In this document: piece after piece, positions 1 to 64,000 of the stretch
Layout of the letters: the number at the start of each line of letters is the position of its first letter
How positions within the stretch are numbered: the first letter of the stretch is position 1
Source of the DNA: an uncultured Verrucomicrobiae bacterium
Lineage (GTDB): Bacteria; Verrucomicrobiota; Verrucomicrobiia; Limisphaerales; BOG-1460
DNA length: 64,000 nucleotides
Assembly: GCA_963760675.1 (NCBI GenBank)
Contig: CAVXEG010000015.1
Span: forward strand, 110,935 to 174,934
Reading direction: 5' to 3'
The notes under the pieces: model-generated
What the model was told of the DNA's origin: nothing
Databases searched by the model: none
What the model saw: only the letters and a program-made list of their open reading frames with translations
Program-made: the position numbers and the translations under genes

Positions 1-1125
1 CTGGCGGACAAAATCATCATGGGTTTCTGCGGTAAGAACCTCGAAGCGGCGGACGAATTGTTGCAGGAAGGAGATCGCGATTCAAGCGAACGCAGTCAGA
101 AGATGCGAAAGCAAGGACTCGCGATCATCGCCAGTCTCATTCGCCTCGTGCCGATGAATCCTCCTGCGGGCGTGGGCTTCAGCATGCAAACCGGTCAGCC
201 TGTTCCCGCCAACTTCGTCCCAGGTTTCACCCTCCGAATGCCCGCGGAAGACCTGGCCGTCCTGGTGCAAACTTATCGCCGCGAGAAGAAAGCGGTACGC
301 GACCACCCGGAATGGCTCGCTTGGGTCAAGAGTTACTGCGATTGGCTTCTAACACAGCAGCGCGAAGACGGATCGTTTCCGTCGGCCTGGACGGCAGGGA
401 CGAGCACGGTGATCAACGATTCGGGAACCACCAGTTACGTCCCCGTTCCGGTATTGGTGCGGTTGAGTGAAGAAACCGGAGAGAAAAAATATTTGGACTC
501 CGCGATTCGCGCCGCGGAGTACATTTGGACCAACTTCGGCAGCAAAGGCGTGTTCCTCGGCGCGACTGGTAATGCGAATGTCGCCGACAAAGAATCCGGC
601 ATGTTGTCCATGGAAGCGTTCCTCGCGCTCTACGACAACACCAAAGACACCAAGTGGCTCGAACGCGCGAAGTCCGCCGCTGATTACACCGAAAGTTGGA
701 TTTGGATTTGGAACGTGCCGATGCCGATGGACGCCGACGATTCGAAGCTGCATTGGAAGAAAGGCGTGCCGACCATCGGCGTGAATGGAATTGGGTCGGA
801 CGTGCCCGGCGGCGTGGACCAGTATCTGGATTGGGCCGTTCCGTCTTACGCCAAGTTGTACAAGCTCACCAAAGACGAGCATTACCTCGACGTCGCGCGC
901 GTGCTTCTTCACGACACGAAAGCGATGCTTGCGCTGCCCGGACGAACGTATGATTTACTCGGCCCCGGCTGGCATCAGGAACACTGGAACATGGGACCGG
1001 GAAGAAAAGGCATGGGCGCGCACCGGAACTGGTTGGTGTGGGTTTCTGCGAACCACATCCACGGCATCATCGGCCTCGAAGAATTCGATAACGATTTGTA
1101 TCAACGACTGGCGAGAGGAAAATAA
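1..1125 (+). CDS. (alpha/alpha)6-barrel glycoside-hydrolase-like protein, 5' end probably outside the window
   Basis: The frame of ORF 19..1125 stays open back to nt 1 (LADKII-MGF...). Helix-rich, Trp/Tyr-rich sequence (WLERAKSAADYTESWIWIWN, DQYLDWAVPSYAKLYKLT) resembles six-hairpin glycosidases. The family is not resolved. Confidence 0.5.
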   Translation: MADKIIMGFCGKNLEAADELLQEGDRDSSERSQKMRKQGLAIIASLIRLVPMNPPAGVGFSMQTGQPVPANFVPGFTLRMPAEDLAVLVQTYRREKKAVRDHPEWLAWVKSYCDWLLTQQREDGSFPSAWTAGTSTVINDSGTTSYVPVPVLVRLSEETGEKKYLDSAIRAAEYIWTNFGSKGVFLGATGNANVADKESGMLSMEAFLALYDNTKDTKWLERAKSAADYTESWIWIWNVPMPMDADDSKLHWKKGVPTIGVNGIGSDVPGGVDQYLDWAVPSYAKLYKLTKDEHYLDVARVLLHDTKAMLALPGRTYDLLGPGWHQEHWNMGPGRKGMGAHRNWLVWVSANHIHGIIGLEEFDNDLYQRLARGK

Positions 1126-1226
1126 AAATATTCGGCAAAGATTCACAAGATGAATCGAATCGAATTCGGAATTTCAAAACTGGGCCGCGAGGAAACTTTA
1201 TTTGTGTCCAGGCAGTGATTGCATTT

Positions 1227-2507
1227 TTAGCACGTTATCCTGCCAACTCCTGCGCCTAATGCGTTGAGTCTGTCTCGATCAAATCCAGCCAGCGCCTTGT
1301 ATCGGCCGGCGATCTCCTCGAGTTCGTTCGGCGCGAACACATCAGTGACGTAGTTGAAGCCAGTTGGCGCCCGTTCCTCGGCGAGCTGCATGACGACTTC
1401 AGGTCCATGCTGGCGGTTGGTCAGCACCAGTTTTGCAGTTGGCTCCAGCCGCTCTGCCTCGTAGCGTTTGAGCGCGGTCACTGGGTCTGGTTCATTTGCG
1501 AGCGCCTCCGCCAGCGCCGCGGCATCGAGAATTCCCTGCGATGCGCCATTCGAGCCCACGGGGTACATCGGATGCGCGGCGTCGCCGAGGAGCGTCACCC
1601 GGCCATGACTCCAGCGCGGCACGGGGTCACGGTCCACCATCGGGAATTCATAGACCGTCTCCGCGCCCGCGATGAGCGCCGGCACGTCGAGCCAATCGAA
1701 TCGCCAGTTCTTGAACGCCGGGGCGAACTGTGTTTTGTCTGCGCGCCGGTTCCAGTCCCGCGGAATGGGCTCCTTGTCACCGCCCACGCGCAGTTCCGCA
1801 ATCCAGTTTATCAGCGACCTGCCGCGAGCCGCAGCGTCAGGGCAGATCGGGTAAGCGACGAATTTCTGGTCGGCGTGGCCCGCCATGATCATGGAACGAC
1901 CCGTCAGAAACGGACACGCTTCGGTGACGGCGCGCCACAGCATTCGGCCAGAAAACGGCGGGGAGCCTTCCTGCGGATAAAAAGTGCGGCGCACGACGGA
2001 ATGAATTCCGTCCGCTCCAATCAGGACATCGCCGCGCGCCTCCCCAGCGGGATTGCCGGTTGCGCGATCAATGAAACGCGCCGTCACGCCCTCGTCGTCT
2101 TGCTCGAATGATTCGAGGTGCAGTCCGGTGCGGACTTTCTCCGTGCTCAACCGTTCCTGCGTCGCTTCCAGGAGCAACATTTGCAGACGGCCACGATGCA
2201 CCGAGTATTGCGGCCAGCGGTAGCCGGCCTTCAACCCTCGCGGTTCGCGCCAGATCAACTGGCCGAACTTGTTGTGGTAGGAAAGTTCCGCGGTTGCGAT
2301 GGAGATGGCGGCCAGTCTCTGATCGAGTCCAAGAATCGTAAGCTCGCGAACGGCGTGAGGAAGCAGATTCAATCCAACGCCAAGCGGACGAATCGTCGGG
2401 ACCGACTCGAAGACGGTCACCTCAAACCCTCGACGATGCAGATGCAACGCCGCCGTGAGACCGGCCGGACCAGCGCCTATGACGAGAATGTTCAGCTTCG
2501 CGCTCAA
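1227..2507 (-). CDS. FAD-dependent aromatic-ring monooxygenase (salicylate/3-hydroxybenzoate hydroxylase-like)
   Basis: Has the GxGxxG motif NILVIGAGPAGLTAAL, the GADGIHSVVRR motif and LLGDAAHPMYPVGSNGASQGILDA. I place the start at the TTG at 2507, because the ATG at 2594 would overlap the upstream gene by ~80 nt. Confidence 0.8.
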   Translation of the reverse strand: MSAKLNILVIGAGPAGLTAALHLHRRGFEVTVFESVPTIRPLGVGLNLLPHAVRELTILGLDQRLAAISIATAELSYHNKFGQLIWREPRGLKAGYRWPQYSVHRGRLQMLLLEATQERLSTEKVRTGLHLESFEQDDEGVTARFIDRATGNPAGEARGDVLIGADGIHSVVRRTFYPQEGSPPFSGRMLWRAVTEACPFLTGRSMIMAGHADQKFVAYPICPDAAARGRSLINWIAELRVGGDKEPIPRDWNRRADKTQFAPAFKNWRFDWLDVPALIAGAETVYEFPMVDRDPVPRWSHGRVTLLGDAAHPMYPVGSNGASQGILDAAALAEALANEPDPVTALKRYEAERLEPTAKLVLTNRQHGPEVVMQLAEERAPTGFNYVTDVFAPNELEEIAGRYKALAGFDRDRLNALGAGVGRITC

Positions 2508-2515
2508 GCAGCCGG

Positions 2516-4330
2516 TCAAGGCGCGGTGCTCTCGTACGACTCGGCGGATTCCGGCGATCCCCCTTTGTAGCGGGGATAATTCGGATACGAGCACAGCGGC
2601 AGGCTGCGTGCCACTCCAGCGGTGACGATCAGCGTCTTTCCGGGAGCTTCGTTACGCTCGACCCAGGCGGTGATCAAAGCGGTTTTGTCATACTGATTCG
2701 GAATCGCGAATGCAGAAACCGAGTTTCCGTCGCCCGTCATCCCGCTGCTTCGGCCACTCAAACCGTGGCCCACCTGCGGAATGACGAAGAACCGGGCGAA
2801 CGCATCCACCTGTTCGCGGCCCATCTTGTCGAGCACGGATTGAAAATAATCGAGTTGCGCCCCCGGCGACGCCAGCGTGTCGTCGGTCCCGATCGTCACG
2901 ATCATTTTGCCGCCGCGCCGATAGAAGGCGGAGAGATCGGGGTTAGTGGAGTCGAGCCATTCGGAAATTTGCTCGCGACGTTTGTTGAGCGGACCACCTT
3001 CGACGTAGTCAAGCGGGTTGGCCGAGAGATTCTGCATGAGGAATCCCGTCACGCCGAGACCTCCCAGATGCGAATGCATGGGCGCGTTTTCAGCAGCGCC
3101 TTCCTGGCCGCGAAAACGACGGTCGGCGATCAATCCGCTGCCCGCCGGGTCGGTGTTCGGAACCCACATGCCGAAGGAACGCACACCGTTTGCGAGCGGC
3201 GTCGCAAACTTGTAGCGGCTGTAAACGAACTTCAGTGTTTCAATCTGCCCGTCCGTCAAACGCGCGTTGGGGGAAGTGTCGGCCGGATCCGGGTCCTTCC
3301 CGTCGGGGCCGCGAAGCGCCGCCCAAGGATTGCGACTGGGATCGCCCTGCGACATGTCGAACAGTGCGCGTGCCGCCATGTAGTTGTTGATGACGCCGTC
3401 CGCGACGCCGTCCAGCTTGTCTGCCTGACGCATGAATTCGGCGCGGATGGCGTTCACCTTCGCGCGGGTGACCCAGTTGGACTGCGGCTTCTCCTGGATG
3501 CGGATCAGCGCGGGCGCGAGCATCAACGTGGAAAAATTCACGATCGGAACATCGGCAACGATGCCGTCGTAGTCTGCCGGGTAACGCTGCGCGACCGTTA
3601 ATGCTTCGCGGCCACCTTGCGAGGCGCCGATGTAATAGTTGAAACGCGGCCGTTCGCCATAAACGCGCTCCATGATCACCATCGCGGCATCATGCGTCTT
3701 CTTCATCTGCATGTAACCGAGATTGCGGATGGCTTCCTCATTGAGCGCCCAATCATCGCCTCCACCGGCTCCCATTGGTGGTCCACCGGGACGCGCTCCG
3801 CCTCGCGGCCCAAATCCCATTCCGCCGAATCCGCCCATTTGGTGCCCCGAATCGCTGCCGTACCGCGCGAAACTCGCCGTCGGCGTGCCGGGTCGTTCGC
3901 CGCGGAGCATGGGCACCATTCCGTTCATGCCGCCGCCGCCGACCTGAATTGCCCGACGACTCCAACTGGCTGGGAGCAGGACGCGGAAGTTGATCGGCTT
4001 TCCCTTCGGATCTTTGGGAGCGATCGCACCTTCGACCAATGCGTAGGCAACCGAATTGTCTGTCGCCTCAACCCAGCGCGGCGGCGACAGCGTCACGCCG
4101 CCCACGGGTTCACCGATTGCGGAAGCCGGAATGTTGGTTCCAACTTTTTCCGCGGTGACATCGGCTGACGTAATCACGATGTCGTTTGTAGCGGGAGGCA
4201 GTTTCGATCCCGGAGCGGGAATCGCCTCGGCCGCCAATACTGCAATCGGCAGCGCAAAAAGCGCCGACATGCACATCCGGGTGATGGCCATTGACCGCCA
4301 CCTTTTGTTTCTTGGATCATTGAGATTCAT
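2516..4330 (-). CDS. tannase/feruloyl esterase family hydrolase, secreted
   Basis: Shows YIGASQGGREALTVAQRYPADYDGIVADVPIVNF (nucleophile-elbow region typical of the tannase/feruloyl-esterase family) and GSDSGH. The internal start MNLNDPRNKRWRSMAITRMCMSALFALPIAVLAAEA gives a signal peptide. The extension up to 4657 is Arg/Cys-rich and unlikely to be coding. Contains a Gly/Arg-rich loop, GGFGGMGFGPRGGARPGGPPMGAGGG. Confidence 0.75.
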   Translation of the reverse strand: MNLNDPRNKRWRSMAITRMCMSALFALPIAVLAAEAIPAPGSKLPPATNDIVITSADVTAEKVGTNIPASAIGEPVGGVTLSPPRWVEATDNSVAYALVEGAIAPKDPKGKPINFRVLLPASWSRRAIQVGGGGMNGMVPMLRGERPGTPTASFARYGSDSGHQMGGFGGMGFGPRGGARPGGPPMGAGGGDDWALNEEAIRNLGYMQMKKTHDAAMVIMERVYGERPRFNYYIGASQGGREALTVAQRYPADYDGIVADVPIVNFSTLMLAPALIRIQEKPQSNWVTRAKVNAIRAEFMRQADKLDGVADGVINNYMAARALFDMSQGDPSRNPWAALRGPDGKDPDPADTSPNARLTDGQIETLKFVYSRYKFATPLANGVRSFGMWVPNTDPAGSGLIADRRFRGQEGAAENAPMHSHLGGLGVTGFLMQNLSANPLDYVEGGPLNKRREQISEWLDSTNPDLSAFYRRGGKMIVTIGTDDTLASPGAQLDYFQSVLDKMGREQVDAFARFFVIPQVGHGLSGRSSGMTGDGNSVSAFAIPNQYDKTALITAWVERNEAPGKTLIVTAGVARSLPLCSYPNYPRYKGGSPESAESYESTAP

Positions 4331-5079
4331 AGCGGTGATTTTGGAGGCTCGCTCAAATCGGTCCTGCGCCGGAAAATTGTTTTTGAGGGCCCACTCTTCG
4401 AGTTTAGATTGCCGTCGAAGAGATGCAAGCCGCACCTGAAGTCCAATGTGTCGGCACTCGCGCGCGTTTCGCATTTCGAGCAGAACGTCCGCCCATCCAG
4501 GGAGTTTGGATTTGCCATCCAAGACATCCGTCCCATTGTATTGTTTCAAAGAAAAAGTGTTTTGACACCACTTTGCAATCCGGAGAACTGACTTTTTACC
4601 TCGGCTGAGCGCGCAGAACGAAACGCGTACGACCGCAGCAAGAGCACTCTTTCTCATAGCAGCAGACGATGCATAAATGTAAACGTGACGTAAGGGTGAT
4701 TCACAGACATCGGGCCAGCGGTTGGGGATTAGCCGAGCCCATCGATTTCGTCAGTCCCCTGCTCCGATAGCTAAACTTTTGAACCTCCGCGAGAATGACA
4801 ACGTGGTTCTTGTCGTAGTGTTTGGCGCATTTGGGGCAGGTCGTGTAATACATCAGCTCGCGCTTGATCGTCTTGCCCTTCGATCATACCCATTCGAACA
4901 TCTACGTGCACCATTGACGGGTGTTCTTGAACGGCCTCTCGAACACCTTGCTCAGAAACGATCCACTGAACCCATGTAACCGCAAGCCCGAAGTGCCGTG
5001 GCATTTCTGCGCCTTTCCCAGCGAAGTGCGGTGTGCGGTCTCTCCATTACCGTGGACGATTCGTTCTCGCCTCAAGGCG

Positions 5080-6132
5080 CTACTTCATGTAGCCCTTCTC
5101 TTTGTAATAACGCGAGGCGCCGGGATGCAGCGGAACTTCGTACGCCTTCCACACGGTGTGGACGTTGTAAGAGAAGTTCAGATGGCTCCATTGCAGGAGT
5201 TGCTGCTGCTCGTCCATCGCTTTGGCCACGAAATAGGCGAAGTCATCCGGCGTGTCGGTGCGGCAGTAAATTACGGTTCCGGTCCGCACGACTGTAGGGA
5301 TGGGACGATCGACACCGCGATAAAGCCCCGGAGGAATTGTTCCGCGCTCCTGCTCACCTTCCTTCGCGAGCGCGTCGAGCAATTCCTCCGGCAATTCGAT
5401 GAAACGGAGATCGAATTCCTGACTGATCTCGGTCCATATTCTCCATTCGGGAGCGGTCGTCATAATGCCAGCGCCGCCGATGACGACATCGAACTTCTCC
5501 CGGTCCTCGGCGGAATTTCCAATGTGCCCGCCAGCAGCTTCGATTGCCTGTCTTGAAAGACCGAAGTAACTCAGAATGCGTGTTGAGGATTCGCCGCCAA
5601 TGCCTGCGGTCAATATCCGAACTGGCCAGCGCTTCTGTTTAATCTGTGAGAGGTTTGTGATTCCCGTTTCCGCTTTCGCTGCGACCAGAACGTAGCTTGG
5701 GTCCTGAATGTTCGCGATAAAACACAAGTTCGTTCTCGGTTGTTCTCGCGCGTACATTCCCGTTCCACGGTATGCAGTGCGCAGGAATTGAATTGCGACC
5801 GCACCGAAATCAACCGCTCCAAGGTCAGGCACATTTCGTGGCGCGAGCGCTTCGGACACGGCGGGATCGGGCCGATAAGGCGGAGGCTTTCGCGCTTCGC
5901 TGACAATGCGCGGCGCGTCGGCGCCATTGCAGTTATAGCAAATCTGCACGTCGTAACCGTAGGGCTTCATCGCTGCTTTCACCACTTCAGCCATCGCTCC
6001 CCACGGACATATTTCGCACGCGCCGCCGAACACCGGTTTCCTTGCTTCAATGCCGGTTTGCCCGACGGCAACGGAAGCTCCGACAAGCAGAGCCGGAGTC
6101 AGGCGGGCGAAACATTTGCGGAGGCTTGCCAT
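5080..6132 (-). CDS. TAXI-family (TRAP-type) periplasmic solute-binding-like protein with an N-terminal Cys cluster
   Basis: Signal peptide MASLRKCFARLTPALLVGASVAVG. The C-terminal VPLHPGASRYYKEKGYMK is characteristic of TAXI receptors. Unusual CEIC...CYNC motif at residues ~38-70. No TRAP membrane subunit is adjacent. Confidence 0.65.
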   Translation of the reverse strand: MASLRKCFARLTPALLVGASVAVGQTGIEARKPVFGGACEICPWGAMAEVVKAAMKPYGYDVQICYNCNGADAPRIVSEARKPPPYRPDPAVSEALAPRNVPDLGAVDFGAVAIQFLRTAYRGTGMYAREQPRTNLCFIANIQDPSYVLVAAKAETGITNLSQIKQKRWPVRILTAGIGGESSTRILSYFGLSRQAIEAAGGHIGNSAEDREKFDVVIGGAGIMTTAPEWRIWTEISQEFDLRFIELPEELLDALAKEGEQERGTIPPGLYRGVDRPIPTVVRTGTVIYCRTDTPDDFAYFVAKAMDEQQQLLQWSHLNFSYNVHTVWKAYEVPLHPGASRYYKEKGYMK

Positions 6133-6144
6133 CGTTCGCAGTTG

Positions 6145-7020
6145 TTATACAGGCACGGCCAACTTTTCGATGCGCGAAATATTATCACTTACTTGGGCGA
6201 AGCTCTCGCAACCGATCGAGAAACAGTTCAGCGCGTCTTTGGCAAGCGCGTAGCGCAGCGCGTCGTCGTGCTCCTTGCCGCCAATCAGGCTGCCCTCGCC
6301 GAGAACCTTGATGCCGATGGTCCCTTTGCCGTTGGCTTTCATTTGTTTGACTATCGGCAGAACGACTTCAGGCGTGTCGTCCATGCGCTCGCCGGCGGGA
6401 TTCAGCCGCACCATGCAAATGTCCAGCCAGGGATTTTTCGACGCGACTTGCATCGCTTCGACCGAATGACAACTGATGCCTACTGAGTGAAGGATTTTCT
6501 TCTCTTTGGCCTGCGCCATCACTTCCATCGAGCCTTTGTCCTCGTCATTCCAAGTGGCACTCATGCGAGTGTGAAGCAGGAGGATGTCAATGTAATCAGT
6601 GCCAAGCTCCTTCAGAAAGCGATCTATGTCTTCTTTCGTCTTGTCGGCGGTCCAGGCGTCGGTCTTGGTGAGGATTGTGACCTTCTCGCGCGGAACTTTT
6701 TTCAGTGCGACCTTGACCGCGTCGTGCGTGCCGTAGGAATCGGCGGTATCCCAGAAGAAAATGCCCTTCTCGTAAGCCGAGCACAGCATATCCGCAACGC
6801 CGTTGACTCCCAGCGCTCGAAGTTGATTTGAATCATGACCTGCGCCGTAGGTTCCGGTGCCGACACCCATACGGGATATTTTGATTTTCGCGGGGCCGAG
6901 TTCGATGACATCGGTTGCGCGGCGAATTGTTTTTTCAGCAGCGAGCGCGTTGAGCGGCAATGCCGCGGCGGCTCCAAGAGCCACCGAACGTTCTAGAAAT
7001 TCTCTTCGGCTAATTTGCAT
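6145..7020 (-). CDS. aldo/keto reductase with twin-arginine (Tat) signal peptide
   Basis: MQISRREFLERSVALGAAAALPLNALA is a Tat signal. AKR core FWDTADSYGTHD, ILTKT, IDILLLH. The start at 7020 leaves 61 nt to the upstream cytochrome gene. Confidence 0.8.
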   Translation of the reverse strand: MQISRREFLERSVALGAAAALPLNALAAEKTIRRATDVIELGPAKIKISRMGVGTGTYGAGHDSNQLRALGVNGVADMLCSAYEKGIFFWDTADSYGTHDAVKVALKKVPREKVTILTKTDAWTADKTKEDIDRFLKELGTDYIDILLLHTRMSATWNDEDKGSMEVMAQAKEKKILHSVGISCHSVEAMQVASKNPWLDICMVRLNPAGERMDDTPEVVLPIVKQMKANGKGTIGIKVLGEGSLIGGKEHDDALRYALAKDALNCFSIGCESFAQVSDNISRIEKLAVPV

Positions 7021-7081
7021 GGTCTTGTTTGTGTTATTGCGTTGAGGTTGGTCATGAGGTTTTACCGTTGCTTCGACAAAT

Positions 7082-7915
7082 TCATTTCTCATCTGAGTCG
7101 GTCGATGGAGTAATAGGTTGAGCGGCTCGCTTTAGAGCTTCGAGGTCCATGCCGTGCACTGCCACTCGCGCACGAGCCAGGGCTTCTTTCGAATCAGGGC
7201 CAGCCGCTTCCAAGCCCGCCAAAACTTGCGCCATCTGCTCCCCCAATCTGACAGGGCGAGACCCGGGCCGATGGCAGCGCGCGCAGACCGAATCGGAACC
7301 GGTGAGCATAGCCGTGGTCGCGGGCTCTGTGTCGTGGCTGGAATGGCAGACGGTGCAACCGGGCCGTCGCTGTGTGTTGAACACCCGACCATGCTCTGTG
7401 TCGGCGAACGCCTCAGCCGTGGATGCATGACACTTGGCGCAGGTTTTGGAAATGCGTCGCGGACTAACCGTCGATAGCGAATCGCTCGACGGACGGATCT
7501 GATGAATGCCGTGACAATCCACACACTCAGCCGCCCTCCTTCGACCCGCCGCCAGCAACTTGCCGTGAACCCCGTTCGTGTACTTCGCAAGCTGGTCCAC
7601 GCGCGGTTGCGGTTCGTACTTGCTCATGAACTCAGCATCGCTGTGGCAATGCCCGCAGAATTCTGGAACACCCTGACGTGTCACGCGTACTTTGAAACCG
7701 CGACTCGCATTCATCGCGATGTTTTGGTTGCTCTCGTTGGGATCACCACCGTGACAATGGGCACAGCTGATCTCCTTTGCGAAATGGATGTCGTTCGTGA
7801 AAACGCGGCTCGTCCCTTCCATGACACGGTGACAATCAAAGCAGGAATCCTTGCCGGCACAAGCTCCGCAGCCCAGCAGTGTGACTAGCGCGATCAGCAG
7901 TGTTTGCGGTTTCAT
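7082..7915 (-). CDS. multiheme c-type cytochrome (seven CXXCH motifs)
   Basis: Motifs CFDCH, CAHCH, CGHCH, CVDCH, CAKCH, CTVCH and CARCH. Signal or lipoprotein-like N-terminus MKPQTLLIALVTLLGCGAC. Confidence 0.85.
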   Translation of the reverse strand: MKPQTLLIALVTLLGCGACAGKDSCFDCHRVMEGTSRVFTNDIHFAKEISCAHCHGGDPNESNQNIAMNASRGFKVRVTRQGVPEFCGHCHSDAEFMSKYEPQPRVDQLAKYTNGVHGKLLAAGRRRAAECVDCHGIHQIRPSSDSLSTVSPRRISKTCAKCHASTAEAFADTEHGRVFNTQRRPGCTVCHSSHDTEPATTAMLTGSDSVCARCHRPGSRPVRLGEQMAQVLAGLEAAGPDSKEALARARVAVHGMDLEALKRAAQPITPSTDSDEK

Positions 7916-8078
7916 GGGTGAATCGAACAACGCGGTCTTCGACGGGCGACGAGAAAATCGCAGCTACGCTCTCAACAGCAAAGCAAATTCTTTTTGGCTC
8001 GCGAGAATCGACAATACTGATATTGACAATGCTGGTTCAATTTCCGTGCAGCCACCAATCAACCGACGAGCGTCACTC

Positions 8079-9419
8079 TTGAAAACGAATAGGAAACGGA
8101 ATGGGCTGACCATCGTAATCGGCGTCTTTTTCGTCGTCGCGATAGTGGTGGGAAGCAGATTGGGCCATTCGTCACCGGAGCAAATCATAACGCTCCCCAA
8201 CGGAGACCAATACCGCTTTGTCGGAACAACCTATAGCAAAGAGAATGTACCGCCCGCATTCCTGGCACGTCTGGTTAGCTGGTTGCCTTCGGGTCTGGCA
8301 GAGTTTGCCCGTAAACACATCCGAACTGGAATTACCCATTACAACGTGGGAACGAAGTCCGACACTCCGCAACTCTTCATTTGGTTCCAATTTGTGGGAA
8401 CTAAAGCTACTGGGCCGATGCCATCATCCAGTTTCTCCTCCAATGCGCGATTGGCGGATGAGGCCGGTGTTCAGTCGGGTCCGACAGGTTTCATCGGATT
8501 CTCCAGGAACGTTGCCTGGTGCTACGTCTCCTTTCGAGCGACTCCCAGGCGAAGCCAAAACCTTCAATGTTTCTTTTACTCTACAACCCGCACCACCGAA
8601 GCGGTCGAACCCTTCGGTGAGCTGACGTTTCGAAATCCCCTCTATGGTCGCTTCCCACAGTGGGCACCCGAAGCAGTGCCGTCGGTGAAGCGGGTTGGCG
8701 ATCTGGAGGTGCGCCTTAACAACCTGAAGGTAGGTTTTCCGTTTGGAAGCGAAAGTTTCAACAGTACAGGCATCGAAGTATCATTACATTCCTTGAGCGC
8801 ACCGGGCGAACGCTGGATTCCACACCGCGTGGAATTGAGTGATGCTACTGGAAACATTCTTCGAGGGACATTTTCACTTAATTCGGACGTCTGGTTTTCT
8901 CGCCTCTCCGGTGGTCCTGTGTCCACGAATTGGACCGGATACAGCGGATACACCCTAGGAACGCTTTGGCCGGACGAATCTGCATGGAAATTGAGTCTTG
9001 AGTTGAAGCGCTCATCGGGCTGCGCCCCCAATGAACTCGTGACGTTCAAGAGCGTACCGATCCCGCCTTTGGGCAACTCCAATGCAGCGCCGATCGTCAA
9101 TACTGCCGGAGGAATTCACCTTATGCTTACAAGTTTTGTGCGGCGACCGAATATCACGACGCAAGAAGCTCTCCCGTTGGATTTCGCCACCAAGATCCGG
9201 ATCGAACTGCCCGGCAAGCCGAAGGGTGTGGCGATTGATTTCGTAGACATGACTACCGATACCGGACCAGCCGAGCGTTATGGCTATTCCGCTTCGGAGT
9301 TCGCTTACAACCTATTCGTGAATTCCATCCCCACGAATGCGCACACCATAGACATTACGTTCGCTGTTCAGAAAACACGCTCGGTGGAGTTCCTGGTGAA
9401 ACCGCCCGGCGCAAAGTGA
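8079..9419 (+). CDS. hypothetical membrane-anchored protein
   Basis: Long ORF 7851..9419 with protein-like composition and one N-terminal TM helix (GLTIVIGVFFVVAIVVG). No recognisable motif. The start is uncertain: TTG 8079 is chosen because the ATGs at 7851/7914 overlap the divergent cytochrome gene. Confidence 0.5.
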   Translation: MKTNRKRNGLTIVIGVFFVVAIVVGSRLGHSSPEQIITLPNGDQYRFVGTTYSKENVPPAFLARLVSWLPSGLAEFARKHIRTGITHYNVGTKSDTPQLFIWFQFVGTKATGPMPSSSFSSNARLADEAGVQSGPTGFIGFSRNVAWCYVSFRATPRRSQNLQCFFYSTTRTTEAVEPFGELTFRNPLYGRFPQWAPEAVPSVKRVGDLEVRLNNLKVGFPFGSESFNSTGIEVSLHSLSAPGERWIPHRVELSDATGNILRGTFSLNSDVWFSRLSGGPVSTNWTGYSGYTLGTLWPDESAWKLSLELKRSSGCAPNELVTFKSVPIPPLGNSNAAPIVNTAGGIHLMLTSFVRRPNITTQEALPLDFATKIRIELPGKPKGVAIDFVDMTTDTGPAERYGYSASEFAYNLFVNSIPTNAHTIDITFAVQKTRSVEFLVKPPGAK

Positions 9420-9601
9420 TGCGACCGGATTGTGTTCGCCGAACTGATTAGTCTGAAATTCCAATCTTCCGTTTCAATTTGCTCCGAGTCTGACGTCGGT
9501 CTAACGGAAATGCATCAGTGTCTGCTCTAGCCAACCATTGCCCTGCACTGGCCAAAAACCGCCGATTTACAGCTATTGCTCCGCGCCGGTAAAATCACAC
9601 C

Positions 9602-10738
9602 ATGTTTGAGCATGACACTCCCCCCTCTTTTACCAATCGCCGTAACTTCCTGAAGACCGGCCTCGCCACGGGTGCTGGTGCGCTGTTCGCGGCCCGCTTT
9701 GTTCGCGCGGCAGAGTCGGGCGCAGCGCCTGCCGCACCGCTCACGCAGCAACTGGCCGCTGCTCCGTCCAGCGCGCCCAGCAAGGTTGCCCTGACCAATG
9801 GCGATAATCGCACGGACAACATTTTCAGAGGGCTGAAATCGCTCGAAAAAGAAATTGCGCAGGCCATCGGCAGTCGCCGCGTGGTCATCAAGCCAAATAA
9901 CGTATCAACGGACAACCAGCTTGCCTCCACGCACTCCGATGCCCTGGTTGGCATTTTGGAATTTCTCAAATCGATCGGAAAGCTCGACAACGCCATTATC
10001 GCCGAGTCTTCCGCCGGCCGCACCATTCAGGGTTTCCAGAATTTCGGTTACACGAAACTGGAGGAGAAGTACAAGGTCAAACTCGTGGATCTCGATAAAG
10101 AGGAATTCCGAACAGTGATGGCGTTCAACGAATCCGACGCGAGGCCGCGCGCCGTGCGCGTGTCGAGCATCCTGGCAAATCAGGCGGACAACTTCATCAT
10201 TTCGGCGTGCATGCTCAAGACGCACAACTTTGCCGTCGCCACAATGTCCATCAAGAACATCGTTCTCGGCGCGCCGCTGAAGCTGCCGAATCCAAATGCG
10301 GCGGCCAACGGACGTGGCGGGCGCGGCTTTGGTGGAAGCGACAAGTCCATTCTCCACGGTGGCGGCTCTTACGGCATCAACATCAATCTTGCAATGCTCG
10401 CGCCGCTGCTTCACCCCTCGCTCGCCGTCATCGACGGCTTTGAAGGCATGGAAGGCAATGGACCTATCGGCGGCACGCGCGTGGACCATCGCGTCTGCGT
10501 CGTGAGCACCGATTATCTTGCTGCCGATACCGTCGGCTCCACACTCATGGGAATTGACCCCGCAGACATAGGTTATCTTTCTTACCTCGCCGCTGCGAAA
10601 GTTGGCGAATCCGACCTGGGCAAAATGGAAATCCTCGGTGAACCAGTCGCGAAACTCGCCAGGAAGTATCAGCTTGGGTCTTCAATACAGAATCAGCTGA
10701 GGTGGAAAACTCCCGCCCGCGTGACGGCCACGTCTTGA
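9602..10738 (+). CDS. DUF362 domain protein with Tat signal
   Basis: RRNFLKTGLATGAGALFAARFVRA Tat signal. RRVVIKPNNVS and GFEGMEGNGP are DUF362-like. Contains a NGRGGRGFGG loop. Confidence 0.7.
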   Translation: MFEHDTPPSFTNRRNFLKTGLATGAGALFAARFVRAAESGAAPAAPLTQQLAAAPSSAPSKVALTNGDNRTDNIFRGLKSLEKEIAQAIGSRRVVIKPNNVSTDNQLASTHSDALVGILEFLKSIGKLDNAIIAESSAGRTIQGFQNFGYTKLEEKYKVKLVDLDKEEFRTVMAFNESDARPRAVRVSSILANQADNFIISACMLKTHNFAVATMSIKNIVLGAPLKLPNPNAAANGRGGRGFGGSDKSILHGGGSYGININLAMLAPLLHPSLAVIDGFEGMEGNGPIGGTRVDHRVCVVSTDYLAADTVGSTLMGIDPADIGYLSYLAAAKVGESDLGKMEILGEPVAKLARKYQLGSSIQNQLRWKTPARVTATS

Positions 10739-10876
10739 CAGTGAGTTTCAAGACGAATTGACCGGCAGCTCTTCGCCCATTCTCAAACTCGCGCCCGCGA
10801 AGTGGTAACGACGCGAGCGAGTTCATGTCTGGCTATTTGCGAAACGCCGCGTTAGAATCTGCGGCACCAAAATCCT

Positions 10877-13581
10877 ATGAGCTTGAATCTCAATCGCCGG
10901 AAATTCATTCGCGCCACAGCCGGAGTGGCGGCGGGTGTGGCAGCCGGGTTGCCAGGAGGAATTGCAGTCGCAGCGGAAGACCCGCGTGGTGTCGCGATCA
11001 TTGTTGATCCGTCAGATGCCGTTGCGAAATCAGCACCAGCCAAATGGGCCGCGGGCGAATTGGTGAGCGCGCTGACGCAACGCGGCGTTTCTGCGCGAAT
11101 CTATCCAAAACTCCGCGGAGGCTCCCGCAGGCCACCTGCGAATTTTCGCGGCCGGACTGGCTTCAGGCGGCGCCGCCGCAGCGCTCAAAGCCGCAGGCGC
11201 GCGAGCGGACGAAGTGCCGGAGGCGCTTGCGCTATGCCAGAAGAAAGACGGAGTCTGGGCGTGCGGACATGATGCGCGAGGACTCACTTACGCGCTGCTG
11301 GAATTAGCGGATCGCGTGCTTTACGCGTCCGACGTGTTCGCCGCGCTTGCCGTGCCTCAGCCGATCACCGAGCGTCCGGCCAATACCGTTCGCAGCATCA
11401 CGCGTCTGTTCACCAGCGATGTCGAAGACAAGCCCTGGTTCAACGACCGCGAAATGTGGCCGGCGTATCTCTCGATGCTGGCCGCGCAGCGCTTCAATCG
11501 TTTCAATCTCGCGCTCGGCATCGGCTACGACTTTCTGAGAAACGTCACCGACGCTTATTTCATCTTCAGTTATCCGTTCCTGCTTTCCGTGCCCGGATAC
11601 AACGTGCGCGTGCCGCAATTGCCCGACGCCGAACGCGATCGGAATCTCGAGATGCTGCGCTTCATCGCGCGCGAAACCGCGGCGCGCGGCATGGAGTTCC
11701 AACTGGGCATCTGGATGCACGGTTATCAGTGGAACAACAGCCCGAGGGCGAACTACACCATCGAAGGTGTGACCGCGGAGAACCACGGACCGTACTGCCG
11801 CGACGCGGTGCGCGCGTTGCTTCAAGCCGTTCCGGAAATCAGCGGCGTCACGTTCCGCATTCACGGCGAAAGCGGCGTGCAAGAGGGAAGCTACGAATTC
11901 TGGAAGAAGGTGTTCGACGGCGTCGCGACGTGCGGCCGGAAAGTCGAAATCGACATGCACGCCAAGGGCATGGACCAAGGCATGATCGATACGGCGCTGG
12001 GCTCCGGCCAGCCGGTGAAGATTTCGCCGAAGTACTGGGCCGAACATCTCGGCATGCCTTACCACCAGGCGGACATTCGCGAGCAGGAGCGGCCGCGACC
12101 GGGAGCCGGAGGATCAGGTCTGATGGCACTCAGCGCCGGCTCGCGCAGTTTCCTGCGTTACGGTTACGGCGACCTGTTGCGCGAAGACCGCAAATGGGGC
12201 GTGCTGCATCGCATCTGGCCCGGCACGCAGCGGCTGTTGATCTGGGGCGACCCGCTCACGGCCGCCGCTTACTCCCGCGCGTTTTCATTCTGCGGCAGCG
12301 ACGGCGTCGAAATCATGGAGCCGCTTTCGTTCAAGGGCCGGCGCGGTTCCGGCATCGCGGGCGGACGCTGCGCTTATGCCGACAAGTCGCTTGAATCCGC
12401 GTTGGGATTGGCAGAAGTACGATTACAGTTTTCGCGTGTGGGGACGGCTGCTTTACAATCCGGAGACCGAGTCCGGACGTGTGGCAGCGCGCGATGCGTC
12501 AGCGAATTCGGTCCGGCCGGCGCGGATCTTGAAACCGCGCTGGCCAACTCGAGCCGCATCCTGCCGACGATCACCACCGCGCACGCGCCGTCGGCCGGCA
12601 ACAACACCTATTGGCCGGAGCTTTACCTGAACCACTCGCTGGTCGATGCCGTCGCGCTCGGGCCCGTATTCCGACAGCCCGTCGCCGCGCGTTTTCGGAA
12701 CTGTCAGCCCGCTCGATCCGCAGTTGTTTTACCGGATGGTCGACTTCGCCGATGACCTGCTCAAAGGCGAGCGCAGCGGGAAGTACACGCCGATCGAAGT
12801 GGCGCAATGGATCGAGGATTACGCCGCCGCCGCCACGGCATCGCTTGCGCGCGGCGAGAACCGAGCGACGGGGAAGGACCGGCCCGAGTACCGCCGACTG
12901 ACAATCGACATCGCCGTGGCCGCGGATCTGGGCCGCTTCTTCGCCGCCAAGTTCCGCGCGGGAGTTCTGTACCACCTCTTCGACCGGACCGGCGATCGCG
13001 CCGCGCTCGAAGCAGCGCTGAAGTGCTACCGCGCGGCGCGCGACGTGTGGGCCGGCATCGCCGCCCGCACCAAAGGCGTTTACATGGCCGACATCACGGT
13101 CGGCGAATCGCGCGTGTTGCGCGGCCACTGGGCCGATCGGTTGGCGGATATCGATGCCGACATCGCCGCGATCGCCGCGAAACTGGACTCAGCCAAGCCC
13201 GCGCAGGCGGACGGGCCGATCGCCCGCGCCATCGCGCAAGCGCTCGGACGACCGCAAAAGCGCGCTGTCACCGGACGCCACACGCCGCCGGCAGGATTCC
13301 AGCCCGGACAATCGCTCGCGATGGAATTCGCCGCCGAAAAGGATTACACATCCGCGCAGTTGCACTACCGTCGCGTGAACCAGGCCGAGCGCTGGCAGAG
13401 CGAACCGATGAAGTCCGACGGGCGCGTCTGGCGCGCCGCGATTCCCGCGGAATACACGCAGAGCCCGTACGCGCTTCAGTATTACTTCGAGCTGAAGTCA
13501 GCGCCGGATTCAGCGGTGTTGTATCCGGGTTTCGGCGAGCAGCTCACGGGTCAGCCGTATTTTGTGGTTCGAAGGGCGTAA
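10877..13581 (+). pseudogene. large Tat-exported TIM-barrel glycosidase-like protein, reading frame broken at least 4 times
   Basis: Tat signal RRKFIRATAGVAAGVAAGLPG. Protein-like sequence hops between frames at ~11107 (A4 run), ~12375, ~12470 and ~12640 (ORFs 10877..11272, 11214..12755, 12376..12630, 12646..13581). The family is not resolved. Confidence 0.6.
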
Positions 13582-13608
13582 TTCCCAGTTACGCGTCCGC
13601 AGCGACAA

Positions 13609-14763
13609 TCAGCGGAACAGGAGCGGCGCAAAATCGTTCAGATCGCGGCGCCACGTGAGCCATTCGTGGGCGGTGCCCGGCGATGAAAAGTAGACGTAAC
13701 GGATGCCGGCCTTGTCCAGCATCCCGCGAAATGCGCCAATTGCTCCGGGAAACGGATTCGGCTCTTCTGTGCCCATGCCGATCCACAGGAGTTTGACTTT
13801 CTTATTGAATTCTTCCCCGTTCTTGAACGCGCCATTGAACGCTGTCGCCGGATCGAGCGCGTTTGTGCTCAACCCATTCATCGTGCCACTGAACGCGCCG
13901 ATGTACGCGAACTTGTCGAGGTTGTGGATCGTCACCTGGCATGTTTGGTTGCCGCCCATCGAGAGGCCGGCCATCGCCCGGTGTTCGCGATCGGCGATTG
14001 TCCGGAAACTCGAGTCAATCATCGGGATGATCTCGTTGACCATCACTTCCTCGAACGCGGAATTGCCCGCGCCTCGTCCAGGAACTCCGGTGTTTTGTGG
14101 CGTCTGCCCCGCGCGCGTCGCATAGCCGTTGTCCATGACGATGATCATCGGGACGGCTTTCTTGTCTGCGATGAGGTTGTCGAGAATCAGATTCGCGCGG
14201 CCCTGAAACGTCCAACCGGTTTCGTCTTCACCCGAGCCGTGCTGCAAATAGAGAACTGGATAGCGCGTGCCGACGCTCGTGTCGTAACCCGGCGGCGTGT
14301 AAACAAAGCAGCGCCGCCACTGGCCGGTGATTTTCGAGAGGTATGGATGGATGCGCACTTCGCCGTGCGGAACGTCTTTGTAGGAATAATAGTCCACTCC
14401 CTTCTCTGGCACCTCGATGCCGCTGGAATCTTTGCTCGTGCCGTAGAACGTATGGCTGCCGGGATCGTTCACTTCGACTCCGTCCACCGCCAGCGAATAA
14501 TAGTGAAAGCCGGGCACGAGCGGCGGAGTGGTGACGCTCCACACGCCGTCCGCACTTTTGGTCATGTCATACCGGCCATGATAGACCCGCACTTGAACGG
14601 ACTGCGCGTTGGGCGCTCGCAATTGAAACGTGGCGCGGTTCTCGGAATCAATGCGAGGATAGGCGGCTCCCGGCACGTTGGAGGAGGCGGACCTGGCGTC
14701 GTCGGCTGCCTGCATTGAGCACATGGCGCAGATCAAAGAGCAGAGAACGGTGATCCATTTCAT
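13609..14763 (-). CDS. secreted esterase (CE1 / enterochelin-esterase-like alpha/beta hydrolase with N-terminal Ig-like module)
   Basis: Signal peptide MKWITVLCSLICAMCSMQA. YLQHGSGEDETGW, nucleophile motif GLSMGG, and C-terminal GTAHEW. Confidence 0.8.
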   Translation of the reverse strand: MKWITVLCSLICAMCSMQAADDARSASSNVPGAAYPRIDSENRATFQLRAPNAQSVQVRVYHGRYDMTKSADGVWSVTTPPLVPGFHYYSLAVDGVEVNDPGSHTFYGTSKDSSGIEVPEKGVDYYSYKDVPHGEVRIHPYLSKITGQWRRCFVYTPPGYDTSVGTRYPVLYLQHGSGEDETGWTFQGRANLILDNLIADKKAVPMIIVMDNGYATRAGQTPQNTGVPGRGAGNSAFEEVMVNEIIPMIDSSFRTIADREHRAMAGLSMGGNQTCQVTIHNLDKFAYIGAFSGTMNGLSTNALDPATAFNGAFKNGEEFNKKVKLLWIGMGTEEPNPFPGAIGAFRGMLDKAGIRYVYFSSPGTAHEWLTWRRDLNDFAPLLFR

Positions 14764-14814
14764 AATGATCTAATCTGCCGGCACATTTCCCGACACCGGC
14801 ATAGTCCAGCGGGA

Positions 14815-16206
14815 TTATTCAAAGCCAAGCCAGTCCAGTTCGACGTTGCCGTCGCTCCTCTGAGCAACAAAGAGATCATGCACGCCAGTCGGAGCGGTGG
14901 CGACCTTCGCATTCGCGACTTTCCAGTCAGAGCTTTTTCCAATCTCAACGGTTGCCGCCAATGGACCGTCCGGCTTGTCGAGATGGATTTCCACTGCTCC
15001 CCCGGTTGAAGACGCGGACCTGGCGTTCACAGATTTCAACGCGCTGTTTCCGAAATCAACCTTGTCAAAGCGAACCCAGGCGCTCTTCCCATTGAGAGCA
15101 ATTTTCCAGCCTTCAAACGTGTTTGAAGAATTGAGGAATGAAACGGACACATCGTTGGTCCCGCTGATTGCGCTGTAGCGGTCAATTTGAATTTTGCTCT
15201 TCGCATTCACAATCCCAACGCCGCGCAGAGTTGGAATGACTTTCTTGATCGTTCCGTCGTCATTGAAATACAAATAATCCGCGCGGATGGATCGGTTCTT
15301 GTCGAAGTTCGGGGACAAATCTTTGTCGTGATAGAACAGGTACCACTGCCCTTGTACTCCACCAGCGAATGATGCTCGGTCCAGCAATGGCTTTCGTTCT
15401 GGTCGGTGATGACTCCCGTCCAGGTGTACGGCCCCATCGCGTTGGTGGAAATTGAATACTCAAGCCGTTCAGACTCGAATCCCGCGTTGGTCACTGCGTG
15501 CGGATAGGTGAGGTAATAGATGCCGTTTCGTTTGAAGGCGAATGGACCTTCGATGAGTCCGGGTCGGGGAAGATTGGCAATGCGTTGCATGCGGTTTTCC
15601 CCTCCAAAACCGCGGCGCTGTGGAGCATTGGTGACGCCGGGCATCACTTCCAGTTCCACCATGTTGTCCTTCAGCTTGCCAACCATCAGGCCGCCGCCCC
15701 CGGTAAACAAGTAGGAGTTGCCATCATCGTCAATGAGCACGCACGGGATCAATCCCTCCGGCGCCCGTCACCGGCCGATCGAGGATCTTCCAGGGACCGG
15801 ATGGCTTCTCTGAAGTGGCAACCCCAATCCTGCCGCCAACGGGAAAATAGAAATAATAAGTGCCGTTTTTGAAAACGCAGTCCGGCGCCCACATGTCGTA
15901 GCCCTTGCGGTTGAGCCAGGGAACGTTCGTCTGATTGCAAATGACTCCGTGATCCGTCCAGTCCGTCAGGTTCTCGGAAGAGAACACATGATAGTCTTCC
16001 ATGCAGAACCAGTTGGCCCGCGCACCGCTGCCCGGAGGGACCGGAATATCGTGAGAAGGATAAACGTAAATCTTGCCTTCAAACACTCTGGCGGTCGGAT
16101 CGGCGGTAAATTGATCCATGATCAGCGGATTTGTGGCAAAGCTGTCGTTGGCGGAGAACACGCCCGCAAGGCTCAACGCCAGCAAATGAAACATGTGGCT
16201 CTTCAT
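14815..16206 (-). pseudogene. GH43 beta-xylosidase/alpha-L-arabinofuranosidase with C-terminal CBM6-like module, 2 frameshifts as assembled
   Basis: NPLIMDQFTADPTARVFEGKIYVYPSHD, MWAPDCVFKNGTYYFYFP, IDPCVLIDDDG, IEGPFAFKRNGIYYLTY and QWYLFYH are GH43 blades. The tail IQIDRYSAISG...VELDWLGFE is CBM6-like. Frame breaks at the G3 run 15745-15747 and at ~15370. Confidence 0.75.
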
Positions 16207-16221
16207 TTTTTTTCCTGTTGG

Positions 16222-16956
16222 TTACTTGGCGGCATCCAAATTCACAGTAAATCCCTTCAGCGGTTTGTCCGTCCTTGTCCAGAAATCGCGCGCAGAAGTC
16301 GCTGGCGCCGCTGCCATTGATAATCGCGCCGCGAATGATGTTCGGACCTTTCTTGAGGGTCAACGGCCGGGAAATCGCCGTCGTCAATCACTGTCAAGAT
16401 GTCCCCATAAATGCCCGCGACTTCCTTTCCGTTCACCCACCAGATGGAGGACGCGTTGGAGCCAATCGCCAGACGCACGCCGGGCATGTCCTGCGGGCAA
16501 TTGACTACGGTTACAGCCCAGAACAGTGCGCCGTCGGAAGTCTTGCCGTTGATGTAGGCAAAGTGGTTGAGGTTGACGTTGTAGTTGAGGGTGTCCACGG
16601 CGTGCCATGTCAGTTGGTTGCCCTCAACGGTTACTTTGTCACCATCCTTCGGAACGACCGTGAACTGGTCGGAAAAATAATTCGGTGTGCGCCGCCGCTT
16701 TGCTGGCATTCTCCCGTTGCTGGTCGCCAATGGCGATGGGCTCAAGAATCACCCACCGCGGGATGAACCCTTGAGCGTCGGGACTCGCTTCGGGGGAGGT
16801 CACGGGCTTGAGCGTGTTTTGGAAGGTGGGTGAGGGGCCGCTACCACGGGCACCCCGGCCGCCGCGGCCACCACGACCTTGCGCGGCAGCGTCAAACCCC
16901 GAAACTCCGGTCAACAGGGCCAGAGTGAAAGCTAAGAGGATGCGAGACTTGATCAT
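16222..16956 (-). pseudogene. hypothetical secreted protein with N-terminal GRGG repeats, at least 3 frameshifts as assembled
   Basis: Signal peptide MIKSRILLAFTLALLTGVSG followed by QGRGGRGGRGARG. The coding signal continues through ORFs 16639..17148, 16257..16745 and 16079..16387, and a final shift gives ...KPLKGFTVNLDAAK-stop at 16222. Confidence 0.45.
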
Positions 16957-17012
16957 AAAAGGAGTGGGCTGAGTTTGCGTTGTTCGCCGAAATCGCGTTT
17001 TCGCATGGGGGT

Positions 17013-18581
17013 TCACGGCATTTTGAACTGCCACCGGTTTTTGGGGCTGTTTGGATCGAACTTCGTGAGCGTCGCGGAACGGCCGCCGATCGCGCAAAGA
17101 GCCAGCGGTTCCATCCCGTCCGGCGCGGACTTCGGCATGATGCGCCACGTGCCGTCGGTAAGCTGATCCAAACGCCAGAGTTGTTCGGCTGCGCCAGTGA
17201 AGCTCGGCGCAGAAATCAATTCACCGTCCGCAGTAGCGGCGAGCGCGCGATCCGTTCCGGCGATGGTGATCTTGAAATAGGGCGAGCCGAGATAGCCGCC
17301 TGCGTTGGTGACTGCGGTAACGGTCCATTTCTGTTGGGCCTGCACCATGTAATTGCCCAAGCGAACGTCAATATTGCCTGAGGGCCAATTCGTCGAGACC
17401 TGCGCGACATCCTGCGCTGGAATCGGACCGCGGCCGCTGCCACCGAACAAGCCGCCTCCGCCGCCGAATCCTCTGCGCGCTCCTCGAGCGCCAGGCGCAT
17501 TGGTGTCGCTGTTCGCGCCGAGTAATGCCTGGCCTGCTGGGGCGTTGGTGTCAGCCGCCCCTCCCGGTCCGCCGCGTCCGCCGCGTCCGCCGAAACCTGC
17601 AGCGCCTCGGCCGCCGCCTCGTCGCCCGCCACCGACCGGCACGCCTTCCACGGCCAGTTCGAGCGCCGTGCCTGTGCGGACGGATTCGATTTGGTAGGTG
17701 CCCTCCTTCATGTTCTCGCCGGCCTCGGGCCAACCGTCTTTCCACAACAGTGGGCGGACATCGAGCACACTGGCTCCGCCCCGATCCAGATCGGCTTCCC
17801 AGTGCATGGAGAATTTCTGCACGCCATCGCCCAAGATCAATCAGACCGAAGTGTCCGGCGCCAACGACACGGCCGCTGGAGGTAATGAGCAGCTTGCCGC
17901 CGCCCTGAATCATGTTGATTCCCTCGTGATCGAGGAATGGACCGGTGGGCGCTTGGGAACGGCCGACGCGGATGTTGTAACCCGAGTCGGCGCCGCGACA
18001 ACAGCTCCCCTTAGTGCCCAGGAGATAGTACCAGCCGTCGTGATGAATCATCGTTGTTGCTTCGAGGTTGATGCCGATGTTCGTCGGGCGTTTGATCCGG
18101 GTGGAGCCGCTTCCCGCTCGTCGGATCGAGTTCGACCACTCGCGTGAAACCGTAGTAGGAGCCGTAGGTGAGCCAGAGCCGGCCAGTCGTGGGATCAAGG
18201 AAGGCGCCCGGATCAATGGGATTGATGAAATCGTCCGGGCCTTCATAACCGGCGATGCTGCCGCCGTCTTCCCATTTGTAGTCGGGGGAATTCGGGTCGA
18301 GGGTCTTGCTCCAAATCATCGTGACACCGGAAATGTACATGGTAGTAGCGGTCGCCGACGTGGATGACATCGGGCGCGGCGCCGCTCCGGGAGGCACGGG
18401 TCCCGGCTCGCCAGGTCCAGCCGTCATCCGACACGAGCGGCGTCCCGCCGGTTCCCCAAGTATAATATTTGCCGTCGCACAGCATGACCGTGGATGGATC
18501 ATGAATTCCGATCTGGCCATCCAAAGCCAAAACAGGCGAAGTCAGCGGCAGAATTGCTGCCAGGGTCAGTAGTAGTTTCAT
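17013..18581 (-). pseudogene. GH43 (arabinanase-like) with Gly/Arg-rich linker and C-terminal ricin-B (CBM13) lectin domain, 3 frameshifts as assembled
   Basis: MKLLLTLAAILPLTSPVLA signal. IHDPSTVMLCDGKYYTWGTG, LWLTYGSYYG and HHDGWYYLLG are GH43 blades. Three QxW repeats (QQKWTV, EQLWRL, KNRWQF). The pieces lie in ORFs 18243..18620, 18011..18520, 17551..18246 and 17013..17840. Confidence 0.7.
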
Positions 18582-18797
18582 AGGATTGTTCTGCTGGATT
18601 CCAAAAGGTTTAAATTTCAATCACTCTCCAGCCCGCTTCAGGATGGACTGGGAAGTATAACTGGTTCCGTCTGAAACGCTGAGCTAGTTAGGCGGCATGC
18701 CCGGAGAATTGCAACAAAAATCCAGTTGCCGCATGCGATGTGCGATGCAAGCGTGAACGAGCTTGCCCACGCTGAACAGCCCAGCTATATCACGAGG

Positions 18798-21700
18798 ATG
18801 AAATTGTCCCAGGGCATCCCGTCTTTCCTCGAACTCTTCACGACACCAAAATGCGAAAACTTTCGTTTAAGACTGAAACCAGCTTCCTTTGAAATCGCCC
18901 GCGCCTGCATCCTGATTATCGTGCTGCTAACGCACCTCACTGGCGGAACACTTCGCGCCCAGTCGCTGCTCACGCAAAAGCCCGATGATCCGGGCGCGGT
19001 AGTCGTTACGCCAGACCAGTTCCCCGTGAAAGCGGACGGCGTCGCCGATGACACGGACGCCCTCCAGCAGGCCATGAACCGGGGTCGCGGCGGCATCGTG
19101 TTGATCCCCGAAGGGCGTTATCGTCTGACCAAAACCCTGTACGTCTGGACGGGCACGCGCGTGTTTGGTTATGGCAAGAATCGCCCGATCTTTGTCCTGG
19201 CACCGAACACGGCAGGTTTCCAGGAATCCGGACGTGGATGGCCGTTTGGCGACGGCAAGTACATGGTCCACTTCGCCGCGAGCCGTGAAGCCGATGGGAC
19301 GGTTGTTGACGCCAGCGAACTGGATTTCAACAGTGCGATGTGCAACGTGGATTTTGAGGTCGGAGAGGGCAACCCCAGCGCCGTTTGCGTGCGCTTCAAA
19401 GTGGCCCAGCACAGCTACCTGAGTTTCATGAATTTCAAAGTGGGATCGGGACTCGCCGCGCTGGAGGACATCGGCAACCAGGCCAACAACCTGCACGTCA
19501 CCGGTGGCAAGTACGGCATCATCACCACGCGGACCAGCCCGAACTGGCAATTCATCCTGATGGATTCCATTTTTGAAAATCAGATCGTCGCTGGCATCAA
19601 GACCAAGGACGTTGGTTTTTCGTTGATCCGTTGCAACTTCAGCCACATGCCCGTGGCCATCGAGATTCCCGAAGACGAAACCGATCAGATTTATGGCCGC
19701 GACCTGCGTTTTGAGAACATCACGAAAGCCGGCGTCAAGTTCGGCGACGCGAAGCACTTCAAGCATCAAGTCACGCTCGTGAACACCGCGTGCGCGGATG
19801 TGCCGCAGTTTCTCGGCAACGCGCTTGAGAACATCGAAGCCCCCGGCAAGTACTACGTTGTTGATCGTCTTTCCGCGGGACTGGAAATCGGGCCGGACGG
19901 TCGCGAGGTCGGCATTGTTACGCGCCACACGAAGCGGACGCTACAGTCGCGTGCCCCGATCGTTCCTTCCGACATCGCTCCGCTGCCCCCGATGGAGCAG
20001 TGGTTCACGGTCACCAACGCAAGCGATTTGCAGGCCACGATGAACGAACATCGCGTGCTCTACTTCCCCATGGGAAGCTACCGGGCGAACGCACCACTGA
20101 TGCTCAAGGCTGACACGGTATTGATTGGCCTGCACTGCACCAGGACCACGGTTAGCGCAATCGTCACACCCAAGGGTGGGTCAAACATCGTCAGCGGCTT
20201 GGGCTTCAGTCCCGTTGGGCAGTCGCCCAACATACTCTGGATGTCCGGCGAAAAGTCAGCGATGGATGACATCGCCTTCAACGGAGGCGGTTTTGGCGGC
20301 GGCTTTGGGAGAGGTCGAGGAGGACGGGGTGGCCCGAATGCGGCGGGTGCGACAAACGCAGCGGCGGCCACGAACTTGCCAGCCGCCAGAGGCGCTGATG
20401 GCGGAGGTTTCGGACGAGGTCGGGGCGGCGCAGGCGGTGATTCAGCGCCATACCTGGTGGTCACCAACGGTGGCGGCGGCGTCATCCGTAACGTCTGGGT
20501 GGAAGGCGGCGGCCGGTCCACCGGCATGCACGTTGAGAACACGTCCACGCCCGGCAAGATTTATCAACTCTCCAACGAGCATCATGGCCGTGTCGAAGTG
20601 GTGTTCCGTAATGCGCAGAACTGGGACGTTCACTGCCTCCAAACCGAGGAAGAGGGGGCAAACCAAAATACCTATGCGTTGGACATCCAAGACTGCAAGA
20701 ATCTCCTTTTCGCGAACACTTACATGTATCGCGTGTCGCGCATCACTCTCCCGAAGACCTACGCGATCCAAGTCCGCAACTCCGACAACATCGTCTTCGA
20801 CAACATGCACATCTTCAGCCAGACCCGGCTCCCGTTTGACAACGCGCTCCTGGAAGAAGGCAGCGGCGTCTTCGTCCGCGCCAACAACTTCACGCACCTG
20901 ACCGCGAGCAAGGCGATGAAGAAGGGATCCCCTCTGCCGCTGCCCGCGGCTTTCGCCAGGGACGCCAAACTGGAGACACTGGCCACCAACTTCAGCAACG
21001 CGACGAGCCTCACGACCGATGATGCCGGTCGCATCTACTTCACCGACGCCGCCAGCCGCAAGATCTACCGCTGGAACGATGCCGACAAGAAGGCCGACGT
21101 GTTGGCCGAAACATCCGGCCAACTCCAGCCCCAGGTCATGGGCTTCGTCAAGCCGTCCACGCTGCTCGTCGCGGCCTTTGCGCCGGGGGCTCGGCAGGTT
21201 GGCGGCATCTACAGCGTCAACATCATCAGCGGCAAATTGGAGTCAGTAACCGAAAGTCGCCGAGCCGAAAGCCGGCACGGCACTCCTGCTTCCCGTGGGC
21301 CTGCACAACCGGATGGACATCATGCAGGAATACATGCGGCACCGCGGCTATCGCTATCGCCAGGGCAGCAACACGTCGATCATCAGCGAGATTGAGAACG
21401 AGCATCGCGGCTACTTCTACGCGCCGGATTCCAACGTGGCTCTTATGGCCGGTGGCACCGGACGGCCGATCATGCAGAGTTCCCAGATGGCCGTCATTGA
21501 ACCCGGCCAGAACTTCTTCATGACTTCCGAAGACGACTGCCGCACCTGGGTTGCGACCCTCGACAAGGATTTCCAACTCACGGCGAAGCTTTTCGCCGAC
21601 CGCGGGGGCAACGCCGTCGTGGCCGATGCCGAAGGCAACGTTTACATCGCCGGCGGCAACGTGGCTATCTACGACAAAAACGGGAAACAGATCGGCACGT

Positions 21701-21816
21701 TGGAAACACCGGAGCGAGCCTCCGGCCTGGCGTTCGGCGGTACCGATCGTAAGACGCTGTTCATCGGCGCCCGCTCGTCGCTTTGTTCAATCCGAACTCG
21801 GGCACCGGGAAATTGA
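18798..21816 (+). pseudogene. right-handed beta-helix (pectate-lyase-3 / GH28-55-like) protein fused to an SMP-30/gluconolactonase-like beta-propeller, 1 frameshift near 21270
   Basis: VKADGVADDTDALQQAMNRGRGGIVLIPEGRYRLTKTLYVW is typical of the pectate_lyase_3 N-terminus. The C-terminal NVYIAGGNVAIYDKNGKQIGTLETPERASGLAFGGTDRKTLFI is SGL-like. ORF 18726..21395 ends in Arg/His-rich junk while ORF 21295..21816 continues the protein. Central GRGRGGRGG...GRGRGGAGG insert. Confidence 0.65.
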
Positions 21817-21923
21817 ATTGAGAGAGAACCTGAGCAGCACGTGAAGTGAAGGTCGCGCGCCTTAGAGGAAGTTCCGTCTTGTTGAATTGAATCCAGCCTT
21901 TGCTTCGGCGCTGCAAGCCGTGT

Positions 21924-22154
21924 TCATTGGCGTTGATTCATGGTCAATTCAAATTGGATGGCGGCCAATTCCGCGCCCGGTTCGTCGTCAACGTGGTCGA
22001 GTTTATCAGCGCGGCGATACCAATAGCGGCTGTTGCCGAGATCGCCCTCAATCTTGTGCAGCACGGCGTGAATCCATGCGGCGATGGCGTCGGCTTCGTA
22101 TTGCTGAACGAGTTTGTGCGAGGCGTCCCATTTGCCGGCGAGAGCCAATTCCAC
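21924..22154 (-). CDS. small conserved hypothetical protein
   Basis: The 76-aa ORF contains WIHAVLHKIEGDLGNSRYWYRRA. I recall this motif from a widespread family of small bacterial proteins of unknown function. Confidence 0.5.
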   Translation of the reverse strand: MELALAGKWDASHKLVQQYEADAIAAWIHAVLHKIEGDLGNSRYWYRRADKLDHVDDEPGAELAAIQFELTMNQRQ

Positions 22155-22184
22155 CCCTCGGATCAGATCATCCTTAAGCGTAAC

Positions 22185-22562
22185 TCATGGCAGATCGTCG
22201 AGCACTTTGCTCAATTCATCTGTGCCGGCGGTGCCCGCAATATAGTGTCCGACGACGCTGCGAAAGCTGTGCGCTTTCACCGGCGGCATTTTCCGCAGCA
22301 AATCCTGAATGAGCGTCCGGCCTATGGCGACGAAGGTGTTTCCGTTGTAGAAACAGAATGGCGCGAGCTTGTGACATTGGCGGCAGATGTCCAAAGTTTC
22401 GCGCAGTGTAAGTTCACATTTGCGGGAAGTTTCCCAAAGTTTTTGCGTGGGTTTGTAACCATCGGAGGCGGGCTTGTGAAGCGCGTTCTTCTTTTTGCAG
22501 AGTCCGGCGTTGATGGTTACGACTGTCTCCCACGGCCAGTCCTGCAACCAGCGCCGCTTCAC
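22185..22562 (-). CDS. hypothetical protein
   Basis: 125-aa ORF with a GTG start, overlapping the upstream ORF stop by 4 nt (GTGA). Has a CRQC motif. No family recognised. Confidence 0.35.
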   Translation of the reverse strand: MKRRWLQDWPWETVVTINAGLCKKKNALHKPASDGYKPTQKLWETSRKCELTLRETLDICRQCHKLAPFCFYNGNTFVAIGRTLIQDLLRKMPPVKAHSFRSVVGHYIAGTAGTDELSKVLDDLP

Positions 22563-22747
22563 TTGGCCCTGGCGGCCTTGCGACGGAGATTCGCTTTAAT
22601 CTTGCTCAACGCAGAGACGCCTTCGCTCTTGAGATGGCCGCGTCCAGTCTTGGCAAACAGCGGTTCGGCTACGAAGCGGTCCTGTATGCGCAAGGCTTCG
22701 CGCATTGCCGCCTGAAGGTTTTTTTGCACCTGACTGGCTGTTGCCAT
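22559..22747 (-). CDS. hypothetical small basic protein
   Basis: 62-aa ORF coupled to 22185..22562. It could also be the N-terminal part of one frameshifted gene. Confidence 0.3.
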   Translation of the reverse strand: MATASQVQKNLQAAMREALRIQDRFVAEPLFAKTGRGHLKSEGVSALSKIKANLRRKAARAK

Positions 22748-22818
22748 GTGGAGAAGTTACCGCGGGAGCTGTGACCGGTCAATACAGCGGTTTCGCAGAC
22801 GTCTCGGCTGACAACATC

Positions 22819-23858
22819 TCACCTCTGAATGCGCGCGGAACCGCCTTTCGCGAACGCACGCACTTGTTCCAGTGTCGCCATGGTCGTGTCGCCCGGGAAA
22901 GTCGTCAACAATGCTCCATGCGCCCAACCCAGGTTCACTGCTTCTTGTGGTGATTCGCCAGTGAGCAGCCCGTAGAAGAATCCCGCTGCATAGCCGTCAC
23001 CGCCGCCGACGCGGTCGTACACGTCCAGTTCGCACGTCGGCGCAGGTGTACGTTTTGCCGTTCGAACCATGCAACCGCGCTCCAACTGTGACGGTTCGTC
23101 GAATGCACCTCGCGCAGAGTTGTCGCGACGATTTTGATGTGTGGATGCTTTTTGGCGACGTTGCCGATCATGCTGAAGAAAGCGCTCGGATCGAGTTTGT
23201 TCTTCGCAGCGACTTCCGGACCGGGAATTCCCAGGCCCATCTGCAAATCCTCCTCGTTGCCGACCAGCACGTCCACGTTCTTCACGATGCGGTCGAGCAC
23301 CGCCACCGCGCGCTCGTGCCCGCCAACGATGTTCCAGAGCTTCGCGCGATAATTCAGATCGAACGAAGTGACGGCTCCGGCCGCTTTCGCCGCTTGCATC
23401 GCCTCGATGATGAGTTCCGCCGTGGTCTGTGACAGCGCGGCGAAAATTCCGCCGCTGTGAAACCAACGCACGCCTTCGGCGAAAATTTCCTTCCAATCGA
23501 AATCGCCCGGCTTGAGCAGCGCGCCGGCTTCATTGCAGCGGTTGTAGAAAACCACCGGCGCGCGCACGCCTTGGCCACGATCGCTGTAAACGGTCGCCAT
23601 GTTTGGCCCGTGAACGCCGTCATGTTTGAAATGTTTGTAGAACGGTTTCACGCCCATCGCGCGCACGCGCTCGGCAATCAAATCGCCGATCGGATAATCC
23701 ACCATCGCCGTGGCGATGCCGGTCTTCATGCGGAAACAATCCGCAAGGTTCGCGGCAACGTTGAATTCGCCGCCGCTCACGTGGATATCGCAGTGCATCG
23801 CTTTGCGAAACGGAACGATGCCAGGGTCCAGCCGATGCACAAGCGCGCCGAGAGACAA
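22819..23858 (-). pseudogene. PfkB-family sugar kinase (2-keto-3-deoxygluconate kinase-like), frameshift near 23045
   Basis: SGGEFNVAANL, FDLNYRAKLW, and the C-terminal DRVGGGDGYAAGFFYGLL (PfkB signature) in a second frame (ORF 22819..23496). The N-terminus may also be shifted: MSNGLNI at ~23900 lies in another frame. Confidence 0.7.
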
Positions 23859-24047
23859 GAAATCCAGCGCGCCTTCCTTCGCGAATATTCAGACCGTTGC
23901 TCATTTCATTTCCTTTCGATTGATGATTACCTGCCGCGGGCCAATTCGACGCCGTCGCATGCAAAATAGGAACTTTCTTTGCTTCAATCAAGTTGCGCCG
24001 CGTGACCAAATTCGATTTGATTTGTCATTCCTTTGAGCGTTGGCTCA

Positions 24048-25154
24048 ATGCGCATGAACAAACAGAAAGGAAATCGTTCCGAATCTCCTGATGCTGCGGA
24101 CGCGGGCGCGCCGGAGATCCTGGAACAACTGGTTCAAAAAGCGGAACGCGCTGGCGCGAGCGACATTCATCTTCTCATGCGTGGCAACTCTGCTGATGTT
24201 GCGTTTCGGCTCGACGGCGTAATCGCGCCCATCGATTCATTGCCCGTTGGGATCGCCGAACGCGTATTCGGGCGAATCAAATTTCTTGCTCGCCTCAAAA
24301 CGTATCAGGAATCACTGCCCCAGGATGGCCGGATTGACCGCGCGGAACTCGGAGCGCAAAACGATATTCGCGTCGCGACGTATCCCACCGTCACCGGCGA
24401 GAAGATCGTCTTGCGACTTTTCAGTTCCACCACCGCCAAGGCGCTCAATGAGCTTGCGCTGCCGGATTCGGCCCGCAATGAAATCGAAGCCTTCCTGGCC
24501 CAGACAAGTGGCTTGATGCTGCTCACCGGGCCGGCTGGCAGCGGGAAGACCACGACGATTTATGCCTGCCTCCACAGGCTCGCCGAAATGGGCGGACGCC
24601 ACATCATCACAGTTGAAGACCCAGCGGAGCAAATCGTTCCCGGCATCATGCAGACCGAAATCAACGAAGCTCGCGGGCTCGACTTCGCGAAGGCCGCGCG
24701 TCATCTGCTTCGGCAGGACCCGCAGGTACTCGTTATTGGCGAAATCCGTGACGATGAGACCGCAAATATTGCCGTGCGCGCGGCATTAACTGGACATCTC
24801 GTCATCTCTACGTTGCACGCCGGTTCCTGCAAAGGAGTCTTCGAGCGCCTGCTCGTGATGAGCAGTGATCATTCCGCCGTCGCATCCTCATTGGAACTCG
24901 TGCTGAACCAGCGCCTCGTTCGCAAATTTTGCACCGAGTGCGCCGGAAAAAGTTGTGACGCTTGTCTGCGGACCGGCTACCGCGGTCGATTACCTGTTCT
25001 GGAGTGGTTGAGGGTCAACGACGAATTGCGCCGAAGCATCACGCATCACGATCTCACCACGGTTGCCGCCAAACCTTCTTTGGCCGAGCATGCGCACGCT
25101 CTCGTTGAAGCTGGTCTCACCAGCGAAGCGGAAATTCGTAGAGTCCTGGGGTGA
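24048..25154 (+). CDS. GspE/PilB-family secretion ATPase (short form, no N-terminal domains)
   Basis: Walker A GPAGSGKTT, Asp box, VLVIGEIRD, and the tetracysteine CTECAGKSCDAC typical of GspE/PilB. Confidence 0.85.
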   Translation: MRMNKQKGNRSESPDAADAGAPEILEQLVQKAERAGASDIHLLMRGNSADVAFRLDGVIAPIDSLPVGIAERVFGRIKFLARLKTYQESLPQDGRIDRAELGAQNDIRVATYPTVTGEKIVLRLFSSTTAKALNELALPDSARNEIEAFLAQTSGLMLLTGPAGSGKTTTIYACLHRLAEMGGRHIITVEDPAEQIVPGIMQTEINEARGLDFAKAARHLLRQDPQVLVIGEIRDDETANIAVRAALTGHLVISTLHAGSCKGVFERLLVMSSDHSAVASSLELVLNQRLVRKFCTECAGKSCDACLRTGYRGRLPVLEWLRVNDELRRSITHHDLTTVAAKPSLAEHAHALVEAGLTSEAEIRRVLG

Positions 25155-25210
25155 AACACAGCGTGAGCCTTCGCCCGTTGCTCTGTCCAATCTTCTGGCG
25201 GTGAAAGTCT

Positions 25211-26182
25211 ATGAACTACGACGAGCTGGCTTTCTTCAATCAACAACTGGCAGCGATGCTGCGCGATGGCATTCCGCTCGAAGGCGCGCTTAGGGAATTG
25301 TGCGCGGGCATGAAGACCGGTCCATTGCGCAGCGAGATGATGCAACTCGAGTCCGACCTGTCACGCGGCGTACCGCTCAACGAAGCACTCGCCCGCCGCT
25401 CACTGCCGGAGTTTTATCTGCGCATGGTTGACGTGGGAGCGCGAACCAATGATTTGCCCGGCATTCTCACGCTACTCGCCGATTATTATCAACGCGCCAG
25501 CAATGTGTGGCACCGCCTCAAGGGATTGATGGTTTATCCGTTTCTCGTGCTGCTCGTTTCACTTGGGTTCACGCTGATCGTTTCCGTGTTCGCTAAAAAA
25601 TTCGTCGCCGTCGTCGCATCAGATTGGCTGCGAACTCCGCCACTGCTCCTGATGGCCGTTTGGATTCCGCCATTGCTCATTGGCTTGCTGCTCGCCTTGG
25701 GTCTGGCGGGGGTAAGCATTCCGAGTTGGCGCGCGCGCATTCGCTGGCGCCTGCCCGCCTTTCGCGAGGCAAGTCTCGCGCAGCTTGCGTCCGCGATGTC
25801 GCTGATGCTGAAGAGCGGAACGACTTTTCCGGAAGCGCTCACGCTCGCGTCAGCGGTTGAATCGAATTCGCCCGCCGGCGCGGCTCTGGCCCAATGGCGT
25901 TCGCTCATCGCGTCCGGACAGGGCAAACCCGAGCAATGGCCGCAGACACTTTATCCGTTCCCACCGATGTTCCTCTGGCTCGTCCGCAAAGGCGGTGAAG
26001 ACCTTGCGGCCGGATTTCAAAAGGCCGCTGACATTTATCAATCGCGCGCTTCGTATCGCATCGAACTGGCGCTTTACGGCGCGCTTCCAATTTCCGTGTT
26101 GCTGCTGGGCCAAATGATCATCTGGCAGGTCGTGCCGCTCTTCCGGACCCTGATTCAGATGATGAACATGCTCGGCTCTTGA
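25211..26182 (+). CDS. GspF/PilC-family platform protein
   Basis: Two T2SSF-like halves (GIPLEGALREL..., GTTFPEALTLAS...) and 3 TM segments. Confidence 0.8.
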   Translation: MNYDELAFFNQQLAAMLRDGIPLEGALRELCAGMKTGPLRSEMMQLESDLSRGVPLNEALARRSLPEFYLRMVDVGARTNDLPGILTLLADYYQRASNVWHRLKGLMVYPFLVLLVSLGFTLIVSVFAKKFVAVVASDWLRTPPLLLMAVWIPPLLIGLLLALGLAGVSIPSWRARIRWRLPAFREASLAQLASAMSLMLKSGTTFPEALTLASAVESNSPAGAALAQWRSLIASGQGKPEQWPQTLYPFPPMFLWLVRKGGEDLAAGFQKAADIYQSRASYRIELALYGALPISVLLLGQMIIWQVVPLFRTLIQMMNMLGS

Positions 26183-26184
26183 AT

Positions 26185-27363
26185 ATGGACGCACCCGATT
26201 CCCAACCACTGTTCGTCGCTGCTCAATTATTGTTGTTGCTGATTTCCTGTGTGAGCGCGCTGGCCATCGAATGCGCTGTCGTTTACGCGCTTTACTTTCT
26301 GATCACGCTCCCAATGCGCCGCAACGAACGAACGCGCATTTTTTTAGATTGCCTGGAACTCGGCCTGAATGAGGGGAAAACTCCCGAAACGGCAATCATT
26401 GATGCAGCGAACAGCAGAGACCCTTCTCTTGGTGCGCGCTTTCATTTGCTGGCAGCGCATCTGCAAAACGGATCACGACTCGGCGCTGGGCTCGGAAAAG
26501 TCCGGCGGCTTCTTCCGCCGCAAGTCACCGCCATGCTCGAAGCCGGCGAACGCATCGGCGACGCAGCCAAAGTGCTGCCCGCATGCAGGCGGCTCGTCGG
26601 CGACGGCACTTCGCAAACGCGCGGCGCGCTCAATTACCTGCTCATTCTGGCGCTGGTCGTTTCACCGGCTGCAATAATAGTTCCGCTGATGTTGTTTGTG
26701 CTGGTGATTCCGAAATTCAAAGAAGTCTTCTCTGGAATGATGGACGGTGCTCAATTGCCCGTGTTTACCGTCGCGTTTCTCGAAAGCAGCAGGATTATCA
26801 TGGCCGTCCAAATTGCAGTGATTGCTTTCACGTGGCTTCTGATGTTTTCCTACATCGGCGGACCGCGGTTCTACGGCTGGTCGCGCCGGTTGCTTCCGGG
26901 AATTCCTGACTGGATCCATTTTCATCTGCCCTGGCGGCGCAAACGCCTGCAGCGCGATTTCTCCGCGATGCTCGCCGTGCTGCTCGACTCCGGCGTGCCT
27001 GAAAGCGAAGCGGTTGTCCTCGCAGGCGAATGCACCGCGAATTCCATTGTGCGCCGCCGCGTTGATAATATTCGTGCGCGCCTCAGCAGTGGAGTAAAGC
27101 TGCCGGATGCCATCCGCGCATTGGACGATTCCGGAGAATTGCAGTGGCGCCTCGCAAACGCGCTCCGCCGCGGGCGCGACTTTCTTTCTGCGCTCGCCGG
27201 CTGGCATGAATCGCTCGACGCGAAGGCATTTCAGCAGGAGCAAGCGGCAGCGCAACTCACCACGACCGCACTCGTCCTCTTCAACGGCGCAATTGTGGCG
27301 TGCGTATTCATTGGAATGTTTCTGCCTCTCATCAGCCTGATTCAGGCAATGACACTATGGTAA
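26185..27363 (+). CDS. second GspF/PilC-family platform protein paralog
   Basis: Two T2SSF-like halves (MLEAGERIGDAAKVL, LLDSGVPESEAVVLAG) and TM segments. Its start overlaps the stop of the preceding gene. Confidence 0.75.
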   Translation: MDAPDSQPLFVAAQLLLLLISCVSALAIECAVVYALYFLITLPMRRNERTRIFLDCLELGLNEGKTPETAIIDAANSRDPSLGARFHLLAAHLQNGSRLGAGLGKVRRLLPPQVTAMLEAGERIGDAAKVLPACRRLVGDGTSQTRGALNYLLILALVVSPAAIIVPLMLFVLVIPKFKEVFSGMMDGAQLPVFTVAFLESSRIIMAVQIAVIAFTWLLMFSYIGGPRFYGWSRRLLPGIPDWIHFHLPWRRKRLQRDFSAMLAVLLDSGVPESEAVVLAGECTANSIVRRRVDNIRARLSSGVKLPDAIRALDDSGELQWRLANALRRGRDFLSALAGWHESLDAKAFQQEQAAAQLTTTALVLFNGAIVACVFIGMFLPLISLIQAMTLW

Positions 27364-27734
27364 TTCCGGCCCACAATAATGCGCGCACCCGGGGTTCGTT
27401 GATGATCGAACTGGCCATCGGGACCGCCATCTTGCTAGGCACGCTGCTGCCCATTGCGTATTCGCTGGCTTCTGAAAAACGCCTGGCGCGGATGTATTAC
27501 GATCGAGCCGTCGCCATGGAAATTGTCGATGGCGAAATGGAAGTGATCGCCGCTGGAGGCTGGCGCGCGTTCGGAACCGGCGCACAAAACTATTCCGTCC
27601 ATGCGGTAGCGGCAACCAATCTGCCGCAAGGCCAGTTCACGCTCACAATTCAAACGAACAAAATCCGCCTCGAATGGAAGCCGGCGATGAAACATTACGG
27701 CGGCCCGGTGGCGCGCGAGGTGGAATTCAAATGA
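27357..27734 (+). CDS. pseudopilin-like protein
   Basis: The N-terminus RGSLMIELAIGTAILLGTLL resembles a prepilin cleavage/methylation segment. The ATG overlaps the upstream stop (ATGGTAA). Confidence 0.55.
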   Translation: MVIPAHNNARTRGSLMIELAIGTAILLGTLLPIAYSLASEKRLARMYYDRAVAMEIVDGEMEVIAAGGWRAFGTGAQNYSVHAVAATNLPQGQFTLTIQTNKIRLEWKPAMKHYGGPVAREVEFK

Positions 27735-28243
27735 AAGCCAATCAGAAATTCCGCAGCTCGCACAGCCGAATCGACGCATTTACGCTGATCGAAATGCTCG
27801 TTTACATGGGCGTGATGGTCATCGTTCTTGGGATCGCGTATGCGGCGACGTATCGGAGCATGGATGCTTCCGCGGCACTGCGGCGGAACGCGAACGACAT
27901 CTCGCGTGCGCTGGGAGCGGGCGAGCGATGGCGCGCCGACATGCGTAACGCCAAGAGCCCACCGCAAATCGAAACCCTCGGCGCTGAAACGATCCTCCAC
28001 ATGCCCCAACCGAACGGCGAGATTGCCTACCGTTTCACCAGCAACTCCATCTTGCGGCGCGTTCAACCCGGTCCTTGGGCGGTCATTTTGCGCGATGTTC
28101 AGAACTCCGCAATGCTCGCGGATCGGCGCGACAACGTCACTGCCTGGCGCTGGGAACTCGAACTGCAAACGTCCCGCAAAGCAATCACGCGCACACGTCC
28201 GTTGTTTACGTTCATTTCTGTTCCGGTCAAAGCAAACAGATGA
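27731..28243 (+). CDS. prepilin-type N-terminal cleavage/methylation domain protein (pseudopilin)
   Basis: DAFTLIEMLVYMGVMVIVLG is canonical. ATGA overlap with the upstream gene. Confidence 0.75.
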   Translation: MKANQKFRSSHSRIDAFTLIEMLVYMGVMVIVLGIAYAATYRSMDASAALRRNANDISRALGAGERWRADMRNAKSPPQIETLGAETILHMPQPNGEIAYRFTSNSILRRVQPGPWAVILRDVQNSAMLADRRDNVTAWRWELELQTSRKAITRTRPLFTFISVPVKANR

Positions 28244-28515
28244 AAACCTCTGTCTCCTATTTGCCTCGTGCGGCACAACACAACCGCGGCGGCATGGCAA
28301 CCATTGTGATCATGGCGCTCCTGGCGTTGGTGCTCCTGCTTGTGACGGCAAATATTCGCGCTCTTTCGACGCTCGGCCGTGAACTGAAGTTCATTGATAA
28401 GAAACAAACCGAGCGCTGGAAGACTCAGAAAGTGCCGAATGCTTCGGCCCAAGCCGCAGTTTCGGATTCAACAAACGCTCCCGCGGCGGCGCCCTCAGCA
28501 CAGCGTGCCCGCTGA
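28240..28515 (+). CDS. small single-TM protein of the pilus/secretion operon
   Basis: MKTSVSYLPRAAQHNRGGMATIVIMALLALVLLLV. ATGA overlap with the upstream pseudopilin. Confidence 0.5.
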   Translation: MKTSVSYLPRAAQHNRGGMATIVIMALLALVLLLVTANIRALSTLGRELKFIDKKQTERWKTQKVPNASAQAAVSDSTNAPAAAPSAQRAR

Positions 28516-28526
28516 ATTCGGATGCC

Positions 28527-28813
28527 ATGGATCGCATCACCGTCATTCACAGATCTCTTTTGGTGTTCATCTGCGCCATCGCCAGCCTGATTCCTCTCGT
28601 TGGAATTCTGCCAGCCGCTTTCGCGCTGGGCATGTCCGCGCGCATTCACCGACGCAATCGCGGTTGGAATCCCGCCGCGGCTTACCTGGTCTGGGGGATC
28701 GCCTGGCGGTCTTCGGTATTTTAATTTCGGGAATCACACTGCTATCGATCGCAATTGCGATGATTTCGAACCAAAGCGGTTCGAACAGTCGCGATTTCGG
28801 TTTGTGGGACTGA
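28527..28813 (+). pseudogene. small membrane protein, possible frameshift near 28700
   Basis: ORF 28527..28724 (two TM helices) appears to continue in the frame of ORF 28394..28813 (LAVFGILISGITLLSIAIAMI). Confidence 0.3.
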
Positions 28814-28864
28814 CTTTCCGCTTTTTCTTTCGAAGACTGCGCTCTACCCTCCGTCGCGTTCAGA

Positions 28865-30279
28865 ATGGCTCTAAAGTTTTTCAACACATTGTCGCGCTCG
28901 GTGCAGGAATTTGTCCCACTTGATCCCGCCGGGAAAAACGTGGGGATGTACTGCTGTGGGCCGACGGTTTATGATTTCGCGCACATCGGCAACTGGCGCA
29001 CATTTGTCTTTGCTGATCTCGTCCGGCGGTACCTGGAATTCAAAGGCTGCGACGTGAAGCATGTGATGAACATCACGGACGTGGAGGACAAAATCATCCA
29101 GCGCGTCCGCGAGACAAAAACTTCCGCTGCGGGAGTTCACGGGCAAATACGAGGCTGCGTTTTTTGACGACCTGAAAACGCTGAACTGCCGCGCGCCGCA
29201 TGTCACGCCACGCGCCACAGAACATATTCCGGAAATTATTTCGCTCATTGAAAAGCTCATCACGCGGGGCGTCGCCTACAAGACGAGCGATGGTTCGGTT
29301 TATTTTTCAATCGAGAAGTATCGCGGCTGCGGCTGCAATTACGGGCAGTTGGTGAAATTGAATTTCGATGAGCTGCGCGTGGGTGAACGCGTGGCAGCCG
29401 ACGAATACGACAAGGAATCGCTTGCCGATTTCGCGCTCTGGAAGGCGCGAGTGCCCGAGGACGGAGAAGTCTTCTGGCCGAGTCCTTGGGGCGAAGGCCG
29501 GCCCGGATGGCATATCGAGTGTTCGGCAATGAGCATGAAGGTGCTCGGCGAGAGTTTCGATCTGCATCTTGGTGGCGAGGATTTGAAATTCCCGCATCAC
29601 GAGGACGAAATCGCGCAAAGCGAAGGCGCGACCGGCAGGCCGTTCGTGAAACACTGGATGCACGGCGCATTCCTTCTCGTCGAAGGCAGAAAGATGAGCA
29701 AGTCGCTTGGAAACTTTTTTACGCTGCGCGATTTGCTCGCGAAAGGATTCACCGGACGCGAAATCCGTTACCTTCTTCTTCAGGCTCATTACCGCGAGAC
29801 GTTCAATTTCACGATGGAAGGATTGCAGGGCGCGCGACAGGCCCTCGCGCGGATTGATGAATGCATCGGAAAATTGCGGGAGATCGGGTCCACAGTCGCA
29901 CAGTCCAGAGTCCACAGTCGGGCAGCATGCTTCAGCGAGTTTACTGAAGCGCTTGACGACGACTTGAACATTTCAGCGGCATGGGCAGTTGTGTTTGACT
30001 GGGTGCGCGAAACGAACAAACGCATGGCAGAGAATTTCTTGCCACCAGCCGACGCGGCGGCGGCGTTGGCCACGTGGGAGAAAATGGATTCCGTGCTGGG
30101 CATCGGCACGGCTGCGGATGTGCGAAGCTCCGGCGAGAAATTATCACACTGCTCGAATCGCGCCAGGCGGCACGCAAGGCGAAGGATTTCAAACGCGCCG
30201 ATGCGATTCGCGACGAGTTGAAAGCCAAAGGTTGGATCATCGAAGACACGCCGAAAGGCCCGAAGCTGAAGAAGTCTGA
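28865..30279 (+). pseudogene. cysS: cysteine--tRNA ligase, at least 2 frameshifts as assembled
   Basis: [13 protein letters not shown] (HIGH), RPGWHIECSAM, KMSKSLGN (KMSKS). Removing one A from the A5 run at 29116-29120 restores ...[23 protein letters not shown] second shift lies at ~30125. The 3' end is uncertain because the final frame has no stop before tmk. Confidence 0.8.
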
Positions 30280-30349
30280 AGCGGCAGAAATCGATGACCG
30301 CCGACCCAAGTCACCGGCGCTCGTGCAAAGTCGATCTCGCTATCCAACA

Positions 30350-31003
<654 letters not shown>

Positions 31004-31065
31004 ATTCACCAGCCGCAAGCGCTTGCTGAAATTCTACCGTTCGTTATCTTCTCAGCAGAAACTAA

Positions 31066-31398
31066 ATGATCGAGGACACCGTCAGCAAAATTGAGGCGAA
31101 GATCCAGGCATCGGACTCCATCAAAGACGAGCGCAAGCGCGAGTTGCTACAGTTGCTCGGAACGCTCAAATCTGAAATCGGCGTGTTGTCAAAAACGCAT
31201 GGCGATCAGGCTCAGAGCATCGCGGGCTTCGCGGAAGTCTCGACACACGAAGCGACACGCGCCGAGCAAAATCCAGAGTTGCTCGACCTGTCGCTCAAAG
31301 GACTTTCCTCATCGGTCGAAGGATTCGAGAAATCGCATCCGCAACTCGTCAGAATCGTCAATGCCATCAGCAACACCCTGTCGAATTTGGGGATTTAA
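31066..31398 (+). CDS. DUF4404-like small protein
   Basis: 110 aa ending HPQLVRIVNAISNTLSNLGI, which matches my recollection of the DUF4404 C-terminus. Confidence 0.6.
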   Translation: MIEDTVSKIEAKIQASDSIKDERKRELLQLLGTLKSEIGVLSKTHGDQAQSIAGFAEVSTHEATRAEQNPELLDLSLKGLSSSVEGFEKSHPQLVRIVNAISNTLSNLGI

Positions 31399-31439
31399 AG
31401 CATTTACGATTGAAGGTTCCGCAGCGCGTAGTCCGTAAA

Positions 31440-32150
31440 TCACGGAAAGCTGGCCTTGTCCTCATACGGCTCCAGCTTCGCAATCGCCGCCATGATTTCA
31501 TCCGCCACCTGCTGATAAATTTCTTTTAGCCGCGCCTTGGAGCAGGTTTTTGCCTCGGCACGAAGGGCGTCGAAGTTCAACGGGTTTCCATATTTCACGG
31601 CGATCGCGCCGAGGCCGCGGAATTTTGATGTGGCGCCCATAGGCTTCGTAAGTTCCAAATACCCGGACGGGAATCACCACCGCGCTTGACTTGATAACGG
31701 TCAATCCGATGCCCGAACGCGCAGGCTGAAGTTTACCGTCACTCGTTCGCGTTCCTTCGGGAAACAGAATAATCCCGCCGCCGGCCAGCAAACGATCCAG
31801 AATCGTCTTCAGTCCCTCGGCTCCCCCACCCTCCCGATCAACTGGAACGGAATTCCAACTTCGAAGCAGCCACCCGATGCCGGGAAAGCGAAACAGACTT
31901 TCACGCGCGAGATAATTGATGTCGCGTTTCAAACCGGCCCCGACCAGCGGGGGATCAAGAAAGCTCGCGTGGTTCGATGCGAGAATCACCGGACCCGGTC
32001 CAACGGAACTCGCTCGGGATTGAAGACGTGCCAGCGAAAATATGTGGCATATAATGCGCGGAACGAAATCCAGCCGAGACGGTAGGACAAATTCATTTCA
32101 GCAATAGAGACGCAAACGAACGAGCTCGGACTTGAAGCCTTGTTGTTCAT
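31440..32150 (-). pseudogene. plsC: 1-acyl-sn-glycerol-3-phosphate acyltransferase, 2 frameshifts as assembled
   Basis: NHASFLDP (HX4D variant) and FPEGTRT motifs. The pieces lie in ORFs 31986..32810 (tail), 31498..31989 and 31440..31658. A candidate ATG at 32150 overlaps the corrected cmk stop (ATGA). Confidence 0.7.
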
Positions 32151-32810
32151 CTGCCGACCAAGCGTTTCCGAATGTCCTGAATCAGCATTTCGCTCGTCTG
32201 CACGCGAAGTCATCTTCGAGTTATCAATCACTTTCGCACCCAGCGCAATCATCAGCGGCGCGGCGGCACGCTGGCTGTCGCGCTGATCGCGTTCGGCTAG
32301 ATTTTCGTGAACGCCTTCGGACGCCCGACGCTTGGCACGCTCTTCGAGATGCGCGTCGAGGTAATACTTGAAATCCGTTTCGGGAAAAACATTCGTGCCG
32401 ATGTCGCGGCCTTCCATCACGAGATCGCCGAACTGAATGCACTCGCGCTGCGTTTTCTTCATCCAATCGCGCACCTTCGGAATCGCAGCAACATGCGGCA
32501 CGGCAGCGGCGGTTTCCGGCGTGCGGATTTCCTGCTCCGGGAAATAGCCGTCCACGAGCAATCGGACATAGCGCAAACCGTCCTTTTCAGCGCATTCCAA
32601 TTTCGTTTTCCATCGTCGGCACGCGTTGGCGACGGCTTTCGCATCGTGAACGTCAATTCGATTCTTCACGCAATGCCAGGCGAGCGTGCGATACATCGCG
32701 CCGGTATCCACATGAACAAAACCCAGCGCGCGAGCAACCAGCTTCGAGTTCGTGCTCTTGCCGCTGGCACTGGTGCCGTCAATCGCTATGACAATTGGAT
32801 GCTTTTTCAA
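32147..32810 (-). pseudogene. cmk: cytidylate kinase, frameshift near 32200
   Basis: IAIDGTSASGKST P-loop and HVDTGAMYR. After ...VIDNSKMT a 1-nt shift gives the plausible end QTSEMLIQDIRKRLVGR-stop at 32147, instead of read-through into plsC. Confidence 0.75.
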
Positions 32811-33028
32811 AGCGTTAAATCGTTGAACCGTTACATCGTTGCATCGGTGTCGCTGTCTCGCGTGCCGCTTTGTAAGCGTCGATATCTTCGAAGGTCTGAA
32901 AGGCCGGTTTTGTCTTCCATGCTTTCCGATTTAACGGTTTAACGATTCAACGATGTAACGTCTTCACTCCGCAAACAACTCTTCCTGCGACAGCTTGCGT
33001 CCGGTTCTTCCATCTAGAATTGTCGCAC

Positions 33029-34435
33029 CTAAACCTCTTGGTGGTGGTGCGGCAAGCTTTGGAAGAAATTGGGGAACGTCTTCTTCACGCACGCGGGGTT
33101 CTTGATTTTGATGCCCGGAACTTTCAATCCAAGAATTGAAAAACACATCGCCATGCGATGGTCGTTGTAGGTTTCGATCTCCGCACCGTGGAGTTTCCGT
33201 TGATACACCGTAAGCGAGTCTCCCTTTTCTACAACGTAGGAACCGCACTTGGTCAATTCTGTCCGTAGAGCGGCAACTCGCTCTGATTCCTGTATCCGCA
33301 AGCGGCAAAGGTCGGTGAAGTGAATGCCCTTGTCCCGTCGCTCAAAACCCAAACCGCCCCACAGATCTGCCGCCATCACCATAGCCGTCATAATGCTGTC
33401 GCCAAGCTGCCCCTCACGCGAAATTTTCTCCGGCAATGGAATAAAGGAAGCAAAATCAGCGTCCACCTGCCATCCCGAAGTCGGCCAATTACGGATGATA
33501 ATCGCCAATAGGTCGCCTTCAGAAGGGCCTGACGCTCCCAACGCTTGAGACTTGCGAATCCAATCCCAAAGTCTGTAGAATTGATCGGTGATCGTCGAAT
33601 AGGGAGTATGATCTAAGAAATCTTTCATCCATAAACCTACCGAGACCAACCAGTTTGCGGCTTTGAAATAGCTTGCACTCGACGCATCCGGCTCAATCTG
33701 AAATTTACCGCCGCGATGCGGAAATGCTTCGATCAATTTCGAAGTCATCGCCACATACGGCGATTCCTCCGCGTTCTCGCCAACGACTTTGATTTGCCAT
33801 CCGCCCGCTTCCGCGCACAGCAACAACGCCGAGGCGAACTGTGAGCTTTCGGCGATGTCCACGGTGCAGGACTTGGTGGGGACGCCGCGCTGCGGCGTCC
33901 GGTCGGCGCAGCGCGCCGAATCTACCTCGCCACCCCACATCCTGACGGGCAACCTTTCATTCCCCTTCTCCGATTCCACGCGATAGCCCAGCTCGCGCAA
34001 TGCCTGAAACAATGCTGCCTTCGGCCGCTCGTTCATTCGCGGCACACCATGCAGGCGATAAACACCTTTCCCAAGACAAACAAACGCCGCGAGAAATCGC
34101 GCCGCCGTTCCGGCGTTGCCAACGAACAATTCCAGCGGTTGCTCCTCCGTCCCACCGGGCGGAACCGTGCCGCCTTTGCCATAAACCGTGATCGTGCGAT
34201 TGCAGAATTCGTCCGGGTCCGGCGCCACGTTGATCATAAAGCCGAGTTCCTGGAGGCACTCGACCATGATTTGCGTGTCCTCGCTCCACAAAGCGCCTTC
34301 CAACGTCACCTCGCCGGTCGCAAGCGCCGCTAGAATCAGCGCGCGGTTCGTGATGCTCTTCGAGCCGGGCACGGTTATTTCCGCGCGCACCGGTTTGTCG
34401 AGCGGCACGATTTCGATTAAGTCAGGCAACGGCAT
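33029..34435 (-). CDS. aroA: 3-phosphoshikimate 1-carboxyvinyltransferase (EPSP synthase)
   Basis: VPGSKSITNRALILAALA, LFVGNAGTAARFL, NDHRMAMCFSILGL. One extra A in the AAA run at ~33066 would replace the tail SLPHHHQEV with KLAAPPPRGLGATILDGRTGRKLSQEELFAE, ending at 32964, so the 3' end is uncertain. Confidence 0.85.
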   Translation of the reverse strand: MPLPDLIEIVPLDKPVRAEITVPGSKSITNRALILAALATGEVTLEGALWSEDTQIMVECLQELGFMINVAPDPDEFCNRTITVYGKGGTVPPGGTEEQPLELFVGNAGTAARFLAAFVCLGKGVYRLHGVPRMNERPKAALFQALRELGYRVESEKGNERLPVRMWGGEVDSARCADRTPQRGVPTKSCTVDIAESSQFASALLLCAEAGGWQIKVVGENAEESPYVAMTSKLIEAFPHRGGKFQIEPDASSASYFKAANWLVSVGLWMKDFLDHTPYSTITDQFYRLWDWIRKSQALGASGPSEGDLLAIIIRNWPTSGWQVDADFASFIPLPEKISREGQLGDSIMTAMVMAADLWGGLGFERRDKGIHFTDLCRLRIQESERVAALRTELTKCGSYVVEKGDSLTVYQRKLHGAEIETYNDHRMAMCFSILGLKVPGIKIKNPACVKKTFPNFFQSLPHHHQEV

Positions 34436-34519
34436 TCTAAATTATCGCGCGAAGCTCGCGAAGTTTTTTAAGGAATGATCCTTCGCGTCCTTCGCGTTTT
34501 TCGCGCGACGGAACCTGTT

Positions 34520-35404
34520 CTATTCTGGCGATGGCGACGCCGAGCACGCGCACCAGTTATCGCGGCGCTTCTTCGCCGCTTCGAAAAACTCTGTTACCGC
34601 CTTTTCATCTGCAGCCTTCAAACCGCGTTCGAATTTCTTCAACTCAGCGATCAACGCTTCCAGAGCGCGCGCAATGTTCTTTCGATTGCTTAAGACAATG
34701 TCGCGCCACATTTCCGGTGAACCGGACGCAATGCGAGTTGTGTCCCGAAAGCCGTTGGCGCACAGCGCCGCTTGCTCCCTGGGATGCGACGGCTTCAAAA
34801 CGAAATTCGCGAGCGTGGCCGCAACGACGTGCGGCACATGGCTGGTCCGGCTGACGAATACGTCGTGCTGTTGCGGCGGCAATTTCACAACGTGCGACCC
34901 GAGCGATTTCCAAAATCGCTCCACCTTGCGGACAGCGATACCATTGGAATTTCTTGTCGGCGTCAGAACGCACACGGCGCTTTCAAACAAATCTGCGTGC
35001 GCAGCAGCCACGCCGGTTTTTTCGCTACCTGCCATTGGATGGCTGCCGACAAAATGGGCGCCCGCTCTCCGAATCAGACCGCAAACATCCCGCACAACGC
35101 TCGCCTTTGCGCTGCCGACGTCCGTGACAATAGCGCCGCGCTTCAGCGCCGGGAGCATCTGTTGCACGAGCCCCCGCATTTCGGATAGCGGCGTGCAAAG
35201 AACCACCAATTCGGCATCGCGAACCGCTTCGCTCAAATGCCGGGTTGCGAAATCAACCGCGCCGGCTTCTTCGCATTCCGCGATGCTTGAATGCCTTCGG
35301 ACATGGCCTGCCACTTCGCGGGCGAGCCGGCGTTTCTTCGCGGCAAGTCCGATGGACCCGCCCAGCAAGCCGACGCCGATGATTGCGATTTTCCGGAACT
35401 GCAC
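34520..35404 (-). CDS. tyrA: prephenate dehydrogenase
   Basis: KIAIIGVGLLGGSIG Rossmann motif, DVGSAK, GSHPMAGSE. GTG start at 35404 chosen, because the upstream extension is not protein-like. Confidence 0.8.
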   Translation of the reverse strand: MQFRKIAIIGVGLLGGSIGLAAKKRRLAREVAGHVRRHSSIAECEEAGAVDFATRHLSEAVRDAELVVLCTPLSEMRGLVQQMLPALKRGAIVTDVGSAKASVVRDVCGLIRRAGAHFVGSHPMAGSEKTGVAAAHADLFESAVCVLTPTRNSNGIAVRKVERFWKSLGSHVVKLPPQQHDVFVSRTSHVPHVVAATLANFVLKPSHPREQAALCANGFRDTTRIASGSPEMWRDIVLSNRKNIARALEALIAELKKFERGLKAADEKAVTEFFEAAKKRRDNWCACSASPSPE

Positions 35405-35463
35405 GGACCGAAGATAGAGGATAGCGGACAGTGGATGAAAGATGAAATCCGCCCTGCGACACT

Positions 35464-36531
35464 TCACGAGAGCGCGATTGAGCGGCTCTGGTCTCTTGCG
35501 GATTTCAGGCAAGCATCCATCACCTGCTGTGTTTTCAGCGCGATTTGCGGCCAGTCATCATTCAATTTGCCTGATTGAACCTGATTCACGAAGTTGCGAA
35601 TCATATTCGCTTCCTGGCTTGCATAGCGAACGCCGGTTGACGTGCCGGTGCTGGCGCATTTCACGGTAATGTTTCCGGCATTCACCTGAAAGAAAGGCTC
35701 CTCCTGACTCAAGGGATGAACGAAGTCCGGAATGTGGAGATAGCCTTTTGTCCCGGCAACGTTGAACCATTGCTGATACTCTGTCTGGAAGGAACTGAAG
35801 AACCCGACCGATGTTTCAGCGTCAAAAACCATTTCGCCCGAGAAATCAATTGGCACTGGAGAATGACTTCTGGTCGAGCCGCCCGACGAAAGAACGCGTC
35901 CTGACACTTCGCGGGGCAGTCGCCAGTGCATTGCCCAAAGTGCGAAGCGAATGCAGTACCAGCCGAGATCACCAAGCGAACCGGCGGGTTCAAGCTGGCT
36001 ATGCACGCGCACATTTGAGTCGAACACGTCCTCGCCCATACGGAAACAAAAGATGGACATCATGCGCCTGATCTGGCCAACGCTCGTGCCGTCTTCGAGA
36101 ATTTCGCGGACGCGGTCCAGACGAGGGTTGTGCATGAACATCACGCCATCCATGAATTGCACGCGATGTTTGTGGCACGCGTCAGCCATTTCGCGGACGT
36201 CATCCTCGTTGATGCCACAAGGCTTCTCGCACAACACATGTTTGCCCGCGGCAGCAGCACGAAGCACCCATTCCTTCCGCAAGCCCGTCGGGAGGGGAAC
36301 GTAAACGGCATCCACATCCTTCGACGCAATGAGTTCCTCATAACTGCCCAACGCGACGGGCGCGGTGCCGAAAGCCCCTTCGCGCTGGCATTCGGAAATG
36401 AATTGCCGGCTGCGCTCAACGTCACGGCTGGCGACCGCAGCTACAACGGAATTGCCGCTGTGAAGAATGGCGCTCCAGTTCTTCCGCGCAATGTTCGCGG
36501 TACTCAAAATTCCCCAACGCAGTTTTTTCAT
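35464..36531 (-). CDS. Gfo/Idh/MocA-family NAD(P)-dependent oxidoreductase
   Basis: MKKLRWGILSTANIARKN N-terminal Rossmann motif and HVLCEKP motif. Confidence 0.8.
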   Translation of the reverse strand: MKKLRWGILSTANIARKNWSAILHSGNSVVAAVASRDVERSRQFISECQREGAFGTAPVALGSYEELIASKDVDAVYVPLPTGLRKEWVLRAAAAGKHVLCEKPCGINEDDVREMADACHKHRVQFMDGVMFMHNPRLDRVREILEDGTSVGQIRRMMSIFCFRMGEDVFDSNVRVHSQLEPAGSLGDLGWYCIRFALWAMHWRLPREVSGRVLSSGGSTRSHSPVPIDFSGEMVFDAETSVGFFSSFQTEYQQWFNVAGTKGYLHIPDFVHPLSQEEPFFQVNAGNITVKCASTGTSTGVRYASQEANMIRNFVNQVQSGKLNDDWPQIALKTQQVMDACLKSARDQSRSIALS

Positions 36532-36582
36532 AAATGTTTTATTATCCTCGTTCGTCCGCCGCCTCGATTTCATTTTCGATTA

Positions 36583-37410
36583 TCAGGATGAGGACGAGGA
36601 TTGCCGTGCCGCTTCGCGCACGCGCTCGAAAATGACCTCAGCAATTTCCGGCGCAGTGCCGACCGCCGAGGCGAACCAGACCAGCTTCCCATTTCTCTCG
36701 GTTGGATTGCGCCACGTCGGCTGCCCGGCGGCCAGACGTTGTTCCACGATTTGCTTCGGTTCACCGAGCAGAACCGGAATATCTTCCTGCGTGTGCATCC
36801 CGTCGCTGACGAAAAATGGAACCACAACGATGTTCCGAGTTCGCGCGAGGGCATAGCATTGTCCGATGCGCGGGTTCTCTTCCATAAAAATCGCCTGCAC
36901 GTCGGAGTATTCCTTCTTCGCCCGAATCAATTCCACCTGTTGCTCGATTGCCCGGCGCGAGTTTGCATCTTGTTCTGTCCCATGACCGGCAATGAACAGC
37001 GTCGTCTCAACGGGCTTTGGCGCGCGTGGAAACGGATATTTCACAACCACCTCGTGAGCGCGTGCCAGCAACACATTTGTGATGCCGGGATGTGTGCCGA
37101 CCGGTTTGCAGTAGAACAGATTCGAGTTTTCGGGAATGCCCAACTCGCCCGGAATAACGTTCGCGCTGAAGTAACCCTCGCTGATAAATAACGGCACGAC
37201 GAAAACACGCTGCGCTGAAACGCGCGCCAATACCCGCTTGACCAGCGGCTCCTGTTTCCAAAACGCCTCCTGAACATCAGCGAAAATTCTCCGGCGCCGC
37301 AGTTCAGCCGCATGCTGAAAAACCGGCGCAGACGATTCACTGTTCCGCGTCGAACCGTGTCCAAGCACGATGAGTGCGGCGTCTGAAAAGCTCTCGTGAG
37401 GCACGGCCAA
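36583..37410 (-). CDS. CbiX/SirB-type sirohydrochlorin chelatase (two-domain)
   Basis: ALIVLGHGSTRNSESS and LFIAGHGTEQDANS repeat the CbiX GHGS/T motif in two halves. Confidence 0.7.
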   Translation of the reverse strand: MAVPHESFSDAALIVLGHGSTRNSESSAPVFQHAAELRRRRIFADVQEAFWKQEPLVKRVLARVSAQRVFVVPLFISEGYFSANVIPGELGIPENSNLFYCKPVGTHPGITNVLLARAHEVVVKYPFPRAPKPVETTLFIAGHGTEQDANSRRAIEQQVELIRAKKEYSDVQAIFMEENPRIGQCYALARTRNIVVVPFFVSDGMHTQEDIPVLLGEPKQIVEQRLAAGQPTWRNPTERNGKLVWFASAVGTAPEIAEVIFERVREAARQSSSSS

Positions 37411-37619
37411 TGGTTAGCTCACGAATTTTCAATTCGCAAGCATTGGAAGATTGGACACTCGAAATCTCCGCACACTCTTGGCGGGACCTCCGTGAATTCC
37501 TCACCGCTTTGAAGCTAAACCAAATCCAATGGTTCGTATTTGCGACCGATCCGCCAAAGGACACAATTGCCAGGCTAATCTCAAATACATTGTCGGATTT
37601 CTCCGTCCGCGGTTATTAA

Positions 37620-39617
37620 ATGGGTGAGATGCAGCCGAAATCGGATGCTCAACTGCTCCGCGAATATGCCGAAACCGGCGCGGAACCGGCGTTCACTGAA
37701 ATCGTCAACCGGCACACGAACCTCGTGTATTCTGCGGCGCTGCGACAAGTGGAGTCGCCAGGAGTTGCCGCCGAGATCGCTCAGAAGGTCTTTATCGGTC
37801 TGGCGCGGGGAGCGCGGGAATTGTGCCCGAGGCTGGCGGCGGAGGCATCGCTCGCAGGATGGCTTTGCCGCAGCGCCCGCAATCTCTCGCTGAACTTCCG
37901 GCGTGACGAGTTCCGCCGTCAATCCCGAGAAAGACAGGCTATGGAACAACTTTCTTCAATTCCCGATGCCGCTCTGGATTGGGAGCGGTTGCGCGTCGTG
38001 CTGGATGATGCCATGTCCGAACTGAGCGAGCGGGACCATGACGCGCTCGTGTTGCGTTTCTTTCAGAAACAGGATTTCCGCTCGGTGGGATTGGCTCTCG
38101 GCATGAGTGATGACGGAGCGCAGAAATGCGTTTCGCGCGCATTGGAAAAACTGCGCGAACACTTCTCGCGCCGAAACATCAACACCACGGCCGCCGCGCT
38201 TTCCATCGCCATTTCGGCGAACGCCGTCCAGGCCGCGCCGGCCGGCCTCGCTCTGAGTATCGCCAATACGGCTGCGGCAACCGCGAGTATGGCTGGAGCA
38301 GCAACGACCTCGGCATTCTTGAAGAGTCTTTTTGCGAGCAAAGCCGCCGCAGTAGTAGCCGGAGTCGTGACGATCGGCGCAGCGGTGCCATTCATTGCTT
38401 GGCACCACACGCAGGTCCGCCTGCGAACTGAAAATCACCGTCTCCACGATGAAGTTGATCGGCTCACGGCAGAGCAACAACGACTCAACGACCTTACCGC
38501 ATCCGCGAGCGTGCTGCCTCCGTTGACAGACGCTGAATCAAACGAGTTGCAGAGACTTCGGGCCGAAACTGCGCGCTTGCGCGCCGACTCACAACAACTG
38601 GCGCAATTGAAAGCGGCGACGCAAATGCAGGACCCGGATTTTCGCACGATGCTGATCAAACAGCGCCTCGACGCCGCGCCAGAATGGAAGATTCCTGAAC
38701 TGCAATTGCTCCATGACGAGGACTGGCTGTCTGTCGCAAAAATGCCGAACAAGCTCGAAACGGAAGACGATTTCCGTCGAGCATTTTCACGTTTGCGCCA
38801 ATTCGCAAAGCAAGAATTCGGCACTGAAATCGTCAAGGTTTTGCACAGGTATGTGCGAACGAATTACGGCCAATTGCCTTCCGATCTTTCCCAACTCATG
38901 CCTTATGTTCCAGCAGCCGTTACGGCTGAAATGCTCGATCGATACGAACTGAAACAAACCGGCCTGCTCAAGGAGGTGCAACCTCTCGGTCAATACGGAT
39001 CGCCCGGACATGAAAGTCCGGACACGGTACGCACCGCGCCAATAATCGTCGAGCGCGCGCCCGTGGACGATCAGTTCGACACCATGCTGTCCATTGAGGC
39101 GTACGGCCTTTCGACCCGGGAAGTGAATGGAGGCGGGACGGGCTCGGTTTCCTGGAAAGTCAGGCGAGACACCGATGGCATGCTCGAACTGGTAATCCCT
39201 CCGCCAATAAACGGCAGCAACGAAATGGTCTCGGAACCTGAATCAGGAACGGCTCAAGAAAATATCAATCCAACGGGCATCTGGACGTGGTACCAGTACC
39301 GCGGCGGCGGCGGTTCGTCGGGCCCAGGTGGGGGTTCCGGCAGCTCAGGTACCCGAGTGAAAGTGCTCTTAAAGCTGCAAGACGACGAAGGCAAATTGAC
39401 TGGCACGCTCACCGAATCAAGCGCCGGTAATCCCGGCACGAACGAGATTGCGATTTCGAGCGCCGAGATCGTCGGAAATCGAATCGCGTTCAGCGTGGTT
39501 CGAGGTGGACGTTTCGGCAGTCCGTCCATTATCCGGTACACTGGGACTTTCACCACCAATACTATCGTCGGCGCCGAAGGCGATTATCTGAAATGGAATG
39601 CAGAACGCGTCAGATGA
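37620..39617 (+). CDS. ECF sigma-70 factor fused to a TM helix, coiled coil and extracytoplasmic domains
   Basis: Region 2 (FTEIVNRHTNLVYSAALRQV) and region 4 (LSERDHDALVLRFFQKQDFRSVGLALGMSDDGAQKCVSRALEKLR). Then a TM helix AAAVVAGVVTIGAAVPFIAW, a coiled coil, and a ~400-aa C-terminal extension with a Gly/Ser linker. Confidence 0.8.
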   Translation: MGEMQPKSDAQLLREYAETGAEPAFTEIVNRHTNLVYSAALRQVESPGVAAEIAQKVFIGLARGARELCPRLAAEASLAGWLCRSARNLSLNFRRDEFRRQSRERQAMEQLSSIPDAALDWERLRVVLDDAMSELSERDHDALVLRFFQKQDFRSVGLALGMSDDGAQKCVSRALEKLREHFSRRNINTTAAALSIAISANAVQAAPAGLALSIANTAAATASMAGAATTSAFLKSLFASKAAAVVAGVVTIGAAVPFIAWHHTQVRLRTENHRLHDEVDRLTAEQQRLNDLTASASVLPPLTDAESNELQRLRAETARLRADSQQLAQLKAATQMQDPDFRTMLIKQRLDAAPEWKIPELQLLHDEDWLSVAKMPNKLETEDDFRRAFSRLRQFAKQEFGTEIVKVLHRYVRTNYGQLPSDLSQLMPYVPAAVTAEMLDRYELKQTGLLKEVQPLGQYGSPGHESPDTVRTAPIIVERAPVDDQFDTMLSIEAYGLSTREVNGGGTGSVSWKVRRDTDGMLELVIPPPINGSNEMVSEPESGTAQENINPTGIWTWYQYRGGGGSSGPGGGSGSSGTRVKVLLKLQDDEGKLTGTLTESSAGNPGTNEIAISSAEIVGNRIAFSVVRGGRFGSPSIIRYTGTFTTNTIVGAEGDYLKWNAERVR

Positions 39618-39642
39618 ATGCTGCGCTCGAACCAATGCGAAC

Positions 39643-40554
39643 ATGACGAAACTGAAGACCTTCAGTTTGGTTTTTCTGGCAGCGGCGGCTGCCGCGGCCG
39701 GCTTCGCTATTGAACGGAATATCCGCTTGAGATTGCGTGATGAGAATCGTTCGTTACTTGAGCAACTCGGCACCCTCACGACGACGAACGAGTTCTTGTC
39801 GAATTCCGCCGATCGATTCATCAGCGCCCAATCCACATTGAGCAACCAAATTCAAGAACTGCTGAGTCTTCGCGCTGATCTGGCGCGGCTTCAGAATGAT
39901 TCCTCGGAACTTGCACAGTCAAATGCGGTGGCGCAAAAGAACGATCCGACGTACCGCATTGCGGTATTGAAGCAACGTCTGGACGAGACGCCGGATGAAA
40001 AGATCCCTGAACTCGGACTGCTTTCGGAACGAGACTGGCGTTGGGCGGCCAGTTTTCTGCAGGAATCGGATGCGGCCGCATTTGCACGAGCCCGGGAACG
40101 GGCCAAAGAGAATTTTGTCCGCCGGCTCGGACCAGCCTTGCACCTGTATGCGCAGGCGCACGACGGGCGTTTGCCGTCTGCACTATCAGAATTGAAGTCC
40201 TATTTTCCGGAGTTGCCGGACGAATCTGTTTTCCAACGATACGAACTCAGGCAGACCGGGAAGCTGGTCGACGTGCCGCAAATTGATACGTATCCGCCAA
40301 CGCAGAACACGGGAGACGCCGAACACGACGCCTTGGCAAATGCCGTGAGATTGAAGACCAAATCCTCACTACCTTGGACACAGCCCGTTGTCGTTGAGAA
40401 AGCGCCGGTGAACAATGAATCTGACTCGCTCTTCACGGTGACAGTTTGGGGCTATGCTTATCAGAGTTTTGGTTACGGGACCGGCAGCGGTTCCGGGACA
40501 TGGGCGAAAGTAGGAACAAACGGATTGCCCGAACTTATCCTCCCGCGCCGGTGA
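39643..40554 (+). CDS. membrane-anchored coiled-coil protein, paralog of the C-terminal extension of the preceding ECF sigma
   Basis: TM helix FSLVFLAAAAAAAGFAI. Collinear similarity with 37620..39617, for example LKQRLDETPDEKIPELGLL versus IKQRLDAAPEWKIPELQLL, and FQRYELRQTGKL versus LDRYELKQTGLL. Confidence 0.65.
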   Translation: MTKLKTFSLVFLAAAAAAAGFAIERNIRLRLRDENRSLLEQLGTLTTTNEFLSNSADRFISAQSTLSNQIQELLSLRADLARLQNDSSELAQSNAVAQKNDPTYRIAVLKQRLDETPDEKIPELGLLSERDWRWAASFLQESDAAAFARARERAKENFVRRLGPALHLYAQAHDGRLPSALSELKSYFPELPDESVFQRYELRQTGKLVDVPQIDTYPPTQNTGDAEHDALANAVRLKTKSSLPWTQPVVVEKAPVNNESDSLFTVTVWGYAYQSFGYGTGSGSGTWAKVGTNGLPELILPRR

Positions 40555-40693
40555 TTTGTTCTTCAGCGGACTTCTCGCTCTCCTGCGCATTGGGGATCAT
40601 TGGGGCAGTCCATTCAATGAGCGGGAGCTGATCCTGGCGACATAGGACGGCACCGCCTCCCGTTCACGAAGGACAAACCGGTCTACTTGTTGC

Positions 40694-42019
40694 TCAGACG
40701 ATCTGGAGCGGCTCGAATTTACGACCGAGAATCGGTTCGCTCCGCGTCTTGAGCCATTTCTCCAGCACAGCGGCATAGACTGAACGGAAGTCCACGCTGT
40801 ACTTCAAGTCGCCCTGGAACAAATCCGCAGGTGCGAGGCTTGGATAGAGCCCCAGCAGCCCGGCTTTAACTTTTTCGCCAATGACGAACATCGGCGCCGC
40901 CGCTCCGTGGTCCGTCCCGCCGTTTGCGTTTTCGGAAACGCGCCGGCCGAATTCGCTGAAGGTCATCACGAGCACGCGCTGCATGTTCCCCTGCGCTTTC
41001 ATGTCCTCGCAGAAGGATTTCACCGAGTCGCCAAGGTCTTTGAGCAAGCGCTCTTGAGCGCCGACCTGGTTCGTGTGCGTGTCGTAGCCACCCTGCGAAA
41101 CATAAAAGATGCGCGTCGGCAGTCCGCCGCCGATGAGCTTCGCAACCAGCTTGAGGGAATTGCCTAATTGGGATGGCGGATACGTGGCCTTGTTTTCCGT
41201 GCGACTGCTGATGGCGCGAATTTCGTCTGAACTCACTTGCGCGTCGAGCGCAGTACGCTCAAGGAAATCGAGCACCGAACCGCTCGATCGGACGGTCGGG
41301 CCACTGAGCGCGCCAATAGTGCCGCCGGAATTCTCTGCATTGGATTGCTCATTCAACTCGCGGAAGGATTGCTCCATGCCTCCTTCACCCGCTCCTGTCC
41401 CGTCGGAACTGATGAATCGATAATTCTGAGGGTTCTCGACGCTAACTCCTTTCGGATGTTTCGCCGAAAACGCCTGCGGCATCTGACGTCCAATGTTGAC
41501 GCCGACGGTCGGATCGCAGCCGGAACAGGTGTTGTCGAAATAACGTCCGAGCCAGCCGTATTTTTCGATGCGATTCGAATCGCTCGCGGTTTGCCAGATT
41601 TCCGTGGACCGAAAATGCGACCGGTTCGGGTTCGGGTAGCCAACGCCCTGCACGATTGCGACGTGGCCTCCGTCATACAGTTCCTTCAGCCCCGTCAAGC
41701 CGGGGTGCAATCCAAGCTGGTCGTTGAGCTTCAACACCTGATTTGCCGCGATGCCAATGCGTGGCCGTGCTTTGTAATAAAAATCGTTGCCGTGGGGGAT
41801 GACGGTATTAAGCCCATCATTGCCACCAGCCATTTGAAGAATAATCAAAATGGAAGAATCGCGGCCGGTCGCCACTTGAGTTGCTTTATCCGCGGCCTCC
41901 GCCTGCAACGCGGAAAACGTGTTCGCGAGAAAAGTCGGCACTGTCCACGACAGTGCGCTGGTGAGAACGGTCGAACGCAGGAACTCGCGCCGGGTTTGGA
42001 GGGTAATCTCTCTTTTCAT
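40694..42019 (-). CDS. DUF1501 (sulfatase-fold) protein with Tat signal
   Basis: TRREFLRSTVLTSALSWTVPTFLA. GGYDTHTNQ and TFSEFGRRVSENANGGTDHG are DUF1501 hallmarks. ATGA overlap with DUF1800. Confidence 0.85.
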   Translation of the reverse strand: MKREITLQTRREFLRSTVLTSALSWTVPTFLANTFSALQAEAADKATQVATGRDSSILIILQMAGGNDGLNTVIPHGNDFYYKARPRIGIAANQVLKLNDQLGLHPGLTGLKELYDGGHVAIVQGVGYPNPNRSHFRSTEIWQTASDSNRIEKYGWLGRYFDNTCSGCDPTVGVNIGRQMPQAFSAKHPKGVSVENPQNYRFISSDGTGAGEGGMEQSFRELNEQSNAENSGGTIGALSGPTVRSSGSVLDFLERTALDAQVSSDEIRAISSRTENKATYPPSQLGNSLKLVAKLIGGGLPTRIFYVSQGGYDTHTNQVGAQERLLKDLGDSVKSFCEDMKAQGNMQRVLVMTFSEFGRRVSENANGGTDHGAAAPMFVIGEKVKAGLLGLYPSLAPADLFQGDLKYSVDFRSVYAAVLEKWLKTRSEPILGRKFEPLQIV

Positions 42020-43492
42020 GTCAGTTGGTATTCGGGCGTGCACATGATCAATCGGATGGCGCCGCGAATATCGGACTCGTCGAGGTTCCCTTTCGAGTCC
42101 AGAAACTCGCGGAGTGCATCTTCCTGTTTGTCTTTGAGCTTCGCCTGCAGCATGCGTTTCTCGAGAGCGGTAATGAGCAATTCTTTGTCCGCGCGTTCCT
42201 GCTCTGTCAGGATTCTGTTCACGTCCACGCCACCGACGCGGAAATTTCGCAAGCGATTCTGAATTCGCATTCCCTGATTTGGACGCCGGACGTCACCCAA
42301 ACCGGCAAGCGCGGACAAATCCCCCTGCACCAGCGTCGCGGATTCATTATAGCGAGCGAGCAGCGTGTTCGTCGTAATCCACGCTAGACCGCCATCCCAG
42401 CCTTTGACATTCGGTGGCGCAAACAAGTCCTGGCCCAGACTGCGCACGAGCGCAGCGGAAGCAACTGGAGGAGGCAATTCGCATTCGAGCATCCGCGTAG
42501 TGCCCACGAGCCATTGGACCGGGCTCTTGATCTGCTGGCGAACGATGGAAGGCGCGTAGAATTCCTCGCTCAGAAACATTTTCCGCAGGAGCGGCTTGAA
42601 ATTGTTTCCGTCGGCCCGGAATTCACTCGCAAGCGCGGCGTTCAATTGCGCCGACGGTATTTCGCCGACGAAAAAGTTCCATAACCTGGCCGTGATGAAG
42701 ACGGCGGCCTGCGGTTGAGCGACGATGTGCTCGAGCACATCTTCGCCCGCCAGATCTGCCCGTGCGGCCGAGAAACACCTTGATTCCGTTATCGTGCCAC
42801 ATCGGGCGCGCGATGAATTTCTGTTCCTCGCGATTGAGCGACCAGCCTGTGAGCGCACGTGCCGCTTCGGTGACGTCCTTTTCGGTGTAATGCCCTTCGC
42901 CGAGCGCGAACAACTCCATCACTTCCCGCGCGAAATTCTCGTTGGGATGCTCCTTCCGGCTTTGGGCCTGGTCGAGCCAGATCAACATAGCCGGATCCTG
43001 GGCAACCTCGACGAGCATCTGGAGCCAGTTGCCCGTGGCAAGCCGTCGCAAGAGTTCATTCTGGCGCCACATGTAGTAAGCGTCCCGAACCTTCTCCGCG
43101 CTCGTGGCAAAATGCCCGTGCCAGAAGAGAGTCATTTTTTCCTGCAACGGACGCGTGCCTTTGACCATCCGCTGAAGCCACCAGCCGCGCAGCTCCATGA
43201 ATCGATCGCGCTGCAATTGCTGCTCGTCCTTCTGCATTTGCCGGCGCTGCTCTTCCGGAGCGGCGCGCATTGCCTCGATACGCTTCATCCTCTCCGGATC
43301 TGGCTTTGCCCAATCGGGATCGGCTGTGGGATCGGAAATCTTCTCGTAATCTACCAGCCAGGAAACTGCTTTCTCATGGCCGAGTGATAAAAGCTTTTCT
43401 ATTTCAGACGGCGGGCCGCCGAAACCCGCCCGGTTCAGGAGATGCGCCGCGTTCGCGAAAGTCCATCCGGCGGCGTTCAACGGCTTCAACAT
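42016..43492 (-). pseudogene. DUF1800 family protein, frameshift near 42762
   Basis: AAHLLNRAGFGGPPSEIE, LFWHGHFATS and TPEYQLT are DUF1800-like. ORFs 42623..43492 and 42016..42858 join as ...KVFLGRTG/DLAGEDVLEHIV. Confidence 0.75.
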
Positions 43493-43632
43493 ATATTCAA
43501 AGACGATGAGCTTTGATAAAAGGTTTCATTAACCATCAACATCCTCTCGGCATGCCGAACAGAGCCGCGTTTTTACTGAAAACCCCAGCACTTGCCCGAT
43601 GAAGCGCGAAGTTCGAATCGCTTCGCAGAACG

Positions 43633-46491
43633 TTAGCCTCTTGTCTCGGCTGTTTCCTCCCGTGACGGGAACTCAAATGTCACCTTGCCCGCGTCATCCA
43701 TGACGAGATACGCGGGAAATGGCTTGCCTGCCTTGGAAATGAATTTGTCGATCAGATCAGTCCGTTTCGTTTCGAGCAACTTGTGAGCCTGCTCGCGCTC
43801 GATGGGCCGCTGCAAAATGACTTTGCTGATCTTGAATTTGCAGGGCTTCTTCTCCGCCTGCGACCGTTCGCAAACGTAAGCGGAATCCGTTTCAAACACT
43901 TTTCCGCCGCATTTCGGACATTTGCCGACAGGTTGTTGGCCGGTGAAATCAATTTTCGGTTGCGGCTCCTTTGGTGCATCCTTCGGCTTTCGCTTTTCGC
44001 TCGCGCGGCGCGAACTCAAATCTGACCCCGCCGTCCTTCAGCGCGAGAAACGCCTCGAACTTGCGTCCCGTTTTCTTCGAGACGAACCTTTGAGCAAATC
44101 CGTTTTGCCTTCGCTGAGCAGCTTGGTGATCTGTGCCGGGTCGATCTCCTGCTGCAAAATGATTTTGCCGGTCCGGAAATCGCAGGTCTTGTCCGGACCG
44201 ACGGATTTCTCGCAGACGTAATTCATCCCGGCGTCGAAGACACGCGCGCCGCACTTCGGGCATTTGCCGAGCGGCTCCTTGCCGGTGAAATCCACCGGCG
44301 CGGCAGCCTCACCATTCTCCGCCTCCTTCTCCTTGCCGAAATCAAACTCGACTTTGAACTCGGGCGTGCAGCTTCAGCACGGCTGCGAACGGAAAGCCCT
44401 GCTTGCTGCGGAATCCTTGCAACGGCCCGATCTGCTTTTCGCTGATGAGCTTTTCGACTTCCTCAATTTCAAACATCCGGCCGCCAAGCGTTTTCCGGAG
44501 CGAGAAATCGCACTTCACGCATTGAAACTCCTTGTAGCTTCTCGTGGATTTCGCCGCCGCATTTCGGGCACGGCACATTCAGCACGCCGAAATCGCCGGG
44601 AATGGTGTCGTGTTCGAACTTCTTCGCGCGGTCACAATGTGCCGCGTCATGTCGGCGATCTCTGACATGAACTCATCGCGGCTCATCTGGCGGCGCTGCA
44701 TCTGGTGCAAGCTTGAATTCCCAATCGCCGGTCAGTTCCGGCTTGGTCAGTTCCGGAATGCCCAGTCCGTTCAGCAGTTCCATCAGCGAAAACGCCTTCG
44801 CCGTCGCCTGCAAGCTCGCGGCCGTTGCGAACCATGTATTGCTCGTAGATCAAACCTTCGATGATTGCCGCGCGCGTCGCCGGCGTGCCGAGGCCTTTCT
44901 CGCTCATCGCCTCGCGCAATTCGTCGTCCTCGACCAGCTTTGCCCGCGCCTTCCATCGCGCTGAGCAGCGTCGCTTCCGTGAAGCGCGGCGGCGGCTTGG
45001 TCTGGTTCTGCTTCACCTCGATCGCGCTGGTCTTCACGGTTTCGTTCGGCTGCACCGGCGCGAGGTTCGGCGTGTCGTCGGTCTGCGCTTCCTTGCCATA
45101 GACCGCCAGCCAGCCCGGCGTTCACCAGCACTTTGCCCGTGCTCTTGAACGGCTCGCCCTCGACGCGCGTGATGCGCGTGGTCTCCAGAAATTCCGCCGC
45201 CGGATAAAAAATCGCGAGGAACCGCTTCGTCGACCATGTCGTAAAGCTTCTGCTCCGGCTCGCTCAAGTCCTTTGGCGCGAGCGTCGTGGGAATGATGGC
45301 GAAGTGATCGGAAACTTTTGCGTTGTTGAAGATGCGCTTGTTCGGCTGGACCCAGTCGCTCTTCAAAATCGTATCGGCAGAAGCGTGTAGCGCGTGATGA
45401 AAGCGGTGCCGACCGACCCATGGCCCGCGAGCATCTCCAGAGTATTCTTTACCGTGCCGATGTAATCCTCCGGCAACGCGCGCGAGTCCGTGCGCGGATA
45501 GGTGAGCACCTTGTGCCTTTCGTAAAGCGCCTGCGCCAGGCCCAGCGTGTTCTTCGCGCTGAAACCCAAACCGCCCGTTCGCCTCGCGCTGCAAACTGGT
45601 CAAATCGTAAAGCAGCGGCGAGAGCGATGTGGTCGGCTTGCTTTCCTCGGTGACGATGCCGGGTTTGCCGAGGCATTTGTCGCGGATGGCTTCCGCGCGC
45701 TGGCATTTCCCAGACGCGCTCCGGCTTGAGTTGCGTCGTCGCCGTCCTTGTCCGGTTTCGAAAACTTCTCGTCAAACCAGCGCCCGGTGTATTCGCCCGC
45801 CGCGGCGTCGAACGTGCCGATGACTTCCCAATAATCGCGCGAGACGAACTTCTTAATCTTCTCCTCGCGCTCGACCACGAATGGCCAGCGTCGGCGTCTG
45901 CACGCGGCCCGACCGTCGTTTTGAAAAAGCCGCCGGACTTGGAGTTGAACGCCGTCATCGCGCGCGTGCCGTTGATGCCGACGAGCCAGTCGGCTTCCGA
46001 ACGGCTGACCGCGGCATCGGCCAGCGGCAGCATCGAAGCATCGTCGCGCAAGCGCTGCGAAGCCTTCGCGGATCGCGGCGGGCGTCATGGATTGCAGCCA
46101 GAGCCGTTTGATCGGCTGCTTGGCCTTCGTGTATTGGACGATGTTGCGGAAGATCAGTTCGCCTTCGCGGCCGGCGTCGCAGGCGTTGATCAGCGCGTCC
46201 ACGTCCTTCCGTTTGATGAGCTTCGCCAGGACTTTGAGCCGGCTCTCGCTTCTCTCGATCGGCTGGAGGTCAAAATGCGGCGGAATGACCGGCAGGCATT
46301 TGAACGTCCACTTGCCGCGCGCGGCCTCGACGCCTTCGGGCGGGATCGAGTTCGAGCAGATGGCCGACGGCCGACGAGAGCACGTATTGGTCGCTCTCGA
46401 AGTAGTCGTCCTGCTTCTTGAAACCGCCGAGCGCCTTGGCGATGTCGCTGGCGACGGACGGCTTCTCCGCAATGATCAATGCTTTGCCCAT
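43633..46491 (-). pseudogene. topB: DNA topoisomerase III-like type IA topoisomerase with three C-terminal zinc-ribbon repeats, at least 8 frame changes as assembled
   Basis: Toprim N-terminus MGKALIIAEKPSVASDIAKALGG, DAGREGELIF, and [16 protein letters not shown] (active-site Tyr region). C-terminal repeats CPKCGGKVF...CKFKISK / CPKCGARVF...CDFRTGK. The coding signal jumps among at least 9 listed ORFs. Confidence 0.75.
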
Positions 46492-46909
46492 TTTCTTTCC
46501 TTACACGATCTTCCCGGAAGGAAGCAATCTTTGTGCAAGTTGGCGGAAATTGGCGCAAAGCGTTTTAGAAGTCAAAAGGGAAAACAAATCCGCGCGATTC
46601 AGGTAGCAAACTCCTGATCAATTAAGATGCGTGTTCTGCTGGTGAGACCGTGAAGCATTATCGCGTTTTTCCAAGACAGTGCTCGCGGAGTCCTTTAGGC
46701 TTTCGCCTTAGCGATACGAATAAGGTCGCAACGCCAAAGCAGATAAACAAACAAGAGCCAATAAGTGCAGCCGACCCAGTTAGTGGTGCAGCCGCATTGT
46801 ACCTGTTGCGGAACTTCGCCCGTGAGTAAACCTCCCACTCCAATTAAATGGCAAGCAGTCCTATCCCGATTAGAAAAGTCCTCATTGACCTTACAGGTTC
46901 CGAACAATG

Positions 46910-48031
46910 TCAATTAGCCTTCCCCTCACGCACTGAACGCAGAATGCGAAGTTGGACCGCCTCGCCCGGAATCAGCCTCAGCGCTTCAGGCGCTTTGACG
47001 AGCAGCGGCAGGCCGACCTCGATCCGTTCAGGATTTGCGACCGGCGTTTGCAGCATCGAGTCCACGGGTTCCAATTGCGAGCCAACTTGAATTACCGTGC
47101 CCTGGAAAACGGACTGACCAAAACCCATCGGCCGGACTTCCACGATGTCTCCCACGTTTGGCCGTTGCGTGACCGGTGTGTGCACCCAGCCGATGACCCG
47201 GTCGGAATGATGCCCGCTCACGACGACCACCTTTCCGCCTCTGTCCACGCGGTCGCCCGCTCGGCGGTCAATCTGGCTGATGAACCCGTCAATCGGCGAG
47301 CTCAGGACCATCGGCTTTTGTAATTGCTGAATGCGCTCGCGCTGCGCCTGGATCGAACGCTCGATAGCTTCGTCCGCGGGGCTGATCTTCACCGAACCAC
47401 TCGCCTTGAGTTCGTTAACCGTTTGTTCGAGTTGCGCAACAGTCTTTTCCCTTGAAGCAATTTCGGCGCGGAATGAGTCGCGGTCGCGCTGCGCAACTTC
47501 AAGTCCCAGTTCATCGCGCGATGCGCTGCCGCTGGGGATAAGCTGGCTTTCGAAAAGCTGTTTCGCCCGCGTGTATTCCGCTTCCGCCTGCTGATGACGA
47601 ATGCGCGCCAGCTCAAGGCTCAACTGTTCGTCAAGCAGATTTGCCTGAAGCTGGCCAAAGGAATCGAGGTTGCGCGTGCGGTCCACGTCGATGCGCGTCT
47701 TCATCAGGTGCAAGTCTGCTTCGGCGGCGGCCAGTTCAGCCTTGAGTTGATCCGCATCAAGGCTCGCGATGACGGCAAGGGCCTGCCCGTTCGTGACCGG
47801 TTCGAGGCGATCCACTTTCAATTCCTGCACCGTGCCGGCAACAGTGCTGATGATGTCGGAATGGACGGTTTCAATCTCGCCGATGATTGCACCGGGTTCG
47901 ACGTAGTTCACCCACATCCAGCAAATGACAACAACCACCGCCAGAAACGTGAGCGGCGGTAGAAGGCGGACGCGGAGATCGTTCCAGCGCTGCTTCGGCG
48001 GAATGGGAATTGGAGAAAGATCGCTTTGCAT
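46910..48031 (-). CDS. HlyD-family membrane fusion (periplasmic adaptor) protein
   Basis: One N-terminal TM helix, a lipoyl-like hairpin (GTVQELKVDRLEPVTNGQALAVI), a long coiled coil, and a beta-barrel tail (SPIDGFISQI...). Confidence 0.75.
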   Translation of the reverse strand: MQSDLSPIPIPPKQRWNDLRVRLLPPLTFLAVVVVICWMWVNYVEPGAIIGEIETVHSDIISTVAGTVQELKVDRLEPVTNGQALAVIASLDADQLKAELAAAEADLHLMKTRIDVDRTRNLDSFGQLQANLLDEQLSLELARIRHQQAEAEYTRAKQLFESQLIPSGSASRDELGLEVAQRDRDSFRAEIASREKTVAQLEQTVNELKASGSVKISPADEAIERSIQAQRERIQQLQKPMVLSSPIDGFISQIDRRAGDRVDRGGKVVVVSGHHSDRVIGWVHTPVTQRPNVGDIVEVRPMGFGQSVFQGTVIQVGSQLEPVDSMLQTPVANPERIEVGLPLLVKAPEALRLIPGEAVQLRILRSVREGKAN

Positions 48032-48717
48032 CAGAGCTCCGATTCGTCCTGGGCTGCGATTGAACTGATTTGAGTAACGCCCTGCACGGCGCGCAATTCA
48101 GCAAGCAAATCATTCACGCGCGCCGGGTCGCGCATCAGCAACCAATACGAGAGATCGGCTCCCTTGCCTGACTCATCCGCGCGCTGGCTCGCGCGGTGGC
48201 TTCTGCGCGAGTGGCGAACCAGGAGATGCTCCATTTCATTCAATTCGCCGAGCGGACGCGACCAATGCAGGTTCAGAATCAAATCGTAACGATGCCGCGA
48301 ACCGAAAGAACTGGCTGAAAGATAGAGCAGCGCCAGCGCCATGACCGCAAGTCCGCCCACCGCCGTGGTGAATTTCTGGCTGCCGGCAGCCATGCCGAGC
48401 GCGAGCACAAGCAGGATGTAAGTCGTGTCCAGCGTATCACGAAGCATGTTACGGAAGCGCACAATGGTGAACACAGCCATCATACCGAATGCGGTGATGA
48501 TGTTGTGCGCGAGCACGTGCATGACAAGCGCGACGACCACCGGCATCACGATGAGCGATTTGACGAATGACCGGGAGTATGACAGGCCCGAATGCGTCGC
48601 CATATAAACCCACGCGATGACATGCCCGCCGGCAAACGCGAGCAACAATCCAAGAATCAACGCGGGAAAGTTCGTCGGCGCGCGGCCAATGTCGCCGTTG
48701 AAAAGTCCGTCAAGCAT
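48031..48717 (-). CDS. DUF4956 membrane protein
   Basis: TM-rich N-terminal half containing FTIVRFRN. Its stop overlaps the HlyD start by 1 nt (TGATG). Confidence 0.65.
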   Translation of the reverse strand: MLDGLFNGDIGRAPTNFPALILGLLLAFAGGHVIAWVYMATHSGLSYSRSFVKSLIVMPVVVALVMHVLAHNIITAFGMMAVFTIVRFRNMLRDTLDTTYILLVLALGMAAGSQKFTTAVGGLAVMALALLYLSASSFGSRHRYDLILNLHWSRPLGELNEMEHLLVRHSRRSHRASQRADESGKGADLSYWLLMRDPARVNDLLAELRAVQGVTQISSIAAQDESEL

Positions 48718-48749
48718 AAGAGTGGCAAGTGGTGGGTCGAGTGTTCACG

Positions 48750-49526
48750 TCAACAGTAGTCCATGATGGAAAATGTTGGGGCGGTCCGGACGACCCGCTC
48801 TTCGCCCGATCCCATAACACTTCCACAATATTTCGGCGCGCCGGTCTGAAGCAAATCAAAATGGCGCACCAATTCGTTGAACCAATCCGGGAAACGGTCG
48901 GTAAATTTAAGTTCAAGCACGATCTGTTTGCCGAATGGAGTCACCGGTCTTGCCATCCGTGTGGTAAAAACGGATTTGTGCTGCGGCTCGCCGCTCACAT
49001 GCCGATCAAATGTCACGCGCACTGAGTTGTTGTTCTTGCTGACCCAAGCCTCGCGAAGATATCCCACGTGCATCATTGGCCACGCATTGAGCTTGTGCAT
49101 GAGGTAGCAGAAACGCTGTAATGCCGCGAGATGATACGGTCTGCCGTCGGTTACATCTCTAATGGAAGGTAAGTGCCCTGCCAGCAAAGAGGCTGCCGCT
49201 TCGCGCCGCACCGCCCCACGCTGCTTGAGCACGCACTCATTCTCGCGTCGCTTGATTTCAAAGAACAGCGGCGACTCTGGATTTTCGTCGTAATAGCGAA
49301 CCCGGAGTTTGAATCGCTTCTTCTCGCAGTGGACCGTCGCCCAATACGTCATCAACGCATCGGAATCGAGATAGAGGCTGTGCACAGGATACGAATAATC
49401 AGGTTTGTCTTCGCTGAATTTGTCCGGCACGAGGTAGCATCTGACCATGTCCCGGATGTGCGCGACCTGGCGCTCGTTCACGAAATACTTGCGCTCGAAT
49501 CGCTGATGTTGCAGTTGGTCGTCCAT
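48750..49526 (-). CDS. VTC-domain (polyphosphate polymerase-like) protein
   Basis: FERKYFV, VHSLYLDSD, KRFKLRVRYY, FFEIKRR and LELKF match the triphosphate-tunnel VTC domain pattern. Confidence 0.7.
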   Translation of the reverse strand: MDDQLQHQRFERKYFVNERQVAHIRDMVRCYLVPDKFSEDKPDYSYPVHSLYLDSDALMTYWATVHCEKKRFKLRVRYYDENPESPLFFEIKRRENECVLKQRGAVRREAAASLLAGHLPSIRDVTDGRPYHLAALQRFCYLMHKLNAWPMMHVGYLREAWVSKNNNSVRVTFDRHVSGEPQHKSVFTTRMARPVTPFGKQIVLELKFTDRFPDWFNELVRHFDLLQTGAPKYCGSVMGSGEERVVRTAPTFSIMDYC

Positions 49527-49861
49527 GATATTTAACTAGCGTCGTTCAATGCTACATGACAGCTTAATTCCCGCCAGAGCTTTGCGTTGGCGGGGTTGAA
49601 TGGAGGATGCTTCTCGGGAATTGCCGGACCTGACGCAAGTCGTTCGACATCATAGGATGGAAACCATTCTGCTCGTTTTGCAGAGTCGCCGCGTCGACAG
49701 CGCGGAGCGACTCATTCCTTGTTCAAGATTTGCCGTATTTTGTCCTGAATTGGGCTTCGAGGACGCTGTCAGGAGCTGCAAATCACAAGAGATCACCTTC
49801 TCGTGCTCGATCTCATTGCGAACTTGATCCCTGACTAGCCGCCCTTAGCTTTGGGGCCGTG

Positions 49862-51871
49862 ATGAAAACTTCGGACCCTCTTCTTGTTTTTCCCGAACCT
49901 CGCGTTGTAGCCGGACTGTCGCGGAACGCCGCCGTGTTATTCATCGGACTGCTTGTGTGTTCCTGTGCAACCGGCTCCAAGGACGCAGCGCAGTCGTCGA
50001 GCGTCGCCAGTCCGGACGGACGACTGATGGCCGAGGTTCATCTCGATCCTGCCGGCGCGCCGCGTTACAGCGTTCGACTGAATGGGCAGGTCGTATTGGC
50101 TGAATCACGCCTCGGCCTGGTGCGCGACGACGCCGATTTTTCCAAGGGTCTGCGGCTTGTTTCGGTTTCTTCAGCCACGCCTGTTCACGACCGTTACGAA
50201 ATCCTGACGGCCAAACGCCGCCTCAACAATTATGTCGCCAATCGAAAAGTTTATCATTTGCAGACGGTTGACGGGCGGAAGATGGACGTCATTTTCCAGG
50301 TGTCGAACGACGGCGTGGCGTTTCGTTATTTCTTTCCCGAAACGAGCGCGACTACGCATAAATTGATCGACGAAGTTTCGTCGTTCCATTTCCTGCCGGG
50401 CACGAAAGCGTGGTTGCAGCCGATCGCCGTCGCCAAAACCGGTTTCGCGCAGACGAATCCCTCGTACGAGGAATATTACCAGAAGGAAATTGCGGCCGGC
50501 GTCCCATCGCCAACCGGTGCCGGCTGGGTGTATCCGGCGCTGTTTCGTTCCGGCGACACGTGGTTGTTGGTCAGCGAAGCCGGGCTGGGCCGGAATTATT
50601 GCGGGACGCGGCTGCGCTCGGAATCGCCCGACGGCGAATACTCCGTCGGCTTCCCTGATCCACGGGAGATCATTCCGGGCGGCCCGGCAAATCCGGAATC
50701 GAAACTTTCCTGGCTCACGCCGTGGCGGCTCATCGTGATCGGCGATTTGAAAACGATCACCGAATCCACGCTCGGCATCGATCTCGCCGACCCGCCCGCG
50801 AAGCGCGCGGATGTCGCGGATCTTCCCGGCAAGGCGTCGTGGAGTTGGCCGTTGCTCGGCGACAGCCAGACGACCTACGCGACGCAAAAGCGCTTCATCG
50901 ATTACGCGGCGGACATGGGCTGGCGTTATTGCCTCATCGACGCGCTCTGGGACAAACAGATCGGCTACGACAAGATCAAGGAACTCGTGGACTATGCCCA
51001 CGGCAAGAACGTGAAGGTCTTGCTGTGGTACAACTCCGCGGGCGACTGGAACACCGCGCCGCAAACGCCGCGCAGCCTGATGGTCACGCACGAAAGCCGC
51101 GTGAAAGAGTTTGACCGTCTCAAGCAAATGGGCGTCGCGGGGCTCAAGATCGATTTCTTCGGCGGCGACGGCCAATCCGTGATTGACTATTACCACGACA
51201 TCCTCGAAGACGCGGCGCCGTACGGCTTCGTAATGAACTTCCACGGCGCGACGCTGCCGCGCGGCTGGGAACGGACGTATCCGCACCTGATGACCATGGA
51301 ATCGATTCGCGGTCTGGAATTCGTCACGTTTGCCCAGGCGAACGCCGATGAGGAGCCGACGCACGCGGCCATGCTTCCGTTCACGCGGAACGTTTTCGAT
51401 CCGATGGATTTCACGCCAATGGCGCTGGACCGCATCAACAGCCGCGTCCAACGCCGCACAACCAGCGGCTTTGAACTGGCGCTGTCGGTTTTGTTCACGT
51501 CCGGCATTCAGCATTACGCGGAAATTCCCGAAGGCATGGCGAAGGCGCCTGATTACGTCCGCGATTTCCTCAAGCACGTGCCGAGCGTGTGGGACGACAT
51601 GAAATTCCTCGACGGCTATCCGGGGAAATATGTCGTCATCGCGCGCAAAGGAAACGGGCGCTGGTACGTGGCGGGAATCAACGGCGAAGCGTCTGAGAAA
51701 AAACTGTCGCTGAATCTGACCGAACTGCCCGTTCGGACCGAGGGCACGCTAATCACAGACGGCGACGGCGGGAATCTCTCGTTTCGTCGCGAGACGGTGC
51801 GCGTTCCAACGAGCGGGACGTTGGATTTTACACTTCAACCACGCGGCGGTTTCGTGATGGTATTTGAGTAA
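49862..51871 (+). CDS. glycoside hydrolase family 97 (alpha-glucosidase/alpha-galactosidase)
   Basis: SPDGRLMAEVHLDPAGAPRYSVRLNGQVVLAESRLGL N-domain. GLKIDFFGGDGQSVIDYYHDILEDAAPYGFVMNFHGATLPRGWERTYPHLMTMESIRGLE catalytic core. Confidence 0.75.
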   Translation: MKTSDPLLVFPEPRVVAGLSRNAAVLFIGLLVCSCATGSKDAAQSSSVASPDGRLMAEVHLDPAGAPRYSVRLNGQVVLAESRLGLVRDDADFSKGLRLVSVSSATPVHDRYEILTAKRRLNNYVANRKVYHLQTVDGRKMDVIFQVSNDGVAFRYFFPETSATTHKLIDEVSSFHFLPGTKAWLQPIAVAKTGFAQTNPSYEEYYQKEIAAGVPSPTGAGWVYPALFRSGDTWLLVSEAGLGRNYCGTRLRSESPDGEYSVGFPDPREIIPGGPANPESKLSWLTPWRLIVIGDLKTITESTLGIDLADPPAKRADVADLPGKASWSWPLLGDSQTTYATQKRFIDYAADMGWRYCLIDALWDKQIGYDKIKELVDYAHGKNVKVLLWYNSAGDWNTAPQTPRSLMVTHESRVKEFDRLKQMGVAGLKIDFFGGDGQSVIDYYHDILEDAAPYGFVMNFHGATLPRGWERTYPHLMTMESIRGLEFVTFAQANADEEPTHAAMLPFTRNVFDPMDFTPMALDRINSRVQRRTTSGFELALSVLFTSGIQHYAEIPEGMAKAPDYVRDFLKHVPSVWDDMKFLDGYPGKYVVIARKGNGRWYVAGINGEASEKKLSLNLTELPVRTEGTLITDGDGGNLSFRRETVRVPTSGTLDFTLQPRGGFVMVFE

Positions 51872-52044
51872 GAGCCGTTCGGCGCGACGCATCACCTCGC
51901 GCGACTATTCGCGCAGCCCGGCCTTGGGATTGGGAACAAAGGTCGCCCTTGTCGTGTTTACCGATTCCAATTTTGGCGTTGCCCATTCCAAAATTCTTCT
52001 CGACAGAATAGAAAGGCGGAATAACGTCCAAACTATGAAAGGAA

Positions 52045-52413
52045 ATGGGCAACATTCTGTCGCCTAGTACACTGTTGGACCATAGGGTCACGGATATGCG
52101 CATGATTCCAAATACGCGCGATGGATGGGTGGCTTTGGTGCTGTGCCCGTTTAAGGCCTACGTCGTTATGGGCCTTCCGGTCCTGGTTCTCATGAAAGCG
52201 TGGTTTGGCAGGAATCTGCCGTCGTACGTCAAATATCCGGAGGCAACTTATGCTGTCTGCGAGGGCTACTTTCTGTGCGGGGCAATTCTCCTCCTTGGGG
52301 CCGCGATTGAAGCGGTCATTTGCCGGCGGGGCAGCGCCACGCTCACGCTCGGATTTCTGATGCTGACTTTTCTAATCCTCGCGGTGCTCTGGCCATGGGG
52401 AATGGTGGGATGA
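52045..52413 (+). CDS. hypothetical membrane protein
   Basis: 122-aa ORF with 3-4 hydrophobic segments. The local region appears to have lower GC. Confidence 0.4.
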   Translation: MGNILSPSTLLDHRVTDMRMIPNTRDGWVALVLCPFKAYVVMGLPVLVLMKAWFGRNLPSYVKYPEATYAVCEGYFLCGAILLLGAAIEAVICRRGSATLTLGFLMLTFLILAVLWPWGMVG

Positions 52414-52423
52414 ATATTCGCTG

Positions 52424-52530
52424 GTCCAACAAGCGGGCTTCACTGGACGCGGCGATTGCGGTCAGTTTGCTTTTTGGACGCCAGTGGCGCCGCGCCAGTG
52501 AGCCCGAACGTTGGGCGGCTAAAGCCATGC
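52424..52530 (+). repeat. degenerate ~100-nt repeat, copy 1
   Basis: CCAACAAGCGGGCT...GCGGTCAGTTTGC...CAGTGGCGCC...TGAGCCCGAACGTTGGGCGGC aligns by eye, at roughly two-thirds identity, with 52886-52990. Confidence 0.4.
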
Positions 52531-52543
52531 AAATCCTGCGCGC

Positions 52544-52981
52544 ATGCTCTTGATTCTAGCTCTGCTGACGCCACTCATGGTACACGCGAAGCACGTTGCT
52601 CCGCCTGAGATCCAATCGATTACGAATAATGGCGTTCGTTACGTCGTGCCGAATGACAGAGGATTGCGAGCCTACGTCGAGGCATGGGATGTTCAGAAAG
52701 GAGGGAAGCTGTGGGCGAAGACCATATTCACACACTGGTATATTCCGCCATTTGGCACCGAATGTATCCATTACGAGTATCTCGCCTCGATGTACCTTGT
52801 GAAGGACGAGTTGGTTCTGACTTCTGAGCGTGGGAGGATTTATGCATTGAATATTCACACGAGAGCCTTGCGGCGTATGAAGTCAAAAGAGCCCAACAAA
52901 CCGGCTGCAGACAACGCCGGGATGGCGGTTCTGTTTGCAGCGAACATCAGTGGCCCGGTGTGCCTTGAGCCGGGGCGTTAG
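52544..52981 (+). CDS. hypothetical secreted protein
   Basis: Signal-like N-terminus MLLILALLTPLMVHA. The last ~30 codons lie inside a repeat element. Confidence 0.4.
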   Translation: MLLILALLTPLMVHAKHVAPPEIQSITNNGVRYVVPNDRGLRAYVEAWDVQKGGKLWAKTIFTHWYIPPFGTECIHYEYLASMYLVKDELVLTSERGRIYALNIHTRALRRMKSKEPNKPAADNAGMAVLFAANISGPVCLEPGR

Positions 52982-52990
52982 CCGGCATCA
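52886..52990 (+). repeat. degenerate ~100-nt repeat, copy 2 (forms the 3' end of ORF 52544..52981)
   Basis: CCAACAAACCGGCT...GCGGTTCTGTTTGC...CAGTGGCCCGG...TGAGCCGGGGCGTTAGCCGGC. Confidence 0.4.
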
Positions 52991-52996
52991 AGCGTT

Positions 52997-53476
52997 ATGA
53001 AAGTTATCAAACTACTTTTGAAGATTGGCGGATGGGTTTTCATTTCCGTTGCCATCATTGACCTCACGATCGCCTTCTTCGTTTATCGGCACGCACAAAC
53101 ATTCGTTCAGACAGCCAGCCGGGCACAAGCGACGATTACTAAGATGGTGGAGCGAGAAGGAAGCGACCACGACACCTGTTATTATCCTGTTTTTACTTTC
53201 AAGGATTCCAACGGACAGGAGCAGGAGGTTTATTCTTCCAGCGGACAATATCCGCCAGCGTACAAGGTTGGCGACAGGGTTACTGTGCTTTATCTGCCAG
53301 ATGACTCCGGGCACGCCAAGATAGACGGATTTTGGGAGCTTTGGATTTGGCCTGTTTTGCTGGGGGCTTTTGGTGTGATTGGGTTGTTTGTTTCGGTCGT
53401 GCAATTCGTGGCGGTATATTTTATCGGCAGATATGAGCGAAGAGTGTCAGCTAAAAATGCCACCCAAACAGATTAG
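52997..53476 (+). CDS. DUF3592-like membrane protein
   Basis: TM helix, then a beta-rich core (YYPVFTFKDSNGQEQEVYSS...GDRVTVLY), then a TM helix, which is the DUF3592 architecture. Confidence 0.6.
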   Translation: MKVIKLLLKIGGWVFISVAIIDLTIAFFVYRHAQTFVQTASRAQATITKMVEREGSDHDTCYYPVFTFKDSNGQEQEVYSSSGQYPPAYKVGDRVTVLYLPDDSGHAKIDGFWELWIWPVLLGAFGVIGLFVSVVQFVAVYFIGRYERRVSAKNATQTD

Positions 53477-53584
53477 ATGAGAAGACAGAGCGGCGCGTGA
53501 CGCCGGTTACACTCCGCCCATGAAAACCAACACTCCTCAAAACCAATTCAGCAGTTCCGTTGTTTCAACCTTCAGGCTGACTCC

Positions 53585-54514
53585 TTACTGATTCAGCGCT
53601 TCCAAATACCGCTCGGCTTCGATCGCCGCTGCGCAGCCCATTCCGGCGGCAGTGACAGCCTGCCGATAAATGCGGTCCGCGCAGTCGCCCGCGACGAAAA
53701 CGCCGGGAATGTTTGTCGCCGCGCCTTTCTTCGGGATGATGTAACCAAGTTCGTCCATATCGATTGTTCCGCGAAAGAGCTGTGTGTTCGGCGTGTGGCC
53801 AATCGCCACGAACACTCCGGCGCAATCAATCGTGCTTTCGGCATTCGTCTTGAGGTTCTTGAGCCGGACTCCGGTCACCTTGTCCTGCTTCACGTCGAGC
53901 ACTTCCTCGATGACGGAATCCCAGACGGGTTTGATTTTCGGGTGCGCCAGCACGCGTTCGGCCATGATGCGTGATGCGCGCAACGCATCGCGGCGGTGAA
54001 TGAGATGAATCGCGGAACCGAACCGCGTCAGGTAGAGCGCTTCTTCACATGCGGAGTCGCCGCCACCGACAACGACGAGCGTTTTGTTGCGAAAGATCGG
54101 CAACGCGCCGTCACACGTGGCGCAGTACGTCACGCCCTTGTTCTCGAGCAGGTGTTCGCCCTGAACACCGAGATGACGATGGCTGGCGCCGGTAGCGATG
54201 ATCAGCGTTTGCGTTTGCACCGTCTCGCCATCGACGGTCAACAGAATTGGTTTGCCGGAAAGGTCCACGCCCTCCAGCGTGCCGAACTGGATGCGCGCGC
54301 CGAAGCGTTCGGCCTGTTTCTGCATGCGCGTCATCAATTCGTAGCCGTCCACGCCTTCGGGAAAGCCTGGAAAATTCTCGACTGTGCTGGTGGTGGTGAG
54401 CAGGCCTCCGGGCTGTTTGCCGGTCAGAACGAGTGGTTTCAGATTGGCGCGCGCGGTGTAGAGCGCGGCGGTCAAGCCCGCGCAACCCGTGCCGATGATG
54501 ACAACTTTTTCCAT
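53585..54514 (-). CDS. trxB: thioredoxin-disulfide reductase
   Basis: VVIIGTGCAGLTAALY, redox-active CATCDG, VVGGGDSACEEA, GVFVAGD. Confidence 0.9.
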   Translation of the reverse strand: MEKVVIIGTGCAGLTAALYTARANLKPLVLTGKQPGGLLTTTSTVENFPGFPEGVDGYELMTRMQKQAERFGARIQFGTLEGVDLSGKPILLTVDGETVQTQTLIIATGASHRHLGVQGEHLLENKGVTYCATCDGALPIFRNKTLVVVGGGDSACEEALYLTRFGSAIHLIHRRDALRASRIMAERVLAHPKIKPVWDSVIEEVLDVKQDKVTGVRLKNLKTNAESTIDCAGVFVAIGHTPNTQLFRGTIDMDELGYIIPKKGAATNIPGVFVAGDCADRIYRQAVTAAGMGCAAAIEAERYLEALNQ

Positions 54515-54730
54515 AGTCGGACGCGAAAGTAGTTTTGAAACCCGGCGTTGGCAAGTTTCGTGCCGCGGGCAGGAAACTGGCGTACGAGGCGTCCGCCAGA
54601 ACTCGTCAGGCGCGCGCAACTCGATTCAGTCCAAAAATCCGGGTGACGTTTTCTTGATCCGAACTTGTTGGCAAGTTGCTGCCGAGAACAGCCAGGTTGG
54701 TCTTCCATCCAGACAACTGAACCGCTGTCG

Positions 54731-55096
54731 CTAAGAGCCCCCGTTGCGGCGCTTGCGCCAGCGGCTTAATCGAAGAAAGAACATTCCGAAGAAGAACGCA
54801 CCACAGATGTTCACGCCAAGCGTGTAACCGAGTTTGTAAGTCAACCCGGTATTGTGCTGCGCGTAGATCACGACATCGTTACCCACGAGCAGATTTGGCC
54901 ATGCTGCGGGCATGAGTGCGCCCTGCAACAGGCCCTGAAAGAATCCAGCCTGACGATGGCTGCGGTCCAAGGCGGCGGAGAGTTGGTGCATCAACCATCC
55001 AACCACGAACATGGCCGCGAGCACCAACAGGATGCGCAACACGATTCTGCACACCGTTGCTGCAGGTGCCGAGACTTTGGCTTGAGTGGCGGACAT
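54731..55096 (-). CDS. hypothetical small membrane protein
   Basis: 121 aa with three hydrophobic segments. Divergent from the methyltransferase gene. Confidence 0.4.
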   Translation of the reverse strand: MSATQAKVSAPAATVCRIVLRILLVLAAMFVVGWLMHQLSAALDRSHRQAGFFQGLLQGALMPAAWPNLLVGNDVVIYAQHNTGLTYKLGYTLGVNICGAFFFGMFFLRLSRWRKRRNGGS

Positions 55097-55116
55097 CGTT
55101 TCCGTACAGCAAGAGC

Positions 55117-55812
55117 ATGTTTTTGAGCCGCCGCTCCACGCAAGCAGAATATTTTGACGCGCTGGATCGGGCCGAGGCGGAAATCATCGAATCCTACGAA
55201 TCGCTCGCAAGCATTAACCGGCTGTTTCTGTTCGCCGAACCGTTTCAGCGATTCGTGCCCAGACTTCTCGGACAGGGCCATTGCCGATCGCTTTCCATCC
55301 TTGACCTCGGCGCTGGAGATGGTTCGCTTGGAACGTTGCTTGCGGATTGGGCGGTGAACCAACATGGCTGGGTCTGGCAATTCACCAATCTCGATGCCAA
55401 TCCATCAGCGCTCCGTCGTGCTCGAGGCGAAACCAACATCGTCGGATCCGCACTCGCCCTGCCCTTTCGTGATACAAGCTTTGACCTGGTCATCTCTTCG
55501 CAAATGACGCACCACCTCACCAGCGATGAGAAAATCACTCGGCATTTTCGTGAAGCATGGAGAGTCGCACGCAAGGGAATTCTGTTTACCGACCTTCATC
55601 GCAATGTGTTTCTCTACGGCGCGCTCGATTTGTTTTTTCGGCTGCGGCGTTATCCAAAACATTTTCGTGATGACGCCTTACTGTCGGTCAGGCGCGGTTT
55701 CCGGATTGGCGAATTGCGCAGGCTGGCGGAACAGGCGGGCCTGACGGACGCCCGCGCTTGGCTTTATTTCGGCGCCCGGACAATTCTTGAGGCGAGGAAA
55801 TCCGGAACGTGA
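55117..55812 (+). CDS. class I SAM-dependent methyltransferase
   Basis: Motif I ILDLGAGDGSLG, with post-I and motif II (FDLVISSQMTHHL). Confidence 0.7.
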   Translation: MFLSRRSTQAEYFDALDRAEAEIIESYESLASINRLFLFAEPFQRFVPRLLGQGHCRSLSILDLGAGDGSLGTLLADWAVNQHGWVWQFTNLDANPSALRRARGETNIVGSALALPFRDTSFDLVISSQMTHHLTSDEKITRHFREAWRVARKGILFTDLHRNVFLYGALDLFFRLRRYPKHFRDDALLSVRRGFRIGELRRLAEQAGLTDARAWLYFGARTILEARKSGT

Positions 55813-56519
55813 CTTTGTGCCGTTTTCGGCGATAGACGGTCCGACTTCGCACCGCGTCGAGCGCGCAACCACCAATCGAACCAGCGTACCGTATCCTTGA
55901 ACGGGCGAATTTTGCTCCGCTCGTTGTTGTAAAGCACGCGAATGGGGACAAATTGAATTCCGAGTCCCGCGCGCGCAAAGGCGAGCAGCACTTCAGATTC
56001 AATCTGGAAATGCATTGCTGCGATTTCCAGTTGCGCCCATGCGTTCAAGTTCATGAGACGAAAGCCGCATTGGGAATCCGGAAGCGAGCAGCCGGCGAGA
56101 TTGGAGATTGATTTGCTCATCCAGCGATTCACAAACCGGCGAATCCGTGGTATTGACTCTGCGTCGTTCATCCGGTTTCCAACAACCAAATCGGTGCCGC
56201 GCCTCATGTTGTTCAGGAAAGCTGGAATATCCTCGGGCGAATGCTGGCCATCGCCGTCGAGTGAGAGCGCCCACTTAACACCGTGTTCATGGAGCCAACG
56301 CCAGCCGCTGATGAGCGCCGCCGCTTTGCCTTGCGGAGACGAGTGTTGAATAACTTCTGCGCCACGGGCTTTGGCGAGGGCAGCCGTGGCGTCAGTCGAG
56401 CCGTCGTCCACGACCAAAACCGTCAGCGCGTACCGCCGAATTGAGGCGACGAGATCCGATATCGTCGCAGCTTCGTCCAGGCAAGGGACGACTGCGGCAC
56501 AGTCGGCATCGGAAATCAT
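55764..56519 (-). CDS. family 2 glycosyltransferase
   Basis: AAVVPCLDEAATI, VLVVDDGSTD, LDGDGQH (DXD). Its 3' end overlaps the convergent methyltransferase gene by ~49 nt. Confidence 0.75.
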   Translation of the reverse strand: MISDADCAAVVPCLDEAATISDLVASIRRYALTVLVVDDGSTDATAALAKARGAEVIQHSSPQGKAAALISGWRWLHEHGVKWALSLDGDGQHSPEDIPAFLNNMRRGTDLVVGNRMNDAESIPRIRRFVNRWMSKSISNLAGCSLPDSQCGFRLMNLNAWAQLEIAAMHFQIESEVLLAFARAGLGIQFVPIRVLYNNERSKIRPFKDTVRWFDWWLRARRGAKSDRLSPKTAQSHVPDFLASRIVRAPK

Positions 56520-56647
56520 GACGCTGAGATTAGAAATGGCCCGATAGGAACCAAGCTTTTTCTGGAGTTTTGGGGTTTTCACCCCTGAAACGCACCGCGA
56601 AATTGATTTGCGCTACTGCCAATGTCCGTTCTATTTTTCCCGAATCA

Positions 56648-57688
56648 ATGACTGACCGCTTCACGCCGTCCGCCGAATTGCTTCGTTTGCGCGGAGAGCC
56701 GCAGAGGAACTTCCACGAAAGAGCCGCCGAGGCAGCAAAAGCCCGATTTGGCCAGAACGTATTTGTTCGCGCTGTGGTGGAAATCTCCAATTACTGCCGT
56801 GAGAATTGCTCCTACTGCGGCATGCGCCGGGATAATCGCAGCCTTTCCCGTTTTCGCGCGAATTGGGAAGAATTGGCCGAGCTCATCATATCTCATCGCC
56901 CTCCCAGCGTCACCGACGTGAACATTCAAGCCGGGGAGGATCCAATCGCAGTGCGGGAAGTCGTGCTGCCGCTCATTCGCTCGTTGCGACGCGAAACAGG
57001 ATTGGGAATCAGCGTCTGCCTCGGCTCATTGAGCACGGCACTTTACTCAGAATTAAGGGAAGCTGGAGCGAGCATTTACATATTGAAATTTGAAATCGCC
57101 AATCCGTCGCGTTACTCGGAATTTTGCGCGCCGGGAAAATTTGAAGAACGAATCGGAAACATCCGGCATCTGGCTGAAACAGGTTGGCGCGTAAGTTCTG
57201 GTTTTATCGCAGGATTGCCGGGACAAACTGAAAGTGACCTGCTCGAAAATCTTGTGCTGGCTCGCGAACTGCCGCTCGATGGTTGCAGCGTCAGCCCGTT
57301 CATTCCCGGCGACGAAACTCCTCTGGCCATGGCGCCCATGGCGGACATCGATGTGACGCTCAATTGCATGGCCACGCTGCGCCTGATGCAGCCCGACTGG
57401 GTCATCCCCTCAGTAAGCGCGTTGAACCTTGCGGAACCCGGAGCGGGCTATCGTCGCGGACTTCAAACTGGCGCGAACCTTGTCACCATCAACCTGACTC
57501 CACCGGACATCCGAACCAATTACGTCCTCTACAAACGCAATCGATTCATCATGACCGAGGAACGGATTCTCACTGCGATTACCGCCGAAGGGCGCGTTCC
57601 TTCGAAACAAAGCCTGGCGGAATTCTGGCGCAACAAGAAGCTCAACGGCGCGCACGTCGCGGCCGCGCAGGAGCCAGTCCGCGCCTGA
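56648..57688 (+). CDS. radical SAM enzyme, HydE/BioB-like
   Basis: The CX3CX2C motif in EISNYCRENCSYCGMRRDN, QAGEDP, GFIAGLPGQT and SPFIPGDETPLA are collinear with HydE as I remember it. Confidence 0.75.
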   Translation: MTDRFTPSAELLRLRGEPQRNFHERAAEAAKARFGQNVFVRAVVEISNYCRENCSYCGMRRDNRSLSRFRANWEELAELIISHRPPSVTDVNIQAGEDPIAVREVVLPLIRSLRRETGLGISVCLGSLSTALYSELREAGASIYILKFEIANPSRYSEFCAPGKFEERIGNIRHLAETGWRVSSGFIAGLPGQTESDLLENLVLARELPLDGCSVSPFIPGDETPLAMAPMADIDVTLNCMATLRLMQPDWVIPSVSALNLAEPGAGYRRGLQTGANLVTINLTPPDIRTNYVLYKRNRFIMTEERILTAITAEGRVPSKQSLAEFWRNKKLNGAHVAAAQEPVRA

Positions 57689-57706
57689 GCACGTCCCCTC
57701 CTGACA

Positions 57707-58054
57707 ATGTTTCGGCTCTCTGTAATCGGGTTTCTGATTGCGCTTGTCCAAAGCGCAACTGCTGCCGCATACGAAGCCACCAACCTCTGGGAAGATAACG
57801 TCGGTTACTACTACAGCGAGTCATCGCCGGCCGTGAATTCCGATGGGACGATCTATGTCGGAACATGGGACTGCAAATTTCTTTCGATCAGCTCCAATGG
57901 CTTGATTAATTGGAGTTACTCGACGGACGCTGACATCAGGTCGTCTCCGGCAATTGCTGCCGATGGGACCATTTACTTTGGCTGTCGCGACCGGCGGTTT
58001 TATGCGCTAACCGTCAAAGGAAAACTGAAATGGTCGATCACAACCGGCGGCTGA
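57707..58054 (+). pseudogene. PQQ-like beta-propeller repeat protein, truncated after ~2 blades at the junction
   Basis: Signal peptide plus the repeats SPAVNSDGTIYVG / [14 protein letters not shown] / KGKLKWS. The stop arises exactly where the foreign recD2 sequence begins. Confidence 0.55.
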
Positions 58055-58917
58055 GAGCCGTGCCCGACAAGAAGGCGGCGCTCTTGATCGTTGGTGACAT
58101 CGACCAGTTGCCATCGGTTGGGCCCGGGCAGGTGCTGGCGAAGGTCATCTCATCCGGCGCCGTGCCGGTGGTGCGCCTAACTGAGGTTTTCCGTCAGGCC
58201 GCGCAAAGCCGCATCATCACCAGCGCCCATCGGATCAATCAGGGTTCGATTCCTGATCTCCGTCCGCCCGCAGAGGACAGCGACTTCTACTTTGTGGAAG
58301 CGGAGAAAATCCCGAAGTCGCCGTGCCGCGTATTCTCGATCTGGTCAAGACACGGATTCCGAAGCGCTTCGGCTTCGATCCGATCCGCGACATCCAAGTG
58401 CTGTGTCCGATGAACCGTGGTGGTGTTGGCGCCCGCTCCCTCAATGTCGAACTGCAGGCCATATTGAACCCCGCCGGCGATCGCAAGGTCGAGCGCTTCG
58501 GTTGACGTCGCGCCCGGCGACAAGGTCATGCAGATCGAGAACGACTACGACAAGGAGGTCTATAACGGCGACATCGGCTACATCGATGACGTCAATCCTG
58601 ACGATGGCGAACTAACCGCGAGCTTTGATGGCCGGACCGTCACCTACGGGTTTGGCGAAGTTGACACCCCTGGTGCCGGCCTATGCCGCAACCATTCATA
58701 AGAGCCAGGGCTGCGAATACCCCCGCGTGCATAATACCCGTGATGACGCAGCATTACCCGATGCTGCAGCGAAACCTGCTCTACACCGGCGTCACGCGCG
58801 GCAAGAAGTTGGTCGTGCTGGTCGGGCGAGAAGAAAGCCGTCGCGATCGCCGTCCGGAACGTTTCAGGGCGACGGCGATGGTCGAAGCTGCAGGAGTGGC
58901 TGACGAAAAATCGATAA
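58050..58917 (+). pseudogene. recD2: RecD2-type helicase, 3' portion only, several frameshifts
   Basis: [75 protein letters not shown]. The N-terminal half is absent. The stop is at 58915-58917 after ...LQEWLTKNR. Confidence 0.7.
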
Positions 58918-59140
58918 ATCCGTGTCCGCTTTTCGGGTGCTGCGGAAGTCCAAGGCTGAATTGCCTCGGCGACTTCTGTCGCAAGTGACCCAAAGGCGAC
59001 GTGGGGCGGATGCAAAATGACCAACTACTGAGAGCGCGCAAAATCGCCACTCTGTTGCCCCCGAGAGACAGGCATCGGGCGTTCAGCATGGTATAGTGCC
59101 CAGGCTTTAAAGTCTGCTCCGGAGGTCGCACACGCCCAGA

Positions 59141-59982
59141 TCATAGCTTTCTCAACATGAGCCTTATGGACGCGAGACGCAGGAACGCGAGCGCCCTTCG
59201 ATTGAGATTTTCCCAATCCTTTGCGAGCCGTCTGCAACGCCCGAGCCATGCGAAGGTTCTTTCGACGACCCAGCGTTTTGGCAAGACGACAAAGCCTTTA
59301 GCTTGATCCGAGCGCTTGACGATTTCGACGTTCACGCGTGCCAGTATTTTCGTGACGGCGTCGCGGAACACCGGGCCTTGATAGCCGCCATCGGCGTAGA
59401 GTTTCAGCAAGAACGGATACAGGCCGAACATGGTCGCCATGACCAGTGCACCGCCATCGCGGTCCTGGATATCGGCGGCGTGCACGATGGCATGGATCAG
59501 CAGGCCTTGCGTGTCGACGAGAATATGCCGCTTCTTGCCCTTGATCTTCTTTCCCGCGTCGTAACCCGGCGGATCAATCGAGACCCCCCTTTTTCAGCGC
59601 TCTTCACGCTCTGGCTGTCGATCACCGCGGCAGTGGGACTCGCTTCTTTTGCAACGGCCTCGCGGCATTTCACATAGAGCTCGTGATGGATCAGATCGAG
59701 CGTGCCATCCCAACTCCATAGGTCGAAATAATCGTACAAGGTCGAGCGCGGCGGCAAGTCCTTCGGGATGGCCCGCCACTGACAGCCAGTCGACAGAATG
59801 TACATGAGGCCGTTCACCACCTCACGCATGATCACCGTGCGCTTGTCGCCGCCGCGCTTGCCCGGAGGGATCAAGGGCTCAACCAGACTCCATTCGTCGT
59901 CCGTCAAATCACTGGGATAGCGCAATCGGCTCCGGTCATAACGTCCGCGATTTTCGTTCGTCCACATCGGCGGCCCCTCCAA
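59141..59982 (-). CDS. IS5-family transposase in two overlapping frames (orfA 59497..59982, orfB 59141..~59590)
   Basis: LTDDEWSLVEPLIPP...STGCQWRAIP (DUF4096). YDAGKKIKGKKRHILVDTQG, YADGGYQG, VVERTFAWLGRCRRLAKDWE (DDE). orfB is in the -1 frame relative to orfA. Confidence 0.8.
59585..59595 (-). promoter_or_regulatory. possible -1 frameshift site (A5G6 on the coding strand) between transposase orfA and orfB
   Basis: The coding strand reads GCTGAAAAAGGGGGGTCTC exactly at the orfA/orfB overlap. In this error-prone region I cannot tell programmed slippage from a homopolymer length error. Confidence 0.3.
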
Positions 59983-60895
59983 ATCAGGCCGCCACCCTTA
60001 AATCACAAATAATTCATACGATTCAAGAACTCACCGGACAGACACTTAGGAGTGGGAAGACATGCGAAGTATTTTGGGGGCAAGTCTCGGTGCTGCACTT
60101 TTTTCCTCTGCCGCCATGGCTGCACCGCTTTACGTTTCTCCACCGCCCACCTGGACGGGGTTCTACGTCGGCGGCAATATCAGTCGGCTATAGCTGGGGC
60201 GAAGCTCACACCGATATTGCGGCCGACGTAGAACCCGTAGGTGGGCGGTGGAGAAGCGGTGCAGCCATGGCGGCAGAGGAAAAAAGTGGGCCAAAATACT
60301 TCGCATGTCTTCCACGCCTCAGTGTCTGTCCGGTGAGTTCTTGAATCGTATGATCCATTTGTAATTGCGAGGGTGGCGGCCTGAATTCGGAGGGGCCGCC
60401 GATGTGGACGAACGAAAATCGCGATTATCCCAGTGATTTGACGGACGACGAATGGAGTCTGGTTGAGCCCTTGATCCCTCCGGCAAGCGCGGCGGCGACA
60501 AGCGCACGGTGATGTGGTGCCGTTGAGGTTGTCGCCGCCGCGCTTGCCGGAGGGATCAAGGGCTCAACCAATTCCATTCGTCGTCCGTCAAATCACTGGG
60601 ATAGCGCAATCGGCTCCGGTCATAACGTCCGCGATTTTCGTTCGTCCACATCGGCGGCCCCTCCAAATCAGGCCGCCACCCTTAAATCACAAATAATTCA
60701 TAGAATTCAAGAACTCACCGGACAGACACTGAGGCGTGGGGGGAGAGACGTGAAGTATTTTGGGGGCAAGTCTCGGTGCTGCACTTTTTTCCTCTGCCGC
60801 CATGGCTGCACCGCTTTACGTTTCTCCACCGCCACCTGGACGGGGTTCTACGTCGGCGGCAATATCGGCTATAGCTGGGGCGAAGCTCACACCGA
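59828..60895. repeat. fold-back triplication (direct ~59828-60208, inverted ~60209-60512, direct ~60513-60895) of IS left end plus porin 5' end
   Basis: The same ~380-nt unit occurs three times in forward, reverse and forward orientation: the transposase 5' codons MWTNENR..., the IS terminus, and the porin start MRSILGASLGAALFSSAAMAAPLYVSPP. The inverted copy carries many small deletions and substitutions. Confidence 0.85.
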
Positions 60896-61625
60896 TGTGC
60901 GGGGATCGGGACCGCCACGAGTTCCTTGGCACTGCATACCCAACGAACTTCACCTTTGCCGGATCGAATTCATTCAGTTAAACGGGGCAATTGGTGGGGG
61001 CCAAATTGGGTACAATTTTCAACTGAACCGGAACTGGGTGGTGGGTATCGAAACCGACATTCAGGCCTCAGCTGAACGCGGAACCGGTTCATTTGTAAAC
61101 TCGTTCTCGACCCGTTCTGCACAGGGGCTGAAGCGACTTGTTTCTCAATCCAACCGCTCACCGGCACAGCGCTGACCAGCTATGAGGCCAAGATTGGCTG
61201 GTTCGGGACGCTTCGCGGTCGAGTGGGGTTCTTGCTAACTGATCATTTCTTAATCTATGGGACTGGCGGCCTAGCTTACGGGAATGTCCAGCTTTCGGGC
61301 GCAACTAATACCAACGCCACCACATTCGACATTTCTTGGCCTTCCCCTTCCCTTCGGTTCCAATGCAACAGCATTCAGTGTCTCTAGACGAATGTCGGGT
61401 ATTCAGTAGGCGTGGGTGCTGAGGGGTCTATTTGGCTTCCTCCGAGGTGGAGGTGGAAAGTAGAATATCTCTTTTAGACCTTGGGTCACTTGACGCTGCG
61501 CCAGCCTTCACGCTCGCCAGTCGCCTGGCTCCTTTTTCGCCTGTTACAGGCTCCATTGCGACGCATGCGCACTTCACCGACCAAATCCTGCGTATCGGTT
61601 TAAACTACGCATTTTGGGGCAATAA
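60750..61625 (+). pseudogene. outer-membrane beta-barrel porin (Omp25/RopB-like, Bradyrhizobiaceae type), multiple frameshifts
   Basis: WTGFYVGGNIGYSWGEAHTD, GAIGGGQIGYNFQLNRNWVVGIETDIQAS, SYEAKIGWFGTLRGRVGF, IYGTGGLAYGN, WKVEYL, HFTDQILRIGLNYAF. These are spread over 3 frames. The intact start codon is seen in the first repeat copy at 60062. The 3' end is approximate. Confidence 0.6.
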
Positions 61626-61751
61626 AGGGCTGCCGGCGGCGGCGACCATCGCTAAGTTCCGGACCTCGACGGTCCACCGAATACAATTATCGGGCGCGAG
61701 GTCTTCGACGCTGCGTCGTCACGCCCGGCCGCCTACCGCGAACGTCCGGAA

Positions 61752-61838
61752 GTGGCACTCCTCGCCAATTCGCCGCGCTGCAACGTGTCGTCTGCAGCTG
61801 AGGGCAGACCCGCCGTCATCGGCGTGACAGCGTGACGG
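61752..61838 (+). repeat. dispersed ~85-nt repeat, copy 1
   Basis: TGGCACTCCTCGCCAATTCGCCGCGCTGCAACG..GCAGCTGAGGGCAGACC matches 63814-63900 at roughly 80 percent identity by eye, in the same orientation. Confidence 0.7.
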
Positions 61839-61966
61839 GTTAGGATGAGCCGACCTCGCCTGCACGCCTACGGTTTCGACCACAAACGGCGACCGTGCGG
61901 CGTTTCACGACCGACGGGCTGAGCCAAGCCTCATACCGCGCCCACGCGCGACGGCGGCGCCATCAA

Positions 61967-63749
61967 CTATGTTTTGAAGCGCCCGGCCGTGCTGGTCGGC
62001 TCTGCCTGGCCGGGCGCGAGCAGGGGAAGTGTCATGCAAATGGTCGTGCCCTTTCCTAGCGCGGAGACGAGCGTGATTCTACCGCCGAGCTGTTGCGTCA
62101 CGAGATTATGGACGATGTAGAGGCCGAGGCCGGTACTGCCCTGCGCACGTCTCGTGGTGAAGAACGGATCGAAAACGTGACGCTGAACGTCCTCCGGAAT
62201 GCCGCTGCCATCATCCGAGAAAGTGATCTCGACCTGCTCCATGCCGAGGCGACGCGCCTTGATCAGCACGTGTCCACCAGGCCCATCGGTGAAGCCGTGA
62301 GTGACGGCGTTGAAGATGAGGTTGGTCAGCACCTGTCCGTAAGCGCCCGGGTAGCTGTCCAGGGTGATGTCGGAGGGCATCTCGAGCGCAAGTGAATCTC
62401 GAGATTTCGGCAGGCCCGGCCGCACACTGGCCACGATCTGCTCGGTCACAAGTTTGAGGTCAAAGGTGCGCCGATCGGTATGGCTGCGATCGACGGCGAC
62501 TTGCTTGAACGATTAAATCAGTTCTGTGGCGCGCTGGAGATTCGCGACGAGTTGGTTTGCACCGTCGCGACAACTGTCAGCGAACTCGGCGAGCAGGGAA
62601 CGGCGCACCGGACCCGAGGCGATCTGGTCGGCGAAGTTCGCGCAGCGGTGCGCGAGCGTCGAGGCCACCGTAAGGCTGATGCCGACCGGGCTATTGATCT
62701 CGTGTGCAACCCCCGCGACGAGACCGCCGAGTGCGGCGAGTCTCTCGGTTTCGATGAGATAGCGTTGCGTTTCGCTGGCGTGCAGAGCTGCTTCGGCCAA
62801 CCTCCTCTTGTCCCGGATTTCGGCAAACCGCGCAGCAAGAACCAATGCGCCGATCGTCACAAGTAGAATGCTGACTTGGGCCGCCAGGACGCGCTCGGCC
62901 ACTGGAAGACCCGGATTACCGAAATAGCCAATGCCAAAGGTGGTCGTCCAAACGATTGAAAGGCTAACGATGAACGCGGCTGCCGCGGCGAAAACCGGGC
63001 GGCAACGAGCCGCAAGCCACAACAGCGGCACGAACAACAAGGCGACCGGCCCAACGGTCGCCAAAAGCTCCGACCGTTGGAAAATGACAAGTCCACTCAC
63101 CAGGGCTAGCGCCGCGACCGCCAAAGCACCTTCGATCGAGCTCGCTCCGCGACGGCGGGTCGCGCGAGGATGAGACGAGCTCTATCAGCAACGGTGCAAC
63201 CGTGATTATTCCCAGTCCGTCCGATGCGAGCCAGTGCTGCCAAGTCGTCAATATCGGCGTCGTCGTACTGTGAAACAATTTGAATGCTACGGCCCCGCCG
63301 ATCCCCGAGACAGCGGCCCCTATGATCGCTGTCGCTGCCAATCCCAGCACGTTGCGCAGCTTGCTCAGTCTGAAATCCGAACCGAAGTAATGCCCAATGA
63401 GCCATGCCGTGAGCACGGCTTCCCCTGCATTGCATAAGGCGAAGAGAGCAGTGCTCCAGAGATTCCGGTCGCCCAAGAGATTCGCCACGATGGTCGCAGC
63501 CATCGTGCCGACAACAACCGGCCATCGCGCCCGGGACCCGAGAGCGATCAGAACGCCGGCGGACACACCTGCGGCGGGCCAGAAGACGGCGACACCCTCA
63601 GGTTTGGTCAGCAGAGCAAGGCTAAGCCGCGCTGCTACGAAATATACGATGCCGACCGCGACAGCGAGCCCGATCGAGCCAACCCACCGCGTCAGGTCGA
63701 TGCCGGTGGACAGCTCATGCTGAACCTGTTTTCGTAGATTCTGCCGCAC
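61967..63749 (-). pseudogene. MASE1-domain sensor histidine kinase, 2 or more frameshifts as assembled
   Basis: N-terminal multi-TM MASE1-like region (VYFVAARLSLALLTKPEGVAVFWPAAGV). H box LVAGVAHEINSPV. N/G boxes NLIFNAVTHG, DDGSGIP, GSTGLGLYIV. The pieces lie in ORFs 62964..63749, 62513..63124 and 61967..62449. Confidence 0.7.
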
Positions 63750-63813
63750 CCCGTGCTCCTTCCCCGCATGATCCTATTTCGCACAGGACTCGTGACGCCG
63801 CTACTCCCGCTAT

Positions 63814-63900
63814 TGGCACTCTTCGCCAATTCGCTGCGCTGCAACGGCGCGTCCGCAGCTGAGGGCAGACCGTCCGTGGCGGGCATGGCATCGTCACGGC
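63814..63900 (+). repeat. dispersed ~85-nt repeat, copy 2
   Basis: See copy 1. It lies just upstream of the histidine kinase start. Confidence 0.7.
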
Positions 63901-64000
63901 TGCCCGTGACCCGAAGGGGACATCCGGGCGGCCGCCCGATGCTCAATTGCGGGCCCTCAGACCGCTCTCTTGCCGTTGGGAAGAGCTACATGAGGCGGCG

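Follow-up and report, generated by a model that had tools for sequence, protein, structure and literature searches.

The stretch of DNA that was analysed, called the window in what follows, has a length of 64,000 nucleotides, and at base ~58,050 it switches in the middle of a gene from what reads as Verrucomicrobiota chromosome to alphaproteobacterial DNA of the Rhodoplanes/Bradyrhizobium type. To the left of this joint lie genes for a thioredoxin reductase (TrxB), a methyltransferase, a glycosyltransferase and a radical SAM protein, as well as the beginning of a beta-propeller gene, and to the right of it follow the end of a helicase gene, an insertion sequence, a porin and a sensor kinase. 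The coordinates are given in Table 1, together with two regions further to the left that are of use for judging the quality of the sequence.

Table 1 Features of the window that bear on the joint, in order of position, with the evidence for each
Feature	Position	Strand	Evidence
GH43/CBM6/ricin-lectin genes (left side), frameshift-broken	14815..18620	-	Pfam; ~11 frame switches
Topoisomerase I, topA (left side), colinear domains, many frames	43669..46500	-	Pfam; codon-model Viterbi path
TrxB, thioredoxin reductase, intact; left-side taxonomic anchor	53585..54514	-	MAG protein matches
Methyltransferase	54916..55812	+	Pfam Methyltransf_11/25; same position in relatives
Family-2 glycosyltransferase	55764..56582	-	Pfam Glycos_transf_2, E = 8e-21; syntenic in relatives
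Radical SAM protein, intact, last whole left-side gene	56570..57688	+	Pfam Radical_SAM
Beta-propeller, N-terminal 115 aa	57707..58054	+	Pfam PF13570; syntenic homolog alignment
Breakpoint	58049..58053	.	Zero spacer; possible microhomology of 2–4 nt (TG to GCTG)
RecD2-type helicase, C-terminal 283 aa	58051..58905	+	Pfam; frameshift-aware alignment; 5 frameshifting indels, no in-frame stop
IS5-family insertion sequence (DUF4096 + DDE transposase)	59142..60048	-	Pfam; nucleotide match
Forward-reverse-forward triplication, ~370 nt (IS5 end + porin 5' end)	59831..60896	.	Self-BLAST; alignment; inverted repeats
Outer-membrane beta-barrel porin, in at least three frames	60731..61830	+	Pfam OMP_b-brl, E = 1.3e-4, first piece
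MASE1 sensor histidine kinase	61967..63749	-	MAG and protein matches; two lesions

The genes on the left side have clear counterparts in related organisms. TrxB is 84–92% identical at the amino acid level to many MAG proteins, and ten of the 11 matches that name an organism are labelled Verrucomicrobia, Verrucomicrobiae or Verrucomicrobiota, the remaining one being Ca. Angelobacter. The latter is filed under Acidobacteriota by NCBI. Five related contigs share a gene order that begins with TrxB, a small protein, (the methyltransferase), a family-2 glycosyltransferase and a radical SAM protein, the last being 75% identical in amino acid sequence between the window and contig L086. The order then continues with a protein of 378–390 aa (in three of the five contigs), an FAD/halogenase-like protein and a protein of ~190 aa; the three closest long JGI relatives were compared through gene tables. 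The window conforms to this gene order as far as residue 115 of the propeller protein, and it is precisely at the joint that the Verrucomicrobial synteny is lost. No plasmid matched the left 8 kb in a search. The earlier note, which was made from the sequence alone, had called the content of this side typical of the PVC group and had pointed to a DUF1800/DUF1501 pair; two such pairs are in fact present, and TrxB and the synteny agree with this reading. Assignment of the left side to the Verrucomicrobiota (PVC phylum), as predicted from the TrxB matches, the local synteny and the two DUF1501/DUF1800 pairs, thus appears well supported.

The last open reading frame before the joint encodes a signal peptide and, after it, about two blades of the Beta-prop_ACSF4/PQQ type (Pfam PF13570, E = 1.2e-12). 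It terminates with ...KWSITTGG and a stop codon, whereas the propeller homologs P0002 and P0003 read on beyond that point (...KTGGWVDSS...). A syntenic homolog of 390 aa (L086:96-1268(-)) aligns to the window only with its residues 26–135, at 45–55% identity, and all its alignments to the window end at 58051. The description of PQQ-like blades that stop after about two is thereby sustained by the Pfam match and by the homologs that read further, and these comparisons confirm the predicted nature of the open reading frame as the first 115 residues of a beta-propeller protein of ~380–390 aa that is cut at the joint. The remaining ~255–275 residues of the propeller, as well as the genes expected downstream, are found nowhere in the window.

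From 58051 onward, and one base out of frame with respect to the propeller, the sequence matches positions 110–174 of the 191 positions of AAA_30, after which SH3_13 and UvrD_C_2 follow in the order expected for RecD2, spread over different frames (Pfam). In a frameshift-aware alignment the fragment corresponds to residues 441–722 of an annotated RecD-like helicase of Paracoccus (729 aa, 78% amino acid identity), and the N-terminal 440 residues are missing. The proposal that the middle of a RecD2 helicase follows directly on the joint, with its N-terminal half gone, therefore holds as far as alignment and domain order can tell, with the amendment that the fragment carries five frameshifts in 850 nt, three of which are located in homopolymer runs of three or four bases. 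For the breakpoint alignments, 80 reference loci were recovered, each with a whole recD2 gene. Their nucleotide alignments to the window start at positions 58047–58085, most of them at 58047–58057, and never cross the joint. The best nucleotide identity of the fragment, 88.6%, is to an alphaproteobacterial MAG locus (L005). MAGs assigned by their labels to several phyla contain homologs at 79–89% identity, including homologs at 79–84% amino acid identity in MAGs labelled Acidobacteriota and Dehalococcoidia. Since RecD2 is too conserved across labelled phyla, it was rejected as a taxonomic marker, and the taxonomy of the right side was built on the kinase, the IS5 element and composition.

At the breakpoint itself, the left-side homology extends to GGC-TG, at a Trp codon that is conserved in the homologs, and the RecD2 homology begins at (C)TGAGAGCC. 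The propeller homologs have this codon as GG-TGG where the window has GGC-TGA, and the RecD2 relatives have (A/C)TG-A(A/G)G-GCC at the corresponding place, so that a maximum of 2–4 bases could have been common to both parent DNAs. Both genes are severed inside domains, the propeller at residue 115 of ~390 and RecD2 from residue ~441 of ~729; Pfam matches and homolog alignments bear out what had been proposed in this respect. The earlier statement that the joint has no spacer, IS end or att-like repeat agrees with the repeat, tRNA and Rfam scans, in which no repeat, IS end, tRNA or Rfam element was detected at 58,050. No integrase or att-like feature was seen at the joint, and a test for a recombinase, a tRNA/att site or an IS terminus that would mark the boundary of an island there came out negative. 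The whole window is without a tRNA or Rfam match, the promoter/terminator scan gave no meaningful terminator at the joint, and the joint contains no Ns or gap filler. Self-BLAST and a repeat search of the window revealed no repeat or IS common to both sides; the IS nearest to the joint is the IS5 element, which begins 1.1 kb inside the foreign side.

An important part of the evidence on the right side comes from the sensor kinase. Its lesions are a 1-nt insertion (63137) and a CAA-to-TAA nonsense change (62510–62512). The nucleotide identity of the gene is 97.0% to an independent MAG contig (L093) and 92.8% to L090–L092, and the amino acid identity is 96% to a MAG protein, 94% to Rhodoplanes sp. 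MAGs, 88% to Xanthobacteraceae and 85–86% to cultured Bradyrhizobium. The IS5 element is 84% identical in nucleotide sequence to an IS5 copy on a plasmid of Bradyrhizobium sp. Ash2021. According to NCBI taxonomy, both Rhodoplanes and Bradyrhizobium are within the Nitrobacteraceae. From the kinase, the IS5 element and tetranucleotide usage, it appears well supported that the right side would stem from a member of the Hyphomicrobiales/Nitrobacteraceae. Earlier, this side had been described as typical of Bradyrhizobiaceae, which is right with respect to the family to which Bradyrhizobium belongs, but the kinase identities place Rhodoplanes/Xanthobacteraceae-type organisms closest among the named relatives and Bradyrhizobium proper further off.

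Some further observations on these genes can be added. The best match of the kinase carries a Burkholderiaceae label, and searching with the N-terminus of the kinase yielded no protein match. The kinase locus of three related assemblies is located at contig ends, where it adjoins a repeat of ~100 nt. Beyond the first piece of the porin, the remaining pieces had no Pfam match. Synteny of RecD2, porin and kinase was found neither in the 80 reference loci nor in the three kinase-bearing contigs.

The two sides also differ in composition. The correlation of tetranucleotide usage between the right and the left side (r = 0.887) is below that of all 53 left windows of equal size (0.891–0.969). With the alphaproteobacterial centroid, the right side has a correlation of 0.962, as compared to a maximum of 0.924 for the left windows and a median of 0.95 for alphaproteobacterial fragments. 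The left side has a GC content of 57.5% and the right side one of 59.5%, which means that the suggestion of a GC-richer right side was correct in direction, although the gap is only 2 points. The proposal to classify both sides separately by tetranucleotides and taxonomy thus led to a clear outcome: the two sides differ, with the switch at 58049–58053. That the DNA of the window would have two origins appears well supported by these comparisons.

The quality of the sequence is important for interpreting the damaged genes. In topA, the Toprim, Topoisom_bac and Toprim_Crpt domains are present in the right order across at least six ORFs (Pfam), with ~17 frame switches along the codon-model Viterbi path. 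In the glycoside hydrolase region of Table 1, GH43 positions 2–125, GH43 positions 124–250 and CBM_6 lie on three overlapping ORFs, and the left side has two more split genes, another GH43 and a DUF1800 gene. Because topA is an essential single-copy gene and is nevertheless broken in ~17 places, the frameshifts on both sides are best regarded as sequencing or consensus errors, and the assembly is demonstrably error-prone, long-read-like and of patchy quality. The idea that the right-side frameshifts reflect pseudogene decay or uniquely low coverage was dropped, since the native topA, GH43 and DUF1800 genes are equally or even more densely broken. Poor quality of the right side alone is no marker of foreignness; frameshift density on the left is patchy too.

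A different irregularity is the triplication on the right side. Its copies run forward (59831–60215), inverted (to 60513) and forward again (60524–60896), with hairpin turnarounds near 60197 and 60515, and the inverted copy has clean multi-base deletions of 24, 16 and 7 nt. This fold-back arrangement is present on the foreign side only, the left 58 kb being without any repeat. Fold-back triplications are products of template switching or unsupported assembler duplications.

An indication of the age of the cut was obtained from the substitutions that fall on the branch of the window itself, polarised with the nearest relative and outgroups. On this branch, RecD2 has 16 nonsynonymous and 18 synonymous substitutions and the kinase 12 and 14, against a neutral expectation of 71–75% nonsynonymous (combined binomial P = 2.7e-5), with the caveat that the counts are small and that some of the changes may be sequencing errors. 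The ratios are not different from those of the sister branches, and the window-branch substitutions of RecD2 and the kinase gave no sign of the relaxed selection or decay expected of a truncated, non-functional cargo gene. No selection can act on a RecD2 protein from which the first 440 residues are missing. Since the RecD2 substitutions nevertheless look selected, the cut would have to be very recent or artificial. This fits a recD2 gene that was whole and working until essentially the time of sampling, and a joint that is an artefact or at most the result of an extremely recent event.

We consider it most likely, with a probability of about 0.87, that the joint at ~58,050 is a technical chimera and not a biological feature. 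A Verrucomicrobiota segment (1–58,050) and a Rhodoplanes/Bradyrhizobium-type segment (58,051–64,000), from different cells in the same sample, would have become linked at the stage of library preparation, sequencing or assembly. The likeliest route would be a long molecule or read that was chimeric or arose by template switching, and which the assembler may then have used for contig extension. That no cell ever contained the join is inferred, as is the technical route; the two origins, the cut in the middle of both genes, the broken synteny and the error-prone sequence are shown. The preference for a chimera over a real transfer is supported, short of proof, and is due to the mid-domain cuts without a mobile-element boundary, the synteny break, the right-side genes that look selected, the error-prone contig and the triplication on the foreign side. 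The earlier note had likewise judged a chimera far more likely than inter-phylum transfer, for which the mid-domain cuts, the break in synteny, the quality of the contig and the switch in composition and taxonomy provide support. It had also named binning as a possible cause. However, the join sits inside a single contig, and since a binning error cannot make a join within one contig, the fault must be sought at the level of reads or assembly.

The main biological alternative is a real and very recent inter-phylum transfer, in which at least 6 kb of Nitrobacteraceae-type (Rhodoplanes/Bradyrhizobium-type) DNA, starting inside recD2, entered the propeller gene of a Verrucomicrobium from soil through illegitimate recombination mediated by microhomology, with the rest of the propeller gene being deleted or displaced. 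The transfer would have been caught so early that the cargo retains 97% identity to donor-type sequences and has undergone no decay apart from sequencing noise. We regard such an event as improbable, even though illegitimate recombination yields just such a clean join, and a possible microhomology of 2–4 nt is equally compatible with this process in vivo. The foreign segment contains an IS5 element and repeats, as would be expected if it came from a region rich in mobile DNA, and with a contig of 190,426 bp and a window of 64 kb, the foreign piece does not have to form the end of the contig. Against this stands that an integrase, a tRNA, an att site and an IS end are all absent at the boundary, and that within the 6 kb from 58051 to 64000 neither host DNA nor the remaining part of the propeller gene resumes. 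Non-homologous DNA is captured only extremely rarely when neither side provides a homologous anchor. Furthermore, the right-side DNA is not ameliorated, with a fully donor-like composition and a kinase gene 97% identical to donor-type contigs, and in view of the purifying selection on the window branch the transfer would have to be extremely recent. The disabling lesions of the right-side genes, namely frameshifts and a single nonsense codon, could speak for a transfer, but these resemble the lesions in the native essential topA gene of the same contig and are thus better explained as technical. A related genome with the same adjacency had been named in the earlier note as evidence that would speak against a chimera. 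A junction 40-mer gave 0 matches in GTDB species representatives and in 241 million JGI metagenome records, and a 24-mer gave 0 matches in the same JGI records, so the junction is absent from two public collections. The power of these searches is limited and the absence is slight evidence, since these collections have few close relatives of the left side, the nearest being only 92% identical in TrxB. That the window would represent one genome of a single origin, with a native Verrucomicrobial right side that only looks alphaproteobacterial due to database mislabelling, has a negligible chance of being correct. Database labels are indeed partly unreliable, as illustrated by the Burkholderiaceae label on the best kinase match and by the RecD2 homologs at 79–84% identity in supposed Acidobacteriota and Dehalococcoidia. 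Nevertheless, the kinase is 85–86% identical to proteins of cultured Bradyrhizobium isolates, the IS5 element has its 84% identical copy on a Bradyrhizobium plasmid, and the tetranucleotide usage of the right side is outside the left range and inside the alphaproteobacterial range. The kinase, IS5 and tetranucleotide evidence effectively refutes a single origin, which would also leave the mid-domain cuts and the synteny break unexplained.

Within the technical explanation, it is conceivable that no chimeric molecule was involved and that the assembler alone linked contig ends of different organisms, through its graph, by scaffolding or by gap filling. For long-read metagenome assemblers, contigs that mix phyla, false duplications and sequence without the support of any read have been reported (bioRxiv 10.1101/2025.04.22.649783), and the location of the kinase locus at contig ends beside a ~100-nt repeat in three related assemblies shows that the region is hard to assemble. 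However, the joint is without Ns or gap filler, and beyond 2–4 nt it offers nothing in common that could confuse an overlap or k-mer graph. Such an assembler-only mis-join is therefore a possible but less likely route, and we slightly prefer a read that is chimeric or template-switched. The fold-back triplication and the dense indels on the foreign side, which are typical of a poorly supported long-read consensus, also argue for the latter.

If the contig is left unflagged, ~6 kb or more of alphaproteobacterial genes (a helicase fragment, IS5, a porin and a sensor kinase) would remain in a Verrucomicrobial bin, and the join would mimic a transfer between phyla and give rise to false pseudogenes. 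The gene calls of the assembly need care in any case, due to the dense patches of frameshifts in native genes, including the essential topA. The value of the finding thus lies in quality control, and its biological interest is low. Were the junction real, it would offer a rare snapshot of a fresh inter-phylum capture of DNA without mobile-element machinery, which the evidence makes unlikely.

It is useful to compare the joint with known types of junctions. A genomic island or an illegitimately captured segment also places foreign, compositionally distinct DNA with an IS beside native genes and may interrupt a native gene. In contrast to an island, the boundary in the window lacks an integrase, a tRNA, an att site and an IS end, and the foreign gene that borders on it is likewise cut in mid-domain. 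Moreover, there is no second boundary within 58051–64000 of the 190,426-bp contig, amelioration is absent, and the substitution pattern is that of working genes. Chimeras that arise in libraries or during amplification include ligation chimeras, template switching by strand displacement (MDA) and fold-back reads. By analogy, the window may be likened to these, with its spacerless junction, a microhomology of a few bases, and an inverted triplication with short hairpin loops 2 kb away. It differs from them in that the inverted copy has clean deletions of 24, 16 and 7 nt and no diffuse raw-read noise.

Long-read metagenome assemblers are known to produce multi-phylum chimeric contigs, false duplications and indels that are unsupported by any read, and shifts in GC, coverage and gene taxonomy are diagnostic signs of such contigs (bioRxiv 10.1101/2025.04.22.649783). 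Unlike the contigs of that study, which were defined by clipping and coverage, the window is known from its sequence alone; the GC shift is 2 points, and the signal comes from tetranucleotides and gene-level taxonomy rather than from GC. The likeness is nevertheless considerable, since the window combines an abrupt switch in taxonomy and composition with ORF-breaking indels and with duplications or repeats, as do the multi-phylum chimeric contigs described there.

The kinase gene on the alphaproteobacterial right side of the window is flanked on both sides by a direct repeat (see the table), and the same element of about 100 nt is found at L090:2175-2274 and at the ends of L091 and L092, which are contigs of other assemblies carrying homologs of this kinase. 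In three related assemblies, the contigs stop at or beside this element, each with different flanking genes, which suggests that it is a dispersed repeat that breaks assemblies.

The kinase gene itself carries an in-frame TAA at codon 412 (62510-62512, minus strand), where both relatives have CAA, as well as a single 1-nt insertion at 63137. Apart from these two differences, it is 97% identical to its counterpart on L093, the contig that encodes the closest kinase homolog (P0126, 96% amino acid identity). L093 is a 2.5-kb contig of GCA_054339195.1, a MAG labelled as Burkholderiaceae. It is probably mis-binned there, because every other named kinase match is of a Nitrobacteraceae or Xanthobacteraceae type.

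The end of the IS5 element and the start of the porin gene are caught up in a triplication with hairpin turnarounds close to 60197 and 60515, and with clean deletions of 24, 16 and 7 nt in the inverted copy. Either this structure arose as an artefact of template switching or of the assembler, or it is an unusual inverted triplication.

Disrupted reading frames also occur on the verrucomicrobial left side, and the frame switches are much denser in the topoisomerase I gene than in the adjacent genes. Mixed strains merged into one consensus over a conserved gene may explain this density, as may a patch that was left unpolished. On the left side, tetranucleotide usage is least typical in the 15-22 kb region, which correlates at 0.89 with the left side itself and at 0.90-0.92 with the alphaproteobacterial centroid.

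Features of the window with repeats or disrupted frames
Feature	Position	Strand	Description
GH43/CBM6 gene, second GH43 gene with ricin lectin domain, DUF1800 gene	14815-18620 and 42016-43525	-	all frameshift-split
Topoisomerase I gene	43669-46500	-	domains colinear, spread over at least 6 ORFs, about 17 frame switches
Triplication, forward-reverse-forward, about 370 nt	59831-60896		IS5 end and porin 5' end
Direct repeat, about 100 nt, on both sides of kinase gene	61746-61853 and 63807-63914		two copies 76-81% identical

The left side ends (53585-58054) within a gene cluster that is conserved in Verrucomicrobia. Taking the window and its relatives together, the cluster comprises the genes for TrxB, for a small membrane protein, for a methyltransferase, a GT2 glycosyltransferase and a radical SAM protein, for a secreted beta-propeller with multiple blades, and for an FAD/halogenase-like protein; in two relatives, a KAS/ACP/ketoreductase set comes next. 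The cluster may serve in lipid or natural-product modification.

Homologs of the alphaproteobacterial-type RecD2, at 79-84% amino acid identity, were also encountered on megabase contigs of MAGs labelled as Acidobacteriota, and in MAGs labelled as Dehalococcoidia and Holophagae (reference loci L045, L047, L052, L073, L074, L078 and L083). This likeness across labelled phyla could stem from unusual conservation, from transfer, or from mislabelled or chimeric MAGs.

Follow-up and report, generated by a model that had tools for sequence, protein, structure and literature searches.

Organisation of the locus

The locus comprises a porin gene of the OMP_b-brl family and an IS5-family insertion sequence (IS) that abuts its start. 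It lies in a 64-kb stretch of DNA, the whole of which is referred to here as the window, and its features are listed in Table 1. The IS carries a full-length transposase gene, with NCBIfam NF033580 matched over positions 1-258 of 258 after two transposase frames had been joined at an A5G6 run (GAAAAAGGGGGG; approximately 59585-59596, minus strand). As the length of this run is identical in high-depth Illumina-derived IS contigs, it is not a sequencing error, and the site looks like a native, possibly programmed -1, frameshift. The terminal inverted repeats of the element are present and imperfect. High-depth IS contigs from soil metagenomes match the window from 59142 to 60040-60050 with no gaps, most of them ending at 60045-60050.

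To the left of the IS, positions 59040-59095 match the upstream region of the porin in the related metagenome contig L001 (positions 73-128), and contigs in runs X2 and X11 carry the empty site, joining 59100 to 60054. The matching upstream region and the empty-site contigs together establish that the insertion is real, and it is apparently recent. The IS is located 14 nt upstream of the porin ATG and parts the gene from its native upstream region. A full-length DDE transposase, inverted repeats, a target-site duplication (TSD) and an empty site in relatives are thus all in place, as expected of an IS5-family element.

Table 1. Coordinates of the features described in the text (positions in the window).
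Feature	Position	Strand	Remarks
IS5-family insertion sequence, 936 bp	59110-60045	-	Pfam DUF4096 and DDE_Tnp_1
TTA target-site duplication	left 59107-59109, right 60046-60048		read from the sequence
Copy A	59831-60222	+	transposase codons 1 to ~45-50, IS right end, TSD, porin 5' UTR, porin codons 1-53
Turn-around 1	60170-60222		stems 60170-60184 and 60210-60222; loop 60185-60209, single occurrence
Copy B, inverted middle copy	60210-60513, possibly to 60532	-	deletion-rich; ~12% shorter than the matching part of A
Turn-around 2	60514-60528		~15 nt assignable to neither arm
Copy C, second forward copy	60529-60902	+	continues into the remainder of the porin gene
Porin gene body, OMP_b-brl family	60750-61630	+	spread over three reading frames
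Stretch at raw-read level	60180-61800 (end approximate)		begins at turn-around 1
Inverted-junction k-mer site	around CACCGATATTGCGGCCGACGTAGAACC
Predicted native (collapsed) join sequence	CACCGATATTGCGG-GGATCGG
Topoisomerase gene	43654-46500	-	Toprim, Topoisom_bac and three C-terminal zinc-ribbon repeats
GH43-CBM6 gene	14815-16206	-	three overlapping ORFs in different frames; Pfam 2-125, 124-250, then CBM6

A direct-inverted-direct triplication

The end of the IS and the start of the porin gene occur three times in succession, as copies A, B and C, the middle one inverted. A sequence-only reading of this DNA had claimed a direct-inverted-direct layout here, and repeat finding, pairwise alignment and self-BLAST all bear it out. 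That reading was also correct in the content that it gave to the unit (transposase start, IS terminus and porin start), which holds the first ~45-50 transposase codons and ~53 porin codons and measures approximately 385 nt. The self-similarity check that it had proposed for the region gave two palindromes and one direct repeat in self-BLAST, with bit scores of 562-669. By self-BLAST and pairwise alignment the palindromes lie at 59831-60513 and 60211-60868 and overlap one another, and the direct repeat pairs 59843-60222 with 60529-60902 at a spacing of 684-686 nt. With these scores, and with no comparable repeat found by self-BLAST in the rest of the 64-kb window, the triplication is far beyond chance. 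Three landmarks fall within the unit, namely the transposase ATG (59967, minus strand), the IS right end (60045) and the porin ATG (60062), and tblastn places porin residues 13-50 on the minus strand of copy B, in two frames. Three copies with the middle one inverted is the layout of a tandem inversion duplication (TID), or DUP-TRP/INV-DUP.

The comparison with relatives covered contigs from eight public metagenome runs. Related soil and peat metagenome contigs have a single porin 5' end; the X2 contig runs from 60054-60217 straight to 60898-61085, and L001 carries an uninterrupted porin gene with a 298-aa product, P0001. No inverted junctions were found in the contigs of the eight runs, and an opposite-strand joint at 59709/60410 was dismissed, the IS contig behind it being alignable to A and B alike. 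An exact scan of JGI metagenome contigs gave 0 hits for the IS-porin junction and 0 for the fold-back junction. When GTDB representative genomes were scanned with the porin no close genome was found, the best hit having 38% amino-acid identity, and a k-mer search of public runs recovered relatives only, which held at most 0.31 of the words, mostly from the IS and conserved genes. Exact look-ups with the protein of an intact gene close by had no hits.

Differences between the copies

Copies A and C share 93.9% identity, with 9 mismatches and 15 gap columns; for A against reverse-complemented B the figure is 80.4%, with 10 mismatches and 64 gap columns. All but nine of the latter columns (55/64) are deletions in B, runs of 24, 16 and 7 nt among them, and B has a length of 323 nt against 369 nt for A. 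The sequence-only reading already had the middle copy deviating by many deletions and substitutions; the damage that it noted at the porin start codon of copy C is real, GACATGCGAAG having become GAC--GTGAAG. The copies are therefore not near-identical in the way that those of a tandem inversion duplication should be, at 80% and 94% and with frame-breaking indels. Judged from the alignments, differences so dominated by indels look like sequencing errors and not like the outcome of evolution.

Two differences from A are common to B and C: CCC has become CC at 59862-59864, and TTAGGAG has become TGAGGCG over the TSD (approximately 60046-60053). These common variants indicate that B and C were copied from one template. 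This fits copies made inside one molecule, and a common template could also be the product of a real rearrangement.

Sequence quality across the locus

Between 59835 and 60179 copy A shows 0 indels, both against independent Illumina-derived contigs and against L001. From 60180 on the sequence is noisy, and it is so in B, in C and in the single-copy porin body alike. The coding part of the porin (60740-61640) differs from that of L001 by 20 gap events (15 deletions and 5 insertions) in approximately 900 nt, and tblastn of the porin body against the intact relative P0001 requires at least seven frame changes. Gaps and substitutions number 34 each over 60755-61760 in the closest contig, from run X1. 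By comparison, related contigs align without a gap to either flank (59142-60050 and 62307-62998). A codon-usage Viterbi decode could call no reading frame between 59986 and 61548.

A ratio of gaps to substitutions near 1, together with frame-breaking events of 1-2 nt, is the pattern of sequencing error and not of pseudogene decay. Natural decay of the porin was rejected on these grounds, the gaps equalling the substitutions in the closest contig, and a second relative (run X11) confirming that several 1-nt deletions in the porin are specific to the window. Since the loss of quality coincides exactly with junction 1 and persists at raw level into unique sequence, we infer that one read alone supports the path past 60180 and that the reads behind the polished copy A take another course. 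Clipping of native reads at a false junction is a possible reason why the reads that polished copy A left the porin body unpolished.

Genes riddled with frameshifts also occur elsewhere in the window, which points to a patchily polished assembly. The topoisomerase gene, with approximately 17 frame switches and no repeat or fold-back nearby, forms a second region at raw-read level; after frame correction its product, of 942 aa, aligns in a single block with positions 6-410 of the 411 in the Topoisom_bac model (E = 1.8e-91). The GH43-CBM6 gene is broken in a similar manner (Table 1). Deletions predominate, and of the single bases dropped about a quarter fall in short homopolymer runs; both traits suggest Nanopore data, and this was probably the sequencing platform.

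Structure of the turn-arounds

The loop at turn-around 1 had been put at ~33 nt in the sequence-only reading; it is in fact 25 nt long and is flanked by two short stems. Past the right stem the sequence is the complement of that before the left stem, with the loop passed through once. The parental sequence at this junction would be GCAATATCGG-N23-CCGATATTGC, also written GGCGGCAATATCGG-N23-CCGATATTGCGG, with a perfect inverted repeat of 10 bp, or 12/13 with one mismatch, and its right stem is backed by both L001 and the X2 contig. It is predicted to fold at -16.4 kcal/mol (z = -4.5), and 0 of 200 shuffled sequences were as stable. Stems of at least 10 bp with loops of at most 40 nt number only four in 63 kb, which puts the chance of a random break on such a hairpin at approximately 0.004.

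This structure is the expected product of a 3' end that snaps back on a hairpin and is then extended. Since junction 1 coincides with a native quasi-palindrome of 10-13 bp, template switching by a polymerase within a single physical molecule is a better explanation than a purely informatic join, and the hairpin would be equally usable by a template switch in vivo. A 4-nt insertion, AGTC, in copy A (60181-60184) has no counterpart in B, in C or in any of the relatives. It lies within the left stem of the hairpin, exactly at the change from clean to noisy sequence, and may be a polishing artefact at the edge of a clipped alignment.

At turn-around 2 split alignment found break points from 60515 to 60528 equally good, and any quasi-palindrome or microhomology of the kind present at junction 1 is blurred here by errors. 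The parental region (59825-59841) contains a small quasi-palindrome, CGCATGATCACCGTGCG, which includes TGATCA and is not statistically unusual.

Under the Breakinator definition, a fold-back consists of consecutive segments that map to one locus in opposite orientations and whose break points are no more than 200 bp apart. Both the A/B junction, with break points 25 nt apart (60184 vs 60210), and the B/C junction, where the offset is at most ~20 nt, fall under this definition. In its two successive turns the structure behaves like an atypical, double-switch form of the fold-back artefact.

Origin of the triplication

We consider that the triplication is probably a single-molecule fold-back chimera that was used as consensus, and most likely it is absent from the genome of the bacterium. 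That a fold-back chimeric read had served as consensus was already the suggestion of the sequence-only reading, and that much is upheld by the indel-dominated differences, the quality step at junction 1, the noise in the single-copy part of the porin and the single copy in relatives. The kind of chimera calls for refinement. A read of a template followed by its complement turns around once, so that the double turn, its first junction placed on a hairpin, suggests a chimeric molecule made by template switching.

In the sequence of events that we propose, one long read would have come from a chimeric DNA molecule on which a polymerase had switched template twice. A first pass would have led forward through the IS end and the porin start; the nascent strand would then have snapped back at the native hairpin-forming quasi-palindrome, at porin codons ~37-53, with ~370 nt copied backwards before a second switch, inside the transposase gene, sent synthesis forward again through the porin. 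If this chimeric read was the sole bridge over the porin in a low-coverage, patchily polished assembly, its raw sequence would for that reason have been kept in the consensus from ~60180 to ~61800. The template switching presumably took place outside the cell. In the true genome the IS is most likely followed, after 14 nt, by the porin, and the 680 nt from 60223 to 60902 are missing.

Fold-back artefacts make up ~0.55-0.6% of ONT genomic-DNA reads and apparently originate in library preparation (PMC12870357). Our structure resembles these reads (Heinz, Meyerson & Li 2026, PMC12870357) in that neighbouring segments map to one locus in opposite orientations and are hardly separated by foreign sequence, in that library preparation is a probable source and in that the structure is unmatched in relatives. 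It differs from them in its course: they are usually whole-read palindromes with one mid-read fold, whereas here there are two folds, 385 nt apart, after which the sequence continues into unique DNA. When an inverted duplicate passes through a nanopore, its second arm is base-called poorly and comes out too short because bases are missed (PMC7229812), and copy B, which follows its complement, is likewise miscalled and shortened, with its 55 deleted columns. The inverted duplicates of Spealman et al. 2020 (PMC7229812) were, however, real ODIRA-type copy-number variants confirmed by Illumina data, whereas the structure described here is known from assembled sequence alone. Chimeras made by polymerases are mostly inverted, with priming at 2-21 nt of complementarity (PMC1855051). 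Like the template-switch chimeras of multiple displacement amplification (Lasken & Stockwell 2007, PMC1855051), the triplication has an inverted junction that would have been primed by short complementarity within the same molecule, here of 10-13 nt; unlike them, it comes with no sign of sample amplification and contains a double switch that restores the forward direction.

A different explanation is a genuine tandem inversion duplication, present in the genome or in a subpopulation, in which two template switches at a replication fork, the first of them at the porin quasi-palindrome, produced the three copies; the noise would then be owed to low coverage and to poor base-calling of inverted repeats. 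We regard this as unlikely. The direct-inverted-direct layout is exactly that of such a duplication, and poor quality in B is expected of a physically real inverted repeat in nanopore data (PMC7229812). The two variants common to B and C would also suit it, as would the native quasi-palindrome (10-13 bp, loop of 23 nt) at junction 1, a coincidence that has p about 0.004 at a random position. An inverted-repeat effect cannot, however, account for the unique porin body, which is equally noisy. Nor does this explanation sit well with copies of only 80-94% identity that carry frame-breaking indels, with a copy C that is noisy where A is clean, or with the single copy in relatives. Moreover, two near-perfect palindromes of ~350 bp, with spacers of 15-25 nt, and direct repeats of 385 bp would be very unstable in a bacterial chromosome. 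A transient, low-frequency duplication caught by one read is a priori far less likely than an artefact class of ~0.6%.

Tandem inversion duplication in Salmonella was reportedly the subject of work by Kugelberg et al. in 2010. The triplication is like the duplications of Salmonella and the human DUP-TRP/INV-DUP structures in its direct-inverted-direct form and in having a junction at a short quasi-palindrome. In real tandem inversion duplications, however, the copies are identical at the start and are carried by many molecules under selection, whereas here the copies differ by sequencing-type indels and the support is apparently that of a single molecule. The specific proposal of a recent genuine duplication in an uncultured soil or peat bacterium, made by intra-fork template switching at the native porin quasi-palindrome beside a fresh IS5-family insertion and captured in an environmental genome, seems to us improbable. 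If true, it would add a rare natural case to the tandem inversion duplications of laboratory selection systems.

A purely informatic misassembly, in which two separate fold-back reads were joined or a wrong path was taken through the graph and no A-B-C molecule existed, is very unlikely. Long-read assemblers are known to retain chimeric paths at low coverage, and the change of quality at junction 1 agrees with such a join, but it would require two independent fold-back reads, folded 385 nt from each other, where coverage is very low. Besides, the contig would be led back leftwards and not forward by an ordinary fold-back read; the excess of deletions in B and the variants that it has in common with C fit one read-through molecule, and the hairpin at junction 1 also speaks against a join made by software.

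Inversion driven by the IS or by a site-specific system (an invertible promoter segment, or an inversion made by the transposase), assembled from mixed orientations, is hardly credible: an intact IS5-family element does abut the porin start, but the junctions lie inside the transposase gene (~59831) and the porin (~60215) and not at the IS ends (59110 and 60045), an invertible segment should leave a single inverted copy with unique sequence on either side and not three copies, and no matching boundary inverted repeats were found at the junctions. The alternative in the sequence-only reading, a rearrangement seeded by IS activity, is unsupported for the same reason, neither junction being at an IS end. 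A PacBio read with a missed adapter was also rejected, since it would repeat the whole insert and could not link unique flanks.

With a single-molecule chimera as the preferred explanation, the ~680 nt from 60223 to 60902 should be removed before annotation and the sequence from 60180 to 61800 re-polished. Left uncorrected, the sequence leads to a porin miscalled as fragments and to the recording of a false structural variant. On this explanation the case is a clear example of how, at low coverage, a fold-back or template-switch chimera can persist in the interior of a contig as well as at its end, and of how it may be recognised, by a step in quality where the sequence first turns and by a second arm rich in deletions.

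Other features of the window

The broken region at the GH43 gene probably extends to 18520. Up to that point there are further overlapping ORFs, for a second GH43 fragment and for a ricin-type lectin, which suggest that additional frames are disrupted.

To the left of the IS there is an abrupt break at 58040-58052, where a beta-propeller ORF that is cut short (57707-58054) runs up against a RecD-like helicase gene of which the 3' two-thirds are present (58052-58910). The helicase fragment comprises AAA_30 from position ~106, SH3_13 and UvrD_C_2, and contains 3-4 frameshifts. Left of 58052 the metagenome contigs take a different course from the window, and the break may reflect a genuine deletion or fusion, or else a further chimeric join.

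Beyond the porin, on the minus strand, a gene for a sensor histidine kinase (61967-63749) encodes a MASE1-like N-terminus, HisKA and HATPase. It has an in-frame TAA at 62513-62515, a position at which every related contig has CAA, and also a change of frame near 63000-63124. Each of these lesions could be either a sequencing error or a real inactivation.

An intergenic repeat of ~86 nt occurs at 61753-61838 and at 63814-63899, and had no tRNA or Rfam match, nor was any such match found elsewhere in the 57-64 kb region. The two copies are 81% identical and have the core TGGCACTC.TCGCCAATTCGC.GCGCTGCAACG...GCAGCTGAGGGCAGACC. This repeat is very abundant in soil and peat metagenome contigs, where it reaches a depth of 120-350 against 5-15 in the flanks.
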